DNA from: a virus
DNA length: 64,000 nucleotides
Direction: 5' to 3' (one strand)
Virus record (IMG/VR): IMGVR_UViG_3300028840_006907
Span: 96,001-160,000 of that record
Under the pieces are notes generated by a model. The model had not been told where the DNA came from and ran no database searches. It was given only the letters and a program-made list of their open reading frames with translations. Positions 1 to 64,000 of this stretch are shown in pieces; positions within the stretch are counted from its first letter, which is position 1, and the number at the start of each line of letters is the position of its first letter. Position numbers and translations under genes: made by a program.

Positions 1-270
1 TGAAGATACAATGATTTGATTCTGACCTTGATATACATTAACTTTCCCTTGAATACGACAAACTTTAGCATTTTTAACTATTTCGTAATAAGTATCTGCA
101 TGATTGAAAGCGGTTGCTGCTATCTGTCCTTTTTTATCTCTCAACTCAAAAGTTAGAAAATTACCTTTTGAAGCGTTTTTGAATGGTCTTAGTGAAGCGT
201 CTGCTATAACGAAGATTCCATCTATATCTGTTCCACTACTCAATGTTAATATATCTGCTGTGTTTACCAT
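1..270 (-). CDS. OB-fold-like nucleic-acid-binding protein, N-terminal part (ORF open to window edge)
   Basis: Hand translation of minus strand from ATG at 270 is stop-free to position 1 (MVNTADILTLSSGTDIDG...RDKKGQIAATAF...); not in ORF track because truncated. Confidence 0.4.
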   Translation of the reverse strand, partial: MVNTADILTLSSGTDIDGIFVIADASLRPFKNASKGNFLTFELRDKKGQIAATAFNHADTYYEIVKNAKVCRIQGKVNVYQGQNQIIVSS

Positions 271-474
271 TATTCTCCTCCTATATCTATGTCTATTTCA
301 CCAATACCATCACCGACTTCTTCAATACCATCACAAATGATATCACAAAATGGTATATGCTTTCGGAAGATATAGCAGAAAATTATAATGAGAATTATTA
401 TTGCAACAACAATTAAAACCCAACCCCACCAAGGCATAGGTCACTCCTTTATTATGTGTTATCTATTATTTTAT

Positions 475-885
475 TTATACAAATTCAGTCATTGCTGTTA
501 TATCAAATTTTAACTGAATCGGTATTGGTGCACCAAAATCCCATATAGAGAATTCTTTACAGTCAGTGCATCTATAAATTACTTCATTATCAGATTCTGT
601 TATGAAACTTCCAGAAGTAATCAGCTCATTTCCGCAATTACATTTTAAAAAAGTGCATGGTTCATATGTAAATCTAACATCATACCAATCCAAACATTTC
701 TGTGAAACTGAATTGAATGTTTCCATTCCTATTTGATTTTTTAAGCATCTTTGTAGGATATAAGCAGTTGAAAGGATTTTTAATTTTCCTTCAAGCTTTT
801 TCCACCAAATGAATCTTCTCACAATTCTGGTTTTATTATAGACTTTCTTATGTATGCCTGGGTATGGATGAATATTGATCGCCAT
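475..885 (-). CDS. Cys-rich zinc-ribbon hypothetical protein
   Basis: ORF track 136 aa; CxxC pairs (CNCGNE, CTDCKE). Confidence 0.45.
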   Translation of the reverse strand: MAINIHPYPGIHKKVYNKTRIVRRFIWWKKLEGKLKILSTAYILQRCLKNQIGMETFNSVSQKCLDWYDVRFTYEPCTFLKCNCGNELITSGSFITESDNEVIYRCTDCKEFSIWDFGAPIPIQLKFDITAMTEFV

Positions 886-1242
886 CTTGAATTACTCCAT
901 AATATAAAAAGAACCTCATACTCTCAGTGCCTTTCAAGTCAAATTCCATTGCCAAATCCATGCATTAATCTGATATAGAATATATTTGTACTTGAGGTGA
1001 CATAATCGCCTGTCCCGCCTAGGCCAATCGTCTCTCGTTGGGCAAAGGATCGAACATATTAGTTGTCCCTATACCCTTGTGAGCCCGATTTTCAAGAGCA
1101 GAAATCTTTCTGGTATCGTCAAGAAAGATCCGCGACTGCACTTCGATAACATTTCTTTATCTTTTATTTTCGAGATACCACCGGAAATATCTTCATCAAT
1201 ACTTTGTAACCTCCTTTTGAGAGGGTATGAGGCCCTATTAAT

Positions 1243-1881
1243 TTAAAAAATACTTTTATATAATGTATTGTCACTATTTCCAATTTTATATGAAACTAGC
1301 GCTCCGAATTCTACAAATCGTTGCATTAATAAATATGCTTTGGCTCCAAATTTTTTAGAATAATCTTCAATCAATTCTGCCAGCTCTTCACGAGAAAATA
1401 AATGCGTGGTTATATCTTCACTTGCTTCGCTTAGATCTGAACTTATTTCTCCTTTAACAGAGCATAAAATCATAAATACCGATTCGTTCGTTAATCCTGT
1501 TGAACTATATATCGGAGGAGATACATGAAATATTTGATCGATATCTAATCCAGTTTCCTCCTTCATTTCTCTACGAGCCGCGATTTCGGGTGTCTCTCCT
1601 TTATCTATGAGCCCAGCAGGAAGGCCCCACTCGTAGTCTTCCAATGGTACTCTGTACTCTTTTGTTATCACCATTTTTCCATTATATAAAGCAGCGATAA
1701 CTACAGCTTTTTGATTATTAATTCTACGTACCCAATCCCATTTTTTATGTTCACCTCTTGTATCAATATATGGTGATGTAACCATTTGGATAAAAGGTGT
1801 TTTAAAATTAATTTCGATTAGATCCTTTAATATCCTCATTTTTCCATTAATCCTTAGAAATAAATGTTTCTGGTAACTCAT
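1243..1881 (-). CDS. NUDIX hydrolase (ADP-ribose pyrophosphatase-like)
   Basis: 212 aa; Nudix box GLPAGLIDKGETPEIAARREMKEETGL. Confidence 0.8.
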   Translation of the reverse strand: MSYQKHLFLRINGKMRILKDLIEINFKTPFIQMVTSPYIDTRGEHKKWDWVRRINNQKAVVIAALYNGKMVITKEYRVPLEDYEWGLPAGLIDKGETPEIAARREMKEETGLDIDQIFHVSPPIYSSTGLTNESVFMILCSVKGEISSDLSEASEDITTHLFSREELAELIEDYSKKFGAKAYLLMQRFVEFGALVSYKIGNSDNTLYKSIF

Positions 1882-2335
1882 GTTCTGATATTATCATGGT
1901 TCTTGTATTTGTTACTCGTAATGTATGCCATTTATATTCAAGATCATCCCAGAGTCCCTTAAATGTAAAAAGGTATTTTTCTTTTTTATCATACACATTG
2001 TATTCAAGACCGAGCATTCTAGTTTCTACCCACCGTTCAAGAAAAGAATCTCCGTAAGTGTTGCTGTCTTTAATATCATATTCTATAAGAGCTGTGTTAG
2101 GATCATTGAATCTTCCACTTATAACCAATCTTCTTTTTTCTATATCAACACATACATATTTAGATAAATCACGGCAGACACTTTTCAGTTTATTTTTATC
2201 AATCTTTTTTGAAGATTGATCTAAAACAGCTATACAAGAACATACAGGGACATCGGTTTTTTTCATTGTCTCAGCACCTGGAGACACTAAATGTCTTGTG
2301 GAGCTTAAATAAACAGTGAATTGTTTTAAACCCAT
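1847..2335 (-). CDS. hypothetical protein
   Basis: 162 aa ORF, tightly coupled upstream of NUDIX gene. Confidence 0.45.
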   Translation of the reverse strand: MGLKQFTVYLSSTRHLVSPGAETMKKTDVPVCSCIAVLDQSSKKIDKNKLKSVCRDLSKYVCVDIEKRRLVISGRFNDPNTALIEYDIKDSNTYGDSFLERWVETRMLGLEYNVYDKKEKYLFTFKGLWDDLEYKWHTLRVTNTRTMIISEHELPETFISKD

Positions 2336-2425
2336 AATAACCTCGAATCGTTGAAGTTAAATGCTCCTATATATTATACAAGATTGGGATAAGTAATATT
2401 CACTTTTTTTAAAAAAAATTTAGGA

Positions 2426-2502
2426 TGGTACCCCAATCAGGACTCTAACCTGAAATCTTTGGCTCCGGAAACCAACGCTTTATACAATTAAGCTATTGGG
2501 GC
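2426..2502 (-). tRNA. tRNA-Arg (anticodon CCG)
   Basis: Hand fold: acceptor GCCCCAA/TTGGGGT, anticodon loop TTCCGGA, encoded CCA. Confidence 0.8.
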
Positions 2503-2511
2503 ATTATAAGA

Positions 2512-2586
2512 TGGCGGTGCGTAAGGGAATCGAACCCTTGCCAGGAGATCGACAGTCTCCGGTCCTAACCACTGAACGAACGCACC
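2512..2586 (-). tRNA. tRNA-Asp (anticodon GTC)
   Basis: Hand fold: acceptor GGTGCGT/ACGCACC, loop CTGTCGA, T-loop GGTTCGATTCC, CCA. Confidence 0.85.
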
Positions 2587-2783
2587 GTATTTTTATTAAT
2601 CAATTTTTTTATTTCCGATAAAAAGACCGCAGTCGCATTGCCGAGCCATTTTCGTTTTATTCTTTATTACAATGCCTATTGCTTTAATAGGCTTTTTACA
2701 AGTGTTGCAAATATTTTGCTGTGTCTTTTTGTCATGCTGTTTCACTGCTGTTTTAGCCATTACTTGTACTCCTTAAATGTTAT

Positions 2784-2856
2784 GGCAGGGACGGTCAGAT
2801 TCGAACTGACATCGCCGGTTTTGGAGACCGGGTGCTTGACCGTTAGCGACGCCCCT
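2784..2856 (-). tRNA. tRNA-Trp (anticodon CCA)
   Basis: Hand fold: anticodon stem CCGGT/ACCGG, loop CTCCAAA, T-loop GTTCGAATC. Confidence 0.8.
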
Positions 2857-3062
2857 GTATTGACAAATTTTTCATGATTTGAACCATTCACTACAACCTT
2901 CGGCTAGTTCTAATAAATGAACACAAGGTTTTGTTTCTTTTGCCAGAACACAGCCACACACTGTACAAATTACCACAGCAGGTTTCAAATCATGTTTCTC
3001 AATTTCAGCGAATGCTTTCACTATATCATTCACTATATCATTCATTTTTTCTCCGAATTATC

Positions 3063-3135
3063 TGGGCGCAGACGGACTTGAACCGCCCACGAATGGCTTA
3101 TGAGACCACTACTCTACCGACTGAGTTATACGCCC
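3063..3135 (-). tRNA. tRNA-Met/Ile2 (anticodon CAT)
   Basis: Hand fold: acceptor GGGCGTA/TGCGCCC, loop CTCATAA, no encoded CCA. Confidence 0.8.
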
Positions 3136-3144
3136 TTGACTTAT

Positions 3145-3221
3145 GGCACACCCGGCACGATTTGAACGTGCGACTTCTTCGTTCGTGGCGAAGATCTCTA
3201 TCCGGACTGAGTTACGGGTGC
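3145..3221 (-). tRNA. tRNA-Arg (anticodon ACG)
   Basis: Hand fold: anticodon stem CTTCG/CGAAG, loop CCACGAA, T-arm GCACGTTCAAATCGTGC, CCA. Confidence 0.8.
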
Positions 3222-3227
3222 GTATTT

Positions 3228-3728
3228 TTATAAAAAAGTTTTATACGTTTTTTTATTAATGATATATGATAATGTTGATTTTGCTGATTTATATTCCTTT
3301 GCTAATTTATTTAAACTTTCTCCATTTTTATTTCTGTTAATTATAGATTCTATCTCTTTTTTTGTGAATTTTCTTAATTTATACGCAGCTTTAACTGCTT
3401 GCTCTTTTCTTTCTTTTTCAGGTATATCAAATGAATTCTCTGATCTTGTACCAATTGATATATTAGAATCATTGAAATTTAATCTATTTCTATCTAAGTG
3501 TCTAGTCTCAATCCCTTCTTCAAAAACTTTATCCCCAAATAAAAAGTATGCTTTTAATTTATGTACTTTTAAATTTTTAATCTTTTTGTTTACATAGATA
3601 TTTATGGTAGGGTAACCTTTTGAATAATGGAATCTTAAAGGTTTTCCCATTGGCCCAATAACTTCATTTTTATCATTAAAATGATATCCTTTTTTTACAG
3701 CTATTTTTAAGACATCATTATTTTTCAT
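3228..3728 (-). CDS. HNH homing endonuclease
   Basis: 166 aa; HNH_3-like motif HLDRNRLNFNDSN; abuts tRNA cluster. Confidence 0.7.
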   Translation of the reverse strand: MKNNDVLKIAVKKGYHFNDKNEVIGPMGKPLRFHYSKGYPTINIYVNKKIKNLKVHKLKAYFLFGDKVFEEGIETRHLDRNRLNFNDSNISIGTRSENSFDIPEKERKEQAVKAAYKLRKFTKKEIESIINRNKNGESLNKLAKEYKSAKSTLSYIINKKTYKTFL

Positions 3729-3748
3729 ATATTAATTTTTCTTTCTAA

Positions 3749-3821
3749 TAGGGGTACGGGGAGTCGAACCCCGGTCGTGGGAGAGAAAATCCCATATCCT
3801 AAGCCATTAGAAGATACCCCC
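3749..3821 (-). tRNA. tRNA-Glu (anticodon TTC)
   Basis: Hand fold: acceptor GGGGGTA/TACCCCT, anticodon stem TGGGA/TCCCA, loop TTTTCTC, T-arm CGGGGTTCGACTCCCCG; D-arm atypical. Confidence 0.65.
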
Positions 3822-3865
3822 ATAAAATAAAAAAGCTCCTGTCTGGTTCTCACCCGACAGGAGCT
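3822..3865 (-). terminator. rho-independent terminator (minus strand)
   Basis: 10-bp stem AGCTCCTGTC/GACAGGAGCT followed on minus strand by TTTTTTATTTT. Confidence 0.6.
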
Positions 3866-4023
3866 TGTATTTGCTTTATTGTTAGACAATATTATACCCT
3901 ATCAGGTGATATGTACCTCCCGATCTCGTTCGCGCCATTCTATAGCGATTGATATAATATTGTTTGTTGTTTTCATAATAATTTAAATATACCCCAAAAG
4001 GAAAGATATGTCAACTTTAAATT

Positions 4024-4653
4024 TTATTTTTTCTTGAGTCGCTTATGAAAAGTATAAGCTTGAGCTGTTTGAAGTAAAAGAGTTAACCAGTTTTCTTCAA
4101 ATTCTGTTATTAGATAAGGGAATTTTTTGACATCTTTATCTAATTTTGCCCACTTCCAATTAATTGGATCATCGTTACTACTAACCCATATATCTCCATT
4201 GTGCTGATTAATATAAGCTACCCAAAGTTCATTTCTTTCATTAGTATAAGAGTGAAAACAGAATCCTGTTATAAACGGCCCATCGGGAAGTTTGAATGGA
4301 TCTTGGTATTCTTCGAAAAATTGTTTTGATGTTTTTAATCCTGTTTTAATACATCCTGGAATAATTATTTTTTCTATGACATTTTTTTCTGACATTTCTT
4401 CGTTCAATTTTAAAGTAAATTTTGTACTACCTGAGTGCCTTTTCTTCATTTCTTCTTCTGATAATTGTTTAACAATACCGTAATCTTTAAAAGAGGATAG
4501 GTTGAAGGAAGCCCCAATATTCTTTTTACTTTTATTATTAAAAGTAGCTTTTTTTGTCAATCCAGTAATATCTGATATTACATACCCTATGTAAGTTAAA
4601 TTTTCTTTACGCCTAATTTCTAAACCATTTTCTAATAGCTGTGTGTCTTTCAA
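4024..4653 (-). CDS. hypothetical protein
   Basis: 209 aa ORF followed by terminator. Confidence 0.5.
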   Translation of the reverse strand: MKDTQLLENGLEIRRKENLTYIGYVISDITGLTKKATFNNKSKKNIGASFNLSSFKDYGIVKQLSEEEMKKRHSGSTKFTLKLNEEMSEKNVIEKIIIPGCIKTGLKTSKQFFEEYQDPFKLPDGPFITGFCFHSYTNERNELWVAYINQHNGDIWVSSNDDPINWKWAKLDKDVKKFPYLITEFEENWLTLLLQTAQAYTFHKRLKKK

Positions 4654-5193
4654 AACATCTCCTTTGATTTATTATATGGATTTAAGATTTCTATATAATT
4701 AGAAATATATGAAAAATATAAGGAAAAATCAAGAAAAATTTAAGATATCGTGAAAAAGTCGTGAGAACTATTTAAGTATAAAAATCGGAAGTACATAGAT
4801 AGGGATGAATTATATTATTAATCGACACTTTTTTAAAATGATGAAGCCCTTTTGAGGGTAGTCGCACGGGATATCTGTGATTATGAAAATTATCATAGGT
4901 ATCCCATTTTATTGTATTATATGTAGCTGATTATCTATTTCCCAATTATCCTCATCTTTAATAATATCTTCTGGCCATCTGGCTGCAGGAGAAAATTCAT
5001 TATTTTGCCAAATTATAAATTTTTTCATAGCTTCTGATTTGTCTTTTGCTAATACAAGATATTGGTGGCATCCACATCCTTCAGCAAGGAATGTATAATA
5101 GTTCACTTAAAAGAGCCTTTTTAATATGTAGGAATTTAAATTGGAGGATCCGCATTATGACGCAGATCCTCCAACAATGAAAGGAACTTAATA

Positions 5194-6192
5194 TTATTTA
5201 GATTTATTACTACCGGCGGCAATTTTCGAAACTTCTGAAATAGTCGCAGCGTCACCTTGTGCTTTCAGAGCTGCCTGTGCCATTGTAGCAACTTTTTCGT
5301 TGGCACTTAATACAGCTTCATTTGCTCTATTAATTTGTTTTTCCAGATCCACCACTTTAGCTTCAAGATTGGCAATAGTAGATTGAGCAATTTTAGCCTC
5401 AGCATCGGTATGGGATTTAACCATATTAGCCTGGAATTGCGCCGATTTCTTAGCTTTTTCCTCACCATTAGTAAAAGCTTCATCAATTTTATCTTGAATA
5501 CTCTTTTCAAGATTTTCAATCTTTCTAGAAAGTTCATCAATTTTACTATCTTTTTCATTGGCTATTTTTTCACGTTCACCGACTTCTTTTTCACGTTGAT
5601 CAAGGGATTTTGATTTCAACTCTAATTCATCAGCGACCTTATCAGCATCTTTACGACGGTTGCGTGTAGTATCATAGTTATATTGTTCTTCTTCACGAGC
5701 ACGTTCAATATCTTGTTTTTCTGTAATTTTTTCTGCTTCCTCATTGGTTTTCTTAATGGTGTCACGATAATATTCATCGGCTTCTTTCTTTTTCTCTTCA
5801 GCGTCAGCAATAATTTTCTTGGCCTCTTCATCTTTGTCAGCAATTAATTTTTCTTTAACCGCAGCCAGAGCAGCCAGGTCATTAGCACTAACTTCAATAC
5901 CATGAACTTCTTTTAATTCTGCTTTTTTAGCACCAATTGCAGTAACAAGATCATCGTATTCTTTTTTTAAGCCAACAACACCTTCGACAAGTTTTGTAAG
6001 AACAGTTTCAATAGTACTCGTGTCAATTCCAGAAGCATTTTTAACCGCACTTGATACAGCATCTTTGTTTGCTCTTTCAGTAGTACTGACAGGTTCATTT
6101 GCTTTTAATTTAGTTAATTCAGCTTTAGTTTCTTTATATGCATCCCATATTTCTTTTTTTGTGGAACCCATATATTTAATCTCTTCTGCCAT
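5194..6192 (-). CDS. coiled-coil protein (Lys/Glu-rich)
   Basis: 332 aa, low-complexity heptad-like K/E/A-rich sequence. Confidence 0.55.
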   Translation of the reverse strand: MAEEIKYMGSTKKEIWDAYKETKAELTKLKANEPVSTTERANKDAVSSAVKNASGIDTSTIETVLTKLVEGVVGLKKEYDDLVTAIGAKKAELKEVHGIEVSANDLAALAAVKEKLIADKDEEAKKIIADAEEKKKEADEYYRDTIKKTNEEAEKITEKQDIERAREEEQYNYDTTRNRRKDADKVADELELKSKSLDQREKEVGEREKIANEKDSKIDELSRKIENLEKSIQDKIDEAFTNGEEKAKKSAQFQANMVKSHTDAEAKIAQSTIANLEAKVVDLEKQINRANEAVLSANEKVATMAQAALKAQGDAATISEVSKIAAGSNKSK

Positions 6193-6334
6193 TTGAAATT
6201 CCTTTCTTTCAAAAGATTATTAATAAAAAGTTTGTACTACCCAACTATTTTTTGGTTGAGTAGTCCGTTAAATAATATTTAATTGTGAATATTTTTACTA
6301 GAGGAATTGGATGCTCCTTTACGGAGCACCTTTA

Positions 6335-7456
6335 TTATTTCATTCCGTGTTCCCAGTCCTCGACCTCATAAAGAAATTTTGTACCAGCAAGCAACTTCCG
6401 GTTATAGGAAGTACTCTGGATAAATATATTGTATTTGCCAAGATCTGCTTCTTTAGGAGCAAAAGAGACTCTTCCTTCTGGAATGCCTACGATCTCTCTT
6501 GCTTCACTACCACTGAAAAAATCTCCGGTGATTTTATCCTGGAGAATGACTTCTTTATATTCCTGAATCAGAACACGTTTAATAAATTCGTAGAATCCTC
6601 GGCCCTTCTTAAATGTCATCCCATTGTCTAGGACAAATTGTTTAATTGGACAATCTTCCTCAACATCCATAACCTGAAACCGTCCTGGTGGTACTGCAGA
6701 TAGCTTTGTGGTAGCATAACGCTCTTTATATTCTTTCGGAAGTGTAATTTCAGCTCCAGTAAGGGCTGTAAGGTTTTTGACCATGGAACGAGAGAAGTGA
6801 CGCTTCTTGAATCTCTTATTTACAAATTCAACAACTTTCTCTTTCCCGGCCTGGGAATAACATATAGCTTTAATCAGATCTGGAACATCTGAAAACTGAT
6901 TTAGTTCAAGATGAAGTCCTTCAGTTTTTCTGGCTACTTCTTTATAAAAACTGGTAGCATGACGACGGCCTAGTGCCTGAACTGCATATACGTGAACGCC
7001 CATTTCCAGGAGACAGTCTAGTTCGTTTCTCCAATCAAGATGTTTGTAATTTTGAGCCTCATTCTGTTTATGGGGAACATCATCACCGATAAGAACTAAA
7101 ACTTTGTTTTTGCCTGCTGTCCAGTTAAAGGCTCTGGCAGAATGAAGAACTAATTCATAACATTCCGGTGCATCACCACCGTAAGTATTACCACAATGAC
7201 GAATAAATTTTATTAATGAACTTTGATCGGTTGAGAGTTCATGTGTTTTAATAACATAAGTATTTCCATCATCACAATAATCCCCATGTGCAATTAACCC
7301 CATGCGAAAATTTGGTATGTCTTTAAAGAGATTTTTTGTAAACTTTTCGACCTCTTTTCGAACCTGGGTCAGGCATGGGTACATCGAGCCAGTAGTGTCA
7401 AAAGACACTAACACTTCGACGATTCCTTCTTTTTCATCCATAATTTTTTCCTCCAA
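6335..7456 (-). CDS. von Willebrand factor A (vWA) domain protein
   Basis: 373 aa; MIDAS-like DTTGSM near N-terminus, LIGDDVPH. Confidence 0.65.
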   Translation of the reverse strand: MEEKIMDEKEGIVEVLVSFDTTGSMYPCLTQVRKEVEKFTKNLFKDIPNFRMGLIAHGDYCDDGNTYVIKTHELSTDQSSLIKFIRHCGNTYGGDAPECYELVLHSARAFNWTAGKNKVLVLIGDDVPHKQNEAQNYKHLDWRNELDCLLEMGVHVYAVQALGRRHATSFYKEVARKTEGLHLELNQFSDVPDLIKAICYSQAGKEKVVEFVNKRFKKRHFSRSMVKNLTALTGAEITLPKEYKERYATTKLSAVPPGRFQVMDVEEDCPIKQFVLDNGMTFKKGRGFYEFIKRVLIQEYKEVILQDKITGDFFSGSEAREIVGIPEGRVSFAPKEADLGKYNIFIQSTSYNRKLLAGTKFLYEVEDWEHGMK

Positions 7457-7495
7457 TTTATGATTTTGGATTTTTGAATTTGTTTATTTATGTAT

Positions 7496-7852
7496 TTATG
7501 TTTTTTTGGCTGGAAAACCTAAATATGTAAGTTTCCAATCTAATTTTTGAGTCCATCCTTTTTCGATGGCTATATTTCTTGCTTCTTTTCTTGTCCTTGC
7601 TTGAATAACTTTAAAAAAATCTTTACGTGCAGGTACAGTAAAAAGAAAGAGAGGGGGATTTCCGTTAGGCATCTCCACTTTTGGAAGATGTTGATCTTTA
7701 GAGAAAATCCTCTCTATAGTTGTTACCCGATACCCACACTTTGGATTGGTACATAATCTCCTTCGCCTAGTGACATAAGGAGTTTTACAACGTGAATCTA
7801 TTACTTGAGTAGCACTCTCACATTGAGGGCATTTAAATTTTGTATGTGTCAT
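7496..7852 (-). CDS. NrdR-like zinc-ribbon protein (no ATP-cone)
   Basis: 118 aa; [15 protein letters not shown]...[21 protein letters not shown] resembles NrdR N-terminal zinc ribbon. Confidence 0.5.
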
Positions 7853-8726
7853 CTATACTTTGTTCCGCTATATTTAACAAATATTTTCCGTAATTATTCT
7901 TTTCCATTGGTAGAGCTAGGTTCATTAATTGCCCCTCATTTATATAACCATTTCGGTATGCTATCTCTTCAGGAGAAGAAATGATCAGTCCTTGTCTGGT
8001 TTGTATAGCTTCTACAAACTGGGAAGCTTGCATCATGGATTCATGTGTACCCGTATCAAGCCATGCTACTCCTCGGCCAAGAAGTTCTACTTTCAATAAT
8101 TCTTTTTCAAGATAAATCTGGTTAAGGCTAGTTATTTCAAGTTCTCCTCTGGGGGAGGGTTTTACCTGATGAGCGTATTCCACAACATTTTCATCATAGC
8201 AATATAAACCGGTAACAGCATAGTTTGATTTTGGATATTTGGGTTTCTCTTCAATACTAATGGCTCTTCCGTGTCCATTAAATTCTACAACTCCATATCT
8301 TTGGGGATCTGTGACTTGGTAACCGAAAACAGTAGCACCATGATTAAGTGTTACTGATTTTCGGAGTTTATCAATGAATTTATGACCCCAGAATATATTG
8401 TCTCCTAAAATGAGTGTCGTAGGTGAATCCATGGCAAAATCAGCCCCGACAAGAAAGGCTTGAGCCAGCCCTTCAGGTTTAGGTTGTATTACATAAGAGA
8501 AGGACAGCCCCAATTTATGGCCATCTCCGAGTAATCGTTTATACGACTCTATATCCTGGGGTGTTGATATTATGAGAATTTCTCTAATTCCTGCAAGCAT
8601 TAGTATTGATAGAGGATAATATATCATCGGCTTATCGTATATAGGAATTAACTGTTTGCTTATTCCTATAGTAGCTGGATAGAGCCTAGTCCCTGATCCT
8701 CCGGCAAGGATAATACCTTTTACCAT
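7833..8726 (-). CDS. rmlA: glucose-1-phosphate thymidylyltransferase
   Basis: 297 aa; [16 protein letters not shown], full-length RmlA-like. Confidence 0.9.
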
Positions 8727-8944
8727 TATTTTGTCTCTCCTTCAAAAGCTGCTTCTTTTTCATCACCTTTATTTTTATTAGCCATTTCGATGTATCTTTG
8801 TTCAATAAGATATGCTATCTCACCAGGTTCTAAATTTAATACAGCAAACCATCCTGGCATATCATTACGCATTAATCTTATTTGTACAACAGTAGGAGAG
8901 TGTTTTACATCACAGATGCTTATAACAGGCTTTTGTTTTGACAT
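8726..8944 (-). CDS. hypothetical protein (MPGWFA-motif paralog 1)
   Basis: 72 aa; shares MPGWFAxLxL motif with adjacent ORF. Confidence 0.45.
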
Positions 8945-8952
8945 AATTCCCC

Positions 8953-9177
8953 CTATTTTGATTTTAATTTTCTTGGTAATTTAGAAAACCCGCTACGGTC
9001 TTCAATTCCATTTTGAATTAAATTTTCATCAATTTTATATTTCTCTTCAAGTAATTGAGTAATTTCTTCTGCATCTAAATCCAATTCTGCAAACCATCCT
9101 GGCATATTTTTTTCTTTTAGTGTGATTCTGATAGCCCCCTCAACAGGTATCACATCTAATATGCTAAATGATCCCAT
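8953..9177 (-). CDS. hypothetical protein (MPGWFA-motif paralog 2)
   Basis: 74 aa; paralog of 8726-8944. Confidence 0.45.
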   Translation of the reverse strand: MGSFSILDVIPVEGAIRITLKEKNMPGWFAELDLDAEEITQLLEEKYKIDENLIQNGIEDRSGFSKLPRKLKSK

Positions 9178-9189
9178 CCTTTCTCCTTA

Positions 9190-9441
9190 TTAACATTTGG
9201 GTGGTTGGTTATAACTGGACACATTTGCAAGAGAACCAAATGCACTTTTAACTCCTTTAAAAGTTGATGTGATTATATTGTCTATTGTTGAAATAGTAAC
9301 TTTACATATAGTTACTATCCCTGTAACAATCACCCACAATGAAAATCCTGCCGTAACTAGAGTGAAACAACAAACAATTGTTTCTTGCACGTTGAGCCCA
9401 TCATTAATTAATTCCACTATTGCTTGCATTAATTCATTCAT
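9190..9441 (-). CDS. small membrane protein
   Basis: 83 aa with hydrophobic segments. Confidence 0.4.
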   Translation of the reverse strand: MNELMQAIVELINDGLNVQETIVCCFTLVTAGFSLWVIVTGIVTICKVTISTIDNIITSTFKGVKSAFGSLANVSSYNQPPKC

Positions 9442-9466
9442 ATCTGATTCCTATTTTATTTATTAT

Positions 9467-9931
9467 TTAATCTTCCCAAACAGTGTATTTATTAACACCT
9501 TGCCAATTAGTCTTATCATAAATGATCACAGGTCTTAAGAGATCCGGATCCAGAGCCATGGGAATCAACCATCTTAAATTTGGAATGATATTATTTGGCA
9601 AGTTGTTAATATCTGCTATAATTACTTTCTCATCTGTGGGATTATGTTCGGGTAAAATCAGTGCTGCTTTATTCAAAGCATAGAAAAAATAAACTCTCCA
9701 TCCTGAACCATTTATGATAGCAAAGTTTTTAAAATCCGCGATAGTATAAGAAGTTTCTTCTTTAAATTCCCTGATCATTGCCTGTTCAGGAGACTCCATT
9801 GGTTCAATATGACCTCCTATTCCGTTTACTTTATTTATCTGCCATTCTGGTCGATTTTTTTCTATCAGCATTACTTTATTAGTATGCCCTAAACAATCAT
9901 TAAAAAGAAATCCGACTACCATTTCAGTCAT
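9467..9931 (-). CDS. NUDIX hydrolase
   Basis: 154 aa; Nudix box GIGGHIEPMESPEQAMIREFKEETSYT. Confidence 0.75.
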   Translation of the reverse strand: MTEMVVGFLFNDCLGHTNKVMLIEKNRPEWQINKVNGIGGHIEPMESPEQAMIREFKEETSYTIADFKNFAIINGSGWRVYFFYALNKAALILPEHNPTDEKVIIADINNLPNNIIPNLRWLIPMALDPDLLRPVIIYDKTNWQGVNKYTVWED

Positions 9932-10317
9932 TCTTTTACTACCTCGATTGCGGGTTCACCTGGTTTATATGAATTACAAAGAGAATCGATAAATTCTTCT
10001 ATTGTACCGTACCTTTCTCGGGCACCTAATCCTTTATATTTTTCATTGTTCCAAAATTGGTCTGCCCGTTTCTCCATATACTCTCGATGTTTCTCAGGAG
10101 TAAGATCTGTAAAGATCCTGGAACCAACGGGAGGATCGTAATTAGGAAGACAACAATCTCCTTCCCAGTTTATATGAAGCATGTCTTTACCACATTTTAT
10201 ACATGTGATACCAAACGGGGTAACACCATCACGGCTGTTCCATATTGTTTCGGAATATCCACAATCCTTACACTGATATTTCATTAAACAGAAAGCTTCT
10301 TTGTGTAGATATGCCAT
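9928..10317 (-). CDS. zinc-ribbon protein
   Basis: 129 aa; CKDCG and CIKCG CxxC pairs. Confidence 0.5.
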   Translation of the reverse strand: MAYLHKEAFCLMKYQCKDCGYSETIWNSRDGVTPFGITCIKCGKDMLHINWEGDCCLPNYDPPVGSRIFTDLTPEKHREYMEKRADQFWNNEKYKGLGARERYGTIEEFIDSLCNSYKPGEPAIEVVKE

Positions 10318-10329
10318 AGATCCTCCTTG

Positions 10330-10542
10330 TTAATGTCCAAATACTTCATCTGTATCATCTTCAACAAATGCTATAGGATCAGCTACTCCGAATTCTCCCA
10401 TATCTTTTACGCACTCATGGTAAACACAAGTGGGAGTTAACGGCTTGTTTGCTTTAACATTTTCTTTGAATTCAATCTCATTTATACCAATTTCAAAAGT
10501 GCGCTTACAATTTCTGCATAAAAGTTTAATATAATATTTCAT
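10330..10542 (-). CDS. small Cys-rich protein
   Basis: 70 aa; CRNCK motif. Confidence 0.4.
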   Translation of the reverse strand: MKYYIKLLCRNCKRTFEIGINEIEFKENVKANKPLTPTCVYHECVKDMGEFGVADPIAFVEDDTDEVFGH

Positions 10543-10790
10543 TTGGTTTTGTCCTTTTTAAGTCTGTTTTTAACCCGGTCCTTTTCTTGAAAATGCAAAT
10601 CTGCTGTTGACATGTGTGGGCATCCATCATATGGATCAGTGCAGAATTTAATTTCATGCCGAAAACCAATATGTGATTTTATTAATATTATTTTTTTGCA
10701 CCATATGTTTTTGTCTTCATCAGTTATAAGACAACAGACTGGTAGGGTTTCAATACCTTTATTAGAATTTTCTTCGTAATTTACCATCAA
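10539..10790 (-). CDS. small Cys-rich protein
   Basis: 83 aa; 4-nt overlap coupling with neighbours. Confidence 0.4.
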   Translation of the reverse strand: MMVNYEENSNKGIETLPVCCLITDEDKNIWCKKIILIKSHIGFRHEIKFCTDPYDGCPHMSTADLHFQEKDRVKNRLKKDKTK

Positions 10791-10996
10791 TTTAAACCTA
10801 TATGATCAAATCGTTTCAAGGCACATTCTACACATTCATCATCACTTTTTATTTCTATTTTCGGATTTACATCACATCCGCAGTCTATGCATTTCTTTGG
10901 TTTAATTAATCTCGCTTTAATATTTAATTTTGTAAATAGTTGTATAAATTTTCCTATAAACTTTTCTTGTGTTTCTATTATAAAATAGTGGCTCAT
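10787..10996 (-). CDS. small zinc-ribbon protein
   Basis: 69 aa; CIDCGC...CVECA. Confidence 0.4.
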   Translation of the reverse strand: MSHYFIIETQEKFIGKFIQLFTKLNIKARLIKPKKCIDCGCDVNPKIEIKSDDECVECALKRFDHIGLN

Positions 10997-11047
10997 TTAT
11001 TGTTCTTGCCCTTTTGCAAGGTTCCTTTCTTTTTAGGTTTAAATACA

Positions 11048-12658
11048 TTAGTACAGAGGCTTTCCTGGTGCTGATCTCATACTCATAGGTCTTGGTATTT
11101 CTTCTTTCGCTGTTTCATCTTCTATAATAGCTATCTCTTCATTGAATTTATATGCTTTTAAATTCTTTTTAGACTGTTCGAAAAAGGTGATAGCTTTATC
11201 GATTTCATCTATAAGTGTTGATGTTTCCGGATTATCCATATTAATAAAGACCTTTTCAATAATACCGCATGTTAATTCTGCTTGTGTAAAATTATTGTTT
11301 AAGCATCGTGTTAGTATTTTTTCCAGATCTTTTTGTAGAGGAAATTCAATATCTTCGAATTTGGTATAGAAGCGTTTTAGTTTATTGAATTTGGACAGCA
11401 TCACGACATATGCCTCATCCCCGGTTCTGGGAGGTTTTATTTCAACTATTTCATCGAATCTCCCTGGTCGGTCAATGATAGTTTTATGGACTAATTCTGT
11501 GTCGTTAATGGTTATTAAAAGAACTATGTTAAGGTTATTATTTGTATCATCTATTTCATTTATAAAAGCTCCAACACGTTCGTTTTTTTCCTTAAATCCA
11601 AGAGCATCGAGATCTTCAATAATAACAAGAGCTGGTTGAATCATCCGAACAAATTGAAAGCACTTTTTTATTCGGTAAACTGTGCTGAATTCTTCAGGAC
11701 CTAGTTTGATAATAGTTATATCCGTAAGGATCTCTTCGAGTTTTTTTATGATAATAGATTTACCGGTACCCTGAAGCCCTATGAATCCGAAACCCCTTTT
11801 ACGATTATACTTTAAAATTTTCCTTATTACTTGTGCAAAAGCAGGAACATCATATTGGTTGATATTCTCTTCAACCTTCTGACGTGGTTTTGTTATAAGG
11901 CCATTTCTGAATTCCAATATATTGTCATGGGTATTAAAGGTGACAATGAAATCTTTTATTATGAGTTCTTCTAGATCGCGGATAATTTCTTCTGCTGAGT
12001 AAGATGAATTTAACGCATATTGTAAATCAAAGTAATATGAGGAAGATATCAACTTTGTGATCTTTAAATCGAACAATATTTTCTCATCATTAAATTCAAC
12101 CAGAATAAGGATCTCATTAAATTCGTGATCGAGTGAAACCTTTTCTAATGGTTTAAAAGAATGATCATAGTAACCTATTATTTTATATCCATTTGTTTTC
12201 GGGCTTTTAAATAGCCAGAATATGATGTCTTCATTTAAATATTTAGTCTCGTAATAACTGACATTATGGATATCCTCTATCTCTAAAAATTCTTTTAATT
12301 TCTTCTGCCTCTTATCATATTCAGAAAGTTCTTTTTGGTTTATTTTATCTATATATTTCTTGATTTTAATACCCATCTCCAGGCCATAGAGTGAAGCCGG
12401 TAAGGTATAGCGAAATAAGTTGAAGGTGTTTTTAAAAGTGAGTTTTCGATTACCATTGGTTAAGAATTTAAATCCTTTATCTAAATCTAAGATAACAGAT
12501 AAAGCTTTTGTGATATCTGCTGGACTTCCGTAATTTTCACCAATAAAATTGAATAAATGATATAGTTTGTGGTTTCTGGGAACCAGATTCATCAGTGATA
12601 TATCTGTTTTGGGATTTTCATCTCCTGCTGTCGTTACTGGCATATTTACTCGTGGCAT
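11048..12658 (-). CDS. AAA+ family ATPase
   Basis: 536 aa; Walker A GLQGTGKS, Walker B VIIEDLD. Confidence 0.7.
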   Translation of the reverse strand: MPRVNMPVTTAGDENPKTDISLMNLVPRNHKLYHLFNFIGENYGSPADITKALSVILDLDKGFKFLTNGNRKLTFKNTFNLFRYTLPASLYGLEMGIKIKKYIDKINQKELSEYDKRQKKLKEFLEIEDIHNVSYYETKYLNEDIIFWLFKSPKTNGYKIIGYYDHSFKPLEKVSLDHEFNEILILVEFNDEKILFDLKITKLISSSYYFDLQYALNSSYSAEEIIRDLEELIIKDFIVTFNTHDNILEFRNGLITKPRQKVEENINQYDVPAFAQVIRKILKYNRKRGFGFIGLQGTGKSIIIKKLEEILTDITIIKLGPEEFSTVYRIKKCFQFVRMIQPALVIIEDLDALGFKEKNERVGAFINEIDDTNNNLNIVLLITINDTELVHKTIIDRPGRFDEIVEIKPPRTGDEAYVVMLSKFNKLKRFYTKFEDIEFPLQKDLEKILTRCLNNNFTQAELTCGIIEKVFINMDNPETSTLIDEIDKAITFFEQSKKNLKAYKFNEEIAIIEDETAKEEIPRPMSMRSAPGKPLY

Positions 12659-12927
12659 TATTCTTTATCTTCTTCCTCTATTAATTTGTAACCCATACTA
12701 TGAGGCTCTTGTGGTTTAAAATATTTGTCATAAGTATCTGTGTCATCAATGTGAGCTATAATATAATCCCCTTTTATTTCTTTTACTTTCCCTATTATTT
12801 TATCTCCAAATTTAATTGGAGACCCTATAGGAGGTGCCCCTAAATTTGGGTTAATAGGAAATTTTATAAATTCCCCTTTTTCTTTTCGTTTTAAGAATTT
12901 TAAGAATATTTTTGGAAGAGCCATCAT
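12658..12927 (-). CDS. hypothetical protein
   Basis: 89 aa ORF. Confidence 0.4.
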   Translation of the reverse strand: MMALPKIFLKFLKRKEKGEFIKFPINPNLGAPPIGSPIKFGDKIIGKVKEIKGDYIIAHIDDTDTYDKYFKPQEPHSMGYKLIEEEDKE

Positions 12928-13202
12928 AATCCTAGTGCTTCTTTTTCTTTTTTGGTTAATTTTTTTAAAGCTCTTTTTCTGTAAATAACTTTGGGATCTG
13001 TTTTATCCAAATTATAGACTTTTCCTTCAACAATGACACGACCGCCACTGATCTCTTCTCCACTGGCTTTTAAAGGTCTGTAATCAACCCATTCTTCTTT
13101 CAAATCCCCACATTTTAATTCACAAGTTTCTTTATGGATAAATGCCTCTTTCATAAGATTCGACCCACCCATTGTACTTCTTTTCATTAAATAGACTTCC
13201 AT
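12924..13202 (-). CDS. hypothetical protein
   Basis: 92 aa ORF. Confidence 0.4.
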   Translation of the reverse strand: MEVYLMKRSTMGGSNLMKEAFIHKETCELKCGDLKEEWVDYRPLKASGEEISGGRVIVEGKVYNLDKTDPKVIYRKRALKKLTKKEKEALGL

Positions 13203-13612
13203 TATTTATTCCTTTTAATCAATGTCAAAAGAGTCAGCACTTCCACATTTGGGACACCTAGCTTTTCCATGGTTGTGGTCTCTTTTCCAATTCTCATAAA
13301 ACCACCATTTTTGAATCCAAAACTTTCGAAAGATCCTTTTAAATTGCTGTAACGCTAACCACCAGGAGTGCGGGTCAGATCTTTTCCAACCATTTTCTTC
13401 AGCATAATAGTCATCAAACCTAATTCGTGTTGGATACCAGTAACCTTTTTTAGTGAATACATATGAAAGGAAACAGGATATTGGATTATACCCCCATTTT
13501 ATTTTTATGATTGGGAAAGTATAATAACCATATTTTCCAAATTTAAAGTCCCAGAAATCATCCTGACTCCAATCACAGTTATGACAGTGTAAATAAGCGA
13601 TATTTAACTCCT

Positions 13613-14407
13613 TTATATATAGGTAGTGATTGTCTTTTCTACTGCCATAGGCAAAGTCTCAAAATTGGCATCTAATCTAATACAGGGAATTATACTAACA
13701 ATTTCTTCCATATTAAAATGCGATACTTCAAGTTCTCGTTTATAACCATCACTGTAATGATCGTAACATTTTTTATATTTATTAACAAAGTCTTGCCTGA
13801 CAACGAGATTTCTGTTTTCTTCTACAATAAGCCTCCCTTTGGTACCCTTGGTTCTCTGTACTACATTGTAGTATCTTTTCGCATATTTCGGAATTTTAAA
13901 ACGCCATAGATCATCAGGAGAAGCCCCACTGAATTTTACTGCTAATTTTCTTTTTTTCGATGGAGGTAAAAAACCGTCAATTAAAATCAATGCCTGTATG
14001 TTAGGTTTTTTATGATATGGTTTGAAAAAAGACAAGGCGGTAAGGGTATCCCCAACTCCGAAGCTCTTGGCAACAATGATATGATTAACATTATTTCCAT
14101 AATATTGCATAGTTTGTTGTAAAGCCTCAAAGAGACATTCTTCTGAGTCAGATCCAATAGTACCTCGACCAAAGATGAATACATAATTATCTTTGGTCTC
14201 AGGGGCCTTATTGCTCGTCCTGGCTTGTTCAACCCCGGTTAAGACTTCATAAAACAGGGAAGAATTGGTTTTCTCTATTTCTTGAACGTGAGGTAGCCAG
14301 ATAGTATTATAACCATCTAGTGCGTTCATATCAAAAGGATGTTCAGTGTCCTTTTGATGGAACCGGTTCATCCCAAGCATTACTGTTATAATAGTATATG
14401 AATCCAT
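13613..14407 (-). CDS. hypothetical protein
   Basis: 264 aa ORF divergent from rmlB; no motif recognised. Confidence 0.5.
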   Translation of the reverse strand: MDSYTIITVMLGMNRFHQKDTEHPFDMNALDGYNTIWLPHVQEIEKTNSSLFYEVLTGVEQARTSNKAPETKDNYVFIFGRGTIGSDSEECLFEALQQTMQYYGNNVNHIIVAKSFGVGDTLTALSFFKPYHKKPNIQALILIDGFLPPSKKRKLAVKFSGASPDDLWRFKIPKYAKRYYNVVQRTKGTKGRLIVEENRNLVVRQDFVNKYKKCYDHYSDGYKRELEVSHFNMEEIVSIIPCIRLDANFETLPMAVEKTITTYI

Positions 14408-14654
14408 CCATTCTCCTAATTGTTGAAAAAGCTACATATATTTTACGACATAAGGAGACGCTTTCATTAAGTAGTTTTTTTGAAAATCTAAAATAGTTTT
14501 ATTCGGGAAAAATTTCTGTGGTTAAATATTTGATATTAAAGTATGATTTTAAAGGAATTATCTAAGTTAAATCATTTTTTCAACTCAACAACGTAATATT
14601 AATATACCTTCATAAATATAGAACACTCTTTATCACATTTTTTTAGGATGGATT

Positions 14655-15758
14655 ATGAAATTGTTTGTTACCGGTGGAGCAGGATTTATAGGAGCTAATT
14701 TCGTAAATTATTGGATTCAGAAACACCCCAATGACTATGTTACTGTTTTTGATAAATTAACGTATGCAGGGAATCTTAGTAGTTTATCAAAAGTAATGAA
14801 ACATCCTCATTTTAAATTCATTCGTGGGGATATTTTAGATTATAATTTATTATGCAAATCATTGAAAGAAGTAAGTACAGTTGTTCATTTCGCTGCGGAA
14901 TCCCATGTGGATCGGTCTCTTTCGGGATATGAAGCAGAGATGTTGTTTAATCGAACTAATTTGGATGGTACTATCACGCTTCTTCATGCTTGTTCTTTAA
15001 TGGATGTTGAGAGATTTCATCATGTCTCTACAGATGAGGTATATGGTGATTTAGGATATGATGATAAGCCATTTAATGAGAAATCACCCTATAATCCCCA
15101 TAACCCTTATGCTATAAGTAAAGCTGCGGCTGATTTTGCGGTTAGAGGATTTTCCCGTAGTCATGGGTTGGTATATACTATAAGTAATTGTACCAATAAT
15201 TATGGTAAATACCAAACCCCAGAAAAAATTATCCCTCGATCTATATGTCTTTTATTGCAGGATAAAAAGATTGAACTCTATACCGATGAACTAGGAAATC
15301 CAGGGACGAATATTCGAGATTGGATTTTTGTAGAAGATCATTGTAGGGCAATTGAGAAGATCCTTTTATATGGGAAAAATGGAGAAACTTATTGTATTGG
15401 TGGTAATTGTGAGCTAAAAAATATCGAATTGGTTAAAAAGATTTTAGCAATTATGTCAAAATTATTGGGTAAAACCTTTTTTGTTGAAAATAATGTCAAA
15501 CTAGTTAAAGACAGACCCGGGCATGATTTAAGATATGCTATGGATATTGAGAAGATTTCTTCTGAGTTGGACTGGATCCCTAAGCATTCATTTAATGAGG
15601 CATTTGAGTTAACCGTAAAGTGGTATTTATCAGAAGAAGGACAACAGTGGTTAAAATCAGTTGAAAAAACTTCTGGGGAAGTGAGAAAAGATCAGAGTAA
15701 AAAACATAAGAAGAGTTTTGATCTAAAGAATAAATTCAGCCATATTTTCAAACAGTAG
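14655..15758 (+). CDS. rmlB: dTDP-glucose 4,6-dehydratase
   Basis: 367 aa; Rossmann GGAGFIGANFV, full-length RmlB-like. Confidence 0.9.
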   Translation: MKLFVTGGAGFIGANFVNYWIQKHPNDYVTVFDKLTYAGNLSSLSKVMKHPHFKFIRGDILDYNLLCKSLKEVSTVVHFAAESHVDRSLSGYEAEMLFNRTNLDGTITLLHACSLMDVERFHHVSTDEVYGDLGYDDKPFNEKSPYNPHNPYAISKAAADFAVRGFSRSHGLVYTISNCTNNYGKYQTPEKIIPRSICLLLQDKKIELYTDELGNPGTNIRDWIFVEDHCRAIEKILLYGKNGETYCIGGNCELKNIELVKKILAIMSKLLGKTFFVENNVKLVKDRPGHDLRYAMDIEKISSELDWIPKHSFNEAFELTVKWYLSEEGQQWLKSVEKTSGEVRKDQSKKHKKSFDLKNKFSHIFKQ

Positions 15759-15760
15759 AA

Positions 15761-15797
15761 GTTGGCCTCTCCTATAAGAAGAGGCCAACCATTCTTT
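15761..15797 (+). terminator. rho-independent terminator
   Basis: Stem GTTGGCCTCT/AGAGGCCAAC directly after rmlB stop. Confidence 0.6.
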
Positions 15798-15872
15798 AAG
15801 TGGTATACACAACTTAAAGAGCGGTCCTTCATGTTAACGTAGGTAATTTTCTCTGTAAGTTGTTGATTTATA

Positions 15873-16282
15873 TGGAGGTGAGGAGAGTTGAACTCCTGTC
15901 CGCGAAGGTATCTTGAGTAAACCTCTACATGTTTAGTCTATGGTTTAAATCTTATTCATAATCACGTTCACAGACAAACTTAATTAAGAACCAGTCTCTA
16001 GTCTCATTCATTGGTCAAGACTCCTCAATGAACCAGAACCCGTTTGGCTATCCGGAATTAACAGGGTTCAGTTAAAACCGGATTTGTCGTTTTTTGTTTA
16101 AACGACGGCTTCTTCTGCTTGATGAATAGCAGCAAGGTTAAGTGCTGAAAACATCGCACAGAAGTTAACTGTATTAGTTTTTTCAGTTATTATTGAAATC
16201 GGCTTTTTTACGAGGCCAACCGATTAACCTCGACATGCAGTTTACATTTCAACTCATCACGTCGAAAACCAAGTACACCCCC
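15873..16282 (-). ncRNA. ssrA: tmRNA (transfer-messenger RNA, ssrA-like)
   Basis: Minus strand 5' GGGGGTGTACTTGGTTTTCGACG..., internal GGTTGGCCTCGTAAAAAAGCCG matching conserved tmRNA pseudoknot/resume region, 3' tRNA-like GGAGTTCAACTCTCCTCACCTCCA. Confidence 0.8.
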
Positions 16283-16382
16283 AGAATTATCAAAGAACTA
16301 TTAATAGTATAAACTATTTCAATGAAAATATCAAATGTTTTTATCTTTATAAGGCTGTTTTTTAATTAGACTAAATACTAAT

Positions 16383-17201
16383 TTAACTTGATAAAGTTAA
16401 GCTTGGCACTTTTTTAATAGTAGTCTCAGTTTTACTCTCTTCAAAACTGACACCAACAGTAGTCTCATAAAAATCATATAATTTCTCTAATTGTTCTTCC
16501 AATCTTTGATTTGATTCAATAGCTATTTCTCTCGCTTGTTTAAACATGTTATAAGCCATTTTTAAATAATCTTCTTTGTTTTCATCGTAAGCTTCACGAA
16601 TTTCTTCCCTTGATACTTCCATTTTATCACTACAATAAAAATTATCAAAAAACTGGCTAGTTAATTCATATAGTATGATAGCTTTTTTCTCAGCATATTC
16701 TTTAAATTCATTATCAGTCATTTTATCAATATGATTTTGTTTAAATGCTGTAATCATGAGTTCTTTGACATCTCTACACATAATTAAATCTACAAGAGTG
16801 GCAAATGCTTTGTAATCTTCATGAGATGTGACATTTTTACTATCTTTAATATGTGGCATAAGAAGTTTACCATAAGTATTAAGCATGGCTGAACGGGAGA
16901 TAATTAATTGTTCTTCAACAGCAGACATTTGAGCTTTAAGAGTTTCCTGATATTTGATATTGCTATATACAGACATCACTTCAATTGTTTTTACCACGGT
17001 TTTTTTGAAATCAATGTTATGAGGGCATTTTTCATGAGGGGATGTTTTTCCTCCTTTTTGTGTCCCCAGTGCGAATACGAAAGATTTACCTATTTTTATA
17101 TATGGTTTTCCAAGAAAAATGATGATTAGTAATGTGATTAGGATAATGAGCAACACAGTCATAAGTTGCCAAAACTCAAATTTACTTAGAAATTCGACCA
17201 T
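16383..17201 (-). CDS. membrane-anchored hypothetical protein
   Basis: 272 aa; N-terminal hydrophobic helix. Confidence 0.5.
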   Translation of the reverse strand: MVEFLSKFEFWQLMTVLLIILITLLIIIFLGKPYIKIGKSFVFALGTQKGGKTSPHEKCPHNIDFKKTVVKTIEVMSVYSNIKYQETLKAQMSAVEEQLIISRSAMLNTYGKLLMPHIKDSKNVTSHEDYKAFATLVDLIMCRDVKELMITAFKQNHIDKMTDNEFKEYAEKKAIILYELTSQFFDNFYCSDKMEVSREEIREAYDENKEDYLKMAYNMFKQAREIAIESNQRLEEQLEKLYDFYETTVGVSFEESKTETTIKKVPSLTLSS

Positions 17202-17300
17202 AAGATAAACTCCTCCGAAATATTTAAACGATTAAAATGCTGTTATCTTGTTGCAATTTCTGTTTAATAAATTTTCGGTATTAATACATTATTGGAGTTT

Positions 17301-17651
17301 TTAGCTCTTTTTGATGAATTTTTTAGTGAGTGCTGTAAAACGATTGTGTCTAATCTCTTCTTTTTTTGGCTCCATTCTAAGGATCTTATTACTCCATAAA
17401 AATTCGCCTTTTTTTAGTATAAACCATATATCTTCTTCTACTAAATAACCCAATTCAAGATGGTCATGTTTCTTAAATAGTCTCCCTAAAACATTTATAA
17501 TGTCATCTGGAATGATAAAGGTTATGACAGAATTTCTAAGATTTGCTACGAATTGCTTTATTTCGGTTTTTTTTATTGGGTCAATAATTTTTTCTATTAA
17601 AACAGTGACTGTATTTTTTCTTAGAATTTTGTTAGTATAAAAATTGTGCAT
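17301..17651 (-). CDS. hypothetical protein (paralog flanking amidase)
   Basis: Start trimmed to internal ATG with AAGGAG RBS; C-terminus LWSNKILRMEPK...RFTAL paralogous to 18631-18987. Confidence 0.5.
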   Translation of the reverse strand: MHNFYTNKILRKNTVTVLIEKIIDPIKKTEIKQFVANLRNSVITFIIPDDIINVLGRLFKKHDHLELGYLVEEDIWFILKKGEFLWSNKILRMEPKKEEIRHNRFTALTKKFIKKS

Positions 17652-17706
17652 TATTGTTCTCCTTAACAATAATACACAATTTAGGTAAGAAAGATTTAGA
17701 AAAAAA

Positions 17707-18627
17707 TTAAATAATTTTATCCCAGTCGAATCCTGGGCCAATATCAAGTTTTCCATAGCCTCGATAGTTTACATGTGAACAAATTCCCTGGAAAGTCTGA
17801 GCTTCCTCTTTAGAAGGGAATAATCTGTAACGTTTATTCTCTGGAAGTAGTTCATGAGGAATATTGAATCTACTACATAGATAGGCTAATAAGTTACGAA
17901 GAGAGTCATATTGCTCTTCTGTGAAAGTAGCAAAATACGTATATTTGCGAAATGGCGTATCCAATTTAACATAAAATTCATCTTCATTAATGCCACAATA
18001 TTTCGTTCCGTAAACGGTATGTAAGTCTCCATTCTCTCTTACCAATGGGCCTATATTGGATAATTCAATAGCGATACTTCGTTTCGAATTTATACCATTT
18101 CCACCGACAGATCCTCGGCCCAGATGGTATGACCAATATCTTGGATCAAAAAGCTCGTATACAACACCATTTCGGCCTATCACATAAGCCGTAGACATAT
18201 GGACATCCTGCTCAGTCAGAGAGGCTAAATCACTCCGTAAAAACCCAACTGTAAAATGCAAGACTACCATATCTTTATCATATTCTGTCTCATAATAATA
18301 GCCAGTCACACCCTTTGGAGTTAAAATCGATAAAGGGAAAGTGAATGACCCATCTTCTTTCACATCATAAGAGACTCCGTCAGTATCTTTTTTTGTCCTT
18401 TCAAATTTTTCCTCGTGATTAGTAATACCTTCAGGGTACATCATTACCTCCTTTGTCTGATTGGTATTATCCTTTTCTGGTTCTTCTTTAATAGGCTCCG
18501 GCATTAAAGAAGTAGATGCAATAACTGATTCTTTTATTTTTGGTTGATCAGTTATTTTTTTGTTTGACTCGGTATTTGCAAACATTTGGCTTAAAAACCT
18601 GAAAAATGATTCTAATAAATTTTTCAT
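17707..18627 (-). CDS. N-acetylmuramoyl-L-alanine amidase (amidase_2/PGRP-like), endolysin candidate
   Basis: 306 aa; HFTVG...STAYVIGRNG pattern typical of amidase_2. Confidence 0.7.
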   Translation of the reverse strand: MKNLLESFFRFLSQMFANTESNKKITDQPKIKESVIASTSLMPEPIKEEPEKDNTNQTKEVMMYPEGITNHEEKFERTKKDTDGVSYDVKEDGSFTFPLSILTPKGVTGYYYETEYDKDMVVLHFTVGFLRSDLASLTEQDVHMSTAYVIGRNGVVYELFDPRYWSYHLGRGSVGGNGINSKRSIAIELSNIGPLVRENGDLHTVYGTKYCGINEDEFYVKLDTPFRKYTYFATFTEEQYDSLRNLLAYLCSRFNIPHELLPENKRYRLFPSKEEAQTFQGICSHVNYRGYGKLDIGPGFDWDKII

Positions 18628-18630
18628 AGT

Positions 18631-18987
18631 TTAACCTCCTTCCTTTATAAGTGCAGTATACCGATTGAACCTTTTCTTTGGTTCTGATTTTACTTCTTTA
18701 GGTTTTTCTGTAGTGATTTTAAAGTTACTCCATAGAATTTCCTCACCTAGAATCACAAACCATAATCTGTGTTTTCGGATATAACCTACATCACATATAT
18801 TATTTTTAAGAAGTACTTGATTAATTTTATAAAGAGTACCATTTGGTATCTTTAAACTAATCGTCCTATCTACATTGCGTGCATAAGTATCACCACCCTC
18901 CGTAAAAAGTAATACTTTGTTATAAGTGTCTTGTAATTCATCTATGGGAACATAAATAGGAAATTTTTTACTCATAATTCTACCCAA
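18631..18987 (-). CDS. hypothetical protein (paralog flanking amidase)
   Basis: 118 aa; C-terminus LWSNFKITTEKPK...RFNRYTAL. Confidence 0.5.
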   Translation of the reverse strand: MGRIMSKKFPIYVPIDELQDTYNKVLLFTEGGDTYARNVDRTISLKIPNGTLYKINQVLLKNNICDVGYIRKHRLWFVILGEEILWSNFKITTEKPKEVKSEPKKRFNRYTALIKEGG

Positions 18988-19305
18988 TTCATTATATATT
19001 TAAAATTCACCCTCAATACATTATACAAGATGTATAAGAGAGAAATTTGGTACTATTTTACTTTTTGAATATATTTAAGAGTACATCTTCAACTTTTTGC
19101 TTTGTAAGTTTTGTCTTTTTAGTGGCATATAGATATTGAATATCCAATAAATATTTCTTGGCTTCATTCATCTCATTTGAGGTATCTGTCTTTGATGTTT
19201 TTAAGTCCATAAGGTTAAAAAATAAAATTAAAGGATTATTACAGAAATTAATTATATTAAAAACAGATTTATAAAGAAAAAAACCATATTTACAAGAGAA
19301 CTACC

Positions 19306-19476
19306 ATGCCGAAATGTAGCGTATGTGGCCAGGATAAAGGAACTGTTGATAGAAATATGTTTGATGGTATGTGTGCTGAATGTACGGATAAAGCTTTATA
19401 TGACCCTTCAGTTAGTAAAAAGGCTGAAGAGAATAATAAATTACTTAAACAATTAAATGAATTGAACATTTTTTAG
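19306..19476 (+). CDS. small zinc-ribbon protein (56 aa)
   Basis: Hand translation MPKCSVCGQDKGTV...CAECTDK; below ORF-track size cutoff. Confidence 0.45.
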   Translation: MPKCSVCGQDKGTVDRNMFDGMCAECTDKALYDPSVSKKAEENNKLLKQLNELNIF

Positions 19477-19484
19477 GATTAATT

Positions 19485-19946
19485 ATGCTAGATAAAGTAC
19501 CTACATTATATGTATTAATCGGTATCCCGGGTTCAGGGAAGAGCCGTTGGGCCATAAAGAATTCTCAGTATTACCGAATATGTCCTGATGATATGATGAA
19601 TCAGAAGAATAATATCAATGCTCATTTAATTGTAAGAGGAATGTTGATCACAGCTTTAAAATTTGGTATAGACACCGTTTTAGACGGGACTAATCTTAAT
19701 ACACGTTTTCGTAGAGAGATGTTTGCTAAACTCCCATTTCATAAAAGATGTGCAAAAATGTTTGAGATAGATCCTGAAATAGCTTTTGACCGCATGAGCA
19801 AAGATATAAAAGACGGTATTTATAGAGCCGATGTACCTAAATCCACATTTTATCGATATTATGGAGATTTTTTATATTGTAAAGAGGCTGTGAAAGAAGA
19901 AGAAGAATTCGATTCGATAGATTATGTTGATCAGGATTCATTTTAA
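19485..19946 (+). CDS. P-loop kinase, polynucleotide-kinase (Pnk) kinase-domain-like
   Basis: 153 aa; Walker A LIGIPGSGKSRWA, resembles T4 Pnk N-terminus. Confidence 0.55.
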   Translation: MLDKVPTLYVLIGIPGSGKSRWAIKNSQYYRICPDDMMNQKNNINAHLIVRGMLITALKFGIDTVLDGTNLNTRFRREMFAKLPFHKRCAKMFEIDPEIAFDRMSKDIKDGIYRADVPKSTFYRYYGDFLYCKEAVKEEEEFDSIDYVDQDSF

Positions 19947-20063
19947 GTCATCTACTTCAAAGACCCACAGAAAAACCATATATAGTAAGAAAAAATCTGT
20001 TTTCTCTGAAAAATGTATTATTTTAATATCTATATATAATATAGAGCATAGGAGGAAACTGAT

Positions 20064-20522
20064 ATGAATATAAGAGATAGAGTGTTAGATCTTTTAGAGA
20101 AAAGTTCGAAACCCTTATCTTCAGAAGAAATTGCAAAGCAATTGAAGCTAACTAATCGGCAGGTTCAAGAAGCAAACACAAAACTTAAAAGACAAAAGCG
20201 TATTAAATCACATGGTATTCGTCCATGTAAGTTTTCGTTTCTCACAAGAGAACTAGGGACAAAACTATCAACCAAAAAAGTCGAAAAGAAAAAAACTGAA
20301 AAGAAGAAAACGACTGTTAAAAATAGTTCTTCTTTTAAATTTAATGGCTACATATTGATGTTTTTAACGGAGGATTCTCCTGACCCTAAGATGCTCCATG
20401 ATTTTGATAATGCTAAAGAATTAACTGATAAATTCGAAGAACTTCAAGATATGGATGGATTGATTGATATAGCGGCTTATTCAAAAATTGGGATGGTTCG
20501 AAAACTACAATTAGAAATTTAA
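20064..20522 (+). CDS. winged-helix DNA-binding protein
   Basis: 152 aa; N-terminal MarR-like VLDLLEKSSKPLSSEEIAKQL. Confidence 0.45.
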   Translation: MNIRDRVLDLLEKSSKPLSSEEIAKQLKLTNRQVQEANTKLKRQKRIKSHGIRPCKFSFLTRELGTKLSTKKVEKKKTEKKKTTVKNSSSFKFNGYILMFLTEDSPDPKMLHDFDNAKELTDKFEELQDMDGLIDIAAYSKIGMVRKLQLEI

Positions 20523-20523
20523 T

Positions 20524-21405
20524 TTATTTGTCTATATAGTGATAGCCCATTTTCTCCCACTGCTCTCTGAATTGAATAGCTTCATATTCTATCCCTAATA
20601 AATTTATTAGTATCTTTTCACTCTTTTTTGTTTTTTGTTGAATAGCTTGTTTAGTGATTTTATAAGAGTTAGCTAATTCTTCAAAAGTCCATTTACCTTT
20701 ATTATCCAAATTATACCGATGGATAATAATATTTTGTTGTTGTTCATTTAAATAGTTTTTTATGACTCTTCGAATGATAACATCTATTTCCGAATTCTCA
20801 TATTCTTTTCCGGTTAAGTAATGTTCATCAAGATCAGGTATATTATTTATTAGAAGGATGTCTTCAATTTCATTTCCATTACCTATGGGTTCATAGAGAG
20901 ATTCAACTTTTAATAATTTAAATCTCAATTTTTCCTTTTCTGTATATCTAATGTGAGGCATGTATTTTGTAATTATATTCTTTCTCGCTATTGGTGGTAT
21001 CATACTCATTATAAAAGTGGTCTCTTTATAAGCTGGGTTATAGCATTTACTTGAATGGGTGAGAATAGTAAGATTGATTTCATTTATAATATCCTGATAT
21101 TCTACTCCACCTTGTAAAGAGGTATATATCTTCTTTGCTATATTCACGACTATTCCTTCGTGTTTGGCTGGATCTATACGGTATATCTGTCGTATTAAAA
21201 TTTCTTTTCCTTTTATGGATGGTGAAGGTCTTTCTTTAAAGAGGCGGTATTCAGCTATTTTATTTTTTATTTGTTTAATTCCCGCTTTTTTGGCTGTCTT
21301 TTCATCGGTACAATTTGTTACTACTGCTGTGAATACTCTTTTGGAACCACTGAGATTTAATTTATCAGCTTTACCTTGTAATTTTACCTTAACTTCAAAT
21401 AGCAT
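20524..21405 (-). CDS. sigma-70-family-like transcription factor (divergent)
   Basis: 293 aa; C-terminal region-4-like HTH (FEELANSYKITKQAIQQ). Confidence 0.45.
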   Translation of the reverse strand: MLFEVKVKLQGKADKLNLSGSKRVFTAVVTNCTDEKTAKKAGIKQIKNKIAEYRLFKERPSPSIKGKEILIRQIYRIDPAKHEGIVVNIAKKIYTSLQGGVEYQDIINEINLTILTHSSKCYNPAYKETTFIMSMIPPIARKNIITKYMPHIRYTEKEKLRFKLLKVESLYEPIGNGNEIEDILLINNIPDLDEHYLTGKEYENSEIDVIIRRVIKNYLNEQQQNIIIHRYNLDNKGKWTFEELANSYKITKQAIQQKTKKSEKILINLLGIEYEAIQFREQWEKMGYHYIDK

Positions 21406-21564
21406 TATAACTCTCTTATTTTTTATATGAATATTTTCCAGGAATCACCCTAGCATGATCTGTGATATTTTGTTGTGGAATTTATTTAAATTACAGTTTA
21501 TGGGATTCTAATTATGACATGAATATTTAAAGAATATTACGATTTAATTTATTTGAAGAAGTTG

Positions 21565-21593
21565 TTGACTTTTTATTCGAAATTGAGTATACT
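21565..21593 (+). promoter_or_regulatory. sigma70-like promoter TTGACT-N17-TATACT
   Basis: Near-consensus -35/-10 with 17-nt spacer. Confidence 0.5.
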
Positions 21594-21632
21594 ATACAAA
21601 TAGCAAATGAAATTTAAATTAAAGAAGGAAAA

Positions 21633-21722
21633 ATGACTTCAATAAATCTAAGCGCAATTATAAAAACAGCGGGAGCCACCGGGACAACAGTCGTAGTGGG
21701 TACGGCAGGAGTATTGCCTTAG
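21633..21722 (+). CDS. small Gly/Thr/Ala-rich peptide (29 aa)
   Basis: AAGGA RBS then MTSINLSAIIKTAGATGTTVVVGTAGVLP, followed by terminator. Confidence 0.4.
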   Translation: MTSINLSAIIKTAGATGTTVVVGTAGVLP

Positions 21723-21757
21723 AGGAAGTCTATATTATATATAAAGTCAAAGAAAAA

Positions 21758-21792
21758 GGACTTCCTCGATAAAAAGAGGGAGTCCTTTTTTT
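21758..21792 (+). terminator. rho-independent terminator
   Basis: Stem GGACTTCCTC/GAGGGAGTCC then TTTTTTT. Confidence 0.6.
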
Positions 21793-21794
21793 AT

Positions 21795-21868
21795 GCCGGA
21801 ATAGCTCAGTTGGCCAGAGCGGTTGATTTGTAATCAATTCGTCGGGGGTTCGAATCCCTCTTTCGGCT
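21795..21868 (+). tRNA. tRNA-Thr (anticodon TGT)
   Basis: Hand fold: acceptor GCCGGAA/TTTCGGC, loop TTTGTAA, T-loop GGTTCGAATCC. Confidence 0.8.
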
Positions 21869-21934
21869 TGTAAATTTATTTGGAAAGGAGATGACATGAT
21901 GGCGAAAGTGTGATACTTAAACAAAGGAGCCGTT

Positions 21935-22234
21935 ATGTCTCATCCGAAAAACAAAAGAGAACGTTTTCTTATTGGGAAACGTAAAGGGGAAAAACGTTCT
22001 TATTTGTATTGGAGTGGTTATTCCAATTGGTTTGACCTTCCAGATTATTTCTATAAGAAAAGCCCTCGTAATAAGGGTGTTGAGTATGAGGAGAAAAAGA
22101 GATTACTCGAAAAGAGTAAAGCAATAAGAAGGGATACAACAAAGTTATGCTCTTGTCCTCAGTGTGGAAATCCGCGCAGACATTTTAAAGAGCGTACTTT
22201 ACAAGAAAAAAGATATTTTACTGCGGGGGGCTAG
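21935..22234 (+). CDS. hypothetical basic protein with C-terminal CxxC
   Basis: 99 aa; CSCPQCGNPRRH. Confidence 0.45.
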   Translation: MSHPKNKRERFLIGKRKGEKRSYLYWSGYSNWFDLPDYFYKKSPRNKGVEYEEKKRLLEKSKAIRRDTTKLCSCPQCGNPRRHFKERTLQEKRYFTAGG

Positions 22235-22294
22235 GCCTGGTGGTCTGGCAGGTCTCATAAGCCTGCAACTCAAGTTCAATTCTTGGCCCCGCAA
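22222..22294 (+). tRNA. tRNA-Met-like (anticodon CAT), atypical D-arm
   Basis: Hand fold: acceptor TGCGGGG/CCCCGCA, anticodon stem CAGGT/GCCTG, loop CTCATAA, T-loop TTCAATT. Confidence 0.5.
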
Positions 22295-22314
22295 ATGCAT
22301 ATAAAGGGGAAATA

Positions 22315-22683
22315 ATGGGAATGGATATACATGAGTGTTTTGAATATAAATTAAAATCATTTAATGAAATGGTTGCAAAGATCAATGAGAAACCGAAAGA
22401 AGATGAAGAGATCGATCTTGATAAACCTTATATCAGTCAATGGGATCATTTTGAGAGCTTCTTGAGGGAATTAATCTCTGATGATCACAGTCGGTTTAAA
22501 AGTGCTATTTTATGGCTTTTCTTTGCTGATGAAGAATTAGAGTTGCATGAAAAGATGAAAAACTTGTTTAACATATTAACAGATTTTGACGATAAACAAT
22601 TGATCTCTATGGTTTATGATTCGGGTTGTGATCGAGTGAAAGTTGATTTTGATAAATCGGAAAGTATAATTCATATGGAATAA
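22315..22683 (+). CDS. hypothetical acidic protein
   Basis: 122 aa ORF. Confidence 0.5.
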   Translation: MGMDIHECFEYKLKSFNEMVAKINEKPKEDEEIDLDKPYISQWDHFESFLRELISDDHSRFKSAILWLFFADEELELHEKMKNLFNILTDFDDKQLISMVYDSGCDRVKVDFDKSESIIHME

Positions 22684-22689
22684 AAATGG

Positions 22690-22765
22690 GGGCCGGAATG
22701 TTCCAAGGGGGCGAGAATGCCTTGCAAGCAATCTGCGGTGAGTTCGATTCTCACTCGGTCCACCA
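22690..22765 (+). tRNA. tRNA-Ala-like (anticodon TGC), degenerate D-arm
   Basis: G3:U70 acceptor pair, loop CTTGCAA, 3' half close to canonical tRNA-Ala (GTTCGATTC...TCCACCA); D-arm and one anticodon-stem pair irregular. Confidence 0.45.
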
Positions 22766-22919
22766 TAAGTAAAATAACAAAATCTTTCAAAAGGAAGTAG
22801 GCTTAAGAGTAGCCACTTTAATGAGTGATGAAAGGCGATGTGCACACGAATTTCGTGGAGTAGTTATCCGAATAGTCTTTGGTGTAACAACACACCTTTT
22901 GAAAGATTATTAATATAAT

Positions 22920-22994
22920 GCGAGTGTAGTTCAATGGCAGAACCCCACCCTTCCAAGGTGGTTGTTGTGAGTTCAAATCTCATCACTCGCTCCA
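22920..22994 (+). tRNA. tRNA-Gly (anticodon TCC)
   Basis: Hand fold: acceptor GCGAGTG/CACTCGC, loop CTTCCAA, CCA. Confidence 0.85.
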
Positions 22995-23001
22995 AATTTA
23001 T

Positions 23002-23076
23002 GCGGTAGTAGCTCAATGGTGGAGTTCCTCTTTGCCAAGGAGGAGGTTATCGGTTCAAGCCCGATCTACCGCTCCA
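23002..23076 (+). tRNA. tRNA-Gly (anticodon GCC)
   Basis: Hand fold: acceptor GCGGTAG/CTACCGC, loop TTGCCAA, CCA. Confidence 0.85.
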
Positions 23077-23166
23077 GGTCAAAGGCTCTGGCAGGTTGCC
23101 TTAAATAAAATGGGGTGTGGGTACCTAGGCACTTCTCACATCTCTGCCTGACCTGATTAAATTTAC

Positions 23167-23245
23167 GGGCGCGTAGCCTAGCTGGTTAGGGCACCTGTTT
23201 TACACGCAGGAGATTTCGTAGGTTCAAGTCCTACCGCGCCTACCA
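23167..23245 (+). tRNA. tRNA-Val (anticodon TAC)
   Basis: Hand fold: acceptor GGGCGCG/CGCGCCT, loop TTTACAC, T-arm GTAGGTTCAAGTCCTAC, CCA. Confidence 0.8.
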
Positions 23246-23253
23246 TAAATCAA

Positions 23254-23328
23254 GCCGGAGTAGCTCAGAGGCAGAGCAACGCTCTCGTAAAGCGTAGGTC
23301 AAGGGTTCAAGTCCCTTTTCCGGCTCCA
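23254..23328 (+). tRNA. tRNA-Thr (anticodon CGT)
   Basis: Hand fold: acceptor GCCGGAG/TTCCGGC, loop CTCGTAA, CCA. Confidence 0.85.
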
Positions 23329-23424
23329 TTATGAAAGAAGAAATAATATGCCAAAAGCAGAAAGGGCAGATGCCCATTAACTATCTCTGGAAAAACAATT
23401 GATGGAAATTTCGTTGTTAAGGGT

Positions 23425-23655
23425 GTGTTTCCATTATTCTCTTCATTAACAGGCTTACCTCTTGAAGATATCCTAGAAGTTTTAAAACAGAATAATATGA
23501 TTGTGGATTGGCTGGATTTTTATGACCAGGCAATGGAAGAGAATTGGAAACCGAAACGGACTTTATTGAAAATTCGTGATTCGGTCGGAGAGGTATATGG
23601 ATCTAAGGTAGGAGAAGAGATCATGAAAAAATTTAAAATTTTTCGGGATATTTGA
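23425..23655 (+). CDS. hypothetical protein
   Basis: 76 aa ORF. Confidence 0.4.
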   Translation: MFPLFSSLTGLPLEDILEVLKQNNMIVDWLDFYDQAMEENWKPKRTLLKIRDSVGEVYGSKVGEEIMKKFKIFRDI

Positions 23656-23705
23656 TATTCTAGTCTCGTATAATATTTATAGGGATATTTAAATATAAAT
23701 AATAA

Positions 23706-24290
23706 ATGGAGGGAAATATGGTAAATAAAGATCCAGAAGATGTGGCTTTATTCGACATGGATGGCACTCTCTGTGACTACGAGAAAGGACTTATAAAGAG
23801 CTTGGAACAACTCAGGTCACCAATGGAGCCTCCTGTAACGAAACCACCTTCAAAAAGTTCCCCGAACTATTTAAGGGTACGTGCGGATCTGGTACGTACG
23901 AATGAAGATTGGTATGTTAACCTTGATCGATTTGAACTTGGTTTTGATATCTGGAATATTGCTGAAGAACTCGATTATACCAGAATGATTTTAACCCAAG
24001 GCCCGAAACGAAATCCATTCGCATGGTCTGGGAAAAAGATGTGGATCGATAAGCATCTGGGGACGGATGTTGGCATCACCATCACGCGAGATAAAGGGTT
24101 AGTGTATGGACGTGTTCTTGTAGATGACTACCCAGGATATATCAATCGTTGGTTGGAATGGCGTAGGAACGGGTTGGTAGTAATGCCAGCTAGTAGAATT
24201 AATGGTGATTTCAAGCATCCTCAGGTTATCCGATATGACGGGAGTAATTTAAATGAAGTCAGAGAAAGAATGATTGCAGTGAAGAGGTAA
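23706..24290 (+). CDS. HAD-superfamily 5'(3')-deoxyribonucleotidase-like phosphatase
   Basis: 194 aa; motif I FDMDGTL, VLVDDYP. Confidence 0.6.
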   Translation: MEGNMVNKDPEDVALFDMDGTLCDYEKGLIKSLEQLRSPMEPPVTKPPSKSSPNYLRVRADLVRTNEDWYVNLDRFELGFDIWNIAEELDYTRMILTQGPKRNPFAWSGKKMWIDKHLGTDVGITITRDKGLVYGRVLVDDYPGYINRWLEWRRNGLVVMPASRINGDFKHPQVIRYDGSNLNEVRERMIAVKR

Positions 24291-24291
24291 T

Positions 24292-24693
24292 ATGAGAATG
24301 GTTTATTGTTTTCAAGATTTTGGGTCACACGGATTAATATATCCTCTTGAAGGTGATAATACTCCTAATATGGTTTTTTATATTGAGGAAAATGAAAACG
24401 GTATTTTAGATAATGCATATTTAATGAATACTATTTTTTGTAAAACAAAAGAGATATTCAATACAATTCTTAATAGAATTAAGAATGATCTATTTGAAGT
24501 GAAATATAAAGATTATTCGATTATGTTTAAAGCAATGAAATCGGATAAATCTTATGTGGGTAAATTAAAAAAGCCTTCGAATTCTCTATGGACATTAACA
24601 GAAATTGAAAAAAAAGATACAATCACTCAAATAGATTTATTTATAAAATGTGGCATTGTTCTAATAGGTTATTCTGAGGGAAAAGTAAAATGA
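24292..24693 (+). CDS. hypothetical protein
   Basis: 133 aa ORF. Confidence 0.4.
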   Translation: MRMVYCFQDFGSHGLIYPLEGDNTPNMVFYIEENENGILDNAYLMNTIFCKTKEIFNTILNRIKNDLFEVKYKDYSIMFKAMKSDKSYVGKLKKPSNSLWTLTEIEKKDTITQIDLFIKCGIVLIGYSEGKVK

Positions 24694-24902
24694 ATAATTT
24701 AAATAATTCCGAAGATTTAATTCAAAATTTATCTAATAGATCGCTTTTTTTATTAGATCAAGTCTCTGTTTTGAAAAACGATGAAGATTTTCTACTTTTA
24801 TGTTTACATATTGATTCATTGAAATCTTTCGAAAAAAAGATATTTATTAAATTACTTGAGAAAGAAAATATGGATTTTTATGAAAGATTTAAAAATTTAT
24901 GA
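24690..24902 (+). CDS. hypothetical protein
   Basis: 70 aa ORF, 4-nt overlap coupling. Confidence 0.4.
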   Translation: MNNLNNSEDLIQNLSNRSLFLLDQVSVLKNDEDFLLLCLHIDSLKSFEKKIFIKLLEKENMDFYERFKNL

Positions 24903-25333
24903 AATGTCCTGTTTGTAGTACTAAAATAAAAACAATGCCGAATGACGAAGATACGGTTTATTGCCCTAATTGCCATTCAGAGATTCCTCAAAGATTTGCT
25001 GAGAATTTTGAATTATATAAAGAAATGGGAAAAAGGATCAATCCATTCAATGAAATTGAAATCGCTCCTCAGGTCTTAGCGGATCAGTATGAAGATATTG
25101 CAAATCATTTTATACCACAAATCATTGGAGTAAAAGGATTCCTGATAACTGATGAATCGAGTTTGCTTGATTTTAATTTCGAAATTGTAGATGGGAAAAT
25201 AAAAAGAGAGACCAAAAAGACACTGAAGAAAATAAAAAAAATTTATGATGTAGATGTATCTGATATCAAAGATTTGAATTTAATGAAAATCTTTGAACGG
25301 TTAAGGATATTATCACCTGTATTTAATCAGTAA
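24899..25333 (+). CDS. zinc-ribbon protein
   Basis: 144 aa; CPVCS...CPNCH. Confidence 0.45.
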   Translation: MKCPVCSTKIKTMPNDEDTVYCPNCHSEIPQRFAENFELYKEMGKRINPFNEIEIAPQVLADQYEDIANHFIPQIIGVKGFLITDESSLLDFNFEIVDGKIKRETKKTLKKIKKIYDVDVSDIKDLNLMKIFERLRILSPVFNQ

Positions 25334-25475
25334 AGTGAGGTATTATGCTTTATTTAATTATTAACTCAATAATGATTCTTATAGCTATAGGGGTTTTAGT
25401 AATGTTCTATAGATTCAGTGAACAAGATATTGGCATGGAGTATGCCAGGGACGGATTACCATATAAGGGGAAAAT

Positions 25476-26360
25476 GTGGATTTAATAATTGAAACAGATA
25501 TAGGTCATGATCCTGATGATTTCTTTGCACTCTGTTATTTCTTTTCTGTAGGAGTAAATGTACGGGCTATTTTAATCTCACCAGGAGATGAATCACAAGT
25601 TGCTATTGTTCGTTTTCTCCTCTCTGAACTGGGTAGAGAGGATGTAGTTGTAGGTGTCCCGGAACTGGGCAGAAGAAAGGAATATTTAACAAGTATTCAT
25701 AAATATTTTATTATAAGATATAATTATCCACGTTTTTCAGATGATTGTTGTGTTGGTGAAGAAATTCTTCATACTGTTTTTGATATATACCCTCAGAGTG
25801 AATTGTTTATTTGTGGTGCAATAAGAAATATTGGTAATTATCTTATCAGAAATGAAAATATAAAAATACCGAAAGCAGTCATGCAAGGTGGGTTTATAGG
25901 ATACGATACTCATGGTATTGATGTACCTAAATTAGATAAGTTCATTGGTAAAGAGAGTGTACCAACTTTTAATCTCAATGGATATGTCAGAGGTTCTCAG
26001 GCTTTTTTAAATCATTATAATATTGGGGAAAGATGGTTTGTTTCTAAAAATGTGTGTCACACAGCTATCTATGATTCAAAGATCCATGAAAAAGTTACGG
26101 CTATTCCGGCCAAGAACAGAGCAATGGAATTATTCCAGGAAGGAATGACAGAGTATTTAAGGAAACATCCTAAAGGTAAGAAATTCCATGATCCAACGGC
26201 AGCGGTATGCCATCTTCATCCTGAAATCGGGACTTGGGTAAAAGCCCGGTTATATCGATATCAAGGGGGATGGGGTTCTCGTATAGACGGTAATGGTGAT
26301 AATATTATAGTTGATATTGATCATAAAAAATTATGGGATTACATTGCAAAAGGAAAATAA
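25476..26360 (+). CDS. nucleoside hydrolase (IU-preferring family-like)
   Basis: 294 aa; N-terminal ETDIGHDPDDFFAL resembles DxDxxxDD nucleoside hydrolase signature. Confidence 0.6.
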   Translation: MDLIIETDIGHDPDDFFALCYFFSVGVNVRAILISPGDESQVAIVRFLLSELGREDVVVGVPELGRRKEYLTSIHKYFIIRYNYPRFSDDCCVGEEILHTVFDIYPQSELFICGAIRNIGNYLIRNENIKIPKAVMQGGFIGYDTHGIDVPKLDKFIGKESVPTFNLNGYVRGSQAFLNHYNIGERWFVSKNVCHTAIYDSKIHEKVTAIPAKNRAMELFQEGMTEYLRKHPKGKKFHDPTAAVCHLHPEIGTWVKARLYRYQGGWGSRIDGNGDNIIVDIDHKKLWDYIAKGK

Positions 26361-26369
26361 TAGTTTGAT

Positions 26370-26645
26370 ATGTTACAGATTGCTTTTGATGTAGATGGTT
26401 GTTTAATTCAACAAATTGGGGTAAAAGAAGATACTCCCCGATATGATGTTATTGCTCTTTATCGTTTATTTGAAAAATTTGAAAATGATCTGTACATTTG
26501 GTCCGGCGGTGGTATAGATTATGCTACTAGATGGAGAGATAAATTAGGTTTAACAGGTGAGGTCGTTCAAAAAGGCTCTTTTAAACCTGATATTGCTGTT
26601 GATGACGAAGAAGTTGATCTTGGTATAGTAAATTTAAGGGTTTGA
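26370..26645 (+). CDS. small HAD-like phosphatase
   Basis: 91 aa; AFDVDGCL motif I, VDDEE. Confidence 0.45.
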   Translation: MLQIAFDVDGCLIQQIGVKEDTPRYDVIALYRLFEKFENDLYIWSGGGIDYATRWRDKLGLTGEVVQKGSFKPDIAVDDEEVDLGIVNLRV

Positions 26646-26646
26646 T

Positions 26647-26829
26647 ATGAATGCAAATAATGAAGAAAATCTGGATCAGGAAGATACTGGTTTTATATTA
26701 TGGTGTTTAGGATTTGTCCTTGGTGTATCAGAAGGTTTAGATGATAAACATAAAAAATTTATAAAAGATAATCATGATAGGGTTGCTTTAAAAATAGGCC
26801 GAATACATGAGAGGCAACAGGTAAATTAA
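26647..26829 (+). CDS. hypothetical protein
   Basis: 60 aa ORF. Confidence 0.35.
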   Translation: MNANNEENLDQEDTGFILWCLGFVLGVSEGLDDKHKKFIKDNHDRVALKIGRIHERQQVN

Positions 26830-26989
26830 TGGGACTTATAGGAAAACCTAATAAAGAATATAAAATCCGATTAAAATATTGGACCAAAGGCATGGAAATA
26901 CAATGCCCTAGTTGTAAAACAATGGTTAAAGAACCCTATAAATGTCCTAAATGTTTTTCTATTCTTAAACCATATGTTAAGGGGAAAAG

Positions 26990-27796
26990 ATGATAAAGTT
27001 AATTTATGCTACTGACCTTCATGGGGATCCTCGTAAGTATCGAGCTGTTCTGGAATTCGCTCTGAAACATGATATAAAGTTAATTCATCTCGGTGCTGAT
27101 ATATTACCGAAAGGTACCAATCTGTTAAAGATACAGAAAAGGTTCGTTAAGAATTACTTAAAAGATTTTCATACTGAGTGCGACTCTTATGGTATCAAAA
27201 TTTTAAGTTTCTTTGGCAATGACGATATCTATACTCGTAAGAAGTATTTTCGGGAATATGGTGAATTGCTCGATGAGAATCCATGTACAATAGAAGGCTA
27301 TGAATTTAAAGCTTACCCCTATGTCTTGGATTATCCCTTTGGTATAAAATCCGCTTGTAAACTGGATTATCCTGGGTGGAAATGTCCCGATCTTTATTTA
27401 ACCAATCCATGTGAGTTTAATGAAAAAGGTTATTATCTCATTGAAGATATAAATGATTACTTTCTGCAGAAGGGTACTGTGGAAGATGATCTTAAAGAGA
27501 TCCATGCCGATGATAAAACTATCATGGCGATGCATATGCCTCCGCAGGGACTCGGTATGGATGTCTGTTACGGGAACAGGCGTGTAGGTTCCAAGTCAGT
27601 CCTGGACTGGATCTATCGGGAACAACCCTTGTTATTTCTGTCAGGTCATATTCATGAAAGTCCTGAGATAACGGGTATTTGGAAGACTATGGTAGGTGAC
27701 ACAGTGGTTATTCAGCCCGGACAAAAAACCGATAAAACCACAATGGTTTATATCGAAATAGATGGTAATAAAGTTGATGCTCAATTAATAGGATAA
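26990..27796 (+). CDS. calcineurin-like metallophosphoesterase
   Basis: 268 aa; DLHGD, GNDD, GHIHE motifs. Confidence 0.65.
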   Translation: MIKLIYATDLHGDPRKYRAVLEFALKHDIKLIHLGADILPKGTNLLKIQKRFVKNYLKDFHTECDSYGIKILSFFGNDDIYTRKKYFREYGELLDENPCTIEGYEFKAYPYVLDYPFGIKSACKLDYPGWKCPDLYLTNPCEFNEKGYYLIEDINDYFLQKGTVEDDLKEIHADDKTIMAMHMPPQGLGMDVCYGNRRVGSKSVLDWIYREQPLLFLSGHIHESPEITGIWKTMVGDTVVIQPGQKTDKTTMVYIEIDGNKVDAQLIG

Positions 27797-27799
27797 ATT

Positions 27800-28072
27800 A
27801 TGTTTGAAAATTTACAGATAATAGTTTCTTCGGAAGAAGAGAAACAGGAATTATTAAGAGGGTGTAAGCATATTCATGATTTTACTGTGTTGTCTCAGGA
27901 TGATAAAAGCATCACAGCTCACGATGAATTTGGTGAAACTAGACCTCTTGAAAAAGATGTTGTTGGGGTATGTTTGAATTTCGATGAGTACCCTTTTGTT
28001 AATTTCCTAGCCGGACTATACGACTGTGATGATAAATCGATTCAAGAAGATATTATTAAAGTAAAACCCTAA
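27800..28072 (+). CDS. hypothetical protein
   Basis: 90 aa ORF. Confidence 0.4.
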   Translation: MFENLQIIVSSEEEKQELLRGCKHIHDFTVLSQDDKSITAHDEFGETRPLEKDVVGVCLNFDEYPFVNFLAGLYDCDDKSIQEDIIKVKP

Positions 28073-28170
28073 TTGCTCATACTAAATTATGATGTGATTA
28101 TAAAGTGAAAATATAAAAAGAAACAGTCTAATACCTGAAGAATACAGAAAAAATAAAAATAAAAAACTGG

Positions 28171-28199
28171 TTGACACGGTTATGTTTTTTTAGTATTAT
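28171..28199 (+). promoter_or_regulatory. sigma70-like promoter TTGACA-N17-TATTAT
   Basis: Consensus -35 with 17-nt spacer. Confidence 0.5.
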
Positions 28200-28408
28200 T
28201 AAGGGTAGTTATTGAAGATTAAATTTTTAAAAAGTAGGAAAATGATGAATTTATTTAAGGCCCAGAACACAGTCAAAAGCATAAGACTACTATCAAGTAG
28301 TTTTAAATGCTCATTGTGTTTATCCCATATGCTCTATTCAATTAGAGGAAAACAGGTATGGGTGGGGTCTATGTGAATGTGATTTAATACATAATACGGA
28401 TAAAAAAA

Positions 28409-28442
28409 GCCCCCGCCCGATAAAAAGGACGGGGGCTTTTTT
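28409..28442 (+). terminator. rho-independent terminator
   Basis: GC stem GCCCCCG/CGGGGGC then TTTTTT. Confidence 0.65.
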
Positions 28443-28462
28443 CGTTTATAGGGTTAAAAGTA

Positions 28463-28711
28463 ATGAAAACAGTAAAAGACAGAGCATATTCATTTAATCA
28501 TACGAAAGATCGGCTTCTTGAAAGATGCCAGGTATCTTTATCGTTCGATGAATACAATGAGCTTTGTCAGAGATATATTGATAATAAAGTAACAATTGAT
28601 AATGTGGAAGGAGAGCAGATAGTATTCCTGACTGGATTTAAAGGAAACATGATTAAGTTTGTCTGGTCAAATAAACGTAAGTTGATTACAACTGCTCTTA
28701 AAACAATTTAA
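28463..28711 (+). CDS. hypothetical protein
   Basis: 82 aa ORF. Confidence 0.45.
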   Translation: MKTVKDRAYSFNHTKDRLLERCQVSLSFDEYNELCQRYIDNKVTIDNVEGEQIVFLTGFKGNMIKFVWSNKRKLITTALKTI

Positions 28712-28767
28712 CAAAGGAGACAGCCATTATGGTTGATGACTTTAGTGACTTTAGAAGTTTTAATTAT

Positions 28768-28843
28768 GGCTGTCTGACCGATGTGGTAAAGGTGCTGGAC
28801 TGAAAATCCAGAAATTCCGGTTCAATTCCGGAGGCAGCCACCA
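28768..28843 (+). tRNA. tRNA-Phe (anticodon GAA)
   Basis: Hand fold: acceptor GGCTGTC/GGCAGCC, loop CTGAAAA, CCA. Confidence 0.85.
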
Positions 28844-28870
28844 TTAGTAAATTAGTGTTTTTTAATAAAA

Positions 28871-28946
28871 GGGCGTATCGGCAAGCGGTTAAGCCACTAC
28901 TCTGATAAGGTAGCATGCGAAAGTTCAAATCTTTCTACGCCCACCA
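28871..28946 (+). tRNA. tRNA-Ile (anticodon GAT)
   Basis: Hand fold: acceptor GGGCGTA/TACGCCC, loop CTGATAA, CCA. Confidence 0.85.
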
Positions 28947-28965
28947 TAAATCTTAGGAGGACAAG

Positions 28966-29187
28966 GTGTTCTGGGTTTTACAAAACAATCTTTTTAATGA
29001 AGTAGGGTTTCAGTCTTTGGTAGGAACTCTGGAAAGGATGAATATAAAACATATCATTGTGAAAGTGGTTCCTTTTGTAGGAGATATAATTCCTGACATA
29101 AACCCGAAGAACCCTGTCATAGCAGTGGGAGCCTATTCCATGTGGAAGGTTGCCAAAAGAAAAGATGGCACCCAGGTGTCTTTGTGA
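28966..29187 (+). CDS. ATP-grasp protein, N-terminal fragment (frame differs from downstream part)
   Basis: 73 aa ORF overlapping 29142-29732 in another frame. Confidence 0.4.
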   Translation: MFWVLQNNLFNEVGFQSLVGTLERMNIKHIIVKVVPFVGDIIPDINPKNPVIAVGAYSMWKVAKRKDGTQVSL

Positions 29188-29732
29188 ATGAGAATTTTAC
29201 GTATCCGAAATTGATAAAACATTATGGAGACAATCTCTTAAATAAAGAATGCAATATAACTACACTTGAGAATGTTCTCCCGAAATATAACGAATTTTTT
29301 ATAAAACCTTGTAAGGATAGTAAAGTTTTCTCAGGACAAAGGATGACCTGGGTAGAATTTAAAGAGTGGAGAGAAAGAATCTTAGAACTCGGATGGGAGG
29401 GTTCAGTAAAGGGAAGTACCTGTGTAGTACAGGCACCTGTAAAAGAAATCTACCGGGAGTACCGGTTCTTTATAGTGAATGGTAAAGTTGTCACAGGTTC
29501 GCAATACAGAGTAGGAATGCGGGTATTTTCAACGGAATGTCATGAAAAGGATGTAATTGAATATGCTCAACGAATGGTTGATCTCTGGAGTCCGGATGTA
29601 GGTTTTGTCATTGACATAGCACTAACTCCTGAAGGATTCAAAGTTATCGAGATAAACTGTTTAAATGCTTCAGGCTTTTATGCCTGTGATATGAGTAAAG
29701 TAGTTTTTGCATTGGAGAAAATTTATAATTAA
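29142..29732 (+). CDS. ATP-grasp domain protein (C-terminal part)
   Basis: 196 aa; EYRFFIVNGKVV...VIDIALT...KVIEINCLNASGFY. Confidence 0.55.
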   Translation: MEGCQKKRWHPGVFVNENFTYPKLIKHYGDNLLNKECNITTLENVLPKYNEFFIKPCKDSKVFSGQRMTWVEFKEWRERILELGWEGSVKGSTCVVQAPVKEIYREYRFFIVNGKVVTGSQYRVGMRVFSTECHEKDVIEYAQRMVDLWSPDVGFVIDIALTPEGFKVIEINCLNASGFYACDMSKVVFALEKIYN

Positions 29733-29733
29733 C

Positions 29734-29819
29734 GCAGACGTGCTGGAATGGTAGACAGGCTTGGCTAAGGACCAAGTGTTCGTATGGGCGTGAGAGTTCG
29801 AGTCTCTCCGTCTGCACCA
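29734..29819 (+). tRNA. tRNA-Leu (anticodon read as AAG), type II
   Basis: Hand fold: acceptor GCAGACG/CGTCTGC, loop CTAAGGA, long variable arm, CCA. Confidence 0.75.
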
Positions 29820-29833
29820 TATAGGAAGTAAAG

Positions 29834-29998
29834 ATGGGCGAATGTAATTGCTGTTATATGACAATGGGAGAACATGCTTTGACTTGCCCTGCGTATAAAA
29901 GGGATAAAAGTCAGCCCTGTGATTGTTGCTATATGACAACAGGAGAACATGCTCTTACTTGCCCACAGTATGAAATTGAAGATAATGAGGAGGATTAA
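29834..29998 (+). CDS. small Cys-rich protein with internal tandem repeat (54 aa)
   Basis: Hand translation MGECNCCYMTMGEHALTCPAYKRDKSQPCDCCYMTTGEHALTCPQYEIEDNEED; RBS AGGAAG. Confidence 0.45.
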   Translation: MGECNCCYMTMGEHALTCPAYKRDKSQPCDCCYMTTGEHALTCPQYEIEDNEED

Positions 29999-30077
29999 GA
30001 TGGGACTGAACTCATCGTTGTTTAAACGTAAGTGGTTTGTAGATTAAGACCTGAGCCTGAGTGCTACAGGTCTGTAC

Positions 30078-30150
30078 GGGCTTGTGGCCAAGTTGGTAAG
30101 GCTCTTGACTTTTAATCAAGAAATCGTCAGTTCGATCCTGACCAGGCCCA
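30078..30150 (+). tRNA. tRNA-Lys (anticodon TTT)
   Basis: Hand fold: acceptor GGGCTTG/CAGGCCC, loop CTTTTAA. Confidence 0.85.
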
Positions 30151-30159
30151 TATGTAAAC

Positions 30160-30236
30160 GCTCCCGTAACTCAGTTGGTCAGAGTAGCTGATTCTTAATC
30201 AGCGAGTCGAGTGTTCAAATCACTCCGGGAGTACCA
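30160..30236 (+). tRNA. tRNA-Lys (anticodon CTT)
   Basis: Hand fold: acceptor GCTCCCG/CGGGAGT, loop TTCTTAA, CCA. Confidence 0.8.
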
Positions 30237-30255
30237 TAAGTAAAGTAAATAATTC

Positions 30256-30344
30256 GGAAGGGAGCCAGATATTGGTTAGCTGGGGCTGTCTGCTAAACAG
30301 TTGTTCTATAAGGACTTAGGGTTCAATTCCCTATCCTTCCGCCA
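30256..30344 (+). tRNA. tRNA-Ser (anticodon GCT), type II
   Basis: Hand fold: acceptor GGAAGGG/TCCTTCC, loop CTGCTAA, long variable arm, CCA. Confidence 0.8.
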
Positions 30345-30360
30345 TAAAAAGAAGATTAGC

Positions 30361-30603
30361 ATGAAAGATGAAGATGAACTTAAATGGTGTGATGACGATT
30401 GCAAAAATTGTGATGACGATTCAATAATTAAAGAAATACATGCTATTCGGAAGGAACATGCTAAAAGGTTTAATTATGATATAAAAGCTATGGGAGACGA
30501 TCACAAATTAAAACATCCAATCATTGTAGAGATGATGACTGCAAGTAGAAAAGGAGATCATGAAACTGTTAGAAAATTAAGACAAAAGTTGAATTCTATG
30601 TGA
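30361..30603 (+). CDS. small Cys-rich protein
   Basis: ORF trimmed to first ATG after tRNA-Ser; WCDDDCKNCDDD. Confidence 0.45.
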   Translation: MKDEDELKWCDDDCKNCDDDSIIKEIHAIRKEHAKRFNYDIKAMGDDHKLKHPIIVEMMTASRKGDHETVRKLRQKLNSM

Positions 30604-30767
30604 ATGAAAAGATTTTAAAAATGAATATGAAAAAGAAAGAACAGAAAAAGGCAATAAAATGGGGCAGAAGAAAGATATACATAGGAAGAAAAAGATTAAT
30701 GCCCGTAAACGAAAACCGTGTAATCGGGATTGCGAAAACTATAAAAAATTCAAGTGTTAATATATAG

Positions 30768-30845
30768 GGCCGAGTGGTGAAGTTGTTTTAACACGGTAGT
30801 CTGCAAAACTATTATGCGTCGGTTAGAATCCGACCTCGGCCTCCA
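30768..30845 (+). tRNA. tRNA-Cys (anticodon GCA)
   Basis: Hand fold: acceptor GGCCGAG/CTCGGCC, loop CTGCAAA, CCA. Confidence 0.75.
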
Positions 30846-31068
30846 GTTCTTTGAAATAAATAAGTATATCGAGTCCACGCGCAGATGTTAAGTCTGTGAG
30901 GAAGCTCAGGACATCACCGCTGACGGAAGGAGACGTAAGTCGTAGGTACTTCCTAGGATGCAACACAAACAGACCTATGCCGGTGAGCGGGGCTATGATG
31001 GTCGGGTTAGTGGCAAAGATAAATGTGGACATAAAACAGAATCCTGGCTACGGATATACTTATTATAC

Positions 31069-31175
31069 GGAGAGGTAGGTTTAATTGGTAAAATCAGTGC
31101 TTTGCACAGCACCTAAGCTAGCAAGGTGCCATTCCAGGGATGGATTTCGGGGTTCAAGTCCCCGTCTCTCTGCCA
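31069..31175 (+). other. atypical 107-nt tRNA-like element (canonical acceptor, D-arm and T-arm; aberrant anticodon region)
   Basis: GGAGAGG/TCTCTCT acceptor pairing, D-arm GGTTTAATTGGTAAAATC, T-arm CGGGGTTCAAGTCCCCG, CCA; middle holds GTGCTTTGCAC hairpin and GCTAGC palindrome. Confidence 0.35.
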
Positions 31176-31186
31176 ATAAATTATAC

Positions 31187-31275
31187 GGAGGTAGACCGGC
31201 TGGACGAGGAGCCTGTCTTGAAAACAGGTAGGGCTGTAAAAGGTCTTCGGGGTTCAAGTCCTCGTGCCTCCGCCA
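31187..31275 (+). tRNA. tRNA-Ser (anticodon TGA), type II
   Basis: Hand fold: acceptor GGAGGTA/TGCCTCC, loop CTTGAAA, CCA. Confidence 0.8.
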
Positions 31276-31351
31276 TAAAAACAATAGTTATCAAAAGGTA
31301 ACTATAAGTTCTTTGACATTTCGGTTATTATGAAGTAAGCACATATTTATA

Positions 31352-31430
31352 TGGTGAGCGTAGCTTAACTTGGTTAGAGCACTGGATTGTGGTTCCAGGA
31401 GTTGGGGATTCGAGTTCCCTCGCTCACCCC
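31352..31430 (+). tRNA. tRNA-His (anticodon GTG)
   Basis: Extra 5' G(-1) opposite C73, loop TTGTGGT, CCA. Confidence 0.85.
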
Positions 31431-31459
31431 ATAAATTTTCATTTTATATAGAATGAAAC

Positions 31460-31549
31460 GAGTAGGAGGTCAGATAGTGGTTGGCTGCACCGGACTGTAA
31501 ATCCGGATCTCGTAAAGGGACGCTGGGGGTTCGACGCCCTCCCTACTCA
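31460..31549 (+). tRNA. tRNA-Tyr (anticodon GTA), type II
   Basis: Hand fold: acceptor GAGTAGG/CCTACTC, loop CTGTAAA, long variable arm. Confidence 0.8.
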
Positions 31550-31563
31550 TTTGTCAATTTTAT

Positions 31564-31649
31564 GGAGAGCAACCGAATGGTTAGGAGGCGGTTTCGAAAA
31601 CCGTTAAGGCTGAAAGGCTAACTAAGTTCGATTCTTAGGCTCTCCGCCA
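31564..31649 (+). tRNA. tRNA-Ser (anticodon CGA), type II
   Basis: Hand fold: acceptor GGAGAGC/GCTCTCC, loop TTCGAAA, CCA. Confidence 0.8.
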
Positions 31650-32066
31650 TTAACAAACAGATTTTAAAAAAGATGATGCTACTCTTTTAATTGCTTCTTT
31701 ATCGGCGTTTTCCATTTGATTAACAATTTTTTTGGCCCAGGTATATCCAGAATCACCTCCCCAAACAAGCCATGCTACATAACCTTTATCTTTCCATGGT
31801 TCATTTTTATATTCTGGGTTTATCTTTTTATTCTTTTGATGACGGTCGAAGAAAGCTTTCATTCTTTTGACTGTTTTGGGAGATAAAATATCTCTGTTTT
31901 TAAGATTAACAGCTCTTTGAACACCAGACCCAACACCTTCTGCTTTTGCCTGTTCAACTGTTAGTCCTCCTTTACCACCGGCCATTCTTCTATATCTTAA
32001 ACCTTTTTCAGCTTCTTTGGCTACTGATTCAGGAGGTTTAAAATTGATATGTTCATATTTTTTCAT
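31650..32066 (-). CDS. hypothetical protein
   Basis: 138 aa ORF, Gly-rich GGKGGLT and WLVWGGDSGY motifs. Confidence 0.5.
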   Translation of the reverse strand: MKKYEHINFKPPESVAKEAEKGLRYRRMAGGKGGLTVEQAKAEGVGSGVQRAVNLKNRDILSPKTVKRMKAFFDRHQKNKKINPEYKNEPWKDKGYVAWLVWGGDSGYTWAKKIVNQMENADKEAIKRVASSFLKSVC

Positions 32067-32116
32067 AATAAATAACTCCTTATTATGTTTTTATATATTT
32101 ATAGATAATTATTTTT

Positions 32117-32202
32117 GGAGGATATCCGAATTGGTTTAGGGGCTCGGTTGGAAACCGAGTGGGCTCAATGCCTTGCAGGTTCGATCCCTGTGTCCTCCGC
32201 CA
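32117..32202 (+). tRNA. tRNA-Ser (anticodon GGA), type II
   Basis: Hand fold: acceptor GGAGGAT/GTCCTCC, loop TTGGAAA, CCA. Confidence 0.8.
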
Positions 32203-32282
32203 CTTTTTCAAAAAAACTTCCGAACAATTCTTGTTCTCATGTCGTATCATATATAGGGGCTGTTTTTTATGAAAGGTAAGAT

Positions 32283-32624
32283 ATGGGTCGATACCAAATA
32301 GCACTGGAGAAAAAACCTAAAAAGATCGAGTTAAATAAATCCGATACTAAGAAAATTGATATTTCTAATAAATCTGAATTAAAACAATCATATTTCACCG
32401 ATCTTAAAGTGATGATGGAGTTTATGGCTGAAAAGGGTGGTAATTGGATACCAGAAAAAGATCTTTATTTTGAAGAGATCCCTTTAGTAGCCTATAAATC
32501 TGATAACGAAATGGTTGTCATTACTGCAAAGGATATGCATCTTACGGAAAAGAATATAACGGAAATGGACAGAAAATCTTTTAGATCTGAGAAACCTCTT
32601 CGATTTAAAAAGTTTTTTGAGTAG
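32283..32624 (+). CDS. MxRY-family small protein (paralog 1)
   Basis: 113 aa; N-terminus MGRYQIALEKKPKK. Confidence 0.5.
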   Translation: MGRYQIALEKKPKKIELNKSDTKKIDISNKSELKQSYFTDLKVMMEFMAEKGGNWIPEKDLYFEEIPLVAYKSDNEMVVITAKDMHLTEKNITEMDRKSFRSEKPLRFKKFFE

Positions 32625-32636
32625 GATAGGAATCAT

Positions 32637-32945
32637 ATGAGCCGGTATCGTATCATAGTTGATGAAAAAAAAGAAGAAGAACAGATCCATTTAAGACAGG
32701 AACGAAATAAAGAAGAGAATAATCGCATATTTGACGATGTAAAAAAGATGAGTGACTTTATGTCCCTATTAAATTCAGTATGGGTTCCTACTCATTTTGG
32801 GTTCATTATGAAATACAGGGAATTTGAAGGAGTGATAACAGTTATTATAAGTACTGCAGAGTATAATAAAACAAAAGATCTTTTACCCAAAGAATTGTTA
32901 ATACAATTCGAAGCTCATGGAGTGGTAGTTTTTAAAAAATCATGA
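32637..32945 (+). CDS. MxRY-family small protein (paralog 2)
   Basis: 102 aa; N-terminus MSRYRIIVDEKK. Confidence 0.5.
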   Translation: MSRYRIIVDEKKEEEQIHLRQERNKEENNRIFDDVKKMSDFMSLLNSVWVPTHFGFIMKYREFEGVITVIISTAEYNKTKDLLPKELLIQFEAHGVVVFKKS

Positions 32946-33262
32946 GTAGATACAAAATAGCATTAAATAAGGGAAAGTCTCCCGAAGATAAAGAATTAAA
33001 TGAGTATTTTGCAAATAAACCAGAACATAGTATTTCGTTTATAAGTGCTGTAGATGTTTATAATTTTTTATCTGAAGAAAGTGATAAATGGTTCCCAGAT
33101 TCTGGGACACCTTTGATAATAAGTTATGTAAATAAAGATAAAAATAGATCGTTTATGATAACTCAATATAACTGGAATAAGACAAAGCATTTTATACCAG
33201 TATCTATTTTGAGATCCATTGAAGAAAGAGCACCGTTTTTCGTATCAAAAAAGAGAGTATGA
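32942..33262 (+). CDS. MxRY-family small protein (paralog 3)
   Basis: 106 aa; N-terminus MSRYKIALNKGK. Confidence 0.5.
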   Translation: MSRYKIALNKGKSPEDKELNEYFANKPEHSISFISAVDVYNFLSEESDKWFPDSGTPLIISYVNKDKNRSFMITQYNWNKTKHFIPVSILRSIEERAPFFVSKKRV

Positions 33263-33263
33263 A

Positions 33264-33788
33264 ATGGGACAAGAAATTTGGTTGTACCCAGATCCGGTTC
33301 AGATACCTAAGGTAAAAGAGTACGTTAAACTTTTAGGTAAGAGGGTGGATGATTATAATTACATCGATGGACCGGATTTTGATGGTTGGGAAATGAATTG
33401 TTGGATTGAATGGACAACAGTGGATCCCGAATGGGAGAGTGATACAGAAGAATACAGTTTTGAAGGTATGGATGAATTCTTAGAAATAGGTTATCAATCT
33501 CATCACTATAAGGGTGATTTCGCAGAATGTATTGCCTGGGAAATTAAAAAACGATTTACAATACTTAAAGTTGGTTGGGATTCAATTGGATGGTCCACTC
33601 AGTTCTGGGATAATGAGCCTTTTGATTTTCAGATAAAGATGAGACAAAAAACATTGAAAAAAGATTTGAGTGATGAAATGCGAAGGGATTTCGAAGAAGA
33701 AATAGTTATGATAAAAAAGATAAAAGAAGGCTGTATGGGTTTTGCCAAAGAGCTGTTCTTAAAAGCTGATCAATTACTAAAAAATTAA
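33264..33788 (+). CDS. hypothetical Trp-rich acidic protein
   Basis: ORF-track 33219-33788 trimmed to ATG just after upstream stop (MGQEIWLYPDP...). Confidence 0.5.
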   Translation: MGQEIWLYPDPVQIPKVKEYVKLLGKRVDDYNYIDGPDFDGWEMNCWIEWTTVDPEWESDTEEYSFEGMDEFLEIGYQSHHYKGDFAECIAWEIKKRFTILKVGWDSIGWSTQFWDNEPFDFQIKMRQKTLKKDLSDEMRRDFEEEIVMIKKIKEGCMGFAKELFLKADQLLKN

Positions 33789-33790
33789 AT

Positions 33791-33946
33791 ATGGGTAGAT
33801 ACGAGATAGCACTAGATAAGCAACCGAAGAGAGTTTTAAATTTGAATCATTTTAAACAACAAGCCCAAACTGTTATATCAAGCTGGCCTAAATGGAAAAG
33901 ACAGGGAGCGGGTAAAGAGGAAACAGCTCCAATTAAAAGAAAATGA
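33791..33946 (+). CDS. MxRY-family small protein (paralog 4, 51 aa)
   Basis: Hand translation MGRYEIALDKQPKRVLNL...; below ORF-track cutoff. Confidence 0.4.
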   Translation: MGRYEIALDKQPKRVLNLNHFKQQAQTVISSWPKWKRQGAGKEETAPIKRK

Positions 33947-33964
33947 GTTATTAAGGGATACAGT

Positions 33965-34318
33965 ATGAGTCGTTTTGATATTGCCTTGGGTAAAGAACTC
34001 CCAAAGGTAAAAAAGACCAAAAATTCTAAGAAAAGTAAGAAGGCTAAAAAGAAGGTTATTTCTCCGTATGATTTAAAGAGTAATGTAACTGTATTTACGA
34101 ATGCTCGTAAGATGTATGAGTTTATGGGTTTGGCAATAGGTTCTTGGCATCCTGTTATTTCTGACCCACCGGTGATTGGTTATCATAACCCGGCTTGGGA
34201 AGGGATCTCGGTTACAATTAGTGTTGAAGATTACAACAAAACAAAAAGTCCAATTAAGGGTATTAAGATGCCTGTTATGAGTCCTGTTGAAATTGTAGGA
34301 AATTTGTTTAGAAAATAA
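33965..34318 (+). CDS. MxRY-family small protein (paralog 5)
   Basis: 117 aa; N-terminus MSRFDIALGKELPK. Confidence 0.5.
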   Translation: MSRFDIALGKELPKVKKTKNSKKSKKAKKKVISPYDLKSNVTVFTNARKMYEFMGLAIGSWHPVISDPPVIGYHNPAWEGISVTISVEDYNKTKSPIKGIKMPVMSPVEIVGNLFRK

Positions 34319-34320
34319 AT

Positions 34321-34397
34321 GGCAGTGTAGCATAGTAGATTAATGCATTCGGCTCATATCCGGGAGATCGGAGGTTTAATTCCTCTCACTGCCACCA
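34321..34397 (+). tRNA. tRNA-Met/Ile2 (anticodon CAT)
   Basis: Hand fold: acceptor GGCAGTG/CACTGCC, loop CTCATAT, CCA. Confidence 0.75.
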
Positions 34398-34420
34398 ATT
34401 TACATAAAGAAAGAAGTAGT

Positions 34421-34621
34421 ATGACATATGAATTAGAATTTGATCCTGAATATGAAGAACAAATTCGTGAGGCAGAATTACTTGCTAGTGATATATGCCC
34501 TACGTGCCTTGGTTCAGGTAAGGTCTATGGTAAATGGAATACAAAAAAACGGTGTACTGACTGTGATGGTACAGGAAAACACCCGGATAATCATAAAGAA
34601 GAAAAGGAGCTTCCTTATTAA
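34421..34621 (+). CDS. small DnaJ-type zinc-finger protein (CXXCXGXG x2)
   Basis: Trimmed to ATG after tRNA; CPTCLGSGK and CTDCDGTGK. Confidence 0.5.
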   Translation: MTYELEFDPEYEEQIREAELLASDICPTCLGSGKVYGKWNTKKRCTDCDGTGKHPDNHKEEKELPY

Positions 34622-34900
34622 TGGCAACAAACAACCAGACTACAACGCGCTGGGATCCTAATGGTGAAATCGTGAAAAACTATGGTTGTTTGAGCGATTG
34701 TGACGGTGCGATAATCCGATGACGGTGGACTCCGTAGCTGAAGCTCCATATCAGCTTCTATGGGTAACAATGGAGATAACCCATAGCGCAGGGCTGTCAT
34801 AGCTTTAGAGTGTCATATAAGGAAGTATCCTTATATAAATTTATTAACCCTTTACAAAGGAGGTAGATATGCTATAACACAATAAACAAGGAGTTATAGT

Positions 34901-35137
34901 ATGTCTAGAAGTTACAGAAAGCCGTATGTAAAAGACGGCTATGGATCAAAGGGCAAAAGATTCATGAAGAATTATGCCAATCGGGTGGTAAGGCATTCTA
35001 AGGATGTTCCGAATGGCAGAGCCTATAAGAAATTATTTTGTTCTTATGATATTTGTGATTATTATTTCTACGTGGAAGTAAAGAGAAAGGATGATCCTTA
35101 TTTTGAACCAGAGTTCTGGAAATACGCCAGAAAATGA
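34901..35137 (+). CDS. hypothetical basic protein
   Basis: 78 aa ORF. Confidence 0.4.
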   Translation: MSRSYRKPYVKDGYGSKGKRFMKNYANRVVRHSKDVPNGRAYKKLFCSYDICDYYFYVEVKRKDDPYFEPEFWKYARK

Positions 35138-35309
35138 AATAAAAGTACAAGCTACAAGGATAATGCAGGAATTACTTAAACGCATCTTAGACAATTCTGC
35201 AGAGGTAGGACGACCAGACCCAGACATAAGATATGGCTCTTCTCTTCATGTTTTAAGTAAATCCATTGGGCAAGTCATGGCGGAGGAATTGGAGAAATTG
35301 AAGAAATGA
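35091..35309 (+). CDS. hypothetical protein
   Basis: 72 aa ORF overlapping neighbour in another frame. Confidence 0.35.
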   Translation: MILILNQSSGNTPENEIKVQATRIMQELLKRILDNSAEVGRPDPDIRYGSSLHVLSKSIGQVMAEELEKLKK

Positions 35310-35503
35310 AAGTTTCATTCCATTTTTTATGGTATGACTTCTGGGTCGGGTTCTTTTGGGATCAAAAGAAACGAATTTTGTACTTTTGCCCATTACCATG
35401 TGCCGTTATTAAAATGAAATTCAGGAAAAGGAAAATTGATAAAGGTTTTCGACATCCAAAATTAAGCTTCTTTTATAAAGTTTTTAAAGGGAAAAAAGAA
35501 TAA
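35306..35503 (+). CDS. hypothetical protein
   Basis: 65 aa ORF. Confidence 0.35.
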   Translation: MKVSFHFLWYDFWVGFFWDQKKRILYFCPLPCAVIKMKFRKRKIDKGFRHPKLSFFYKVFKGKKE

Positions 35504-35557
35504 CTATTTGTGCTGTAATAAAGATGGGATTTTAATTGTAGAAAAAGTTATAGGATT

Positions 35558-36142
35558 ATGATGAGTGAAGCTCGTAAAAGTTATGCTAAACGTTCATTTA
35601 TTATAGGTAAATTTAAATATATCTTTAAAATATATGTTACTGAAGAACTAATATTTTCATCAGAGGATCTATTCCCTTTAAGGGATAAGACTATGATAAC
35701 ATTTTTTAGAACGAATTCTTATATTGAAACAGCAAAACAAATGAATATCTCAATTCCTGAATTAAAGAAAAAGATCTTAAATACTATAGAATTACTTGGA
35801 GAAGTTAGATCATTCTATTTAACGAAAAAACTTGTTAGGCATAATAAAAAAAGTAAAGATTGTAATTTAGGAACTTATAGAACAAAAAGAATAAGAGTAA
35901 GTGAATATAAAAAACCATTAGTTGAAGAATTCAGATGTAATATTAAGAGGTATCAAAATATAATGGGTAAATTTTTGAGCCCTTTAAAAAAGGATGTTAT
36001 GGAATTAATATTGAAAAACGGCTCTTATTTAAAAACAGCTAAAAGATTGAATATAACACCCAAAAAAGTCAGAAATGAGCTTGTGGGAATAGTTAAATTA
36101 CTTAAAAAGGTGAAAAAGACTGATTGGATTATTCCATCATAG
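35558..36142 (+). CDS. DNA-binding protein with two HTH repeats (sigma-70 region-4-like)
   Basis: 194 aa; repeated YIETAKQMNIS / YLKTAKRLNIT helix-turn-helix-like segments. Confidence 0.5.
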   Translation: MMSEARKSYAKRSFIIGKFKYIFKIYVTEELIFSSEDLFPLRDKTMITFFRTNSYIETAKQMNISIPELKKKILNTIELLGEVRSFYLTKKLVRHNKKSKDCNLGTYRTKRIRVSEYKKPLVEEFRCNIKRYQNIMGKFLSPLKKDVMELILKNGSYLKTAKRLNITPKKVRNELVGIVKLLKKVKKTDWIIPS

Positions 36143-36328
36143 AAAAGAGATATTATGACCATATGTCCTTATTGTAATGAACAAAGAAGTTTAGAGCATG
36201 ATAATTCATGTGTTCTCTGGAAACGAAGAATATACATAGGTTTTACGAATGCCCTGATGTGCCTTTTCGGGATACTTTTAATATTTGGTCTAATGTTTCT
36301 TGTAATAAAGTATGGTTGAAAGATTTAT

Positions 36329-36410
36329 GGCCGAGTGGCAGAATTGGCAGACGCGCTAGATTTAGGATCTAGTTTCGAAAGAATTGGAGGTTCGATCCCT
36401 CTCTCGGCTA
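36329..36410 (+). tRNA. tRNA-Leu (anticodon TAG), type II
   Basis: Hand fold: acceptor GGCCGAG/CTCGGCT, loop TTTAGGA, long variable arm. Confidence 0.8.
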
Positions 36411-36438
36411 TTTAAAGAATTCTTTAAAGGTAAATAAG

Positions 36439-36741
36439 ATGAGAACTTATGGACAAATAGTAGATGATGTAAAAAAGGTTTCAGGGCCTCAATTAGTGGC
36501 TTTGTTCTGCGTCATAGCAGGTGAGTGTATAAAAAAGAAATGTTTCAATCCTGGTGGGATGAAAACAACTATTGCCAGAATAGAAAACAGAATTGCTGAA
36601 GAAATGGGTAAAGAAGAACCTAAACCTAAGATAGCGGAATTAACGTGTGGAAGTTGTGGAGCCACTTACACTTTAGATACGAATTATATACATCGTACAT
36701 GTGGCTTACGGGGCTGTAAAGGTAAGTTACATAAATTATAA
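36439..36741 (+). CDS. zinc-ribbon protein
   Basis: 100 aa; CGSCG...CGLRGC. Confidence 0.45.
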   Translation: MRTYGQIVDDVKKVSGPQLVALFCVIAGECIKKKCFNPGGMKTTIARIENRIAEEMGKEEPKPKIAELTCGSCGATYTLDTNYIHRTCGLRGCKGKLHKL

Positions 36742-36749
36742 ATAAAAAT

Positions 36750-36833
36750 GATCGGGTGGAGGAATTGGGATACTCAGCAAATTTAAGCTTTGCTGTCCTT
36801 TGTGACATGCGGGTTCGATTCCCGCCCCGATTA
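36750..36833 (+). tRNA. tRNA-Leu (anticodon TAA), type II
   Basis: Hand fold: acceptor GATCGGG/CCCGATT, loop TTTAAGC, long variable arm. Confidence 0.8.
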
Positions 36834-36846
36834 TTATATAATAATT

Positions 36847-37323
36847 ATGGTTTACAAAAATTGTAGAACATACGGCCCTTATGAAGGTAAAGATGGTAGA
36901 CTAAGAGTATGTGTAGTTTACCCTGATTTGAGTAAAAGAACAGTATCATATCCTAAATATCTTATGGAGAAACATTTGAATAGATATTTAGAAAAGAATG
37001 AAACAATAGATCATAAAGATGAAAATCCTTTAAATAATAAATTAAGTAATTTGAATATTCTTATTAAAGGTGATCATTGCCGTAAACATGCTAAGAGATT
37101 GTTACCTAGAAGTTTTAGCTGCCCTCAATGTAAGAAACCGTTTGTTTTATCAGGACGAAGATTACATGATGCTATACAAAACAGAAAAAGAGGTAAAGTG
37201 GGTCCTTTTTGTAATAAAAGATGTGGGGGAATATACGGAACAGATGTTCAAAATAAAAGAATAGAAGTTTTAGATGTGATTCAAATACCTGTTGAATATG
37301 AGCCTAAAATAAAAGAGATATAG
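36847..37323 (+). CDS. HNH homing endonuclease
   Basis: Trimmed to ATG after tRNA-Leu; IDHKDENPLNNKLSNL HNH_3-like motif. Confidence 0.7.
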   Translation: MVYKNCRTYGPYEGKDGRLRVCVVYPDLSKRTVSYPKYLMEKHLNRYLEKNETIDHKDENPLNNKLSNLNILIKGDHCRKHAKRLLPRSFSCPQCKKPFVLSGRRLHDAIQNRKRGKVGPFCNKRCGGIYGTDVQNKRIEVLDVIQIPVEYEPKIKEI

Positions 37324-37325
37324 AC

Positions 37326-37637
37326 ATGAATTTATATTGTCCAAAATGCAAGGAGCGTCGTGTTGCCCAAGTAGGTGCAGGGGCTTCTATAATGGTAAAT
37401 GGTAAACCTGCTGATTATAGCATTTTAAAAGGAATTATGAGATGCGGTGAGTGTGGTAGCTCATTGGTAGCAGAAGAAGATTTAATAGAATACAATCCTC
37501 ATAAATGTTTACCTGTTGGGTTTTCTTTTTGTGAAGGGTTTTGTCCACAGAAGACAGAAGATGGTAAATGCGGGTTTGATAAGTATGAGTTGTTAAGTTG
37601 TCCTTATGATTTAGGTAATCGTAATTGTAATTGTTAA
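37326..37637 (+). CDS. Cys-rich zinc-binding protein
   Basis: 103 aa with many Cys (CPKCKE, CGECG, CNC). Confidence 0.45.
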   Translation: MNLYCPKCKERRVAQVGAGASIMVNGKPADYSILKGIMRCGECGSSLVAEEDLIEYNPHKCLPVGFSFCEGFCPQKTEDGKCGFDKYELLSCPYDLGNRNCNC

Positions 37638-37644
37638 TAAATAA

Positions 37645-37727
37645 GGCCGGATGTTGGAATTGGTATACAAGGACGGCTCAAACCCGTTCGCCTTTACGGT
37701 ATGGGAGTTCGATTCTCCCTCCGGCTA
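37645..37727 (+). tRNA. tRNA-Leu (anticodon CAA), type II
   Basis: Hand fold: acceptor GGCCGGA/TCCGGCT, loop CTCAAAC, long variable arm. Confidence 0.8.
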
Positions 37728-37741
37728 AATAAAGGATTCTT

Positions 37742-38035
37742 ATGAATAAAAGGTGCTTTTATACGTCAATAGTGCAAAGCCGGTATCATATCAGAGGCAC
37801 TAAGCCACAGGAACCTTATATTCATTATATAGATCCTTATCTTCGGAAGGTATTGAGATATCCTCGGTGGTTAAGATCTGATCTTAAATTTGAAGTACAA
37901 GAGCCCGTTTTATCGAAAAAAGAATATTTAAAAATAAAAATGAAAATTATAGCTAAAATTGCAAAAAAAGCTACAGAGCAAATTCAAGCTGAAGAAGATA
38001 GACGCATTATCAAATTTTTAAAGAAAGTTGCATAA
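37742..38035 (+). CDS. hypothetical protein
   Basis: 97 aa ORF. Confidence 0.4.
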   Translation: MNKRCFYTSIVQSRYHIRGTKPQEPYIHYIDPYLRKVLRYPRWLRSDLKFEVQEPVLSKKEYLKIKMKIIAKIAKKATEQIQAEEDRRIIKFLKKVA

Positions 38036-38376
38036 TGGAAAATAAAGAAATTACTCTTAGGGAAATTGGTGAATTAGCCAATAAACTAGAAGATGAAATC
38101 GGAATAAATCTGGATGCTGTGATGAATAAGTTGACTCAGGAGGTTGGAGAGTTCAATGATGCCATCCAAAAGCACAGAGGTATTCACAGCCGGTCATGGG
38201 TACCTTTGGTTAAAGTGATAGATGAGCTAGGTGATGTCCTTGTGAATTTAATATCGATAGCTTATAGGCTTGAAATTAATCCAGATGCCTTTCCTGGTAT
38301 AGCTGAGAAGACTCTTAATAAGTTCAAAGAGCGTAAGAATGATTACATAGAAAATAAGGGGATTGATAATGTATAG
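38035..38376 (+). CDS. MazG-like nucleoside triphosphate pyrophosphohydrolase
   Basis: 113 aa; EVGEF...DELGDVLVNLISIA all-alpha NTP-PPase-like motifs. Confidence 0.55.
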   Translation: MENKEITLREIGELANKLEDEIGINLDAVMNKLTQEVGEFNDAIQKHRGIHSRSWVPLVKVIDELGDVLVNLISIAYRLEINPDAFPGIAEKTLNKFKERKNDYIENKGIDNV

Positions 38377-38557
38377 TTCGATTCAAACTGATTTAGTGAC
38401 CAGACGTGTCCTTATAAATGATTATGAGGTAAAGGATTATGAGGGAATTGTAAGAGCCGTCTTTCATGATGGTAAATATTTAAAAGCCATAGTGGAAAAA
38501 GAAGGTGGTGAATTAGAACAGTGTAATGTTGTAGAGATGAAAATTATTAGAAAATAA
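38363..38557 (+). CDS. hypothetical protein
   Basis: 64 aa ORF. Confidence 0.4.
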   Translation: MIMYSSIQTDLVTRRVLINDYEVKDYEGIVRAVFHDGKYLKAIVEKEGGELEQCNVVEMKIIRK

Positions 38558-38563
38558 ATATAC

Positions 38564-38642
38564 GCCCTGTTAGCTCAGTTGGATCTAGAGCAAGGCCCTT
38601 CTAAGGCTTAGGTCGGGGGTTCGAGTCCCTCACAGGGTGCCA
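38564..38642 (+). tRNA. tRNA-Arg (anticodon TCT)
   Basis: Hand fold: acceptor GCCCTGT/ACAGGGT, loop CTTCTAA, CCA. Confidence 0.85.
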
Positions 38643-38867
38643 TTTTAATAATGCTCTAATAGCGCATTTTTAATAAATGCGAATGGAGGATTATTATGGA
38701 CGAGAACAAGAAGCATTTAATTGAAATGGCTACACTTAAGTACGGAGAAATTTATCCCACTAGTGAATGTAATTCCCTCTTAGAATGATTTACTGTAGTG
38801 GGAGGTAAGTTGTACCTCTGGTTTAATTTAAAGGATGGGAATACAAGAGTCCTGTCACGGGAGATAA

Positions 38868-39443
38868 ATGATGGGGATAAGGATTGATATTGAACATGTC
38901 CGGAAGATCCAGGAAGAACGGAAAAGAATTAATTCTATACCATTAGAACAAATTGAATGGTACGAAGATGGGATAAAATTGGAAATTCATCCCGATTTAA
39001 TAAGAGAATTTTTATTTACAGGATTAGATAATACTGACTTCATAATAAGTGAAATGTACAAAGATAAAGGTCCTTACAGAGTTTTTAAAGATTCTGAATG
39101 TGGTAGATTATTTGATGAGAAGCAAATTGTCGGGCAGAAAATGTGCTATTTAGGTGATGTTGGTTGTGGCTCAACCGGTATAGGACCTAGACCTATATTT
39201 GTTGATGCTGAAGAGTTTGTGAAAAGAGTAAGTACTTTACGATCAGAAGGTATGACAAAAGAACAGTGTAAAGAGTTTGTCTTTAAGAAACTGGAAAAGA
39301 AAGGGTGTGGTTATAATTTTAGTGGATCCTGGATTGAATGGGATAGTCTTATAGAAGCAGTTTTCGGTAATTTAGAAACTGATAACACGAATCCAGTTGT
39401 CCGGAACGTAATTGAAATAATGAAACGTGATAAGTCCCTGTAG
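38868..39443 (+). CDS. hypothetical protein
   Basis: 191 aa ORF; stop overlaps start of tRNA-Arg. Confidence 0.5.
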   Translation: MMGIRIDIEHVRKIQEERKRINSIPLEQIEWYEDGIKLEIHPDLIREFLFTGLDNTDFIISEMYKDKGPYRVFKDSECGRLFDEKQIVGQKMCYLGDVGCGSTGIGPRPIFVDAEEFVKRVSTLRSEGMTKEQCKEFVFKKLEKKGCGYNFSGSWIEWDSLIEAVFGNLETDNTNPVVRNVIEIMKRDKSL

Positions 39444-39509
39444 TTCAACAGGATAGAACATAGGTTTCCTAAACCTAGTATTGGGGTTCGAGTCCCTACA
39501 GGGATACCA
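39434..39509 (+). tRNA. tRNA-Arg (anticodon CCT)
   Basis: Hand fold: acceptor GTCCCTG/CAGGGAT, loop TTCCTAA, CCA. Confidence 0.8.
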
Positions 39510-39640
39510 TAAATTCATAATAGAAAGGAACATCAGAGTGCAGAAAAACATGTTGAAGGTGTTTAGCATTTTGCCCCATTATTACATACAATATGACACT
39601 CGAAATGTATAATTAAAAATGAGAGGAGGATGATGTAGCT

Positions 39641-40192
39641 ATGAACAACTATAAGACATTAGTATTAGCAGGTGGAGTACCTATTGACGTGGAAAGCTGG
39701 CAAAAATCATTAACAAAATGTATATCGGGAAAGGCCATAGCAATCAAGAATAGGAAAGAAATTGCCTTTGAGACTAATGGAGTAGTTACATACATACCTT
39801 CGATCATTGTAATCTTAAATACCTATTTTATGGGTAGATTAAGGTTTGTAAATACGGTTCCTCTTAATAGGCGTAATTTGTGGCTTAGGGATAAAGGTCA
39901 TTGTATGTATTGTAATAGTAAAATAACGACAGAAGAAGTGACTTTTGATCATGTCATTCCTCAAAGTAAAGGCGGTAAAACAACTTGGACGAACGTTGTC
40001 TGCTCGTGTTCTATTTGTAATAATAAAAAAGACAATAGAACTCCAAAACAGGCTAGGATGACTTTGGTAAAAGCACCAACGGTTCCTAAACTTAGTAAAA
40101 AGGTTGTCCAAAGAATGATAAAAAAGTTGGGAACTATTTCTATTAATGAGGATTCTTGGAAAGGTTATTGGGACGTGACTTTATTGTCGTAA
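39641..40192 (+). CDS. HNH endonuclease
   Basis: 183 aa; CMYCNSKIT...FDHVIPQSKGG...CSCSICNNKK. Confidence 0.7.
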   Translation: MNNYKTLVLAGGVPIDVESWQKSLTKCISGKAIAIKNRKEIAFETNGVVTYIPSIIVILNTYFMGRLRFVNTVPLNRRNLWLRDKGHCMYCNSKITTEEVTFDHVIPQSKGGKTTWTNVVCSCSICNNKKDNRTPKQARMTLVKAPTVPKLSKKVVQRMIKKLGTISINEDSWKGYWDVTLLS

Positions 40193-40253
40193 GAAAAAGG
40201 GAGTATTTTTACTCCCTTTTTTTATATTTAAAATTATAAAAGGAGAAAAAATT

Positions 40254-40514
40254 TTGAAAGCTGTATGCACATGGGGTGATGGACCCGATGTAATCTTATG
40301 TTTAGATGGAACACCTTTGGTTTTACTCGAAAATCCTGATTTAAATAATGGCCAATCAGTTCATGGTGTTGTAACTAAAGGTGATGTAGATTTAACTGCT
40401 GATCAGGCTTATAAATTGGGTTTTCAATTAATAAATGCCGCTCAACAGGCCAAAAAATTGTATGAAGGGATTAGGGGACAGGATGAGAAAAGAAATTCAG
40501 GAAATGATAGATAA
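40254..40514 (+). CDS. hypothetical protein
   Basis: 86 aa ORF. Confidence 0.35.
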   Translation: MKAVCTWGDGPDVILCLDGTPLVLLENPDLNNGQSVHGVVTKGDVDLTADQAYKLGFQLINAAQQAKKLYEGIRGQDEKRNSGNDR

Positions 40515-40662
40515 AATTGATCGTGGTGAACACATGCCTTATAAAGTTATTAAAGGGCGGGTGCCTATAACAAACGGTGAAGAAGACTGGGACCAAGCAG
40601 AATTTACATCAACCGAGGAGAGGGTATTATGTCCAGAGACAGCGAATGCGAAGAATCATTAA
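40435..40662 (+). CDS. hypothetical protein (start likely internal)
   Basis: 75 aa ORF overlapping neighbours. Confidence 0.3.
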   Translation: MPLNRPKNCMKGLGDRMRKEIQEMIDKIDRGEHMPYKVIKGRVPITNGEEDWDQAEFTSTEERVLCPETANAKNH

Positions 40663-40841
40663 GGTACCATACCTGCCAGGGACCTCTGCATAAAGTTATA
40701 GATAATGGTGAATCCAGAGTTATTTGTATGGGTGCTATAAAAACTTTAATATTAAAAGGCCATGAAATAGATATAGAGGAAAATGTTCCCAGGAAGTTTA
40801 AGAAGGAGTTGTCCAGTATTGTTATAATCGATAATTCATAA
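40629..40841 (+). CDS. hypothetical protein
   Basis: 70 aa ORF. Confidence 0.3.
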   Translation: MSRDSECEESLRYHTCQGPLHKVIDNGESRVICMGAIKTLILKGHEIDIEENVPRKFKKELSSIVIIDNS

Positions 40842-40868
40842 TAATTCATTAATATCGATTTAAATAGT

Positions 40869-41246
40869 ATGGCAAAGAAAAAAATATTCGAAATCGATAA
40901 AGACAGTATTGTTAAAGCAACTAAAGAGGGTTATCTATATTGTTGTACTATACCACCTCATGGAGAAATCCGTGGGGATAGAAATAAGCGTTATATTTAT
41001 TACCATAGAGCTTTAATGGAACAAAAATTAGGTCGTTTTCTTAAATCTTGGGAAGAGGTTGACCATAAAAATGGGGATAAAACTGATAACCGCCTATCAA
41101 ATCTTGTTTTAAAGGTACATGGAGAGCATCAACGTGATCATGCCAATAATGGTAATAGCTTCTGGAAAAAGAGTCCTCTGAATAAACCTGGTGCGAAACG
41201 AAAGGCTCATAGAGTAATAGCTAAGTTTTTGGGAGAAATGTGTTAA
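40869..41246 (+). CDS. HNH homing endonuclease
   Basis: 125 aa; VDHKNGDKTDNRLSNL HNH_3-like motif. Confidence 0.7.
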   Translation: MAKKKIFEIDKDSIVKATKEGYLYCCTIPPHGEIRGDRNKRYIYYHRALMEQKLGRFLKSWEEVDHKNGDKTDNRLSNLVLKVHGEHQRDHANNGNSFWKKSPLNKPGAKRKAHRVIAKFLGEMC

Positions 41247-41478
41247 AGAATACTTTTTCGGCTTCTTGTGGAGTATACTTTTTAAATAAGAGTGATATCT
41301 TTTTTCCTTCAATATCTAAAATTCTTTCTACATAAGGTTGCCCTATTTCAGGTATAAATTTATTTGCAAATTTATTATTTTTCTGTATTTTCAATGAATG
41401 GTGATATCTTAATTTTGAAGGAATATCTTTTATTCTTTTTTTAGGTTTTTTCTCTAAAATTATCTCATATCTACCCAT
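41221..41478 (-). CDS. MxRY-family small protein (paralog 6, dispersed copy)
   Basis: 85 aa; N-terminus MGRYEIILEKKPKK. Confidence 0.5.
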   Translation of the reverse strand: MGRYEIILEKKPKKRIKDIPSKLRYHHSLKIQKNNKFANKFIPEIGQPYVERILDIEGKKISLLFKKYTPQEAEKVFFNTFLPKT

Positions 41479-41481
41479 GAT

Positions 41482-41985
41482 TTAAAAAGTTTTCCATGAA
41501 GTCCCTTCTGAATTACCTGCTCCGGGTCCAGCAGTAAAACCGCAGGTCTTACAAGTAGGGTACTGCCAGCATGTGGTACCATTTCCTTCATAAGTCCGAC
41601 AACAACGACAGTTTGTATATGTATATTTTATATCAATTCCCCCACATTTGGGGCATGGGTCTTGTCCGTTTCTTAGAATACCTTTTTCATCAAATAACTT
41701 TTTCAGTCGTCTTTTTTCTTTGTATAGGTTCTCAATCTTTTTATCTATTTTTTCAATCATTTTAGTAAAGATAGGATTAGCCTTGTTCCAAGCAATTCGG
41801 ATTGATTCATATTCTGCTCCTAAAGCACAAATACTTACCTTTACTGTATTATTACATTTTTTATTTGAGCACCGGGCCTCACCGGGATTAAAGGTTGTAT
41901 AACCGCAATGCCCAGCCAAGATTCCTTTGGTACCACATTTTAAACAGGGGTTAACCTTTTTATTAATAGGAGTTTTTAGTTCCAT
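41482..41985 (-). CDS. Lar-like restriction alleviation protein with extra C-terminal zinc ribbon
   Basis: 167 aa; PCLKCG...C..C...IRIAWNKANP resembles Lar family; second CPKCGG...CKTCG. Confidence 0.5.
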   Translation of the reverse strand: MELKTPINKKVNPCLKCGTKGILAGHCGYTTFNPGEARCSNKKCNNTVKVSICALGAEYESIRIAWNKANPIFTKMIEKIDKKIENLYKEKRRLKKLFDEKGILRNGQDPCPKCGGIDIKYTYTNCRCCRTYEGNGTTCWQYPTCKTCGFTAGPGAGNSEGTSWKTF

Positions 41986-42164
41986 TTAAGTCTCTTTCTG
42001 TTTAAAGCAATCACGCCAATTATCACCGAAATGTTCTTGTGCAAATTTAATTGTAATAACTCTGACTGAATTACAATTATCACAAGGTCTATCCATACTA
42101 TCCTGCTCATGACCACATTCTGAACATACATAATTCATTTTATTGCCTCCCTCAGGTTTATATA

Positions 42165-42566
42165 TTATCTACAAGCTCCTGCACAACTCTTACCACAGTG
42201 CTTCCAAAATTCATCCCATTTCTTTTTACTGGCATTTTTCTTAGGTAACCGGGCAATGGGGCCTATCCATCTTACATCATCTGACCCACATTTACACATA
42301 CGTACTACACCAGAACGTTTAAGTACAAAATAATCAGGCCATACATAAATTTTATGGCATTCGTAACATATTACTTTATAGGAAGCTCGGGTAGTTTCTG
42401 TCCTTTCACAATAAACTTCCCCTTTCCTAGGTTTATTTTTTCGTAAAGGTTTAAGGGGTGTTTGTTTATATACCTTTGCTCTTATAGTTTTAAGAAATTT
42501 CTGGAATATCCTTTGTCTTTCCTCACCATTAATAGCATCTCTTAATTCTTGGCCTAACGTTTTCAT
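42165..42566 (-). CDS. zinc-ribbon protein
   Basis: 133 aa; CYECH, CKCGS, CGKSCAGAC. Confidence 0.4.
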   Translation of the reverse strand: MKTLGQELRDAINGEERQRIFQKFLKTIRAKVYKQTPLKPLRKNKPRKGEVYCERTETTRASYKVICYECHKIYVWPDYFVLKRSGVVRMCKCGSDDVRWIGPIARLPKKNASKKKWDEFWKHCGKSCAGACR

Positions 42567-42612
42567 GTAAATATTCCTCTTAAAATTGTGCCTTGAAAAC
42601 TTGCACCGTTTT

Positions 42613-42915
42613 TTAAATATTTTGATTTATGATTTTGCCTTTATATTCCTTAAGCATCTCATCCATATTGGTGATCCGAATTTTTTTATTGAACTGCTTT
42701 GCCATTCCCCTGGGACTTTTTAAAATTAGTCCAGTATCATCTAATTCGAAATATTCCCATTCCCGACGTTGATATCCAAGAGATTTAACAATACGCATAC
42801 CGTAACCTCCCCCTTCATTTTTATGTACTGCATTAGATTGACAGCCCATAACATTGTAACTGGCTAAATATTTTAGGAGGGGAAATTCCTCATATTTGAT
42901 TTCTTTGACTTTCAT
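42613..42915 (-). CDS. hypothetical protein
   Basis: 100 aa ORF. Confidence 0.4.
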   Translation of the reverse strand: MKVKEIKYEEFPLLKYLASYNVMGCQSNAVHKNEGGGYGMRIVKSLGYQRREWEYFELDDTGLILKSPRGMAKQFNKKIRITNMDEMLKEYKGKIINQNI

Positions 42916-43277
42916 TTTTTACTGTAACCTTTTTTACGTTTATATTCTACTCTTGTTAACCATCCACTAAAAGAAATTAATGCTCTTCTTTTTAATCTGG
43001 GCTTTGAATAAAAGCGTGATTTATAGTGCTTCCTTTGAAATGATAACTTTCTTCTGAGTTTGATTAATTCAGGATCAATCGGTTTTAAATGATACTCTTC
43101 TTGTTTTTCAGGTTCAGGCTCTCCCGTAAAAGTACCCATGGCAACTGGAGTCCTACCTACAAAAACAATAGTACAAGTCCATGTGCAATTAGCACAACAA
43201 GTAGAAGTTAATCCCCATCCTTGAGGGCATTGATTATAATAAGTTCCTCCAGTGCCTGTGCAAGAGATATCTATCAT
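42912..43277 (-). CDS. Cys-rich hypothetical protein
   Basis: 121 aa; CPQGWGLTSTCCANCTWTC. Confidence 0.4.
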   Translation of the reverse strand: MIDISCTGTGGTYYNQCPQGWGLTSTCCANCTWTCTIVFVGRTPVAMGTFTGEPEPEKQEEYHLKPIDPELIKLRRKLSFQRKHYKSRFYSKPRLKRRALISFSGWLTRVEYKRKKGYSKK

Positions 43278-44089
43278 TTGTCAGGTATCTCCTGGAATTT
43301 GTTACTGTATTTCCATTTAAATCCACCACCTGTTCTATTTGTAAAAAATTTTTTTCCAGACGGATCATTTCTATTCCTATCTTTTCGGTTCCTGGCTACT
43401 GCTGTTATTTTAGACTTATCTACACCTGTTACAAAAGAAGCTTCTTTAATACTGCTGTATGTGCATATTAAGTTTACTCCCTTTTTATCCCATTGTTCTA
43501 CAGGTCTTTCAAATTTTTTGCACCATTGTTCTTTGGTTATTATTTCAAGGTTGTCTAATGCATATGGTTTATTTGTATCAATTCGGGTTATATATGGTGT
43601 TAAACCTTTATTTTGTTTATCTTGTACCCATATCCGAAACATTTTGAAAAATTTATATTGATCGGAGATCCATCCTAAAAACTCATCGAATGAATAAGAA
43701 AGATCTTCTCCTTTTTTTCTTGAAAGTGCCTTATGACGATTGTAAACTTTATTTAGAAAATCATTAACATAATTGAGCCTTTTTTTCTTCCAAATTTTAT
43801 GACAGTCTTTGCATATGTTGAAATTTTTACGAGCTTTATTTTTATCAGTTAATTCAACTCTACATTTACAACATACTTTTTGGTTATCATGTTCATAATT
43901 TTCTGCATATTTCCAGATGTAACCTCCACAACTTTTAGATTTACCAACAACACAATTATTTATAGTTTGTCGATGTAATTTATTCTTTCTTGCAGCCATG
44001 GATATTGAAGGGTAAGTCTTTATGGCTCTACCGGTTTCCATTGAATATTTTGTAACTGCTCTCCATCGAGTCTTTGGTATATTAATCAT
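43274..44089 (-). CDS. homing-endonuclease-like DNA-binding protein (NUMOD/HTH-like modules)
   Basis: 271 aa; repeated SI..AAR.. and YSSIKEASFVTGV segments like homing-endonuclease DNA-binding modules; no clear catalytic motif seen. Confidence 0.4.
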   Translation of the reverse strand: MINIPKTRWRAVTKYSMETGRAIKTYPSISMAARKNKLHRQTINNCVVGKSKSCGGYIWKYAENYEHDNQKVCCKCRVELTDKNKARKNFNICKDCHKIWKKKRLNYVNDFLNKVYNRHKALSRKKGEDLSYSFDEFLGWISDQYKFFKMFRIWVQDKQNKGLTPYITRIDTNKPYALDNLEIITKEQWCKKFERPVEQWDKKGVNLICTYSSIKEASFVTGVDKSKITAVARNRKDRNRNDPSGKKFFTNRTGGGFKWKYSNKFQEIPDK

Positions 44090-45297
44090 GGTTTTTTACA
44101 GAAATGATAAAGTTTACGTTTTTCTGGAAAAGATTTACCTATCCGGGATTCTCCTAATAACTTATAATAATTAAATCCGACATCTCTGAAAATAGTTACA
44201 ACATCTCCGTCCGAGTCATGAGGCTCAAGAAATACATGTCGAAAAAGTGATAAATATTTAAGTAGTCTCTTTTTCTTTTTAATCCATCGTAAAAAACTGA
44301 AACAAAAAACTACGTCATAATCATATCCAAGGATGTTTTCATATTCTGAATTATCAAGATCTATTTGAATAATTCTCATCTTATCAGTAGGAATTCGAAA
44401 AGCATTTTTTACTATCTGTGTAGCTTGTAGATGAACCGAATTAAAATCAATTGCAGTAGCTGAATCTATCCCACAATATTTGAAGAGATAGGCAGGGACA
44501 AGTCCCATACAGGTACCTAGATCAAGTACTTTGAGCCCTTCCCAGCAAATTTCATTTTTAAATTTAGTCCATCTTAAATTCCAATTTCTTTCCCCTTCAT
44601 AATACTTCCCATTTATGGTAACGTTATAATAGGGTTTAAAATTCATACCACCCGTGGAATAAGACCAGGCTTTTTCTATAAGAGGAATATCGATTCCAGA
44701 ACGTTCGATAGTAATTGTTTCATTATATAAATTCTTTAGAAATTCATAATAGTCAACTGGGATGCATTGTAAGTGGTATAAAGGGATCTTTATAAAATCT
44801 CTGATATTTGCTATTGATTCAAGATCGATTATACCGTATTCATATCCATTATCAGTTACATTTGATTGGACTAAGTCATAAAAGAAGAACCCAGTTTTTC
44901 GGGCATTTTCGGTTAAAGTTTTAAAGAATCGTTTATACTTGTCGTTCTGTTTATTTACATTTTCAAAAGTACTAAATTCATGCTTATTTTTATACCGTTG
45001 AATATCCCCGTATAGTTTACCATCTATTTCCTTCATGGGACAAGAGACATATCCCATGCTGTACCCTATACAAGAGCCGTTATCAGAAAGAATAACTTCT
45101 TTGATGTCAGCAAGACCATTATAAAATCCTGCATTTACAGCTTGTAGAAATAGACTTCCTATATGTCGTTCCCAAAGGACATAGTCTTCTTTCCAAAGTT
45201 TGTAATATGTTTTATTTAAAGGGTCGTAAAATAATCTGTTTTCTTTTACAATTTCTAGTGCACAGAAGTCAATAGTATCTATATATGTAAATTTCAT
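44086..45297 (-). CDS. SAM-dependent methyltransferase-like protein
   Basis: 403 aa; motif I VLDLGTCMG, DYDVVFCFSFL. Confidence 0.5.
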   Translation of the reverse strand: MKFTYIDTIDFCALEIVKENRLFYDPLNKTYYKLWKEDYVLWERHIGSLFLQAVNAGFYNGLADIKEVILSDNGSCIGYSMGYVSCPMKEIDGKLYGDIQRYKNKHEFSTFENVNKQNDKYKRFFKTLTENARKTGFFFYDLVQSNVTDNGYEYGIIDLESIANIRDFIKIPLYHLQCIPVDYYEFLKNLYNETITIERSGIDIPLIEKAWSYSTGGMNFKPYYNVTINGKYYEGERNWNLRWTKFKNEICWEGLKVLDLGTCMGLVPAYLFKYCGIDSATAIDFNSVHLQATQIVKNAFRIPTDKMRIIQIDLDNSEYENILGYDYDVVFCFSFLRWIKKKKRLLKYLSLFRHVFLEPHDSDGDVVTIFRDVGFNYYKLLGESRIGKSFPEKRKLYHFCKKP

Positions 45298-45306
45298 TAA
45301 TTCTCC

Positions 45307-45804
45307 TTAATCTGATATAAGAATAAATTCACTTTCATGAACATTAAATTTGTCAGGATCCCATGTTGATACGATAATTTGGATTAATTCATTGGCTTTG
45401 TTTTTTGTCGCATCAATTCCTTGAAGACCGCATTTTACATTATTTTTAATATTACTAGCACCTGAAATTGTGACCATATCATCATTTTTGGAAATTGTAT
45501 TTAAGATACGGCCCATTGTATCCATGGAAAGAAGTTGTACATCTTTAAAGATAAAACGAAATAGAGAATATTTTTTTTCTTCGTAATGTCTTTTCTGTAT
45601 ATCAGGCCAACAAATATTATGGAATTTTTTAATTTCTTTTTTAATACTGTTTATGTCTTCAATCACTTCTTTCCATTCATTAGAGATGGTATAATTAGGG
45701 ATAGAAATTTCATGAGCCGTTTCAATTCCGGCTTCAATTAGTAAAGTCGTTCTTAATATTCTTGTTTTCTGATAATATTCGAGATAATTTTTTATTTGAC
45801 CCAT
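45307..45804 (-). CDS. hypothetical protein
   Basis: 165 aa ORF. Confidence 0.45.
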   Translation of the reverse strand: MGQIKNYLEYYQKTRILRTTLLIEAGIETAHEISIPNYTISNEWKEVIEDINSIKKEIKKFHNICWPDIQKRHYEEKKYSLFRFIFKDVQLLSMDTMGRILNTISKNDDMVTISGASNIKNNVKCGLQGIDATKNKANELIQIIVSTWDPDKFNVHESEFILISD

Positions 45805-46084
45805 TTTTTATTTCCTCTTCTTTTTTCTTAATATCAAATGAAATCATCCCTATTATATAAATTATAAAAGTTGCAGTAAAAATTATAATAGGAGGTAAGA
45901 TTTTAAACCCTAACCATAGGATAATACTGACAACATAAATAATAATAATAATAATCCATGTAATAATGAATCTGTTAGGTGGCTCATAAAAACATTTCAA
46001 TTCTTCATAAGTACTATTTTTCATATGGTAATTTTTTCTCCCACTGCTTTCCACAAATTTTACATTCCATAGTGACTTTACCAT
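45734..46084 (-). CDS. small membrane protein
   Basis: 116 aa; two hydrophobic helices. Confidence 0.35.
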   Translation of the reverse strand: MVKSLWNVKFVESSGRKNYHMKNSTYEELKCFYEPPNRFIITWIIIIIIYVVSIILWLGFKILPPIIIFTATFIIYIIGMISFDIKKKEEEIKNGSNKKLSRILSENKNIKNDFTN

Positions 46085-46382
46085 CTCTTTTGCTATTCGG
46101 GATTTCTCTACTTTCAGTATGTATCCAACGTATATCTTCAGAATCCCTGTCTTGTGTATAAGGGTAATCAGGTGTACATTTTTCTATAGTCTTTTTTAAC
46201 TTTTTCAGTCTTTCTCTAATTTTTTCTTGCCTCTTTCCGAATTCTGGGTCACATTTTTCCATGTGCTCACTCCAGTGGCCCCGTTTTATTCTTTTATGGC
46301 ATATTTGACAAGTAAAACAACATGCAATAGTGTGTTTGATGCTTTTATTGTCATGGCATTTACAGTGGCATTCTTCAGTCAA
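46014..46382 (-). CDS. Cys/His-rich zinc-binding protein
   Basis: 122 aa; CHCKCH, CCFTCQICH. Confidence 0.4.
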   Translation of the reverse strand: MTEECHCKCHDNKSIKHTIACCFTCQICHKRIKRGHWSEHMEKCDPEFGKRQEKIRERLKKLKKTIEKCTPDYPYTQDRDSEDIRWIHTESREIPNSKRDGKVTMECKICGKQWEKKLPYEK

Positions 46383-46401
46383 TTTTATATCTCCCCTTTA
46401 A

Positions 46402-47571
46402 TTATCCAAAATTAGACTTTCGGGTCAGAGGTATCTTTTTTGCAGTATCCGCAAATAGTTTTAACCCTTTCCATGAATCAATGTGGTAGGAAGTAATATA
46501 AGGTGCCTTAGGAGGTGGGCAACCACAATGCCCGTTAACTCTAACTGATCTTTTACCCTCTTTATTGGCATACATCTCCTTAGCATCTTTTAAAGGCATA
46601 TTCCCATCGACCATCCAGTAAGTCCATGCTCTTTCAAAGGTGAAACCCGGGAGTTCTCCAGAGATAGAGAAAGGAACTTCTCCGTCACCTTTTTTAGATA
46701 CAATATCAATACCGGCTAGATCAAGTTCAAGTCTGATGTAATGATCACAAGCTACCTCTCCAGCAAGATTCCCCATTGTATAACTTTCTCCATTATTGGC
46801 TAGATGCGTTTCGCATTTCTTTTTGATTTTTTTCTGATAACATTCTTCGTGGAAATATTTCCATTTTTCATAAAGAACTTCATCATTTTCTTCAATGACA
46901 TAATTTTCATCTATATTTTTTCTGCCATTTTTGTTTTTCTCATAACCATATTCTTTATCAATAGTCAGGTCAATGAGCCCCCTATTGAAAATAGTATGAT
47001 GAAATATATAGACAGTATTTTTGTCTGTGTTTCGAAGCTCTTTTTCAATTTCTGTTAAAGTTTTCCCGACGTATTTGGAGTTTATCTCAAATTGGTTAGA
47101 GTACCGTAATCTTTTGGTTTTATGGCAATACTCTACTTCCCATCCTTTATTACAGTGGGAACATTTTACATAAGCGGGAGGTAAATCATTGCCCATTGAG
47201 AATGAGATACTTATAGGATACGGCCTTTTGTTTTTTGCCCAATCAAAATCTTCTGCATCCATCTCTTCTCGGGTTAATATATTAGGGATATTTTCTTTAC
47301 TCCATCTTTCAATAAAATCCCAAAATTCTGTCTTTGTAAAAACTTTTCCTACAGGAAAATTGAAAATTTTCTCTACCGGAATAAAACCTGTCGCAGTACC
47401 TAAATTACCACACGTATCGAGATAATATCGACCTAAGACATAATATTCGTATAGTCTTTCATCACGTTTGTAACCTGCTTCGTGTCTTTCATTGATCATT
47501 TCCCAAAATGTGTTGTAAGATTTAAGTGACTTTTCGATTCCTTTAATTGTGTTATAGTCTTGTTTTTTCAT
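46402..47571 (-). CDS. hypothetical protein
   Basis: 389 aa ORF, no motif recognised. Confidence 0.5.
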   Translation of the reverse strand: MKKQDYNTIKGIEKSLKSYNTFWEMINERHEAGYKRDERLYEYYVLGRYYLDTCGNLGTATGFIPVEKIFNFPVGKVFTKTEFWDFIERWSKENIPNILTREEMDAEDFDWAKNKRPYPISISFSMGNDLPPAYVKCSHCNKGWEVEYCHKTKRLRYSNQFEINSKYVGKTLTEIEKELRNTDKNTVYIFHHTIFNRGLIDLTIDKEYGYEKNKNGRKNIDENYVIEENDEVLYEKWKYFHEECYQKKIKKKCETHLANNGESYTMGNLAGEVACDHYIRLELDLAGIDIVSKKGDGEVPFSISGELPGFTFERAWTYWMVDGNMPLKDAKEMYANKEGKRSVRVNGHCGCPPPKAPYITSYHIDSWKGLKLFADTAKKIPLTRKSNFG

Positions 47572-48599
47572 TTTACCACATGTTTAGAAGTGATTGTTTC
47601 TGCGAATTCTGGCCCCCTATCATAGTCATCAATCCATATGTTATCACAGTGCCGATTTCCTTTTTTCTCACTGCCGTACCATTGTGTCCTCCAATGTGCC
47701 TCAACTCTTATCTTATGATCCAGTTTCCATTTTCCGACACCTCCAGCTTGTTTGATACGAGTTATATCGTTATTCTTATCCTTTATATTTGAACCAACAA
47801 TAATAAATCTTTTGTTGGTAGCTTTTTCTTTCCTTTGTTCCAGTTTTCTTTTCTTGGTTTTATTTTTAATATTTTTTAATCTTGCATCAAAATCTAGTGG
47901 ATCATGGTTTTTTAAATCAGGTTTTTTGCTTGTGATATATAAAAGAGTGTTAAATACAAATTTTGCGAATTCTTCTAAATGATCAACATTTTTATATAAA
48001 TCATATTTATCTACTTCTTCCTTTTTTCTTTTTGTCTCATTTTCAATATAAATCTTTAATTGATCCTGAATTTTTCCAGGTTGCATTTCTATGTGGAAAT
48101 AAAAGGTGGTATCATTAAATGGTATGTCTGGTGTAGGTTTTAATAATGAACATGCCATTACTCTAATATGCTTTTCAGTATTGAAATCTCGAAGATAAAC
48201 GTAAAAACCATTTACAGGATGTTTACTTCCATCTATATCATTTATAGAAAAAAGACCTGGATCTATCTGTATAAAAATTTCTCTAAACGGGGATCTTAAG
48301 AAATAAGCATCAGTATTACAATTTGTTTGGGCTAGTCTTGCTGAAAGTTCTGGTGTTATATAGTATATCTGATCAGCATTATTTTTCATTTGATACATAT
48401 GAAAATATGTATTGTAAAAATGACTTATTCTTGCTGGTGAATCAAATTCAGTAAAAATAGAAGAAGTAGCATTACAAAATTGTTTGAATGTAGGATCAAA
48501 ACCAATATCGAGCATATTTTGTACTAGTATAGTTGGGGCTACTGTCTCTAGATGTTTAATAGCCAGTTCATAATGAGTTTTTGTGAAATACTTCTCCAT
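47568..48599 (-). CDS. hypothetical protein
   Basis: 343 aa ORF. Confidence 0.5.
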   Translation of the reverse strand: MEKYFTKTHYELAIKHLETVAPTILVQNMLDIGFDPTFKQFCNATSSIFTEFDSPARISHFYNTYFHMYQMKNNADQIYYITPELSARLAQTNCNTDAYFLRSPFREIFIQIDPGLFSINDIDGSKHPVNGFYVYLRDFNTEKHIRVMACSLLKPTPDIPFNDTTFYFHIEMQPGKIQDQLKIYIENETKRKKEEVDKYDLYKNVDHLEEFAKFVFNTLLYITSKKPDLKNHDPLDFDARLKNIKNKTKKRKLEQRKEKATNKRFIIVGSNIKDKNNDITRIKQAGGVGKWKLDHKIRVEAHWRTQWYGSEKKGNRHCDNIWIDDYDRGPEFAETITSKHVVK

Positions 48600-48763
48600 A
48601 ATAATTATACAAAGTTTATAAGGTGTTTCAATAAGAAAAAAATGATTTAATTTCTATTTAATCGTTTAATCAGCGATTATCTATTAATATAATTACCGTA
48701 TATAGAAAGTAATGTACTATAAAAATAAAGTGAAATACCATAAAAGCAAACAGAAATGATAAA

Positions 48764-49390
48764 ATGATTGAGACACTTTTTTATTTTTGCTATTATTCTT
48801 ATTTACTAGGTGACTTAAAAAGTACTGAGATGTACTATTCTCTATTGAGAAAAGAATTCAAAGAACATGGCCGAAAAGATTCATTAGAATCTCACCAATA
48901 CCGAGAATTGAAAAAAGTTAAAGATGCTCTTGATTCTGGAACCATATCCAAGAAGGAATGGGTAGCTGATAAAGTTATTGTACCCAAGATTAATTCAGAG
49001 ATAAAAATAAAACAAGATGAATTGGTCCGGAAGATCCATATGGAGGGGCTAGAACAGCTTAAAGTTATCTTGGATGATTGTGTGCAGATATATAATATTG
49101 AGCATCCTTGTGGCTCCTACGGGGCTGTAGATATGGTTTATAAAGGATTGAATACGATCTATCCGGTGGAAGTGAAACGAAGTCGGGGAGAACATGATTT
49201 AATTGGACAAATAGGAAAGTATGATTTATATCATCGTTTAAGGCTCCATTACAAACATTATAAACATGTTCAACCGGTAACGATATGTCATTCTTATCAG
49301 AAATTTGCTTTAAATGAGTTAAGACAAATGAGGGTTTTGACCTTAATTTATACCATAATTAATAAGAAAATTACTCTAAATGTAATATAA
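48764..49390 (+). CDS. hypothetical protein, possible PD-(D/E)xK nuclease fold
   Basis: 208 aa; AVDMVY...IYPVEVKRS resembles D...E.K motif. Confidence 0.4.
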   Translation: MIETLFYFCYYSYLLGDLKSTEMYYSLLRKEFKEHGRKDSLESHQYRELKKVKDALDSGTISKKEWVADKVIVPKINSEIKIKQDELVRKIHMEGLEQLKVILDDCVQIYNIEHPCGSYGAVDMVYKGLNTIYPVEVKRSRGEHDLIGQIGKYDLYHRLRLHYKHYKHVQPVTICHSYQKFALNELRQMRVLTLIYTIINKKITLNVI

Positions 49391-49402
49391 ATTACTTTTC
49401 TA

Positions 49403-49431
49403 TTGACTTTAAGATCATTTAGGGGTATATT
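49403..49431 (+). promoter_or_regulatory. sigma70-like promoter TTGACT-N17-TATATT
   Basis: Near-consensus -35/-10. Confidence 0.5.
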
Positions 49432-49487
49432 TAAATTAAATTACCTTTTGTTAGAAAACGATAATTTCTAAAGAGTGTGTCAAAGAA

Positions 49488-49565
49488 ATGCTGAGAATGA
49501 CTTTTAATAGTAACCCAAATCCACAACCAAAGAATTTGCTATTCGTTGGGGTTGTTATGATATAG
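49488..49565 (+). CDS. micro-ORF (25 aa) with NPNPQP motif
   Basis: MLRMTFNSNPNPQPKNLLFVGVVMI between promoter and terminator. Confidence 0.35.
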   Translation: MLRMTFNSNPNPQPKNLLFVGVVMI

Positions 49566-49592
49566 TCATAATCTCTACCTTGGATCAGGAAA

Positions 49593-49628
49593 AGCCCCGG
49601 CAAATGAGAGTTCTCCGGGGCTTTTCTT
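49593..49628 (+). terminator. rho-independent terminator / conserved hairpin (copy 1)
   Basis: GCCCCGG-caaatgagagttct-CCGGGGC then TTTT. Confidence 0.6.
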
Positions 49629-49646
49629 ATTTAATAATGTACTAAT

Positions 49647-49979
49647 ATGAAATTCGGTTCTATCACAGGTTTTTATAAGGGAAGGATAGAACTTATGAAT
49701 AAAGTATCTTGGGATGAGTATAATAGTATGGTAAATTCAGCAATTGATAGTGGGTATCCTTATGCTAGTGGTATTTTAATAGCTGAATTAGAATCCATAG
49801 CTAAGAATCTAACTCATCAAAATAAAAAGATAGAGGAAACATTAGTAAAAGAAGATAAGGATAAATTGGAAATTAGATTGGAATCAGTAAAGTCATGGAA
49901 TAAAGATACTATTGAGGGTATCGAAAGAGCTATTAAAAAAGCTGATGAAGCAGTAAAAAAATTAAGTGTTGACATTTAA
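49647..49979 (+). CDS. hypothetical protein
   Basis: 110 aa ORF. Confidence 0.45.
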   Translation: MKFGSITGFYKGRIELMNKVSWDEYNSMVNSAIDSGYPYASGILIAELESIAKNLTHQNKKIEETLVKEDKDKLEIRLESVKSWNKDTIEGIERAIKKADEAVKKLSVDI

Positions 49980-49997
49980 TACAATTTGTGGTATCTT
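49969..49997 (+). promoter_or_regulatory. possible promoter TTGACA-N17-TATCTT
   Basis: Consensus -35, weak -10. Confidence 0.35.
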
Positions 49998-50035
49998 TAA
50001 ATTTACATAGTTTTTATTATAAGGAAAGTTTTAAA

Positions 50036-50110
50036 ATGTTGTTTACAAAAATACTCAATAATAACCCGCAACCTAATCAACCAACGAATATTTATTTGTC
50101 GGGGGCCTGA
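50036..50110 (+). CDS. micro-ORF (24 aa) with NNNPQPNQP motif
   Basis: MLFTKILNNNPQPNQPTNIYLSGA; RBS AAGGAAAG. Confidence 0.35.
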   Translation: MLFTKILNNNPQPNQPTNIYLSGA

Positions 50111-50141
50111 GTATTGTCCAAAAGTTAAACTGAAATCACAA

Positions 50142-50178
50142 CCCCCGGCGAATGAGAGTTCACCGGGGGTTTTTATTT
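50142..50178 (+). terminator. rho-independent terminator / conserved hairpin (copy 2)
   Basis: CCCCCGG-cgaatgagagttca-CCGGGGG then TTTTTATTTTT. Confidence 0.6.
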
Positions 50179-50179
50179 T

Positions 50180-50255
50180 TGGGATGTCGCCTAACGGTAT
50201 GGCACCTGACTCTGGCTCAGGAATAATCAGGGTTCAAGTCCTTGCATCCCAGCCA
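50180..50255 (+). tRNA. tRNA-Gln (anticodon CTG)
   Basis: U1:A72 acceptor TGGGATG/CATCCCA, loop CTCTGGC, CCA. Confidence 0.8.
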
Positions 50256-50279
50256 ATTAACTTTAGGAAACAACAATAA

Positions 50280-50353
50280 CGGGGTGTGGCCTAGTCTGGT
50301 AAGGCGTCTGCTTCGGGAGTAGAAAATCGGAGGTTCAAATCCTCTCATCCCGA
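50280..50353 (+). tRNA. tRNA-Pro (anticodon CGG)
   Basis: C1:G72 acceptor CGGGGTG/CATCCCG, loop TTCGGGA. Confidence 0.8.
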
Positions 50354-50371
50354 TTAATAAAGGTAAAAATT

Positions 50372-50926
50372 ATGAGACCCATGATATATCCTAAAAAGAA
50401 TAGGAAAATAAAAAGACCACGAAGATCGAGACCATTAAAAAGATGTGTTCATATTGATGGAAAAGAATGGAGGTGGGAAACAACAGGTCACTGGGATAGT
50501 GATGCAGGTAGTTATGGTTGTTTAACTGATCAGAGCGTTAAAATACTTTCTCCTGATAATAAATTTTTTTCTATACGTGCTCATGAAGTAATGAAATGTG
50601 AACCGATAAGATGGGAATGTTGTGTTGGTGAAAAATTAATAACAGTTTTACCGGGGAAAGTAAAACAGTATATAATAGATAATTTAATTGATCATGATAT
50701 TTCAAGATCGTTAAGGAGACGCATTCATATAGATGGTAGAGAATGGGGTTGGCAGTTTAGTAAAGGAAATCCTGCATATCAGCTCTGTGGAGTATCTGTC
50801 CGTTCTCCTGATAATCGGTATTTATGGATTTATGCAAAAGAGTTAGGATACGAGATTAAACCATCAGTAATTAAAAAGTATATAATTGATAATTTATTAT
50901 ATCGGGGTATAGCGCAGCCTGGTTAG
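50372..50926 (+). CDS. hypothetical protein with internal duplicated ~75-aa module
   Basis: 184 aa; repeats HIDG(K/R)EW(R/G)W...SPDN(K/R)...YIIDNL; 3' end overlaps tRNA-Pro. Confidence 0.45.
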   Translation: MRPMIYPKKNRKIKRPRRSRPLKRCVHIDGKEWRWETTGHWDSDAGSYGCLTDQSVKILSPDNKFFSIRAHEVMKCEPIRWECCVGEKLITVLPGKVKQYIIDNLIDHDISRSLRRRIHIDGREWGWQFSKGNPAYQLCGVSVRSPDNRYLWIYAKELGYEIKPSVIKKYIIDNLLYRGIAQPG

Positions 50927-50979
50927 CGCGTCTGAATGGGGTTCAGAAGGTCGCCAGTTCAACTCTGGCTACCCCGACC
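50902..50979 (+). tRNA. tRNA-Pro (anticodon GGG)
   Basis: C1:G72 acceptor CGGGGTA/TACCCCG, loop ATGGGGT, CCA. Confidence 0.8.
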
Positions 50980-50998
50980 AAAGTTCTTTGAAAATTAT

Positions 50999-51274
50999 GG
51001 GGGTGTGGCAGAAGGGATATGCAGTCCTCAAAAAGTAGACAGGTCTGGGTAAAACCGGGTCATTACAGGAAGTTTGTATTCGCTACTGAAACGAAACAAA
51101 GGGAAGGTAGTGTAACGCTTACGGACTGGTGCTTGCAAGGGTTTACGGAAGACACTGACACGTTGCCTGGGATCTGGAGACAGCCCAGGAGGGTTTGTAA
51201 ATAACGGCAGGAAGTCCTTTTTCCCAATAGTGAGCTTTGGATGACTTATGCCGGTTCGAATCCGGTCACCTCCA
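50999..51274 (+). other. tRNA-like ends (acceptor GGGGGTG/CACCTCC, T-arm GCCGGTTCGAATCCGGT) enclosing ~200-nt GC-rich insert; unresolved structured RNA or intron-containing tRNA
   Basis: Acceptor complementarity and canonical T-arm at 3' end; no normal anticodon arm found by hand; GC content far above surroundings. Confidence 0.4.
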
Positions 51275-51360
51275 TCAAAATAAATTAAATAGATAGATAG
51301 GCAAACTGGCAAGCCATTTGGTTGTAATAGAAAATGTGTAGCAAGATCATAAAGACATAC

Positions 51361-51632
51361 TGGAGTGTAGCTCAGTGGCAGAGCGGGTGGCTGTCTTGGT
51401 TGGCAGCTCTTATAGGAAACTGTAAGATGAAAACTCGGTGAATTCAGGGAAACCTAAGTCTTAAACAGATATGGCAATCCTGAGCGAAGCCTTGAGAAAG
51501 GAACGTGCAGAGACTTATAGCGCCGAGCACCTAAGGTGAAAACTATGGTGATGAGATAGTCCAGGCCCTTGGGAAATCAGGGGAATTACTGTAACCACTT
51601 GGTCGGGGGTTCAAATCCCTCCACTCCAGCCA
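51361..51632 (+). tRNA. tRNA-Asn (anticodon GTT) interrupted by a group I intron
   Basis: Exon 1 51361-51394 (TGGAGTG...GGTGG-CTGT), exon 2 51592-51632 (TAA-CCACT...CACTCCAGCCA); spliced loop CTGTTAA; U1:A72 as in bacterial tRNA-Asn. Confidence 0.7.
51395..51591 (+). ncRNA. group I intron (~197 nt) in tRNA-Asn anticodon loop
   Basis: 5' exon ends in U; IGS GGCAG pairs with exon CUGU; R-like GCAGAGACTTATAGCG and S-like GAGATAGTCC elements; terminal G before exon 2. Confidence 0.65.
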
Positions 51633-51683
51633 ATTTTAAAGGGTCCTAGAGGAATTTACTTTAAAGAAAAGGAGAAAAATTAA

Positions 51684-51884
51684 ATGAGTAAAGATGAGAA
51701 ACCTGATTATTCGAAAGATTTCGATACATGTCCTTGGTGTAATAAAATACCAAAAGTATCGAAACATTTCAGATATGATGAATGGCAACTGATCCATCGT
51801 TGTGATAAATTACTTACTGTAATTAGTATGGATTGGACTGAATTAGATAGTCTTAAAAATCGATGGAATCGACCTAAGAAATGA
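51684..51884 (+). CDS. hypothetical protein
   Basis: 66 aa ORF; CPWCNK. Confidence 0.4.
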   Translation: MSKDEKPDYSKDFDTCPWCNKIPKVSKHFRYDEWQLIHRCDKLLTVISMDWTELDSLKNRWNRPKK

Positions 51885-52156
51885 CAGAATGTACTATATG
51901 TGAAAGAGAAACTCCTGAGAAATATGTGGAGAAACATCACTTGACTCCTTGTAGCCGAGGAGGAAAGGATAAGGAGAAAACACTTACTTGTATTGATTGC
52001 GGAGATCAGGTACATCGATTATTTACGAATAAAGAATTGGAGAGAGACTATTATACACTCGAAAAATTATTAGCTCATCCTAAAATCCAGAAATGGAAGA
52101 AATGGGTTAAGAATAAGAGATTCGGGATATGTATGAAACGAAAAAAGAAGAGATAA
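51881..52156 (+). CDS. small HNH-type endonuclease-like protein
   Basis: 91 aa; CTICE...EKHHLTPCSRGG...CIDCGDQVH. Confidence 0.5.
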   Translation: MTECTICERETPEKYVEKHHLTPCSRGGKDKEKTLTCIDCGDQVHRLFTNKELERDYYTLEKLLAHPKIQKWKKWVKNKRFGICMKRKKKR

Positions 52157-52163
52157 TATATAA

Positions 52164-52239
52164 CGGGCGGTCGCCTAATCTGGTATGGCACCACATTTGG
52201 GATGTGGAATAACTGGAAGTTCAAATCTTCTCCGCCCGA
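52164..52239 (+). tRNA. tRNA-Pro (anticodon TGG)
   Basis: C1:G72 acceptor CGGGCGG/CCGCCCG, loop TTTGGGA. Confidence 0.8.
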
Positions 52240-52253
52240 TATATTTTTAAATC

Positions 52254-52329
52254 AATAAGTTACTGGGATGTAGTTCAGTTGAAAGAACACCGGAATTTGG
52301 ATCCGGGGGTCGCAGGTTTGAGCCCTGCC
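52254..52329 (+). tRNA. tRNA-Gln (anticodon TTG)
   Basis: U1:A72 acceptor TGGGATG/CATCCCA, loop ATTTGGA, CCA. Confidence 0.8.
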
Positions 52330-52537
52330 ATCCCAGCCATTTAATTTTTTTATCAATATATTTACCACAAAGACGTATATTATTTATACAACTTAAAAAT
52401 AGGAATAATATATGACATAGATAAAAATACCACCCTAGATCCTCAAAATATTCAAACCTCCTTAAAACACGGTTATTATACCAAATGGTGTTATACCAAA
52501 CAGTACAATATTCATTCATTTAAACAGGAGAATAACC

Positions 52538-52837
52538 GTGATCAAAAATAGAAAATTTTTAAAATTTGAATTAAAATTAGAAGCTCAAAAATTACGAAAA
52601 ATCAAGACTGATATTAAAACCAAGCAGAGAGCTGGCCAGTATGCCGGTCATGAACAGTCCGAATTATTGACTCTTAAATGGAATTACCGCCATCGATTTA
52701 TTGCTTATTGTATGATGCGGGGTAGAGAATATAAGCAAATCGAAAGAACATGTAGAGTTGAACCAAATCATGACTGGGTAAAGGAGATCATCAATGAATA
52801 CTCCCCGCAAAAAGAAACTATACGTGCTTCTGCGTAA
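52538..52837 (+). CDS. hypothetical protein
   Basis: 99 aa ORF. Confidence 0.4.
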   Translation: MIKNRKFLKFELKLEAQKLRKIKTDIKTKQRAGQYAGHEQSELLTLKWNYRHRFIAYCMMRGREYKQIERTCRVEPNHDWVKEIINEYSPQKETIRASA

Positions 52838-53108
52838 AGATTTGGATGAAACTTATCGATGTGTTCAAGGAGGCCATGCTATTGCTGAGTATTCTCTAAA
52901 GGATTACCAGTCATTTAAAGAATGGGCAAATGGAACTCTGATTTATCTTGGAGTACCTGATTTAAAAGCTTTGGAATTATGGTTGCTCAAATTGGAACGG
53001 AAAAATATTTTTCATATCAGGTTTCATGAACCCGATCTTGGGAATGAGTTAACATCGGTAGCTTGTATAAATACAGGGAAAATTTTTAAAAGTCTTCCTC
53101 TTGCTTAA
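52794..53108 (+). CDS. possible PTH2-like peptidyl-tRNA hydrolase
   Basis: 104 aa; KLYVLLRKDLDE...GGHAIAEY weakly resembles PTH2 family. Confidence 0.35.
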   Translation: MNTPRKKKLYVLLRKDLDETYRCVQGGHAIAEYSLKDYQSFKEWANGTLIYLGVPDLKALELWLLKLERKNIFHIRFHEPDLGNELTSVACINTGKIFKSLPLA

Positions 53109-53115
53109 AGTTACA

Positions 53116-53189
53116 GCGCCTGAGGCTCTGAGGTGAGCAACTTGGACTCTAAATCCAAGTTTTTCAGGGTTCGACTCCCTACAGGCGCA
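53116..53189 (+). tRNA. suppressor tRNA (anticodon CTA, reads UAG)
   Basis: Hand fold: acceptor GCGCCTG/CAGGCGC, anticodon stem TTGGA/TCCAA, loop CTCTAAA (U33, CUA, A37), T-loop TTCGACT. Confidence 0.65.
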
Positions 53190-53287
53190 TTATAACTATA
53201 ATCTTTCCAACATTTTAAATTTTTAGTTATCACAATCATCTCTCAATCTTGTATAATATATAAGGGAAAAATTTAAGGAGATATAAA

Positions 53288-54022
53288 GTGATAATAATTT
53301 CTAAATTCCATGATTATTACGATAGTGGAATGACATATGGTATTGATAAAGAATTGAGGTTTATAAGAAAAACTGAAAAAATAGATAAACAATTGGAGAT
53401 ACCTGAAAAGATTACTGAATTAATGAAAGATTTGCCTAAGGTTTATGATTATTATAGAAGTCAACAATTTACAGCTCAACCTTTTATAATAATTTTCTGT
53501 GGTCAGGTTCATCTGGGGTATCATTTTTTTAATTTGAAAGATCCTAAGGATAAGAACTATTATGTGCGTCATACAGATCCAGATATCTATACATATGATT
53601 TGCCTTCAGTAGAAAAAGTGATTCAGAAATACGAACCGGAGATGTTCAAAACGTTTCGTAATAAAGATACACTCTTTCACCGTATCCTACCTTCATTCAA
53701 ATATGACGTTCTGGAAAGAGCATTCAAAAAATTCGAAGACAAGAAAATGGATGTCGGGATTCATCTGGATGAAGAATCCCCGATCCTATATCTTGGATAT
53801 GATGACAGAGATTTTATTTACATAAAGAATCCTGTTCTTCGGAAACTTCAATTTTTTAAAAAGGTTAATTCATTTACAGCTTTCCAGAATATCTCAATGT
53901 TTATAGGAGGAATTTGTAGCAAGACTTTCCCTCCCACCGTGGAACTCAGTGAAAAAGACAGAATCGGAAAACAAGGATTTGACAAGTGGTCTTTCAGAAA
54001 GAAGGGGGAAAATTCAAAATGA
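53288..54022 (+). CDS. hypothetical protein
   Basis: 244 aa ORF. Confidence 0.5.
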   Translation: MIIISKFHDYYDSGMTYGIDKELRFIRKTEKIDKQLEIPEKITELMKDLPKVYDYYRSQQFTAQPFIIIFCGQVHLGYHFFNLKDPKDKNYYVRHTDPDIYTYDLPSVEKVIQKYEPEMFKTFRNKDTLFHRILPSFKYDVLERAFKKFEDKKMDVGIHLDEESPILYLGYDDRDFIYIKNPVLRKLQFFKKVNSFTAFQNISMFIGGICSKTFPPTVELSEKDRIGKQGFDKWSFRKKGENSK

Positions 54023-54290
54023 ATTTATTAGTAGCAGTAACAGGAGGATTCAATTTGTTTCATTGAAAATGCTATGGAACATTGTAGTGTAGAAGATCGT
54101 AAGAATGTTTATTATAATAATGCAGATAAAATATTGGATGGGGTTTATTTAGATAGATAAAGAAGAGTTTTAAATACATATATTTGAAATTGAAATACCC
54201 ATATTCGAAATTCATGAATCTTGAATATGGGTATTTTAATTATTTATTGATATTTCCATTAATTATAAACCTTAACTAGGAAGATGTATT

Positions 54291-54563
54291 ATGGCCGATA
54301 AAAAAACCGAAAAGAAGAAGTTTAATTGTGAGGTATTATTAGCACTTGATGAGAAGATAGGCCGAGGCAATATAGTCAGGTTACAAGTAGTGCGTTGGAA
54401 TAATTATTCCCCGGTTCTGGAAAAACGGGAGTATTACCAGAAGGATGATGAAGAAAGAACTGGGAAAGCCAAAGGTTTTAATCATGAAGATTTTGAAATG
54501 ATCCTAGAAAATGCAGATAAAATTCAGAAACTCCTTGAAAAGGAGTTTAAAGATAAAAAATAA
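54291..54563 (+). CDS. hypothetical protein
   Basis: 90 aa ORF. Confidence 0.4.
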   Translation: MADKKTEKKKFNCEVLLALDEKIGRGNIVRLQVVRWNNYSPVLEKREYYQKDDEERTGKAKGFNHEDFEMILENADKIQKLLEKEFKDKK

Positions 54564-54580
54564 AATAAAGGTTAGTTTAT

Positions 54581-54763
54581 ATGAGTATCGAGATTGTCGT
54601 AGCTGAATTAACACAAGGACTCAAAACTTTTCAATCAATCCATGGAGTTGATGACGAAGCAATGGTTGATGTTCTTACAGAGTGTGCCGAAATGTATAAA
54701 CGTAAAAAATTAGCAAAGGAAATGATGAAAAATAAAGATATAGTGACTGAACCTATTACTTAG
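54581..54763 (+). CDS. hypothetical protein
   Basis: 60 aa ORF. Confidence 0.35.
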   Translation: MSIEIVVAELTQGLKTFQSIHGVDDEAMVDVLTECAEMYKRKKLAKEMMKNKDIVTEPIT

Positions 54764-55454
54764 ATTTCTTTTCTTTATATTTGCTAAAGAGACCCATAAA
54801 AAGCGTCCAGAGTAATTTCAAGGCGTTATTCCTGACGTATTTTATTATTAATTCAATACCTTTCTTTTCGATATATAATTCAAATTCCTTTTCAAAAGTT
54901 TCTGTTCTATCCTTTATTGATTTTTTCCATACTTCAACCATTTCATTCAGATTGGTTTTACGTTCTTCAATCTCTTCTCGAATAGAATCTATTACCTCTT
55001 CTTTTTTATTACCTATTTCACTCAACAGGTCACTTAAATTTTTATCAATATCATTTTTGACATTCTTTAAAGCATCCTCTAGGAAACCTTGACCTTCATC
55101 CAATATCTTTCTGAGATTGTTATAGACTTCTCCCAATTCCCCTGTCTTGGTATCAGTTTTTCCCAAGAATTCCTTAACATTCTGGAGCTTTTCATCCATA
55201 TTACCAAGGTTGAGCTTTTCCATTGATTTTCTAATTTTTTCTGCTTTATCTTCTTGAATAGCCATATATTCTGCTAAATAATCTACTATTTTGTTTATTT
55301 TAAGTTTTGATTCAGAAAAATCAGGTTTTAGTTTTTCAACTTCCTCTTGTAATTCTTCTAAAAACATTTCACGGATTTTCTGAAGGGCTCCTTCCATTGC
55401 CCCACCGTTTGATGAGACACTGTTAAGTAGGTTCTTAAATTTCTTTTTATTCAT
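54756..55454 (-). CDS. coiled-coil protein
   Basis: 232 aa; E/K/L-rich heptad-like sequence. Confidence 0.5.
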   Translation of the reverse strand: MNKKKFKNLLNSVSSNGGAMEGALQKIREMFLEELQEEVEKLKPDFSESKLKINKIVDYLAEYMAIQEDKAEKIRKSMEKLNLGNMDEKLQNVKEFLGKTDTKTGELGEVYNNLRKILDEGQGFLEDALKNVKNDIDKNLSDLLSEIGNKKEEVIDSIREEIEERKTNLNEMVEVWKKSIKDRTETFEKEFELYIEKKGIELIIKYVRNNALKLLWTLFMGLFSKYKEKKSK

Positions 55455-55726
55455 GATTTCCTTTCTATTATTGTTATTTTTCTTACTTTGAGTTTCGGTC
55501 CTGGTACAACTTTGGCTGGTATTGGTATTTGTTCATGATACCATTCTATAAATCTTTCATCGTTTATATCAAAAATAAGCCCATCAGAGATAACAATATC
55601 AGGTTTATTTGATTTACTATCTGAAGTACCAATATGGACAGGATGGGTATATTCTTTTTCTGATGTTTGAACTTTTTCAGTTACCCAATAATATCCGTTT
55701 TTTTCAGGAGCTTTCTTTGTCCACAT
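55451..55726 (-). CDS. hypothetical protein
   Basis: 91 aa ORF, overlap-coupled in minus-strand gene block. Confidence 0.4.
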   Translation of the reverse strand: MWTKKAPEKNGYYWVTEKVQTSEKEYTHPVHIGTSDSKSNKPDIVISDGLIFDINDERFIEWYHEQIPIPAKVVPGPKLKVRKITIIERKS

Positions 55727-56029
55727 TTATAATATTTCTTTCACTTTGTTTTTTAATGTATCACATTTAGGATCAAATTCTGGCTCTTTTCCATCGTTCC
55801 ATGGTGACTTAATCCAGAAAAAGCATGAGTCAACACGACCCACTCTGATGTCTCCATTCATGTAATCCCTTTGTCCTTTAAAATAAGCCCTCTCAATGGC
55901 TTTAAAGTCGGTAGTGGCCTCTATACTAATGTATTGTATTTTATTGCTCTCAGGGGCAAATAACCGCCATGAGATAAGGAATAGTAAGTAAGCTCCTATT
56001 AAAATTATAAAACTATTAATTTTAAACAT
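55727..56029 (-). CDS. membrane-anchored hypothetical protein
   Basis: 100 aa; N-terminal hydrophobic helix. Confidence 0.4.
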   Translation of the reverse strand: MFKINSFIILIGAYLLFLISWRLFAPESNKIQYISIEATTDFKAIERAYFKGQRDYMNGDIRVGRVDSCFFWIKSPWNDGKEPEFDPKCDTLKNKVKEIL

Positions 56030-56897
56030 ATAAATTGTTCTCTTGTATAATACCAGCTATTAATGTGAGAAAAGGAGACTCCCTAAGATACTTTTCCCGA
56101 TCCTCCTTTAATTCTTTTCTGATATCTGTAGAGGATATCTTTGGTATTTTATTACCAGCATCAAAAAACTTATGTGGTTCTTTCATATACCAATTCACAT
56201 TTGGATCGCGCTTTTCTCCTTGTCTAGATACTACAATGAATGGTATCAATTTTTCAAGGTGTTCATAGTTAACCCATTTATCAAATGTATTGGCATTATC
56301 AAGTCCAATGACATAATTGAATCGGTATTCGTTTTTGGCAAAATCCTCTTCCATAAATTTATTAAGGAAATAATATGTCTCTCCAGCTAGTTCGTGAACA
56401 ATTTCATAATCGCATACTTTCATTCTCTTATCTACCTGTACATATTCTCGACACATGGCTAGCCGTAGTGATGCAGGAGCCATTTCTTTTCCATATAAAT
56501 GTCTGTAGCAGGGGATGTACCAAACTTCATCGAATAACCCTGCTTCATCGAGTAAGAATTTTCCTATAGCAAGATGGCCAGGATGGATGGGATCAAAAGC
56601 ACCCCCGATGAGCGCAACTGATACTTTCCTGCCAAGTTTACGGTATAAAGATCGGCTATTAATTTTGGTGATGTTCATTTCAACCAATTCATTAAAATCA
56701 TAACCGGCTTCATTAATCCATTGTATCAGTGTACCAAGTAGATCGCTCGTTTCATCTTTTAATCCCGTCATGGTCCTGGCTCTTGTCAATTCAAATGCTT
56801 CTTTAAGGATATCATTCAATCTGATATCAGTAGGAGTATTTCCAAAAGCTTCTGAATACGTTTTATTGATATTATTTAATAAATCTGATAAATTCAT
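56022..56897 (-). CDS. nadD: nicotinate-nucleotide adenylyltransferase (NadD/NMNAT-like) with N-terminal MazG-like extension
   Basis: 291 aa; GGAFDPIHPGHL (HxGH nucleotidyltransferase) and ISSTDIR; N-terminal ~90 aa EAFELTRARTMTGLKDETSDLLGTLIQWINEAG resembles MazG/HisE-type NTP-PPase. Confidence 0.75.
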   Translation of the reverse strand: MNLSDLLNNINKTYSEAFGNTPTDIRLNDILKEAFELTRARTMTGLKDETSDLLGTLIQWINEAGYDFNELVEMNITKINSRSLYRKLGRKVSVALIGGAFDPIHPGHLAIGKFLLDEAGLFDEVWYIPCYRHLYGKEMAPASLRLAMCREYVQVDKRMKVCDYEIVHELAGETYYFLNKFMEEDFAKNEYRFNYVIGLDNANTFDKWVNYEHLEKLIPFIVVSRQGEKRDPNVNWYMKEPHKFFDAGNKIPKISSTDIRKELKEDREKYLRESPFLTLIAGIIQENNLYV

Positions 56898-57078
56898 TTT
56901 TCAATTTCTTTTTAGGTAAATTTTTTATTATACAATCAATACAAATATCTTTACTTTTCCACTGCCCATTTTCTATAGTTCTTAATACCACCCTATAACT
57001 TTTATCTCTAATAAAGAGCCTGCTATCGTCAATATCCATTTGTTTTTTGCATATATCACATATTGTAATTTTAGCCAT
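56872..57078 (-). CDS. small zinc-ribbon protein
   Basis: 68 aa; CDICKK...CIDCI. Confidence 0.4.
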   Translation of the reverse strand: MAKITICDICKKQMDIDDSRLFIRDKSYRVVLRTIENGQWKSKDICIDCIIKNLPKKKLKNEFIRFIK

Positions 57079-57095
57079 TTTGTTTTAAATTACAT

Positions 57096-57887
57096 TTATA
57101 TATCTAAATGGCAAATACGAGGCATTTCCATTTTATGAGCATTCTTTTCATGTCGTTCTAGATATAATTCAAGAACTTTCATTTTTCTTTTTTCTATTGT
57201 TAACATAGATTTCATCGCTTCAAGTCCTTTGATAGTTTTTAAACCACCTAATTTTTTACAAAAATCCATAGCCCATTCCAATTCAGAATATGTAGCTCCA
57301 ATCTGATCTTCATCAGTTCTGCCATCTTCCCATAATCCATCAGTAGGTTTTGCTGTTAAAATATCTGAGTTCACTCCAAGATAGGCTCCCATACCATATA
57401 CCTCAGATTTGACTAGCTCTCCTATTGGACTTATATCAACACCACCATCACCGAATTTTGTAAAGAAACCAATTCCGAAATCTTCAACCATATTCCCAGT
57501 ACCAACAACATAATAATTATGGGTATTTGCGATAGCATAAAGAGCTACCATTCGAAGACGGGATCTGGTATTAACCATGGCAAATTCATTGTAATAATTA
57601 CTATGATTAAAATTATTAAAGACAACTGAAAGATCTTCCGTATGACTGGTAACATTGGTATAGTCTTTTTTTAATTTTTCAACATGTGCTTCTGCTCTGG
57701 GAAGAATATCTTGATTTATTGGCATATGGGCACATATAACAGGTTTATAAGTTCTGGCACATAAATTTGATACAACTGCTGAGTCAATTCCACCTGAAAC
57801 TCCAACTACACAGCCATCTACATGGGATTCCTTCATGTCTCTAATAATCCAATTTACAATATGATCTGAGACTTTTTTATAGTCCAA
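57096..57887 (-). CDS. nadE: NAD+ synthetase (NH3-dependent type)
   Basis: 263 aa; PP-loop GVSGGIDSAV. Confidence 0.8.
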   Translation of the reverse strand: MDYKKVSDHIVNWIIRDMKESHVDGCVVGVSGGIDSAVVSNLCARTYKPVICAHMPINQDILPRAEAHVEKLKKDYTNVTSHTEDLSVVFNNFNHSNYYNEFAMVNTRSRLRMVALYAIANTHNYYVVGTGNMVEDFGIGFFTKFGDGGVDISPIGELVKSEVYGMGAYLGVNSDILTAKPTDGLWEDGRTDEDQIGATYSELEWAMDFCKKLGGLKTIKGLEAMKSMLTIEKRKMKVLELYLERHEKNAHKMEMPRICHLDI

Positions 57888-57899
57888 ATTTATCCTCCT

Positions 57900-59624
57900 T
57901 TAATTCATGGCAATTGAGTATATTTTTTTATTGTCAACAAATAACACTTTCATATGTTCATGGTATAATCGCATAGATACATTAATCGGTGTATTCGTAA
58001 TATCCTTACTTCCTTTATTATTTTTAAATAGAGACATTTTATCATTATCGACAGAGATGCACATTCCAGTAGGTAATGTAATAAAATTAACTGGATGGTA
58101 ATCAATCATATCTTCCTGTTTAATATCATAGCTAGTATGGGTTTTATCAAAACAAATTGTATATTTAAAATAACTTCCCTGTTTTTCTGTGACCACTATA
58201 CAGATTCCTTTATCATACCGGGCATCAATGATTCTTTGGCCGTCCAATTCTTTTACATAAGTATTAATACATTTCCCTCTTTCGAAAGGAATAGCTAATC
58301 GTATCTTTGTGAAATCATCCTGTACAATAACACCTCGGAAAGACTTATATGATTTGCTTATTCTACATACAGTTTTAGTCGTATGAATAACTCTCTGGAA
58401 TTTTTCAAAATGATTCTCTATCAATCTTCCATTATTAATGGTGTAAATATACCCATTATACCCCATTATGTCTTCAGCTTTGATGTCGGATATTGATTTA
58501 TTATTTAAATCAAAGAACTCAGCTTTTAAATTCTTGAAATAAACTATTAAGGGATCCGCTCCATAAGCTTCACACATGCCTACTATGGTTGATTTTAAAG
58601 GTTTATGGAACTTAACCACTTTATCTTTATTCTGGTCATATATGGCTTTAGAAGTTATCACAAAGCGTTTATCATTAAAGAAGAAGATATTCCGAATCGG
58701 TTCATTTACTTCGAATACTTTTTCTACTATGAAATCACCTCTACTAGTTATAGTTCTGGCAACTGCTGCTACAACCACGACCTCGTCCGGTAATGGCGGG
58801 ATGGATCTCTCATTATTTTTAAATTCTGATACATACCATTCAAAATGTTTTTTAGGGATCACAGAATAATCTTGGCACATGGCCGGTAATGGCTTTGCTC
58901 CTTTATCAAAATTTGAGACTCCATCATCCATCCTTTTAATCCATTGTTTCGGTTTATAATCGATATGTCTACTTTTGTAAGGGTGAATACCCAGATACAT
59001 TTGATAAGTTACGACACCCCAGGAGAACCAGTCAGAGTACTCAGTAAATTGAGCATTCTTAACCTGTCGATCTCGAACACTATCCATAAGAGCATCTGCT
59101 GGGAAGCTTTTTGTTTTCCAGGCATCCACATCAATGTGATAAACGGTCTTTAAATCACCGCTAAGAAGGAAATTCATCTCATTATAATCAACTACTAGGA
59201 AGCCATTTTTATGGATGTATTGTAGGGCTTTCTGCATTTTAAGAACTAGGTCAGCTATATCTGTTGGACTTAAATGTTTATTGTCTCTGAAAGTCTTAGT
59301 AAATACTTGGCAGAGAAATTCAACTCCATCAACATATCTCATTGTAAACCCAATGGGTGTGTGGTTCCTCACTTCATATAAAGGTTCTATGGGTGACAGG
59401 ATATCATCTCGTTTTAATTCGGTCAATTCGTGTATTTTTGCTTCTGGTATCATATTTTTAGTATCATGATAAATTTTATATGCAATCCCATTTAGATAAA
59501 AAACTGTTCCAAAACCACCAGAAGCTTTATAATTATCATCAGTCAAAGTAACAATTTCTTTTGTTGTCTGAACTTTGAATGACTTCTTTATTATCGGGTT
59601 CATTTTTGTTTTCGGTAAAATCAT
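57900..59624 (-). CDS. protein-kinase-like (Ser/Thr kinase fold) protein with C-terminal extension
   Basis: 574 aa; Gly-rich loop SGGFGTVF, AYKIY Lys, catalytic-loop-like VVDYNEMNFLL, DVDAW. Confidence 0.6.
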   Translation of the reverse strand: MILPKTKMNPIIKKSFKVQTTKEIVTLTDDNYKASGGFGTVFYLNGIAYKIYHDTKNMIPEAKIHELTELKRDDILSPIEPLYEVRNHTPIGFTMRYVDGVEFLCQVFTKTFRDNKHLSPTDIADLVLKMQKALQYIHKNGFLVVDYNEMNFLLSGDLKTVYHIDVDAWKTKSFPADALMDSVRDRQVKNAQFTEYSDWFSWGVVTYQMYLGIHPYKSRHIDYKPKQWIKRMDDGVSNFDKGAKPLPAMCQDYSVIPKKHFEWYVSEFKNNERSIPPLPDEVVVVAAVARTITSRGDFIVEKVFEVNEPIRNIFFFNDKRFVITSKAIYDQNKDKVVKFHKPLKSTIVGMCEAYGADPLIVYFKNLKAEFFDLNNKSISDIKAEDIMGYNGYIYTINNGRLIENHFEKFQRVIHTTKTVCRISKSYKSFRGVIVQDDFTKIRLAIPFERGKCINTYVKELDGQRIIDARYDKGICIVVTEKQGSYFKYTICFDKTHTSYDIKQEDMIDYHPVNFITLPTGMCISVDNDKMSLFKNNKGSKDITNTPINVSMRLYHEHMKVLFVDNKKIYSIAMN

Positions 59625-60487
59625 TAATATTCCTCATTTAAATAAATAGTAGCAGTACCAACGTCATCATAATGATGCCAATTATGTTTTTTAACTTTCT
59701 TACCAAAAAAGATCATGCGCTTTTTTACAAATTCACCGGTAGTGTTTTTAAATCCAATAAATTCGGGTATTGTAATATCTAATCCTATATCTTTTTTATA
59801 ACTATCTCTGTAGGTTGATATACCATCTGTACATATTGTAACAGATAAGAGTTTATCCTTCATAATATTGGAAATTTCTTCGGAATAGATTGTATCAAAA
59901 GGTAATGAAGATTCAAGAGGATTTTCTAGCCCCTTTTCTCCTGACAAAGTAATAATTTCCCGAAAGCATTGAGGATTATCTTCACCTTTAATAGCACAAT
60001 TTTTTAAATAGACTGTTCTATCACTTATTAGATAAAATGGGGCATTTAAGGAATAATCTATTTTCATTATTAGCTGATAATTACCGCCATCTTCTTTTCT
60101 ATAATTAGCTGTAATGACACCATCACCCCATGCAAATACCAATACTCTTGAAGACAATCTTATAGTTATTAATAATGTGGCTTCCAAAGCCTTAGGAGTA
60201 ATGGGGTATATCTTTCTTATTTCATCAGCTCTTTTGTGAATGCCGTTTCCGAGATAAAATGAGAGTTCTTTCAGATTTAATCGTTCGAATAATCCAGTTT
60301 GGATACAAAATTCAATATTATATTTAGCAACATGACATAATATTTGAGCACCTACTTCAGAATGATCCGCAGAAGAACATCCATCTGCAACGATGCCATA
60401 CTCAATTCCTTTAAAAGAGCCACTTAATGCATAGTCTTGACAGACTAAATGAGTGCTTCCTTTTTCATAATATGAGTCACAGCTCAC
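59624..60487 (-). CDS. PP2C-family (PPM) protein phosphatase-like
   Basis: 287 aa; GIVADGCSS, FAWGDGV, ICTDGIS motifs. Confidence 0.6.
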   Translation of the reverse strand: MSCDSYYEKGSTHLVCQDYALSGSFKGIEYGIVADGCSSADHSEVGAQILCHVAKYNIEFCIQTGLFERLNLKELSFYLGNGIHKRADEIRKIYPITPKALEATLLITIRLSSRVLVFAWGDGVITANYRKEDGGNYQLIMKIDYSLNAPFYLISDRTVYLKNCAIKGEDNPQCFREIITLSGEKGLENPLESSLPFDTIYSEEISNIMKDKLLSVTICTDGISTYRDSYKKDIGLDITIPEFIGFKNTTGEFVKKRMIFFGKKVKKHNWHHYDDVGTATIYLNEEY

Positions 60488-60546
60488 AATTACCTCCTTT
60501 TAGTAAGCACAGAAGGCTCCATTACAGAGCCTTCCTGCAAAAATTC

Positions 60547-61314
60547 CTAGTTAAATTTGAAATCTTTAATTGGTTGTGAAGGTTGTCCGGTGCCGAGGGC
60601 ATCTGACTGTGAGCTAACACTCTGACTCATAAACTGGGCTAGTTTAGCTAATTTTGATTCAGAAACATCACCCATTGATATATATTCATCAAGTCCAGCT
60701 TCTTCTTTGAAATCCGTAAGTAATTTCTTTAAATCTTTTCTACCATCATTAACACCAATAAGAATGGTACGAACTGATTCCATCGCTTCATCTTCATCAT
60801 TCATACTGTCTAATGTTTCTTTTATCATTTGTGGAGTAACACCGAATTCGGGGCAATTATCTTCACCATCAGTAATTATGAAAACCATTCCATTAGCATT
60901 TACGATCCTTTCAGAATTATAGAGCTTATTTATATAATCTCTCATGACGTCCAAACCACAAAGAGTCGCTTGAAAAAGATTTGTAGCATTCGCTGGAAAG
61001 ATCACATCGTCGTAATTATCTAGTTCAATATCACTCAGAAGCATCCATCCATGAATTTCCTGGATACCTCCATTATTAAAAGCGATAACACGTAATAAAA
61101 GATTCAAAGCTCGTGGGGAGCCTTTACATGACCCTACACATGCTTTTATCATTTTTTCCAGACCTGTTTTAAACCCTTTCACTGAATAGGTTTTATCAAC
61201 GATTATAGTGACTGCTGTATATTCTGTAGCTCCAAGTCTATCAACTTTAACTTTTGTATAATCGAATTTATGGAGAGATACATCGGAATCACTTACATTC
61301 ATAAACTTAGGCAT
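60547..61314 (-). CDS. vWA-domain protein (TerY-like)
   Basis: 255 aa; VFIITDGEDN and degenerate MIDAS IIVDKTYS. Confidence 0.55.
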   Translation of the reverse strand: MPKFMNVSDSDVSLHKFDYTKVKVDRLGATEYTAVTIIVDKTYSVKGFKTGLEKMIKACVGSCKGSPRALNLLLRVIAFNNGGIQEIHGWMLLSDIELDNYDDVIFPANATNLFQATLCGLDVMRDYINKLYNSERIVNANGMVFIITDGEDNCPEFGVTPQMIKETLDSMNDEDEAMESVRTILIGVNDGRKDLKKLLTDFKEEAGLDEYISMGDVSESKLAKLAQFMSQSVSSQSDALGTGQPSQPIKDFKFN

Positions 61315-61326
61315 AAGTTATCCTTT

Positions 61327-62154
61327 CTAGAAAAAGTCCACTGTTGTAGCAACCTGCATACCATAATCATCTGCAGTATACTTGTTAATAAAGTCTTCAC
61401 CATTTTGCTCACATCCAGGTACACTTGAAGTAGCATCTTTGAGTAAAACGAATTTTTTAACTTGGTCGGCACCTAAATATTCAAAGATATCTCTGAATGT
61501 AAAGGAATAGCAGTGTGAAAGAGCTTCACCAGCTCCAAGAATTATATCATATTCCTTGATTACATTGATAAAATCTTCGTTTAATCTGGTTCCTTCATCC
61601 TCTGGGTCAATCACGTCAGCCACTAATGCTGAATAGTGCTCAGTGAAAGGATTACTCCCTTTGGTGGTACGGGGAGCAATACCGTAATAAGTGGCTTCCC
61701 ATTCAGAGACCGCATTGAGAAATTCAGGCTCTAACATTTGTCCATCACTTCCGATAATACAATGTTCAGGCCATATCATTAATTGATATCTGTTATTAGC
61801 CTTTAATTGTTTCAAGTAGTCAACATAACGCTCTTGAAAGCCTGGATTGAAAGCACGGTATTCTCCATCTAAGACCATTTCTAAAGTTAAGTACGTAGGT
61901 ACAGTATTCCCTTTGTGAAGGAAAATAGGTGTGGGGTGGTTTCCCTCTCTGTCAATCCAAGATCGGCTGTGAGCCACGTGGAGCTTATAATGTGAGTCCA
62001 TCGTGATTTGGATTTCATCAATATCACCCCCGAATTTTCGAATCATTTTTGAAAGTCTTGCCATGTCTTCAACGGCACCAGGAACAGTGAGAGTTCCCCT
62101 TGTAAAGTCTTTTTGAGGGTCAATTACCACAAGGCACACTTTAGGTTTTTCCAT
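61327..62154 (-). CDS. pncA: nicotinamidase (isochorismatase-family)
   Basis: 275 aa; VVIDPQKDF, WPEHCIIGSDGQ, RTTKG, catalytic-Cys context GAGEALSHCY. Confidence 0.8.
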   Translation of the reverse strand: MEKPKVCLVVIDPQKDFTRGTLTVPGAVEDMARLSKMIRKFGGDIDEIQITMDSHYKLHVAHSRSWIDREGNHPTPIFLHKGNTVPTYLTLEMVLDGEYRAFNPGFQERYVDYLKQLKANNRYQLMIWPEHCIIGSDGQMLEPEFLNAVSEWEATYYGIAPRTTKGSNPFTEHYSALVADVIDPEDEGTRLNEDFINVIKEYDIILGAGEALSHCYSFTFRDIFEYLGADQVKKFVLLKDATSSVPGCEQNGEDFINKYTADDYGMQVATTVDFF

Positions 62155-62201
62155 ATCTTATCCTCCTTTAAGATTTAGTATATGTTATCTGTTATTTATA
62201 A

Positions 62202-62444
62202 TTAAAGCAACCCTTTTATATCAGCCCTTTCAATATCAGTTCTGTTAAAAAAGTTCTTATTTCCTTTTTTTCTAGGTTCTGGTAATACCCCGCATTTTAT
62301 ACGACGGTATATAGTTTGTTTGGATATATTATATTCAGTACAAATATCTCTCAAACTAATTTCATCTCTATGATGTTTGTAAAGTATTTTAGCTACTTCT
62401 TCTGCTATAGCTTTTGCTAATTTTTTAATATCTGCATCATCCAT
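62202..62444 (-). CDS. small HTH DNA-binding protein (AlpA/MerR-like)
   Basis: 80 aa; ISKQTIYRRIKCGVLPEP. Confidence 0.5.
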   Translation of the reverse strand: MDDADIKKLAKAIAEEVAKILYKHHRDEISLRDICTEYNISKQTIYRRIKCGVLPEPRKKGNKNFFNRTDIERADIKGLL

Positions 62445-62451
62445 AATATAT

Positions 62452-63624
62452 TTATATCATTAAATCTTTTTTACAATGTACAATCATATCTTTATTACCA
62501 GTGTTCTTTCCTTCGTCATCTGATAACTTGACTGTGTCAATCCATCTGCCATTTATCATACAGGCTATCATTTTAATAACAATATTCAATGGTATGACAT
62601 CTACGTCATTTGTAAACCAGGTTCCAATTCCATATGCATCTCTGATCAAATTGATGCAAGCTTTATGGATAGATTTCACTTTATCTATACTGTTAATAGC
62701 ATCAGAGAATACCAATGTTTTAAGCATCGGATCAATTCTTAATTTTTGGTATTTACTTACTGATTTAGTAATGAAATCAAAAGGTGAACCACTATCTTGC
62801 CGGAGACCATCAAAAAGTTTCGCAAAAAATGTATTGAATGTTTTTAGGAATACATCAGTAGTAAATGTATCTGGAAGAGCAATTCCAAGATCTCCTTGAA
62901 ATATATCAGACCATATTTTCAGAGCCATCTCATTAGCCATACGAAATCCATACATAGCTGCATGGAATTGATACCATTCATGAGCTTTTGTTCCTATGGG
63001 AGTTAAATTGTATTTCTTTGCTAGATAAACATTACTAGGTCCAGAGAAACAACTACCTAGATATTGCTTTGCATCACGAACTACTTCATCATGATTCTTT
63101 AGAGAGTATCTTCTACGAGTACCAAATTCAGCGATGGGTACTCCGATTTCTTTAAGAGCCATAAATTTCAGACGATTTCTTTCTTTACGTTCCTTACGAA
63201 TCATCTTTGTCTTACCAGTTTTCTCAAAATAAAGTTGACTGATAGTAGCCATCAAAGGTACTTCCCAAAGAATCTTTCGGTACCAGGGTCCTATATACTT
63301 ACAATGAAAATTAGATCCTTCTTGTGTTAATATTATCTCATCTGGGTTATACCGGTACCCACTAAGAAGATCGATATAGGCAGGATTTAAATAATAACAT
63401 TTTTCTTTAAGAAAGTCTATATCATCTTTGCTTAATGTAAAACCACGAAATGTGTCTATAATTCTCCTTAATTCATCGGCAAAGCCATCTGGAAACTCTC
63501 TACCATCACGGTTTATAAATTGGTACATAGCGAGAGCATTGGGGTATTTCTGACATGCCCCACACTGCATAGTGAATTTATACACATCATTATCGAGTAT
63601 ACCAGCTACGTACTCATTCTCCAT
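62452..63624 (-). CDS. pncB: nicotinate phosphoribosyltransferase
   Basis: 390 aa; N-terminal LDNDVYKFTM signature of NAPRTase family. Confidence 0.8.
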   Translation of the reverse strand: MENEYVAGILDNDVYKFTMQCGACQKYPNALAMYQFINRDGREFPDGFADELRRIIDTFRGFTLSKDDIDFLKEKCYYLNPAYIDLLSGYRYNPDEIILTQEGSNFHCKYIGPWYRKILWEVPLMATISQLYFEKTGKTKMIRKERKERNRLKFMALKEIGVPIAEFGTRRRYSLKNHDEVVRDAKQYLGSCFSGPSNVYLAKKYNLTPIGTKAHEWYQFHAAMYGFRMANEMALKIWSDIFQGDLGIALPDTFTTDVFLKTFNTFFAKLFDGLRQDSGSPFDFITKSVSKYQKLRIDPMLKTLVFSDAINSIDKVKSIHKACINLIRDAYGIGTWFTNDVDVIPLNIVIKMIACMINGRWIDTVKLSDDEGKNTGNKDMIVHCKKDLMI

Positions 63625-63712
63625 ATATACCCTCCTTTTATTTTATCTATTTCCGTTCTTTTATTTCTAAAATCCTTTTTTTATATTCTTATAATGGAAA
63701 GGAACTATCATA

Positions 63713-63943
63713 TTGGAAACTGAAAAACATATAAAAACGATTATAGCTGAGATTTTATGCCTTAAAGAAGATGAAATAATACCGCAAGCATCTATCGTAG
63801 ATGATCTTGGTGCAGATTCACTAGATGAAATAGAAATTTTAATGGCTTTAGAGGATGAACTTGATATAGATATTCCTGAAAATGAAGCTCAGAGAATGAA
63901 AACAGTTAAGGATATCTTAAAATATATTGAAGAAATCACCTAA
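63713..63943 (+). CDS. acyl carrier protein-like
   Basis: 76 aa; DLGADSLDEIEIL phosphopantetheine-attachment motif. Confidence 0.65.
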   Translation: METEKHIKTIIAEILCLKEDEIIPQASIVDDLGADSLDEIEILMALEDELDIDIPENEAQRMKTVKDILKYIEEIT

Positions 63944-64000
63944 CTAAATACATAACTCCTAAATAGAATAAAAGACCAAAAATAGCAAATAAACTTAAGA

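Follow-up and report, generated by a model that had tools for sequence, protein, structure and literature searches.

A UAG-reading tRNA gene lies directly behind a Pth2-like gene

The analysed DNA is a 64,000-nt stretch of a viral contig from IMG/VR (hereafter the window) and contains an array of 34 tRNA genes detected with ARAGORN. At the edge of this array lies a class I tRNA gene with the anticodon CUA, i.e. a tRNA of the amber-suppressor type (53116..53189, plus strand), referred to here as tRNA(CUA). This gene begins 7 nt past the stop codon of a gene encoding a 104-aa protein with a peptidyl-tRNA hydrolase 2 (Pth2)-like fold (52794..53108, plus strand), whose start is overlapped by an ORF of 99 aa (52538..52837, plus strand). 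The Pth2-like gene has a plain ATG start, preceded by an AGGAG ribosome-binding site, and contains no in-frame TAG. The remaining neighbours are the next gene downstream (53288..54022), which encodes a phrog_4243 protein, and small ORFs; neither a release-factor gene nor a synthetase gene was found beside tRNA(CUA). A tmRNA is also encoded by this phage (15870..16282).

Two promoter-like sites on the plus strand flank the three-gene unit. The upstream site (52451..52479; TTCAAA-17-TATTAT) is weak, with 9/12 matches and, as promoter-like sites in this region do not exceed the number expected from shuffled sequence, it is compatible with an operon rather than evidence for one. The second site (53229..53257; ATCACA-17-TATAAT, 10/12 matches) is located between tRNA(CUA) and the phrog_4243 gene and likely marks the downstream boundary of the unit. 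In a related locus (L074), a full TTGACA-17-TATAAT is present in the equivalent place behind the tRNA(CUA). Homologues of the phrog_4243 gene sit in phage tRNA arrays. A link of this gene to tRNA(CUA) was rejected, as a tRNA(CUA) was present in only one of 27 homologue loci and that tRNA was unrelated in sequence.

Structure and identity of tRNA(CUA)

A first-pass annotation made from the sequence had folded this gene by hand into a cloverleaf with a 7-bp acceptor stem, a TTCGACT T-loop and a CTCTAAA anticodon loop, and had suggested a check with ARAGORN. This program called a tRNA of 74 nt (anticodon CTA), the ends of which coincide with 53116..53189 (plus strand); its label of 'tRNA-Pyl' follows from the anticodon alone. 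The Rfam tRNA model (RF00005) matched over its full length (model positions 1–71) with 38.1 bits as compared to a gathering score of 29 (E = 8.7e-07); this match was obtained in a search of the region with lax filters and was missed by a whole-window run with fast filters. The minimum-free-energy structure is a cloverleaf of −32.5 kcal/mol (z = −3.7), and none of 200 shuffled sequences folded as well. All seven pairs of the acceptor stem (GCGCCTG/CAGGCGC) are Watson-Crick, and the elbow elements are present, i.e. a T-loop of the TTCRANY type and a GG retained in a short D-loop. The 7-nt anticodon loop (CUCUAAA) places U33 before the CUA triplet and a purine, A37, behind it. Two bases (AG) occupy positions 8–9 between the acceptor and D stems, the anticodon helix has 6–7 bp, the variable loop has 4–5 nt as in class I tRNAs, the discriminator base is A73 and CCA is not encoded. 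There is a single C-A mismatch in the T stem (49–65), and the Rfam score is the lowest but one among the window tRNAs. These results confirm that 53116..53189 is a genuine phage tRNA with a UAG-reading anticodon, and the hand-drawn fold was correct in each of its elements.

Conservation was examined in a family of 58 distinct tRNA(CUA) genes from cassettes of this type (see below). Each position of the acceptor stem was paired in 96–100% of these genes, using 4–6 types of base pair, and the anticodon loop was strongly conserved (U33 in 55/58, A37 in 57/58 and A38 in 55/58). The window tRNA(CUA) is canonical and belongs to a family under structural selection. The discriminator base varied across the family (A in 22 genes, U in 18, G in 14 and C in 4). 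The window gene differs from the phage's own tRNA-Gln genes at the end of the acceptor stem (G1-C72/A73 as compared to U1-A72/G73). Among nearest isoacceptors of the family, Trp was over-represented and Gln never occurred; no isoacceptor origin stood out, and the amino acid is not assignable by this route. Searches of GenBank phages by DNA returned no match to the window, and the anticodon arm of tRNA(CUA) had no exact match in IMG/VR.

Decoding of UAG as pyrrolysine is effectively refuted by these structural data. The CUA anticodon, the short D-loop and an anticodon helix of possibly 6–7 bp are shared with tRNA-Pyl. The core of tRNA-Pyl is non-canonical: its variable loop has 3 nt, a single base separates the acceptor stem from the D stem, the D-loop is reduced to 5 nt and lacks GG, and the T-loop departs from the T-psi-C consensus. 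The window tRNA has instead a canonical T-loop (TTCGA), GG in its D-loop, two bases between the stems and the longer variable loop, and an anticodon helix of more than 5 bp was found in only 17 of the 58 family members. Additionally, no pyl genes (pylS, pylBCD) were present among the roughly 40 window proteins scanned with Pfam or PHROGs.

The adjacent gene encodes a predicted Pth2-type hydrolase

The Pth2-like assignment was derived from profiles and a structural model. A profile of the protein family matched the PDB entry of a Pth2 enzyme (2zv3) with E = 3.2e-06. The AlphaFold2 model of the window protein had a pLDDT of 88.7 and, when compared to the PDB with Foldseek, its top 14 matches were nearly all Pth2-family proteins with a probability of 1.00 and TM scores of 0.67–0.79. 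The Pfam family PF01981 fell below its curated cut-off of 23 bits both for the window protein (12.6 bits, E = 0.17) and for the L074 orthologue (21.2 bits, E = 3.6e-04), and the PHROG match was to phrog_3668 ('hydrolase'). A protein search of a large database gave only five close hits. Alignment of the family to Pth2 identified conserved R-x-D-L, Q-x-G-H-A, E-P-D and T-A motifs and a deletion at the 'GK' of Pth2. The neighbouring protein is therefore predicted to adopt the Pth2 fold and to be a hydrolase. The 99-aa partner carries the motif RH-HIAYC-LRGR-EQIE and has homologues conserved upstream of Pth2-like genes; it had no relative in Pfam, NCBIfam, PHROG or PDB.

The readable genome follows the standard code

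Recoding of TAG was assessed over 84 kb, comprising the window and 19 kb of flanks (record positions 270,819–353,968), i.e. ~22% of the 388,651-bp JGI huge-phage contig Ga0180437_10000019, of which the window is the reverse complement of positions 280,443–344,442. As the first-pass annotation had noted, reading the window genes in the standard code leaves them intact, and some end in TAG. The stop codons of the ~110 tiled genes were TAA in 73, TGA in 21 and TAG in 16, so that TAG (~14%) is a normal terminator. No in-frame TAG was supported after testing anywhere in the 84 kb, in which a gene for an amidase is also located. Comparison of coding densities, a check suggested in the first-pass annotation, provided no evidence of recoding: treating TAG as sense added 3,085 nt of coverage as compared to 3,036 nt for a TGA-as-sense control, and the new TAG-sense ORFs were non-coding-like or overlapped tRNA genes. 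An apparent increase of 3.5% in window coverage under TAG-as-sense was accordingly rejected as a tiling artefact. Gene calls by JGI under code 11 are dense in both flanks, and a scan of the window for early ambers detected no excess (TAG 5, TAA 8, TGA 6).

Two individual candidates were also rejected. A possible read-through fusion of 32283..32624, which ends in TAG, with 32637..32945 proved to be two paralogues in tandem, both of which have a Met and a ribosome-binding site of their own. A TAG-containing ORF at 13202..13462 (minus strand) had no homologue, no ribosome-binding site and a C after the TAG. Since the phage's own Pth2-like gene lacks a TAG and no gene needing suppression was found, no client gene is seen for the window tRNA(CUA) in the 84 kb.

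A three-gene cassette is widespread in large phages

The arrangement of the window locus recurs. A tRNA(CUA) was present on the same strand in 50 of 61 IMG/VR loci holding a Pth2-like gene, lay no more than 400 nt downstream in 36 and was the sole tRNA of the locus in 17, whereas the Pth2-like gene was absent from all 79 control loci without tRNA(CUA). The reverse association was weaker: among 13 tRNA(CUA) loci identified independently, which were short, just 3 had the hydrolase. In 46 of 69 loci, the gene immediately preceding the Pth2-like gene was a homologue of the 99-aa ORF, and seven such homologues were fused to it in frame. The position of tRNA(CUA) right behind the Pth2-like gene is kept in dozens of very divergent phages. 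Cultured phages with the standard code also have the pairing, namely mycobacteriophage Alice (gp150, Pth2-like, with an annotated suppressor tRNA) and Acinetobacter phage ME3, as do LR756500 and six of seven MAG contigs. In the TAG-recoded Lak phages, ~0.6 kb separate a Pth2-like homologue from a suppressor tRNA, the anticodon of which is UUA. The trio of 99-aa protein, Pth2-type hydrolase and tRNA(CUA) is thus a widespread cassette of large phages that otherwise seemingly use the standard code. For Alice, a complete annotated genome, this code extends to structural and lysis genes, which are intact, and TAG terminates 41 of its 216 genes.

A literature search found no paper on ambers in the Pth2-like gene or on the pairing of the hydrolase with tRNA(CUA), and the three-gene cassette is apparently undescribed. 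The presence of PTH2 in jumbo phages was reported earlier, and a role in ribosome rescue was proposed for it (PMC7824862). A tRNA(CUA) without a known target was reported for the large phage XacN1, whose authors found no amber read-through targets and stated explicitly that the targets of the suppressor were unknown (PMC5852040).

Hydrolase genes of relatives contain in-frame TAG codons

An in-frame TAG was present in 19 of 61 IMG/VR hydrolase genes (about one third), and in-frame TAA or TGA were never found. The TAG is located either 1–6 codons after the ATG or inside the domain. L074/L112, L169 and L173 are among the loci with an in-frame TAG in the hydrolase gene. The same was found in named phages, in which the hydrolase gene starts as ATG-TAG-GTG (Alice), ATG-AAG-TAG-ACC (ORF364 of Xanthomonas phage XacN1, and Stenotrophomonas phage RAS14) or ATG-ACT-TAG-ATT (ME3_195 of ME3). 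In a strict homology tally of in-frame stops, with TGA and TAA as controls, all strongly supported in-frame TAG sites were in the Pth2-like gene; neighbouring genes showed no recoding, and the gain in coding density was equal for TAG-as-sense (+0.020) and the TGA-as-sense control (+0.021). The base 3' of the in-frame TAG was A in 15 cases, G in seven, C in two and never U, as compared to 34% U behind true TAG terminators (n = 235; Fisher P = 6e-05). Residues aligned to the TAG sites were heterogeneous (P/Q/S, G/K, K/E) and pointed to no single amino acid.

In principle, an early TAG could instead end a mini-ORF, with translation re-initiating behind it. Some support for this comes from Alice, where a GTG that could serve as a start, together with a Shine-Dalgarno sequence, is located directly behind the TAG, and from the Ile codon behind most early TAGs. 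The start of the hydrolase gene is probably mis-annotated in hundreds of deposited genomes, a GTG or a downstream ATG having been picked because of the early TAG.

Interpretation and alternatives

With moderate confidence, we interpret the locus as encoding a functional UAG-decoding suppressor, an elongator tRNA, together with a Pth2-type hydrolase; the suppressor would serve partial and regulated read-through, and the genome would keep its standard code. Under this proposal, tRNA(CUA), as the last gene of a cassette in which the 99-aa protein is followed by the hydrolase, would be cut from the hydrolase transcript during infection and receive its CCA. A host synthetase would charge the tRNA, and the charged form would compete with release factor 1 at UAG codons. 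The Pth2-like enzyme may either recycle peptidyl-tRNA arising from read-through and drop-off or trim the acylated suppressor pool. In the relatives, the UAG in the hydrolase gene would make the amount of hydrolase depend on how active the suppressor is, and such sensing or feedback would resemble that of the in-frame stop in prfB. As the window hydrolase gene has no UAG, the hydrolase-tRNA pair would be expressed here without that gate, and in this phage tRNA(CUA) most likely gives partial, regulated read-through with the genome otherwise in the standard code. Programmed read-through, one of the options raised in the first-pass annotation, finds its counterpart in the relatives, where TAGs are concentrated in the Pth2-like gene beside the tRNA, but not in the window's own copy. 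More tentatively, the cassette may be a self-contained phage-specific translation-control circuit, and many lineages, including cultured Bixzunavirus mycobacteriophages, XacN1, RAS14 and ME3, may make the hydrolase only via UAG read-through. If true, the 'orphan' suppressor tRNAs of jumbo phages with the standard code would have their first assigned target, and a further translation factor would be known whose gene is gated by the very stop codon it helps to manage.

The other option raised by the first-pass annotation, recoding of TAG confined to late genes, would have the tRNA translate TAG-containing genes for structural proteins and lysis in other parts of the genome, as in crAss-like and Lak phages, with the window as a standard-code early or auxiliary region. 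Suppressor tRNAs do correlate strongly with recoding, often of late genes only and with a standard-code neighbourhood around the suppressor (bioRxiv 10.1101/2021.08.26.457843; PMC13037316), the genome is AT-rich (34% GC), a Pth2-like homologue accompanies the suppressor of TAG-recoding Lak megaphages and the readable part covers about a fifth of the contig. Against this, the TAG terminators of the window, the lack of supported in-frame TAGs in the 84 kb (amidase gene included), the dissimilarity of tRNA(CUA) from tRNA-Gln, the lack of an adjacent release-factor or synthetase gene, the standard-coded late genes of Alice and the failure to find amber read-through targets in XacN1 combine to make this explanation unlikely. 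The suggestion of an amber suppressor has held, whereas that of late-gene recoding has not in the readable 84 kb, where TAG behaves as a normal terminator. Inactivity, with tRNA(CUA) as a decaying or accidental anticodon mutant carried passively in a large tRNA array, would fit the location at the array edge, the T-stem mismatch, the short D-loop, the lack of an encoded CCA and the low Rfam score. However, the conserved place behind the Pth2-like gene, often with no other tRNA nearby, the strong compensatory variation around an invariant functional anticodon loop and the in-frame TAGs of the relatives, which require a working suppressor, leave this with very little probability.

Alternatively, the suppressor could act as a weapon or counter-defence, in which UAG-ended messages of the host or of competitors are hit so that proteins are extended or destabilized, or ribosome rescue is overloaded, with the Pth2-like protein and tmRNA protecting the phage. 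The tmRNA of this phage, the combination of cassette, tmRNA and an RF-1-domain (ArfB-like) protein in Alice, the retention of the cassette in standard-code genomes where no phage gene but the hydrolase needs it, and the ribosome-rescue role proposed for jumbo-phage PTH2 (PMC7824862) are all in keeping with such a function. A host target is nevertheless conjectural, the phage's own TAG-ended genes (14–19%) would be hit as well and the repeated gain of UAG in the hydrolase gene would be left unexplained; we regard this function as quite improbable.

Comparison with known systems

The window locus resembles those of TAG-recoded phages (crAss-like, Lak and jumbo phages; code 15) in that a tRNA(CUA) lies in standard-code surroundings in an AT-rich large phage, and resembles Lak phages in having the homologous Pth2-like neighbour. 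Unlike code-15 phages, this phage uses TAG as a common terminator and has no supported in-frame TAG in the 84 kb, its tRNA is not Gln-derived and lacks an adjacent release factor or synthetase, and full annotation of the nearest cassette carriers shows the standard code throughout. The code-change module of Borges et al., i.e. a suppressor tRNA, a synthetase and a release factor upstream of lysis genes, is not present at this locus. The situation matches that of the 'orphan' CUA suppressors of XacN1, Bixzunavirus and ME3, large phages that likewise encode many tRNAs, use the standard code and carry the same Pth2-like family. In these phages, the Pth2-like (or HD-Pth2) gene starts with ATG, 0–2 codons and TAG, unlike the plain ATG of the window copy.

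The hydrolase itself resembles archaeal and eukaryotic Pth2 (PF01981; 2zv3, 3erj, 1xty, 1q7s) in fold and by profile homology. It differs from cellular Pth2 as a divergent subfamily below the Pfam cut-off, with a 2-residue deletion at 'GK' and 'EPD' in place of 'DAG', and neither linkage to a suppressor tRNA nor an in-frame UAG is among the features of cellular Pth2. Stop codons within genes are used in other systems, namely the autoregulatory in-frame stop of prfB, which encodes release factor 2, and UAG or UGA read-through in viruses (Q-beta A1, MuLV gag-pol). As in prfB, the in-frame stop in relatives of the window phage lies in a gene whose product would serve translation termination or recycling, and the decoding of this stop is proposed to be tied to the activity that is sensed. 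The bypass would differ from those of prfB and the viruses in using a co-encoded suppressor tRNA rather than a frameshift or near-cognate decoding, and the window copy is without the stop.

Phage suppressor tRNAs are usually taken as markers of an altered code, but many standard-code large phages also carry one. For annotation pipelines, a tRNA(CUA) alone is no ground for switching a phage to code 15. In the relatives, the Pth2-like gene beside the suppressor offers a concrete, testable target for it, and the cassette connects the suppression of stop codons with the recycling of peptidyl-tRNA. The cassette architecture is present in phages of Mycobacterium smegmatis, Acinetobacter, Xanthomonas and Stenotrophomonas and is therefore amenable to standard genetics and proteomics.

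A genuine tRNA(CUA) where TAG is an ordinary stop

ARAGORN predicted 34 tRNA genes and one tmRNA in the window; the last of these tRNAs, at 53116..53189 on the (+) strand, is 74 nt long and has the anticodon CTA. A candidate amber-suppressor tRNA had been proposed for these positions by the first-pass annotation, and both the gene and the details claimed for it (a 7-bp acceptor stem, the T-loop TTCGACT and the anticodon loop CUCUAAA) were confirmed. The Rfam tRNA model matched with 38.1 bits (cut-off 29; E = 8.7e-07) in a region search with lax filters (a search of the entire window with fast filters had passed over the gene), and folding of the strand gave a cloverleaf at -32.5 kcal/mol (z = -3.7), showing this tRNA to be genuine. 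It belongs to class I, has A73 but lacks an encoded CCA, keeps GG in a short D-loop, and has an anticodon helix of 6-7 bp and a T stem with one C-A mismatch. The tRNA-Pyl label given by ARAGORN derives from the anticodon only and was rejected on the canonical T-loop, the D-loop GG, the two bases at positions 8-9 and the 4-5-nt variable loop. The nearest of the other 33 window tRNAs was Thr-CGU (69%), and the two tRNA-Gln genes of the window have U1-A72, G73 and an encoded CCA as compared to G1-C72 and A73 in tRNA(CUA). As judged by sequence comparison, tRNA(CUA) is not a copy of a neighbouring tRNA; in itself, it is a further example of the CUA suppressor tRNAs already known from phages.

Recoding of TAG was assessed for the window and about 9.5 kb past each end (fetched loci L001 and L029), i.e. 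84 kb. Greedy standard-code tiling of the window gave about 110 genes, ending in TAA (73), TGA (21) or TAG (16). Downstream of the TAG stops the frame was soon closed, with the single exception of 32283..32624 and 32637..32945; a read-through fusion was rejected for this pair, which are tandem paralogues with a start each. By codon-usage score, no TAG was flanked by coding sequence on both sides except in a weak candidate at 13202..13462 (-), rejected as a TAG-containing gene for its lack of a homologue and of a ribosome-binding site and for its unfavourable TAG context. An early-amber scan found no excess of layouts in which an ATG, a few codons and a TAG precede a long ORF. When tilings with TAG as sense were compared with standard-code tilings, and lost coverage was separated from new, the gain was the same as, and no greater than, that of a control with TGA read as an amino acid. 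Both flanks are densely filled by JGI code-11 gene calls. TAG is an ordinary stop within these 84 kb, and the recoding contemplated by the first-pass annotation found no support there, no in-frame TAG being supported. No client gene for the window tRNA(CUA) was found in the same 84 kb.

A conserved cassette with a Pth2-fold protein

An IMG/VR scan with the anticodon-arm 15-mer recovered 14 tRNA(CUA) genes, one of them (L074) on a 273,563-bp contig. The L074 tRNA differs from the window tRNA by compensatory changes in the acceptor and D stems and follows homologues of the two ORFs found upstream of the window tRNA(CUA). In its Pth2-like gene, codon 33 is an in-frame TAG, and the sequence on either side is clearly homologous to the window protein.

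The ORF adjoining the window tRNA(CUA), 52794..53108, is Pth2-like, and 7 nt separate its stop codon from the tRNA. Single-sequence matches to Pfam PF01981 were weak (E = 0.17 for the window protein and 3.6e-04 for the L074 orthologue); a 34-member family profile matched solved Pth2 structures (2zv3 with E = 3.2e-06, then 1rzw, 1xty and Bit1). AlphaFold2 modelled the window protein with confidence (pLDDT 88.7, pTM 0.82), and nearly all of the best 14 PDB matches of the model were Pth2-family proteins (TM 0.67-0.79). On this evidence, the neighbour has the fold of a Pth2 hydrolase. Because the phage family is missing the 'GK' dipeptide of Pth2 in the profile alignment, its catalytic activity is putative. 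In L157 (RAS14), L165 (XacN1 ORF364) and L153, a protein of 260-280 aa has the Pth2-like domain as its C-terminal half, and its N-terminal part contains, by eye, a putative HD-type domain (…ILQHGLSVW/F…HDIGK…).

Searching IMG/VR with the Pth2-like protein yielded 61 loci on contigs of up to 372 kb and 27-57% GC. A same-strand tRNA(CUA) was present at 50 of these loci, lay <=400 nt downstream at 36 and was the sole tRNA in 10-20 kb at 17. Among 92 control loci, a Pth2-like gene occurred in 3/13 with tRNA(CUA) and 0/79 without. A homologue of the 99-aa ORF (52538..52837), which matches no known family, was found directly upstream of the hydrolase in 46 of 69 loci and was fused to it in frame in 7. 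These data show that the window tRNA(CUA), the Pth2-fold protein and the 99-aa partner together form a conserved cassette; the window trio is flanked by weak promoter-like sites. In 185,579 species genomes the Pth2-like gene occurred on only seven MAG contigs, probably mis-binned phages, six of which carry tRNA(CUA).

Across 58 distinct cassette tRNA(CUA) sequences, each acceptor pair was kept in 96-100% with 4-6 pair types per position, U33, A37 and A38 were nearly invariant, T-loops were canonical and the variable loop was short (3-6 nt) in all except one (8 nt). Because pairing is kept despite varied pair types and the loop bases are conserved, the alignment gives strong evidence of selection on the family as a working tRNA. 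An A36-A37-A38 anticodon loop is typical of tRNAs reading codons that start with U. The discriminator base was A in 22, U in 18, G in 14 and C in 4, and no isoacceptor ancestry stood out in a nearest-isoacceptor comparison of the family: Trp was over-represented, aided by a one-base loop difference, and Gln was never closest. Mixed discriminators and the lack of a clear ancestry point to no particular inserted amino acid, and the residues found opposite the TAG sites in alignments were heterogeneous.

In-frame TAG codons in the hydrolase gene of relatives

In-frame TAG codons interrupt 19 of the 61 IMG/VR hydrolase genes. Seven have the TAG within the domain, at about five different positions, and in 12 it lies 1-6 codons past an ATG with its own Shine-Dalgarno, mostly with no canonical start downstream. 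MAG contigs supplied two more internal cases. Early ambers were also present in the hydrolase genes of Alice (GAAGGc ATG TAG GTG), XacN1 and RAS14 (ATG AAG TAG ACC), ME3 (ATG ACT TAG ATT), LR756500 and LR756504. No hydrolase gene of this set was interrupted by TAA or TGA. Under strict homology filters, all strongly supported in-frame TAGs of these loci fell in the hydrolase gene, and TAG sites in other genes were no more numerous than TGA and TAA controls. Coding density rose by 0.020 with TAG as sense and by 0.021 with TGA as sense, and 237 of 1,708 tiled genes stop at TAG. The base 3' of in-frame TAGs (n=24) was A in 15, G in 7, C in 2 and U in none, as compared to A 69, G 50, U 79 and C 37 at true TAG terminators (n=235; Fisher p = 6e-05 for purine). 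E. coli work by Bossi (1983) and by Miller and Albertini (1983) is said to have found amber suppression favoured by a purine 3' of UAG. These results show that, in relatives, UAG has interrupted the hydrolase gene repeatedly and selectively, in a context that favours suppression and amid standard-coded genes. The window hydrolase gene has a plain AGGAG-ATG start, with TAA as the in-frame stop upstream; as this start has no TAG, the UAG gate is absent in this phage.

The cassette in cultured phages

By tblastn, the Pth2-like family was present in 242 GenBank phage records, 207 of them Mycobacterium phages (Bixzunavirus: Bxz1, Alice, Catera and others). Other carriers were XacN1, Stenotrophomonas phages RAS14 and CM1, Acinetobacter phage ME3, phages of Aeromonas, Tenacibaculum and Yersinia, Lak megaphages and several huge phages of the LR7565xx series. 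In Alice, an annotated 'tRNA-suppressor (cta)' comes 250 nt after gp150 ('peptidyl-tRNA hydrolase'), with a tRNA array and tmRNA beyond it; in ME3, a tRNA annotated 'anticodon CTA' lies 0.45 kb upstream of the Pth2-like copy. The 216 annotated Alice genes stop at TGA (141), TAG (41) or TAA (34), and the portal, head, sheath, tape-measure, endolysin and holin genes are long and intact in the presence of a single tRNA(CUA), indicating that a complete cassette-bearing genome is standard-coded, late genes included.

Unlike Alice, the Lak phages are TAG-recoded, and they also carry the Pth2-like gene; in Lak-A1 and Lak-B1 (Prevotella phages; L158, L159) ARAGORN placed a tRNA(UUA) about 0.6 kb upstream on the same strand. 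This ochre-type tRNA could read UAG too, by wobble.

The Pth2-like starts annotated in NC_028986.1 (Alice gp150), AP018399.1 (XacN1 ORF364), OP752703.1 (RAS14) and KU935715.1 (ME3_195), compared at loci L164, L165, L157 and L176, lie just past an ATG-(0-2 codons)-TAG. They are GTG or downstream ATG codons; the skipped ATG is in frame and has its own Shine-Dalgarno, and the GTG of ME3_195 truncates the first conserved beta-strand. If TAG is read through, these starts are probably mis-annotated.

Alice, like the phage of the window, has a tmRNA besides the cassette, plus an RF-1-domain (ArfB-like) protein, gp197. In several pairs of Alice genes, the first gene ends in TAG and the second continues its frame after a spacer free of stops (L166, 252..2348, and other pairs): gp2-gp3 nucleotidyltransferase, gp65-gp66, gp87-gp88 RNA ligase, gp205-gp206 and gp243-gp244 Pnk. 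Suppression would yield fusion proteins from these candidate pairs, in a genome of 65% GC.

Proposed function of the cassette

The best explanation, on balance a probable one, is that an amber suppressor and a Pth2-type hydrolase act together in a huge phage that uses the standard code. The tRNA(CUA) would decode UAG in vivo and, in TAG-bearing relatives, hydrolase synthesis would depend on it as a sensor or feedback device. Suppression and peptidyl-tRNA hydrolysis would be functionally coupled; the hydrolase may recycle products of read-through and drop-off or limit the charged suppressor pool. Recoded phages are well known to carry CUA suppressor tRNAs, which occur in standard-code relatives too (bioRxiv 10.1101/2021.08.26.457843); that recoding explains the window tRNA(CUA) is improbable, as TAG acts as an ordinary stop across the part read, ~22% of the contig. 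For the early TAGs, termination followed by re-initiation remains an alternative, but it leaves unexplained the internal TAGs, the exclusive use of TAG and the linkage to tRNA(CUA).

PTH2 in jumbo phages has been noted as a possible ribosome-rescue factor (PMC7824862), and targets of the two CUA tRNAs of XacN1 were sought by its authors through read-through of annotated amber stops, with none found (PMC5852040). Within the literature searched, no paper linked Pth2 to a suppressor tRNA or described ambers in the hydrolase gene. A cassette of this make-up, with a hydrolase proposed to be gated by UAG, is a new variation on known themes; the interest of the case lies in this arrangement and in the tests that cultured phages allow, not in the tRNA alone.

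Other features of the window

Through one of its proteins, the window was placed on contig Ga0180437_10000019 (388,651 bp) of JGI metagenome 3300017963, where it corresponds to positions 280,443-344,442 in reverse complement. It has the content of an auxiliary region of a huge phage, with no DNA-level relative among GenBank phages; it holds a tRNA array, tmRNA, group I intron, NAD-salvage genes, Ser/Thr kinase and PP2C phosphatase, amidase and PHROG-only proteins. The NAD-salvage cluster (56022..63624, -) comprises NAPRTase (62452..63624, -), NAD synthase (57096..57887, -) and an NMNAT-like cytidylyltransferase (56022..56897, -), interleaved with the Ser/Thr protein kinase (57900..59624, -) and PP2C phosphatase (59624..60487, -). 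The tmRNA (15870..16282, -; Rfam 159.9 bits) has the predicted tag peptide EKTNTVNFCAMFSALNLAAIHQAEEAVV.

A group I intron (51385..51583; Rfam RF00028, 92.8 bits) splits a tRNA gene at 51361..51632 (+), whose exons have U1-A72, G73 and CCA at the acceptor end, as in the two tRNA-Gln genes of this phage; candidate anticodons disagree, being Thr(tgt) by ARAGORN with introns and Tyr(gta) by trial splices. With introns allowed, ARAGORN also called a tRNA-Cys(gca) with an 11-nt insertion at 31069..31175 (+), where Rfam gives a weak tRNA match (30.1 bits, 104 nt) and ARAGORN in standard mode had made no call. A further candidate of the intron mode, perhaps spurious, is a tRNA-Gln(ttg) at 50998..51276, whose 207-nt insert is not supported as an intron by Rfam. 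At 47568..48599 (-), the JGI table lists a precomputed Pfam match to PF26125 (AcrVA2-like, an anti-CRISPR family); our Pfam scan of the same ORF gave no match at E <= 0.001. The gene following tRNA(CUA), 53288..54022 (+), encodes a putative protein of phrog_4243, with homologues in 27 IMG/VR loci, mostly within large-phage tRNA arrays and often adjoining a tRNA gene.

Follow-up and report, generated by a model that had tools for sequence, protein, structure and literature searches.

A probable huge-phage block of nine genes joining a conserved nicotinamidase, vWA, phosphatase and kinase cassette to a predicted nicotinamide-to-NAD+ route

Phage reconstitution of NAD+ has been experimentally validated for three pathways, NARP1, NARP2 and NARP3 (bioRxiv 10.1101/2024.02.11.579819; PMC13464706), of which NARP3 consists of PnuC and NadR (PMC13464706). 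Jumbo phages carrying pncB-nadD-nadE clusters have been described and these genes were suggested to counter NAD+ depletion (PMC11662467, Microbiome 2024), while NAD+ synthesis against NADase effectors in jumbo phages had been discussed before (PMC7824862, 2021). The idea of a phage-borne Preiss-Handler cluster as a new anti-defence strategy, put forward in an earlier note on the DNA analysed here, is therefore dated by publications of 2021 and 2024. The TerY-P triad of Anantharaman et al. 2012 is, as far as it is described in PMC11090510, found in association with restriction systems, whereas TerY-P-like modules provide defence on their own (PMC11090510, citing Gao et al. 2020). In bacteria, NrtR acts as an ADP-ribose sensor (PMC13464706). 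Linkage of PncA to kinase, phosphatase and vWA genes was not found in the literature searched.

The window, i.e. the whole 64-kb stretch of DNA analysed, is part of a 388,651-bp metagenomic contig and holds nine co-directional minus-strand genes (56022-63624), which overlap or are separated by gaps of at most 59 nt according to the ORF list with translations (Table 1). The earlier note had described this block as four genes of NAD+ synthesis. Strand and coordinates of these four were verified in the translations, where the motifs VVIDPQKDF, WPEHCIIGSDG, GAGEALSHCY, DVYKFTM, ISSTDIR and GVSGGIDSAV are all present; however, the genes for the HTH, vWA, PP2C and kinase proteins and the Cys-rich ORF, interleaved with the enzymes, had been overlooked. 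An NAD riboswitch and a recognisable promoter were looked for and neither was found.

Table 1. Features of the minus-strand gene block and the adjoining ORFs (window coordinates)
Feature	Length (aa)	Position	Strand	Evidence
PncB, nicotinate phosphoribosyltransferase	390	62452..63624	-	NCBIfam, Pfam, conserved residues
Small HTH DNA-binding protein	80	62202..62444	-	Pfam, PHROG, PADLOC
Long-form nicotinamidase (PncA-like)	275	61327..62154	-	Family profile, AF2 model/Foldseek, invariant residues
TerY/YegL-type vWA protein	255	60547..61314	-	AF2 model/Foldseek, invariant MIDAS residues
PP2C-family protein phosphatase	287	59624..60487	-	Pfam PP2C_2, conserved Asp
Ser/Thr protein kinase	574	57900..59624	-	Pfam Pkinase, invariant catalytic residues
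NadE, NH3-dependent NAD+ synthetase	263	57096..57887	-	TIGR00552, Pfam, PHROG, PP-loop
Cys-rich ORF, two CxxC pairs	68	56872..57078	-	Translation
NadD-type NaMN adenylyltransferase	291	56022..56897	-	Pfam CTP_transf_like, PDB matches, motifs
Three more tightly packed ORFs	100, 91, 232	54756..56029	-	Overlapping/abutting coordinates

The window probably derives from a huge or giant bacteriophage. It contains 35 tRNAs and a tmRNA, several HNH/NUMOD homing endonucleases, a group I intron, MazG, PHROG families and a match to the Ogr/Delta zinc finger, which we take to be phage-typical, and most of its ORFs are short and without match. For PncB, NadD, PncA and the kinase, the nearest relatives with annotation come from complete huge-phage genomes (LR756500, LR756501, LR756511 and LR745208), and ribosomal or other core cellular genes are absent among the best 25 of the 33 Pfam families in the window. 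These features argue against an origin from a small-genome bacterium, a symbiont or another large extrachromosomal element in which the genes would serve housekeeping NAD salvage. Such an origin would fit the lack of capsid, portal and terminase genes in the 64-kb window and about 20 kb beyond its two ends, the absence of the window's contig among the IMG/VR matches and the Patescibacteria or Gracilibacteria labels on some vWA homologues, but we regard it as very improbable.

Profile searches of the four enzymes, as proposed in the earlier note, recognised PncB, NadD and NadE in Pfam, whereas the nicotinamidase as a single sequence has no Pfam match, falling below PF00857, and was recognised by a family profile and by Foldseek. 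A profile of 31 sequences of its family detected exclusively nicotinamidases in the PDB (yeast Pnc1, 9e-13), and the top Foldseek matches of its AlphaFold (AF2) model (pLDDT 94) are likewise all nicotinamidases (2wta, 4.6e-16). On alignment, D12, K165 and C215 correspond to D8, K122 and C167 of Pnc1, and D53, H55 and H131 to its D51, H53 and H94; all six are invariant within the family, with identity to solved enzymes of at most 18% and an insertion of about 60 residues. The conserved active-site residues point to nicotinamide as the probable substrate of this long form.

PncB contains the Pfam domains NAPRTase_N and NAPRTase, scores above the cut-offs of NF003704 (406 bits against 379) and TIGR01514 (363.8 against 269.55) in NCBIfam, and keeps H215 and R170-R172 in an alignment of 17 homologues. 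NadE matches TIGR00552 (171.2 bits, cut-off 63.65), Pfam NAD_synthase (2.6e-45) and PHROG 11189, NAD synthetase (2.7e-67), has the SGGIDS PP-loop and, since it lacks a glutaminase domain, is of the NH3-dependent type. Residues 96-261 of NadD match Pfam CTP_transf_like (1.4e-17, 64.5 bits, cut-off 21), its top PDB matches are exclusively NadD and both HxGH and ISSTDIR motifs are found, with a TIGR00482 score of 102.2 bits that lies slightly below the 112.45 cut-off. Its N-terminal extension of about 90 residues has a weak MazG match only (E 0.019), and the full-length architecture is common to the 735-kb phage LR756501. The catalytic residues are thus intact in all four enzymes, as judged from alignments, conserved residues and motifs, and the complete route from nicotinamide through nicotinate, NaMN and NaAD to NAD+ claimed in the earlier note stands. 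As assigned from sequence and fold, the nicotinamidase would convert nicotinamide to nicotinate and NH3, PncB would use nicotinate and PRPP to form NaMN, NadD would adenylate NaMN to NaAD, and NadE would amidate NaAD with NH3 to give NAD+.

Between the enzymes lie the vWA, PP2C and kinase genes. The vWA protein has neither a Pfam match nor a PDB sequence match; its AF2 model (pLDDT 83) finds vWA domains as all top Foldseek matches, and homologues are annotated as YegL by JGI. Its MIDAS site is intact, with D40, S44, T111 and D149 invariant in the family and, at position 42, S in at least 90% of members and T in the window's protein. The C-terminal tail is Ser-rich, disordered and conserved, with S230, S232 and S246 invariant and S234 and S237 invariant or nearly so. 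The phosphatase matches PP2C_2 (4.5e-16), and D18, D35, D122, D221, D274 and D275, each shared by 95% or more of 61 homologues, are read as probable metal ligands from their position in PP2C-like motifs. In the kinase, Pkinase covers residues 56-224 (5.6e-09), G36, G37, K50, E66, D146, N151 and D165 are invariant in the family alignment, and the C-terminal part of about 350 residues has no Pfam or PDB match. The block thus has the components of a putative phosphorylation switch: a vWA protein with MIDAS and Ser tail, a kinase with its invariant residues and a PP2C with its conserved Asp.

The HTH protein (Pfam HTH_17, 6.3e-07; PHROG excisionase/transcriptional regulator; PADLOC mad1, 3.7e-08) is not conserved across related loci; it sits where NrtR stands in bacterial loci and may possibly be a local regulator. 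The Cys-rich ORF, zinc-ribbon-like in its CDIC...CIDC translation, has no family match and is likewise not conserved across related loci. The three ORFs downstream are probably co-transcribed with the block because their coordinates overlap or abut; they have no informative family matches, are absent from all related loci and lie outside the conserved module.

Comparison of viral loci shows that the conserved unit is PncA-vWA-PP2C-kinase rather than the four NAD enzymes, which the earlier note had taken as the unit. Beside PncA, vWA occurs in 76 of 81 viral loci, PP2C in 73 and kinase in 72, and all of them together in 70, whereas PncB, NadD and NadE all lie within 10 kb in only 11. The order PncA-vWA-PP2C-kinase holds in all but four loci, where the PP2C-kinase pair is upstream of PncA-vWA. 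In the reverse test, PncA is present in 72 of 78 kinase-anchored viral loci, the others being truncated or having long insertions. Between cassette genes, pairwise identity co-varies (r 0.47-0.61); the flanks are non-syntenic, and selection, not common descent of the whole region, therefore keeps the cassette together. In 45/81 loci one or more other NAD genes are found within 10 kb, often interleaved with the triad genes; PncB is the most frequent additional neighbour (27/81), followed by NadE (22/81), NadD (18/81), NadM-Nudix (16/81) and PARP (8/81). The other 36 loci have none within 10 kb, and so in many phages the cassette may use host enzymes or serve another purpose.

An alternative reading takes the cassette as a conflict or signalling system akin to the TerY-P defence triad, with the nicotinamidase as effector and the Preiss-Handler genes as opportunistic neighbours; triggered removal of nicotinamide would then starve the nicotinamide-dependent NARP1/NARP2 of rival phages or relieve product inhibition of ADP-ribosyltransferases or sirtuins. 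The vWA, PP2C and kinase architecture, the near-obligate linkage of the four genes beside optional PncB, NadD and NadE, and the recurrence of PARP, ADP-ribosylglycohydrolase and NADAR nearby are in line with this. However, neither the vWA protein nor PP2C was assigned to a TerY-P family by PADLOC, where the kinase matched PD-T4-6 and mad6 weakly, and Pfam detects neither a Zn-ribbon nor an OB fold in the C-terminal part of the kinase. Frequent PncB and bacterial NrtR control also fit salvage and not deprivation, and in the window the downstream enzymes are interleaved within the same operon. We consider this reading improbable.

The same four-gene cassette was found in bacterial genomes, including the closed chromosome OZ244065.1, where its neighbours are housekeeping genes. 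Of 80 bacterial loci, 31 have NrtR next to the cassette. It mostly lies upstream of PncA at a distance of about 1 kb or less, with a few NrtR genes at 1.6-2.8 kb or downstream. Recurrent genes in the bacterial flanks are NUDIX, ADP-ribosylglycohydrolase, NADAR and PARP. The NrtR regulon concept is reportedly that of Rodionov et al. 2008. Because of these occurrences and the viral linkage counts, the cassette is regarded as a module of NAD homeostasis and nicotinamide recycling common to bacteria and huge phages, probably under phospho-control, and the notion of a phage invention dedicated to anti-defence is not supported. We consider it reasonably likely that the block is a nine-gene nicotinamide-recycling operon in which a kinase-switched cassette has been extended to a full NAD+ route on a probable huge phage. 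Gene linkage suggests that the triad regulates the nicotinamidase: kinase and PP2C would together act as a phosphorylation switch whose probable target is the Ser-rich tail of the vWA protein, and this switch may gate nicotinamidase activity or complex formation and so channel nicotinamide freed by NAD+-cleaving enzymes back to NAD+. PncB, NadE and NadD would have been added to the cassette in this phage lineage, so that an infected cell could rebuild NAD+ from nicotinamide independently of host enzymes.

Such recycling may help to resist NAD+-depleting defence, may supply NAD+ consumers encoded by the phage itself, or may do both, and a counter-defence role of the block is plausible. A stronger version, in line with the earlier note, would make it a dedicated counter-defence and thereby add a fourth pathway, a deamidating one, to NARP1-3; it would be selected for remaking NAD+ from the nicotinamide that Thoeris, DSR, SIR2 or TIR NADases set free, and so for saving the phage from abortive infection. 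The complete phage-borne route and the NadM-Nudix and PARP genes handling ADP-ribose or NAD in related viral loci are consistent with this, an inducible switch would suit sudden NAD+ cleavage, and this kind of action has been demonstrated for three other NAD+ pathways of phages (bioRxiv 10.1101/2024.02.11.579819; PMC13464706). Nevertheless, bacterial chromosomes harbour the core cassette just as well, behind NrtR and with housekeeping genes around it, which speaks for homeostasis and not for a weapon specific to phages; the scarcity of the full enzyme set near viral cassettes also counts against it. By textbook stoichiometry, the four steps of the route consume PRPP and two to three ATP, and it is slower and dearer than NARP2. 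The proposal has moreover already been made, without test, for jumbo-phage NAD genes (PMC11662467, PMC7824862). A dedicated role is thus possible but doubtful.

Among known systems, the block resembles the 'NAD-jumbo phages' (e.g. pncB-nadD-nadE of Kuafu_71, PMC11662467) in a phage genome above 200 kb, clustered pncB, nadD and nadE and a complete NAD+ route, for which counter-defence was also suggested without experiment. Unlike in those phages, a nicotinamidase lets the route begin at nicotinamide, which NADases release, and the enzymes are interleaved with the vWA/PP2C/kinase triad; the main text of PMC11662467 does not contain the word 'kinase'. With NARP1-3 it shares phage enzymes that would remake NAD+ from breakdown products or precursors, and NARP2 likewise begins at nicotinamide. 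The earlier note rightly held that its enzymes differ from those of NARP1 (Adps and Namat) and NARP2 (NadV and NMNAT): NARP1-3 comprise two genes each and amidated intermediates, whereas the block, known from its sequence, has a four-enzyme deamidating route via NaMN and NaAD together with regulatory genes. Adjacent TerY/YegL-type vWA, PP2C and Ser/Thr kinase genes and a proposed phosphorylation switch recall the TerY-P triad; as far as the source cited above describes them, TerY-P kinases end in a Zn-ribbon or OB fold and have Ter or restriction genes as partners, in contrast to the unmatched C-terminal domain of the kinase and the nicotinamidase and NAD genes here. NrtR-controlled bacterial pncA-pncB salvage operons similarly link a nicotinamidase to PncB, and NrtR stands beside the bacterial relatives of the cassette as noted. 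Canonical PncA has 180-215 residues and, to our knowledge, no associated triad, whereas members of the family described here have 265-280 and nearly always stand alongside it. Phage NAD pathways have thus been reported already, and the distinguishing feature here is that the first enzyme lies within a conserved kinase/phosphatase/vWA cassette.

The block at positions 56022-63624 consists of nine tightly packed minus-strand genes, which in the ORF translation overlap or are separated by gaps of 59 nt or less, and downstream of NadD three more co-directional ORFs without assigned function extend to 54756. An earlier note had read four of the nine, from signature motifs, as a PncA-PncB-NadD-NadE route leading from nicotinamide to NAD+. 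All the motifs it quoted were recovered in the translations, at the coordinates it gave, and the observation holds; its interpretation holds only in part, and it had overlooked the vWA, PP2C and Ser/Thr kinase genes of the same block. Upstream of the block, and divergent from PncB, lies a gene for an acyl carrier protein (TIGR00517, 83 bits, above the cut-off). No cis-regulatory RNA, NAD riboswitch included, was found upstream of the block at Rfam gathering thresholds, and a promoter and terminator scan returned counts at shuffle level.

Coordinates of the block genes and of other features discussed in the text (window positions unless a locus is named)
Feature	Position	Strand	Remark
PncB, 390 aa	62452-63624	-	first in transcription order
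HTH protein, 80 aa	62202-62444	-	second in transcription order
PncA-like amidase, 275 aa	61327-62154	-	third in transcription order
Predicted vWA protein, 255 aa	60547-61314	-	fourth in transcription order; no Pfam match
PP2C phosphatase, 287 aa	59624-60487	-	fifth in transcription order
Ser/Thr kinase, 574 aa	57900-59624	-	sixth in transcription order
NadE, 263 aa	57096-57887	-	seventh in transcription order
Cys-rich ORF, 68 aa	56872-57078	-	eighth in transcription order
NadD, 291 aa	56022-56897	-	ninth in transcription order
Acyl carrier protein	63713-63943	+	divergent from PncB
Nudix hydrolase	1243-1881	-	intact Nudix box
Nudix hydrolase	9467-9931	-	intact Nudix box
Second vWA protein	6335-7456	-	Pfam VWA borderline
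Nucleotidyltransferase	7833-8726	-	NTP_transferase, 2.7e-69
AAA ATPase, 536 aa	11048-12658	-
NAD-dependent 4,6-dehydratase	14655-15758	+	GDP_Man_Dehyd/Epimerase
tmRNA	15870-16282		Rfam, 159.9 bits
Amidase_2 protein	17707-18627	-	candidate endolysin
Sigma-70 region 4-containing protein	20524-21405	-	possible phage sigma factor
tRNA genes (35, several arrays)	2426-53189
tRNA with anticodon CTA	53116-53189		candidate amber suppressor
Group I catalytic intron	51385-51583	+	Rfam RF00028, 92.8 bits
Small ORF after the intron	51881-52156	+	probably a homing endonuclease
Membrane-stress and membrane-remodelling gene run	L001 1-9900		10 kb past window 64000
LAGLIDADG gene	L031 9098-9955	-	splits the cassette
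PARP-like and WGR/ATP-dependent-ligase-like neighbours	L031 5365-6705; L095 15731-16999; L156 6283-9285

Family profiles placed three of the four enzymes named in the earlier note. PncB and NadE pass equivalog cut-offs (PncB with 363.8 bits against 269.55 for TIGR01514 and 406 against 379 for NF003704; NadE with 171.2 against 63.65 for TIGR00552), while NadD passes Pfam and falls just below the cut-off of TIGR00482 (102.2 against 112.45). The translation of NadE contains the GVSGGIDS PP-loop and has no CN_hydrolase (glutaminase) domain, the sequence of an NH3-dependent NAD+ synthetase as far as can be predicted. NadD carries the HxGH and ISSTxxR motifs, conserves P103, G107, H108, S255, S256 and R260, and in the PDB sequence search matched NadD structures only. 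Its residues 1-91 form an extension at the N-terminus, about 90 aa long, which in Pfam resembles MazG only weakly and below threshold (E 0.019) and which had no meaningful match in the PDB; the full fused architecture is common to the 735-kb huge phage LR756501 (42% identity). Were the extension MazG, such a MazG-NadD fusion would be unusual.

The nicotinamidase needed a family profile and a structure model, because single-sequence searches of Pfam and NCBIfam gave nothing usable: Pfam returned no match, so that the PF00857 cut-off was not reached, and PRK11609 of NCBIfam scored 19.2 bits against a cut-off of 174. The PncA-like family, with 1166 clusters at E <=0.001 and members of 265-280 aa, is divergent and carries an insertion; a few homologues have a precomputed PF00857 match and some bear the JGI label nicotinamidase-related. 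When a profile of 31 family members was compared with the PDB, it matched nicotinamidases only, yeast Pnc1 being the best (9e-13). The AlphaFold (AF2) model of the protein has a pLDDT of 94, and the top 15 Foldseek matches to it in the PDB are all nicotinamidases (best 2wta, 4.6e-16, TM 0.76 on target), the best coming from Acinetobacter, yeast, Drosophila, Pyrococcus, Leishmania and Streptococcus. An Asp-His-His metal site sets nicotinamidases apart from other isochorismatase-like hydrolases. Residues D53, H55 and H131, the last within the WPEHC motif, align with D51, H53 and H94 of Pnc1 and are invariant in the family, and the catalytic residues D12, K165 and C215 align with Pnc1 D8, K122 and C167 and are invariant in the 31 homologues. 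On alignment and model together, the protein is accepted here as a divergent, long-form nicotinamidase with a predicted substrate.

With functions assigned from sequence and fold, the four enzymes would act in succession. The nicotinamidase would split nicotinamide into nicotinate and NH3, PncB would combine nicotinate with PRPP to give NaMN, NadD would use ATP to turn NaMN into NaAD, and NadE would form NAD+ from NaAD, ATP and NH3, for which the NH3 released in the first step could serve. Enzymes that consume NAD+ are also found, namely the NAD-dependent sugar dehydratase of the window and PARP in relatives. The dehydratase, an NAD+-using enzyme on the same element, is accompanied in the window by the nucleotidyltransferase of a sugar-nucleotide pathway.

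Amongst the three genes that had been passed over, the vWA protein rests on a fold search, because it was identified neither by Pfam nor by a profile search of the PDB nor by an hhalign comparison with the other vWA protein of the window. All top Foldseek matches of its model (pLDDT 83) are vWA or integrin I domains, and from this model the 255-aa protein is predicted to be a vWA domain. The MIDAS residues (D40, S/T42, S44, T111, D149) are conserved, as is a disordered, Ser-rich C-terminal tail, and JGI names its homologues YegL, which is a TerY-type vWA protein. The PP2C protein keeps the conserved aspartates of the PP2C motifs, read here from sequence as metal ligands, and in the kinase the glycine loop is retained together with the catalytic Lys, the catalytic Glu and the two catalytic Asp residues. 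The kinase of classical TerY-P ends in a Zn-ribbon and that of its defence version in an OB fold. For the C-terminal ~350 aa of the present kinase there was no Pfam or PDB match, and they contain no invariant Cys. In PADLOC, the vWA protein and the PP2C matched no family at E <=0.01, the kinase gave weak matches to PD-T4-6 and mad6 only, and no TerY-P family was returned, which is why the triad was not filed in the TerY-P defence family. The triad has the vWA, PP2C and kinase architecture of TerY-P but, judged by sequence, lies outside the TerY-P families of PADLOC.

Searches of IMG/VR gave 179 matches for the nicotinamidase and 168 for the kinase, so that about 170-180 viral contigs carry either; many of the nicotinamidase-bearing contigs are 200-550 kb long. 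We examined 81 viral loci by iterated HMM searches, 80 fetched from the 179 nicotinamidase matches together with the window's own, and counted genes within 10 kb of PncA. The vWA gene was present in 76 of the 81, PP2C in 73 and the kinase in 72; as in TerY-P, adjacent genes for a TerY-type vWA protein, a PP2C and a Ser/Thr kinase are found in the block, and the whole triad lies near PncA in 70/81. The NAD enzymes are less frequent neighbours (PncB 27/81, NadE 22/81, NadD 18/81, all three together 11/81). In the viral loci examined, the nicotinamidase is therefore almost always paired with the triad, and the reverse holds as well, since the nicotinamidase was found in 72 of 78 viral loci anchored on the kinase, the remaining six being truncated or interrupted. 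Nearly all viral loci have the order PncA-vWA-PP2C-kinase on one strand. The exceptions are four loci (L011, L015, L016, L024) in which PP2C and the kinase precede PncA-vWA as a pair; the two genes of each pair remain neighbours even when the pairs are rearranged, which fits two interacting sub-modules.

It may be argued that the cassette is kept merely by the synteny of related phages. Antisense shadow ORFs aside, however, no other family is common to more than 24 of the viral loci; the flanks are thus not syntenic and the cassette is kept as a unit. On these grounds, and as the cassette is also found in unrelated bacterial chromosomes, this explanation was rejected. Pairwise identities of the cassette genes co-vary across the four (r 0.47-0.61). 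NAD enzymes, where a locus has them, often sit between the triad genes, as in the window and in two further viral loci, L045 and L050 (PncA-vWA-PncB-NadE-PP2C-NadD-kinase). At least one extra NAD-related gene occurs within 10 kb in 45/81 viral loci, and recurrent neighbours include a NadM-type adenylyltransferase-Nudix fusion, PARP-like ADP-ribosyltransferases, NrtR-like regulators, glutamine-dependent NadE, a calcineurin-like phosphoesterase and LAGLIDADG endonucleases. LAGLIDADG genes and other insertions repeatedly split the cassette with gene order intact, for example in the viral loci L031, L042 and L057, PP2C lying 7-9 kb downstream of the vWA gene in L042 and L057. PARP-like proteins with WGR, PARP regulatory and catalytic regions adjoin the cassette in phage and bacterial loci (L031, L095, L156), as does, in the same set, a 1000-aa WGR/ATP-dependent-ligase-like protein; these neighbours suggest that ADP-ribosylation is connected with the nicotinamidase cassette.

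Species-representative bacterial genomes gave at least 490 nicotinamidase matches, mostly in MAGs of Armatimonadota, Acidobacteriota (Pyrinomonadaceae, Blastocatellia), Desulfobacterales and Thiotrichaceae. Amongst 80 bacterial loci fetched, many of them truncated, the nicotinamidase is followed by vWA in 54/80, the kinase in 39/80 and PP2C in 37/80. A closed Capsulimonadaceae chromosome (OZ244065.1) has PncA-vWA-PP2C-kinase-PncB in an ordinary chromosomal setting, flanked by an ABC transporter, a BlaR1-type peptidase, a flavin reductase and an ECF sigma factor. NrtR (Nudix plus NrtR winged helix) was found in 31/80 loci, mostly less than ~1 kb upstream of the nicotinamidase, with a few genes 1.6-2.8 kb off or downstream; NUDIX, ADP-ribosylglycohydrolase, NADAR and PARP recur in the flanks. 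In bacterial genome contigs the triad is thus frequent beside the nicotinamidase, often with NrtR just upstream. NrtR-family factors are ADP-ribose sensors controlling NAD genes (PMC13464706), and this adjacency places the cassette inside an NAD/ADP-ribose homeostasis network. The cassette is common to bacteria and phages and hence not phage-specific. Amongst GenBank phages it occurs in uncultured huge phages only, namely LR756511 (595 kb), LR745208 (485 kb) and LR756500 (462 kb), the matches in the last being more divergent (nicotinamidase at 31% identity, kinase by its kinase domain only). Cultured jumbo phages, for instance Atu_ph07 and Phosso, have PncB annotated on its own, and phage G gave only a weak PncB match, to an unnamed gene.

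The window belongs to a 388,651-bp contig (JGI 3300017963, Ga0180437_10000019), and several features count in favour of a phage: a composition of 33% GC, the tRNA arrays, the tmRNA, the group I intron, two Nudix hydrolases, several HNH/NUMOD endonucleases, Ogr/Delta, MazG and PHROG families without assigned function. No core cellular genes occur amongst the 25 most-matched of 33 Pfam families in the window. Capsid, portal and terminase genes were absent from the window and from ~20 kb beyond its ends, and of two non-metabolic proteins compared with GenBank phages one gave a weak match (Bacillus phage G gp268) and the other none. The best reading is that the window is, very probably, part of a huge phage.

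Other genes of the window deserve mention. The CTA-anticodon tRNA, called tRNA-Pyl by ARAGORN and not listed by Rfam at its gathering threshold, would as a candidate amber suppressor hint at TAG recoding in part of the genome, and the small ORF after the intron has an HNH-like Cys/His motif. The Amidase_2 protein is an N-acetylmuramoyl-L-alanine amidase. The second vWA protein, unrelated to the first, and the AAA ATPase lie a few kb apart and may form a MoxR/vWA-type chaperone pair like that described for some jumbo phages. A MazG protein, an R2K ATP-grasp protein and an inosine-uridine nucleoside hydrolase also appear in the Pfam census; together with the Nudix enzymes they could have a role in nucleotide or ADP-ribose handling. 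Past the window, its own flank region (L001) carries YqiJ, flotillin/Band 7 and PspA/IM30 near the NAD block, along with a CesT-like chaperone and a K+ channel with a TrkA/RCK domain, a gene run that is unusual as phage cargo.

NAD+ depletion is widely used in bacterial immunity. The phage could benefit from the block through resistance to such defence, through supply of its own NAD+-consuming enzymes, or both. As to the triad, in the most likely mode of action the kinase and PP2C would toggle phosphorylation of the Ser-rich vWA tail. The vWA protein, binding by way of its MIDAS, would in this way control the nicotinamidase or how it assembles with partners, and recycling would be coupled to a signal, for example NAD+ cleavage. 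A more far-reaching reading, which we consider rather unlikely, is that the cassette is a hitherto unrecognised signalling system of TerY-P type, which detects NAD+ cleavage by a sudden rise in nicotinamide or ADP-ribose and turns nicotinamide recycling on by phosphorylation. Bacteria would use it under NrtR, and huge phages would have captured it; joined by PncB, NadD and NadE, it would make up a fourth NAD+ reconstitution pathway, inducible and deamidating, by which NAD+-depleting immunity is overcome. Should this hold, it would also open a first biochemical way to the signal that TerY-P-like triads detect. We know of no settled mechanism for these triads. TerY-P has been proposed as a phosphorylation switch, with metal sensing as a hypothesis only, and TerY-P-like modules are reported as a stand-alone anti-phage system (PMC11090510).

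The searched literature on phage NAD+ reconstitution contained no mention of a nicotinamidase, and no paper linking one with a vWA/PP2C/kinase triad was found. The new element is the near-obligate nicotinamidase-triad cassette common to huge phages and bacteria, a more original point than the NAD+ route itself. By this linkage Ser/Thr phospho-signalling is tied to NAD salvage, a link absent from the literature searched, and TerY-P-like triads gain a concrete, testable context.

The earlier note had presented the route as a third, undescribed solution to NAD+ depletion, which was overstated, since NAD+ synthesis by jumbo phages was proposed as a counter to NADase effectors in 2021 (PMC7824862), and complete jumbo-phage Preiss-Handler clusters (pncB-nadD-nadE) with a suggested role against NAD+ depletion were published in 2024 (PMC11662467). 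Compared with the NAD-jumbo phage of the latter study (>200 kb, complete NAD+ pathway), the complete pathway lies here on a 388,651-bp contig of presumed viral identity. NARP pathways are defined experimentally, by restored NAD+ and rescue of the phage from an NAD+-depleting defence (PMC13464706; bioRxiv 10.1101/2024.02.11.579819). Those validated since 2024, NARP1 (Adps and Namat) and NARP2 (NadV and NMNAT) (bioRxiv 10.1101/2024.02.11.579819) and NARP3 (PnuC and NadR) (PMC13464706), include no deamidating route. Family matches of the nine block genes include no PnuC, NadR, Adps-, Namat- or NadV-type enzyme; unlike NARP1-3, the block has PncA, PncB, NadD and NadE, and its phosphoribosyltransferase scores as nicotinate-specific PncB. 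As predicted from sequence, the route from nicotinamide to NAD+ is thus complete and distinct from NARP1-3, the part of the earlier claim that stands, and, if it works, would be a fourth NAD+-rebuilding solution, effective even where NMN-based routes are blocked.

Follow-up and report, generated by a model that had tools for sequence, protein, structure and literature searches.

A MazG-type domain fused to a NadD-type adenylyltransferase in huge phages

Introduction

Whether a phage NadD can carry a genuine MazG-type pyrophosphohydrolase domain, and what such a domain might do for NAD+ synthesis, is the question raised by a gene in the window examined in this study, a 64,000-nt stretch of viral DNA (IMG/VR record IMGVR_UViG_3300028840_006907, positions 96,001 to 160,000). 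An earlier note, made from the sequence alone, had described this gene as a NadD with a MazG-like N-terminal extension. A central battleground in the conflict of bacteria with their phages is NAD+, and recent work has shown that several phage pathways for rebuilding it overcome immunity by NAD+ depletion, in which NADases yield nicotinamide. NadD, both an essential enzyme and a drug target, converts NaMN and ATP to NaAD and PPi. The MazG-NadD fusion is real and is conserved in many huge phages. It has apparently not been described so far, as the architecture is not mentioned in the literature searched and the public annotation label is simply 'NadD'.

Reading Frame and Reality of the Fusion Gene

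The fusion gene occupies positions 56022..56897 on the minus strand and encodes 291 aa between an ATG start and a TAA stop. The stop-to-stop frame opens 3 nt ahead of the ATG, with a stop one codon upstream, so that a longer reading is impossible and M1 is the sole start that keeps the N-terminal region. A start downstream of this region, which had been named as one of two outcomes that would undo the earlier claim, is ruled out by its conservation in frame across hundreds of homologues. These homologues (n = 398) are nearly all about 290-310 aa long, and both domains lie in one frame at 33 IMG/VR loci; among 120 homologues, mean pairwise identity is 51% for the N-terminal 92 aa versus 56% for the NadD part. 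An identical fusion protein is found on JGI contig Ga0180437_10000019 (388,651 bp) and on contigs of up to 469,617 bp. The AF2 model of the protein (pLDDT 94.8, pTM 0.83) predicts that the two domains are joined without a flexible linker.

Immediately upstream, a 68-aa ORF with two CxxC pairs (56872..57078, minus strand), which is also a gene in the public contig and could be assigned to no family, overlaps the start of the fusion gene by 26 nt. This overlap, the absence of a strong Shine-Dalgarno sequence at the fusion ATG, and a frameshift that splits the N-terminal domain in three related loci (L098-L100) could point to an artefact, either a merger of two genes through assembly or frame error or a downstream start that leaves the helical region untranslated, but this explanation is extremely improbable and effectively refuted, given that JGI, Logan, and ENA data each yielded the same protein in independent assemblies, that hundreds of homologues carry the two domains in frame and conserve the junction between them, and that the AF2 model is confident along the whole protein. 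Recoding of TAG, a possibility raised by a tRNA with a CTA anticodon, was also considered and rejected; TAG is the stop codon of 8 of 53 long ORFs, whose lengths match those of homologues, and the fusion gene itself ends in TAA, so recoding has no effect on the gene call.

Domain Architecture

The C-terminal domain (aa 92-291; 56025..56624, minus strand) is matched by Pfam CTP_transf_like at aa 96-261 (E = 1.4e-17) and by NCBIfam TIGR00482 (E = 3.4e-29). The latter match, at 102.2 bits, falls slightly under the equivalog cut-off of 112.45 bits, and on its sequence the fusion's NadD is best classed as a divergent TIGR00482 member just below the curated cut-off. In a Foldseek search, the top 50 matches were all NadD, with B. 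anthracis NadD 3e27 at 1.1e-14 (TMt 0.85). The nucleotidyltransferase motif HxGH (H105-P-G-H108; 56574..56585, minus strand) and the SSTxxR motif of NadD/NMNAT enzymes (S255-S-T-D-I-R260; 56118..56135, minus strand) are both present. Across the family H108 and S256 are invariant, position 105 is H or T, and S255, T257, and R260 occur in at least 90% of members, while the (H/T)xGH and SxTxxR motifs are conserved in 107 of 120 homologues. By sequence and model, this domain is predicted to be a complete NadD-type adenylyltransferase. It shares the fold (TMt 0.85-0.87), the HxGH and SSTxxR motifs, and the catalytic domain of about 190 aa with bacterial NadD (B. anthracis 3e27 and B. subtilis 1kaq), from which the fusion differs by an identity of only 22-26% and by the extra N-terminal MazG domain of about 88 aa.

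The N-terminal domain (aa 1-88; 56634..56897, minus strand) is modelled by AF2 as a four-helix bundle (helices 3-18, 23-39, 43-64, and 68-81, pLDDT >90). When it was compared with the PDB by Foldseek, the top ~40 matches were all all-alpha NTP pyrophosphohydrolases (TMq 0.72-0.78 for the best), and the list as a whole was made up almost entirely of MazG-superfamily folds, among them MazG, YpjD, DCTPP1, S-2L MazG, and HisE. The resemblance of the ~90-aa region to these enzymes, for which structure prediction had been proposed as a check, is thus borne out in the predicted fold. The domain HMM search proposed alongside it gave a weak Pfam MazG (PF03819) match on the window protein alone (aa 32-83, E = 0.13, 13 bits versus a cut-off of 22) but matches at E <= 1e-3 in 81 of 93 aligned full-length homologues (best 3.5e-9), and precomputed PF03819 assignments are present on most homologues. 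In addition, a profile of the domain matched E. coli MazG (3cra, 2.7e-7), a T. maritima MazG-related protein (2yxh, 3.4e-4), YpjD, and SSO3215 in the PDB. The sub-threshold match is considered real because of the conservation of the domain, the Pfam matches of its homologues, the PDB profile matches, and the AF2/Foldseek fold; with the window protein itself below the Pfam cut-off, superfamily membership is drawn from transitive homology and fold.

The homologue alignment also reveals an intact metal-binding motif, E33-x-x-E36...E49-x-x-D52 (EXXE-X12-EXXD; 56742..56801, minus strand), whose four acidic residues are conserved in 113, 107, 117, and 117 of 120 homologues, respectively. These residues align to the EE..E / E..D of the E. 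coli MazG C-domain, and K78 and R82 align to its K..R. Each of the six is kept in 107-119 of 120 homologues, and together with E63 all are identical in 106 of 118. Sequence and model therefore identify a putative MazG-type all-alpha NTP pyrophosphohydrolase module in which every predicted metal- and phosphate-binding residue is kept.

The four-helix bundle and the EXXE-X12-EXXD plus K..R residues are common to this domain and to known members of the MazG superfamily (3cra, 2yxh, B. subtilis YpjD 2gta, SSO3215 1vmg, and cyanophage S-2L MazG 7ody). Unlike these, it belongs to a distinct small subfamily (282 representative clusters out of 1.84 billion), is fused to a nucleotidyltransferase, shares only 16-19% identity with solved structures, and has its own family-specific invariant residues (F18, R26, E63, and Y85). 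The subfamily also includes stand-alone proteins of about 100 aa. In the multi-domain subfamily members examined, the domain always precedes NadD or a NadD-like nucleotidyltransferase, after which NAD kinase follows in some cases. The gene is thus as the earlier note had described it, with both domains recognized by homology and fold within one 291-aa ORF.

Distribution of the Fusion

The MazG-NadD family is found mostly on huge-phage contigs, which reach 675 kb. The fusion had been called unusual, and this holds for cellular NadD, as a search of 185,579 species genomes gave 401 NadD relatives, of which 397 lack the MazG domain and four carry it, two of the four looking like mis-binned phage contigs. 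It does not hold for huge phages, where the fusion is common. Among GenBank phages, tblastn found a full-length match only in a 735-kb metagenomic phage (LR756501/LR756503) and in no cultured phage, and megablast of the fusion region found no match. No family was found for the protein in PHROGs, and no viral structure in BFVD covered both domains, the best match there being to NadD only (TMq <=0.49).

A longer variant with the architecture MazG-NadD-NTase-NadK occurs in two Planctomycete MAGs. The MazG motif of these long variants is degenerate, with AQANS, TQTTS, or RQMSK in place of the first EXXE. A direct fusion of MazG to NAD kinase was considered for two proteins of 556-558 aa (P0183 and P0212) and rejected, as a divergent NadD-like nucleotidyltransferase segment ('FSSMFDPPSRYH...') lies between the two; since this segment intervenes, the proteins were also dropped as an independent MazG fusion to a second enzyme class.

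Gene Neighbourhood

The fusion gene lies on a phage-like contig of 388-470 kb with 34 tRNAs and a tmRNA, whose closest GenBank match is the 735-kb phage. On the same strand (minus, as are all genes described in this section), PncB, NadE, and a divergent PncA are encoded within 7 kb. NadE (57096..57887) is a single-domain NAD+ synthetase of 263 aa, presumably NH3-dependent, that matches Pfam NAD_synthase (2.6e-45), TIGR00552 (2.3e-50), and phrog_11189 (2.7e-67). The 390-aa nicotinate phosphoribosyltransferase PncB (62452..63624) matches Pfam NAPRTase (9.9e-50) and NAPRTase_N (1.7e-29). The divergent nicotinamidase PncA (275 aa, 61327..62154) was recognized from homologues named nicotinamidase, some of which carry PF00857, and from profile matches to yeast Pnc1 (8.4e-11) and M. 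tuberculosis PncA (1.2e-8) in the PDB; D12, K165, and C215 are invariant among its homologues. Between PncB and PncA, an 80-aa HTH protein with weak HTH_11/HTH_17 matches is placed at 62202..62444, coordinates that were mapped from L001 using the gene table of the identical public contig.

The NAD cluster is interrupted by a TerY-P-like triad consisting of a 574-aa Ser/Thr protein kinase (57900..59624; Pfam Pkinase, 5.6e-9), a 287-aa PP2C phosphatase (59624..60487; Pfam PP2C_2, 4.5e-16), and a 255-aa YegL/TerY-like vWA protein (60547..61314). The last of these has no direct Pfam match and was identified from its homologues, which bear the JGI name 'uncharacterized protein YegL' and one of which carries PF00092.

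The neighbours of the fusion imply that its NadD half performs the NaMN to NaAD step, with PncB predicted to make NaMN and NadE to consume NaAD. From established pathway knowledge, we infer that PncA, PncB, NadD, and NadE together constitute a complete route from nicotinamide through nicotinate, NaMN, and NaAD to NAD+. At most fusion-bearing phage loci, neither PncB nor NadE lies within 10 kb, which weighs against the explanation favoured below.

Comparison with Known Phage NAD+ Systems

Clusters of pncB-nadD-nadE of the Preiss-Handler type have been described in 'NAD-jumbo phages' (Microbiome 2024, PMC11662467), and the nadD of the 735-kb phage listed in that study is the fusion's only full-length GenBank phage match. 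The present locus has in common with these clusters that PncB, NadD, and NadE are encoded by one huge phage; unlike the clusters as described, its NadD is fused to MazG, a divergent PncA is added, and the vWA/PP2C/kinase triad interrupts the genes. The term MazG has no occurrences in PMC11662467.

NMNAT-Nudix fusions also occur in jumbo phages (PMC7824862), and the MazG-NadD protein resembles NadM-Nudix and KVP40-type NatV in that a pyrophosphohydrolase domain is fused to an NAD adenylyltransferase in a salvage context in jumbo phages. In the fusion, however, the hydrolase is MazG and N-terminal, the transferase is of the NadD rather than the NadM type, and the partners are PncA, PncB, and NadE, compared to NadV for NatV. 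No Nudix match was found in the protein with Pfam or NCBIfam, and the fusion is an analogue, not a member, of the NadM-Nudix/NatV group.

A phage MazG-like protein, Atd1, hydrolyses (p)ppGpp and protects against TIR NADase/TIR-STING (bioRxiv 10.1101/2022.06.09.495361). By this published description, Atd1 ties a phage MazG catalytic domain to NAD+-depleting (TIR) immunity, and it offers a precedent for the hypothesis of the earlier note that hydrolysis of nucleotides or alarmones could be coupled to NAD synthesis; Atd1 is stand-alone, whereas the MazG domain here is fused. NARP1, NARP2, and NARP3 are similar in that phage-encoded enzymes (Adps/Namat, NadV/NMNAT, and PnuC/NadR, respectively) rebuild NAD+ from breakdown products or precursors, but they include neither the deamidated PncA-PncB-NadD-NadE route nor a MazG domain. 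To these systems the locus adds a full deamidated route starting from nicotinamide, the product of defence NADases, and a conserved MazG-NadD architecture that is almost confined to huge phages.

Possible Functions of the MazG Domain

Taken as a whole, the evidence makes it probable that the protein is a two-domain NadD + MazG enzyme of huge phages, encoded in an NAD+-rebuilding cluster and carrying an active MazG module. Through the PncA-PncB-NadD-NadE route, the phage would keep or rebuild its NAD+ pool during infection, and the route would also work after attack by NAD+-cleaving defence effectors, which release nicotinamide; gene context and the literature suggest such a counter-defence role. 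Judging from its residues and model, the MazG domain is most likely catalytically active, and its cleavage site would lie between the alpha and beta phosphates of a nucleoside polyphosphate. By analogy with single-domain MazG proteins, which are obligate oligomers, the domain probably also dimerises the fusion protein.

More tentatively, MazG may safeguard NAD+ rebuilding by clearing away a stress nucleotide or a non-cognate one that would hamper it. The target could be (p)ppGpp, as for Atd1 from Pectobacterium phage PcCB7V, which acts downstream of a TIR NADase, or it could be NTPs that are damaged or are not ATP and that compete for the adenylyltransferase; the candidates for the domain's substrate thus range over NTPs and (p)ppGpp to no catalysis whatever. 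Against this, MazG and NadD both yield PPi, so that channelling between them would bring no evident kinetic gain. An active MazG half would point to one specific nucleotide, be it an alarmone or a competing NTP, the clearance of which is important for rebuilding NAD+.

A non-catalytic module, serving to dimerise the enzyme or, by binding ATP/NTP, to regulate NadD as an allosteric sensor, is less likely, though it deserves consideration. The MazG domain is retained in the Planctomycete long variants despite the loss of the first EXXE, an observation that runs against the active-enzyme explanation and points to a role in structure or regulation. NadD follows the domain over a tight junction with conserved residues (Y85, G89, R90, and K91), the pTM of the model suggests a fixed inter-domain arrangement, and the obligate oligomerisation of single-domain MazG proteins, a matter of general family knowledge, would suit a dimerising module. 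However, the identity of the seven putative catalytic and phosphate-binding residues in 106 of 118 phage sequences that are only about 50% identical overall is hard to square with a mere scaffold. An inactive MazG half would instead be a new module by which an essential enzyme is regulated or made to oligomerise.

It is also conceivable, though we regard it as rather unlikely, that the fusion is a dual counter-defence enzyme in which NadD rebuilds NAD+ while the tethered MazG destroys a nucleotide signal for death or dormancy. The NadD half would use nicotinamide set free by NADase effectors (TIR, SIR2, or SEFIR), the signal destroyed would be either (p)ppGpp, the substrate of Atd1, or a different alarm or defence nucleotide of the triphosphate type, and the vWA/PP2C/kinase triad might switch the pathway on. 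If so, huge phages would have hard-wired two anti-abortive-infection activities into one polypeptide.

It is very doubtful that MazG acts as an analogue of the Nudix domain of NadM-Nudix and NatV and cleaves pyrophosphates of the dinucleotide or ADP-ribose type (NAD(H), NaAD, or ADPR), either for control of the pool or for reuse of breakdown products. The MazG-superfamily enzymes characterized to date act on nucleoside triphosphates or PR-ATP, coordinating the terminal polyphosphate, and the Planctomycete cluster with the MazG fusion has its own separate Nudix gene, both of which argue against such a role. In its favour, the multi-domain subfamily members examined always place the domain beside NAD nucleotidyltransferases. 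E. coli MazG has been grouped with enzymes credited with NAD+ hydrolysis; the source behind this grouping is reportedly a paper that characterises MazG as an NTP pyrophosphohydrolase. The claim, made in a review (PMC12143786), is given little weight here. Also in favour of the Nudix-like role, fusions of a pyrophosphatase to NMNAT recur in NAD salvage, and jumbo phages have them too (NMNAT-Nudix, PMC7824862).

A Second MazG-like Gene

The earlier note had also pointed to a separate MazG-like ORF in the window, and this proved correct. Located between tRNA genes at 38035..38376 on the plus strand, it encodes a stand-alone MazG-like pyrophosphohydrolase of 113 aa that matches Pfam MazG above the cut-off (35.5 bits, E = 1.2e-8) and carries an EVGE...ELGD motif. 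No tblastn match was found for it in GenBank phages; its nearest solved relatives are Bacillus MazG 5ie9 and YpjD. The idea that it is a duplicate of the fused domain was rejected, as an hhalign comparison of the two gave a probability of 56% over 48 columns, and by its sequence the stand-alone protein appears to belong to a different subfamily that is remotely related to the fused domain.

Domain identity of the fusion protein

The gene at 56022..56897 on the minus strand (291 aa, ATG start, TAA stop) encodes what sequence and modelling indicate to be a conserved two-domain protein, with a MazG domain (residues ~1-88) preceding a NadD domain (residues 92-291) and both active sites apparently intact. 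The earlier note had proposed a NadD with a MazG-like N-terminal extension, a claim that could be due to chance on the window sequence alone, because the Pfam MazG match (aa 32-83, E=0.13, 13 bits) lies below the cut-off of 22 bits; the homologues, the motif and the predicted structure bear it out. A search of 5.8 billion proteins identified 398 homologues, the best 120 of which are nearly all 280-320 aa long with 44-74% identity, and PF03819 (MazG) and PF01467 are precomputed for most of these 120. Of 93 aligned full-length members, all match CTP_transf_like and 81 also match Pfam MazG with E<=1e-3, the strongest at 3.5e-9. When solved structures were searched with a profile built from 38 N-terminal domains, matches were found to E. 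coli MazG (3cra, 2.7e-7) and a T. maritima MazG-related protein (2yxh, 3.4e-4), as well as to B. subtilis YpjD and S. solfataricus SSO3215. The AlphaFold2 model of the whole protein (pLDDT 94.8, pTM 0.83) has helices at residues 3-18, 23-39, 43-64 and 68-81 followed directly by a Rossmann-type domain; modelled alone (pLDDT 91.6), the N-terminal domain has hardly any PDB matches outside the all-alpha NTP pyrophosphohydrolases, which are represented by YpjD, SSO3215, E. coli MazG, HisE, DCTPP1 and cyanophage S-2L MazG (TMq 0.72-0.78 for the best matches).

The metal-binding signature of the N-terminal domain is whole (E33-x-x-E36, twelve residues, E49-x-x-D52, then K78 and R82), and in an HMM alignment its residues coincide with EE..E, E..D and K..R in the C-terminal domain of E. 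coli MazG, the catalytic residues of that enzyme. Across 120 homologues, E33 is kept in 113, E36 in 107, E49 and D52 in 117 each, E63 and R82 in 119 each and K78 in 118, with all seven identical in 106 of 118. Conservation of the two domains is nearly equal (mean pairwise identity of 51% for the N-terminal versus 56% for the C-terminal domain).

The C-terminal domain contains a cytidylyltransferase-like Pfam domain (aa 96-261, E=1.4e-17) and conserved HxGH (H105-P-G-H108) and SSTxxR (S255-R260) motifs. Every one of its best 50 Foldseek matches is a nicotinate-mononucleotide adenylyltransferase, with B. anthracis 3e27 at the top (1.1e-14, TMt 0.85). The best NCBIfam model for the protein is TIGR00482 (E=3.4e-29), where it scores 102 bits, below the cut-off of 112. 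Both domains thus belong to their families, the MazG superfamily and NadD, by fold and motif, with divergent sequences that score near or below the curated cut-offs.

A downstream start that would exclude the MazG domain had been a concern; an in-frame stop lies one codon 5' of the ATG, so M1 is the sole start able to include the domain. No strong Shine-Dalgarno sequence was found at this ATG, which overlaps by 26 nt the end of a 68-aa ORF (56872..57078, minus strand) with two zinc-ribbon-like CxxC pairs, for which no family assignment was found. The overlap suggests translational coupling.

Distribution of the fusion

JGI contig Ga0180437_10000019 (388,651 bp) contains a stretch identical to the window, and a further contig, of 469,617 bp, also encodes the fusion protein. 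The 34% G+C content, 34 tRNA genes and tmRNA (within 2426..53189; tmRNA at 15873..16282) and tRNA with anticodon CTA (53116..53189), a candidate amber suppressor, are typical of a huge phage. TAG closes 8 of 53 long ORFs in the window at normal lengths, and any TAG recoding is therefore not general.

The only full-length match among GenBank phages is in a 735-kb metagenomic phage (LR756501/LR756503, 41.8% identity). IMG/VR contains the in-frame fusion at 33 loci, the longest contig measuring 675 kb, and approximately 35 other viral NadD genes without the N-terminal domain, none with a fused-type MazG within 10 kb. In three related IMG/VR contigs (L098, L099 and L100, ~9908..10875), a frameshift at profile position 54 divides the MazG domain between two overlapping ORFs; this reflects either a sequencing error or programmed frameshifting, or else marks a pseudogene. 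Among cellular NadD proteins the fusion is unusual, in keeping with the earlier note: in a scan of one genome per species (185,579 species), the domain was present in 4 of 401 NadD relatives. Two of these come from MAGs with no taxonomic relationship, where the contigs are short or phage-like, and two lie on Planctomycete MAG contigs. The N-terminal subfamily comprises only 282 clusters in a HMMER search of 1.84 billion representative proteins, some members being stand-alone forms of ~100 aa. No viral structure in BFVD matches both domains. Family members are publicly named simply 'nicotinate-nucleotide adenylyltransferase', and no mention of the fusion was found in open-access literature text.

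Genomic context

Upstream of the fusion gene, on the same strand, lie genes for the CxxC protein, NadE (Pfam 2.6e-45; TIGR00552 2.3e-50), a kinase, PP2C, a YegL-like protein, a 275-aa protein, a small HTH protein and PncB (Pfam 9.9e-50). The 275-aa protein (61327..62154, minus strand) has no direct Pfam match; its homologues are named nicotinamidase, some with PF00857, its profile matches yeast Pnc1 (8.4e-11) and M. tuberculosis PncA (1.2e-8), and D12, K165 and C215 are invariant in its family, identifying it by homology as a divergent nicotinamidase (PncA). With PncA, PncB, NadE and the fused NadD all in the cluster, the four steps from nicotinamide to NAD+ are phage-encoded, and the fusion lies inside a complete gene set. 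In other huge phages (L131, L137), the clusters of PncB, NadE and NadD likewise contain the divergent PncA. At other fusion-bearing loci, PncB is found within 10 kb at 6 and NadE at 3, and neither at most. On a 400-kb JGI contig of another huge phage (sample 3300050046; homologue P0037), the fusion gene is outside a NAD cluster, with an NAD-dependent DNA ligase, an RNA ligase, a WGR-domain protein and an NT5C nucleotidase within ~10 kb.

Inserted between PncA and NadE are vWA (YegL/TerY-like), PP2C and Ser/Thr kinase genes (57900..61314, minus strand), which match the described TerY-P triad (PMC11090510). Homologues of the 255-aa vWA-type protein are named YegL, one with a vWA Pfam match. Other huge-phage loci (L107, L122, L124, L139/140, L145, L146) also have some of the triad genes adjacent to NadD or PncA.

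Potential roles

By the established pathway, NadD would adenylate NaMN supplied by PncB, and NadE would amidate the resulting product. The phage would use this PncA-PncB-NadD-NadE route to sustain or rebuild NAD+; since the nicotinamide with which it begins is released by NADase defence effectors, its use plausibly extends to counteracting NAD+-depleting immunity. Phage NAD+ synthesis is already published, both by other routes and as jumbo-phage pncB-nadD-nadE clusters (PMC11662467), and the pathway-level idea is not new. The clean, conserved architecture of MazG-NadD poses a biochemical question that can be tested, in an active field.

The conserved catalytic residues favour an active pyrophosphohydrolase. 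By analogy with Atd1, a phage MazG-like protein that hydrolyses ppGpp and shields cells from TIR NADase (bioRxiv 10.1101/2022.06.09.495361), one guess is that the domain removes (p)ppGpp; another is that it keeps the adenylyltransferase free of competing or non-canonical NTPs. The main alternative, a non-catalytic role in dimerisation or ATP-sensing, is opposed by the same conservation but kept alive by the Planctomycete proteins (L005, 5983..8268; L006, 4924..7278, stop-to-stop span; 761-785 aa), whose degenerate MazG-like domains have lost the first EXXE motif. Besides the MazG-like domain and NadD, these proteins include a second, divergent NadD-like segment and NAD kinase, and are a cellular multi-enzyme NAD(P) fusion; the neighbours of L005 look cellular (Nudix, NAMPT, PRPP synthetase, M48 peptidases, alcohol dehydrogenase). 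Less likely is a role as a Nudix-like dinucleotide pyrophosphatase. As a fusion, MazG-NadD would work like the known bifunctional NMNAT-pyrophosphatases NadM-Nudix and phage NatV; lacking a Nudix box and having a NadD-type transferase, it falls outside their family.

Other genes in the window

The separate MazG ORF of the earlier note is real (38035..38376, plus strand, 113 aa; Pfam MazG 35.5 bits, above cut-off; EVGE...ELGD), lying between tRNA-Leu (37645..37727) and tRNA-Arg (38564..38642). Its nearest solved relatives are Bacillus MazG 5ie9 and YpjD, and tblastn against GenBank phages gave no match. Its relation to the fused domain is remote (hhalign probability 56%), so it was rejected as a paralogue and represents a second, independent MazG. 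A 343-aa protein (47568..48599, minus strand) had no match in a Pfam scan (E<=0.01) and is assigned to the AcrVA2-like Pfam family PF26125 in the public gene table of the identical contig.
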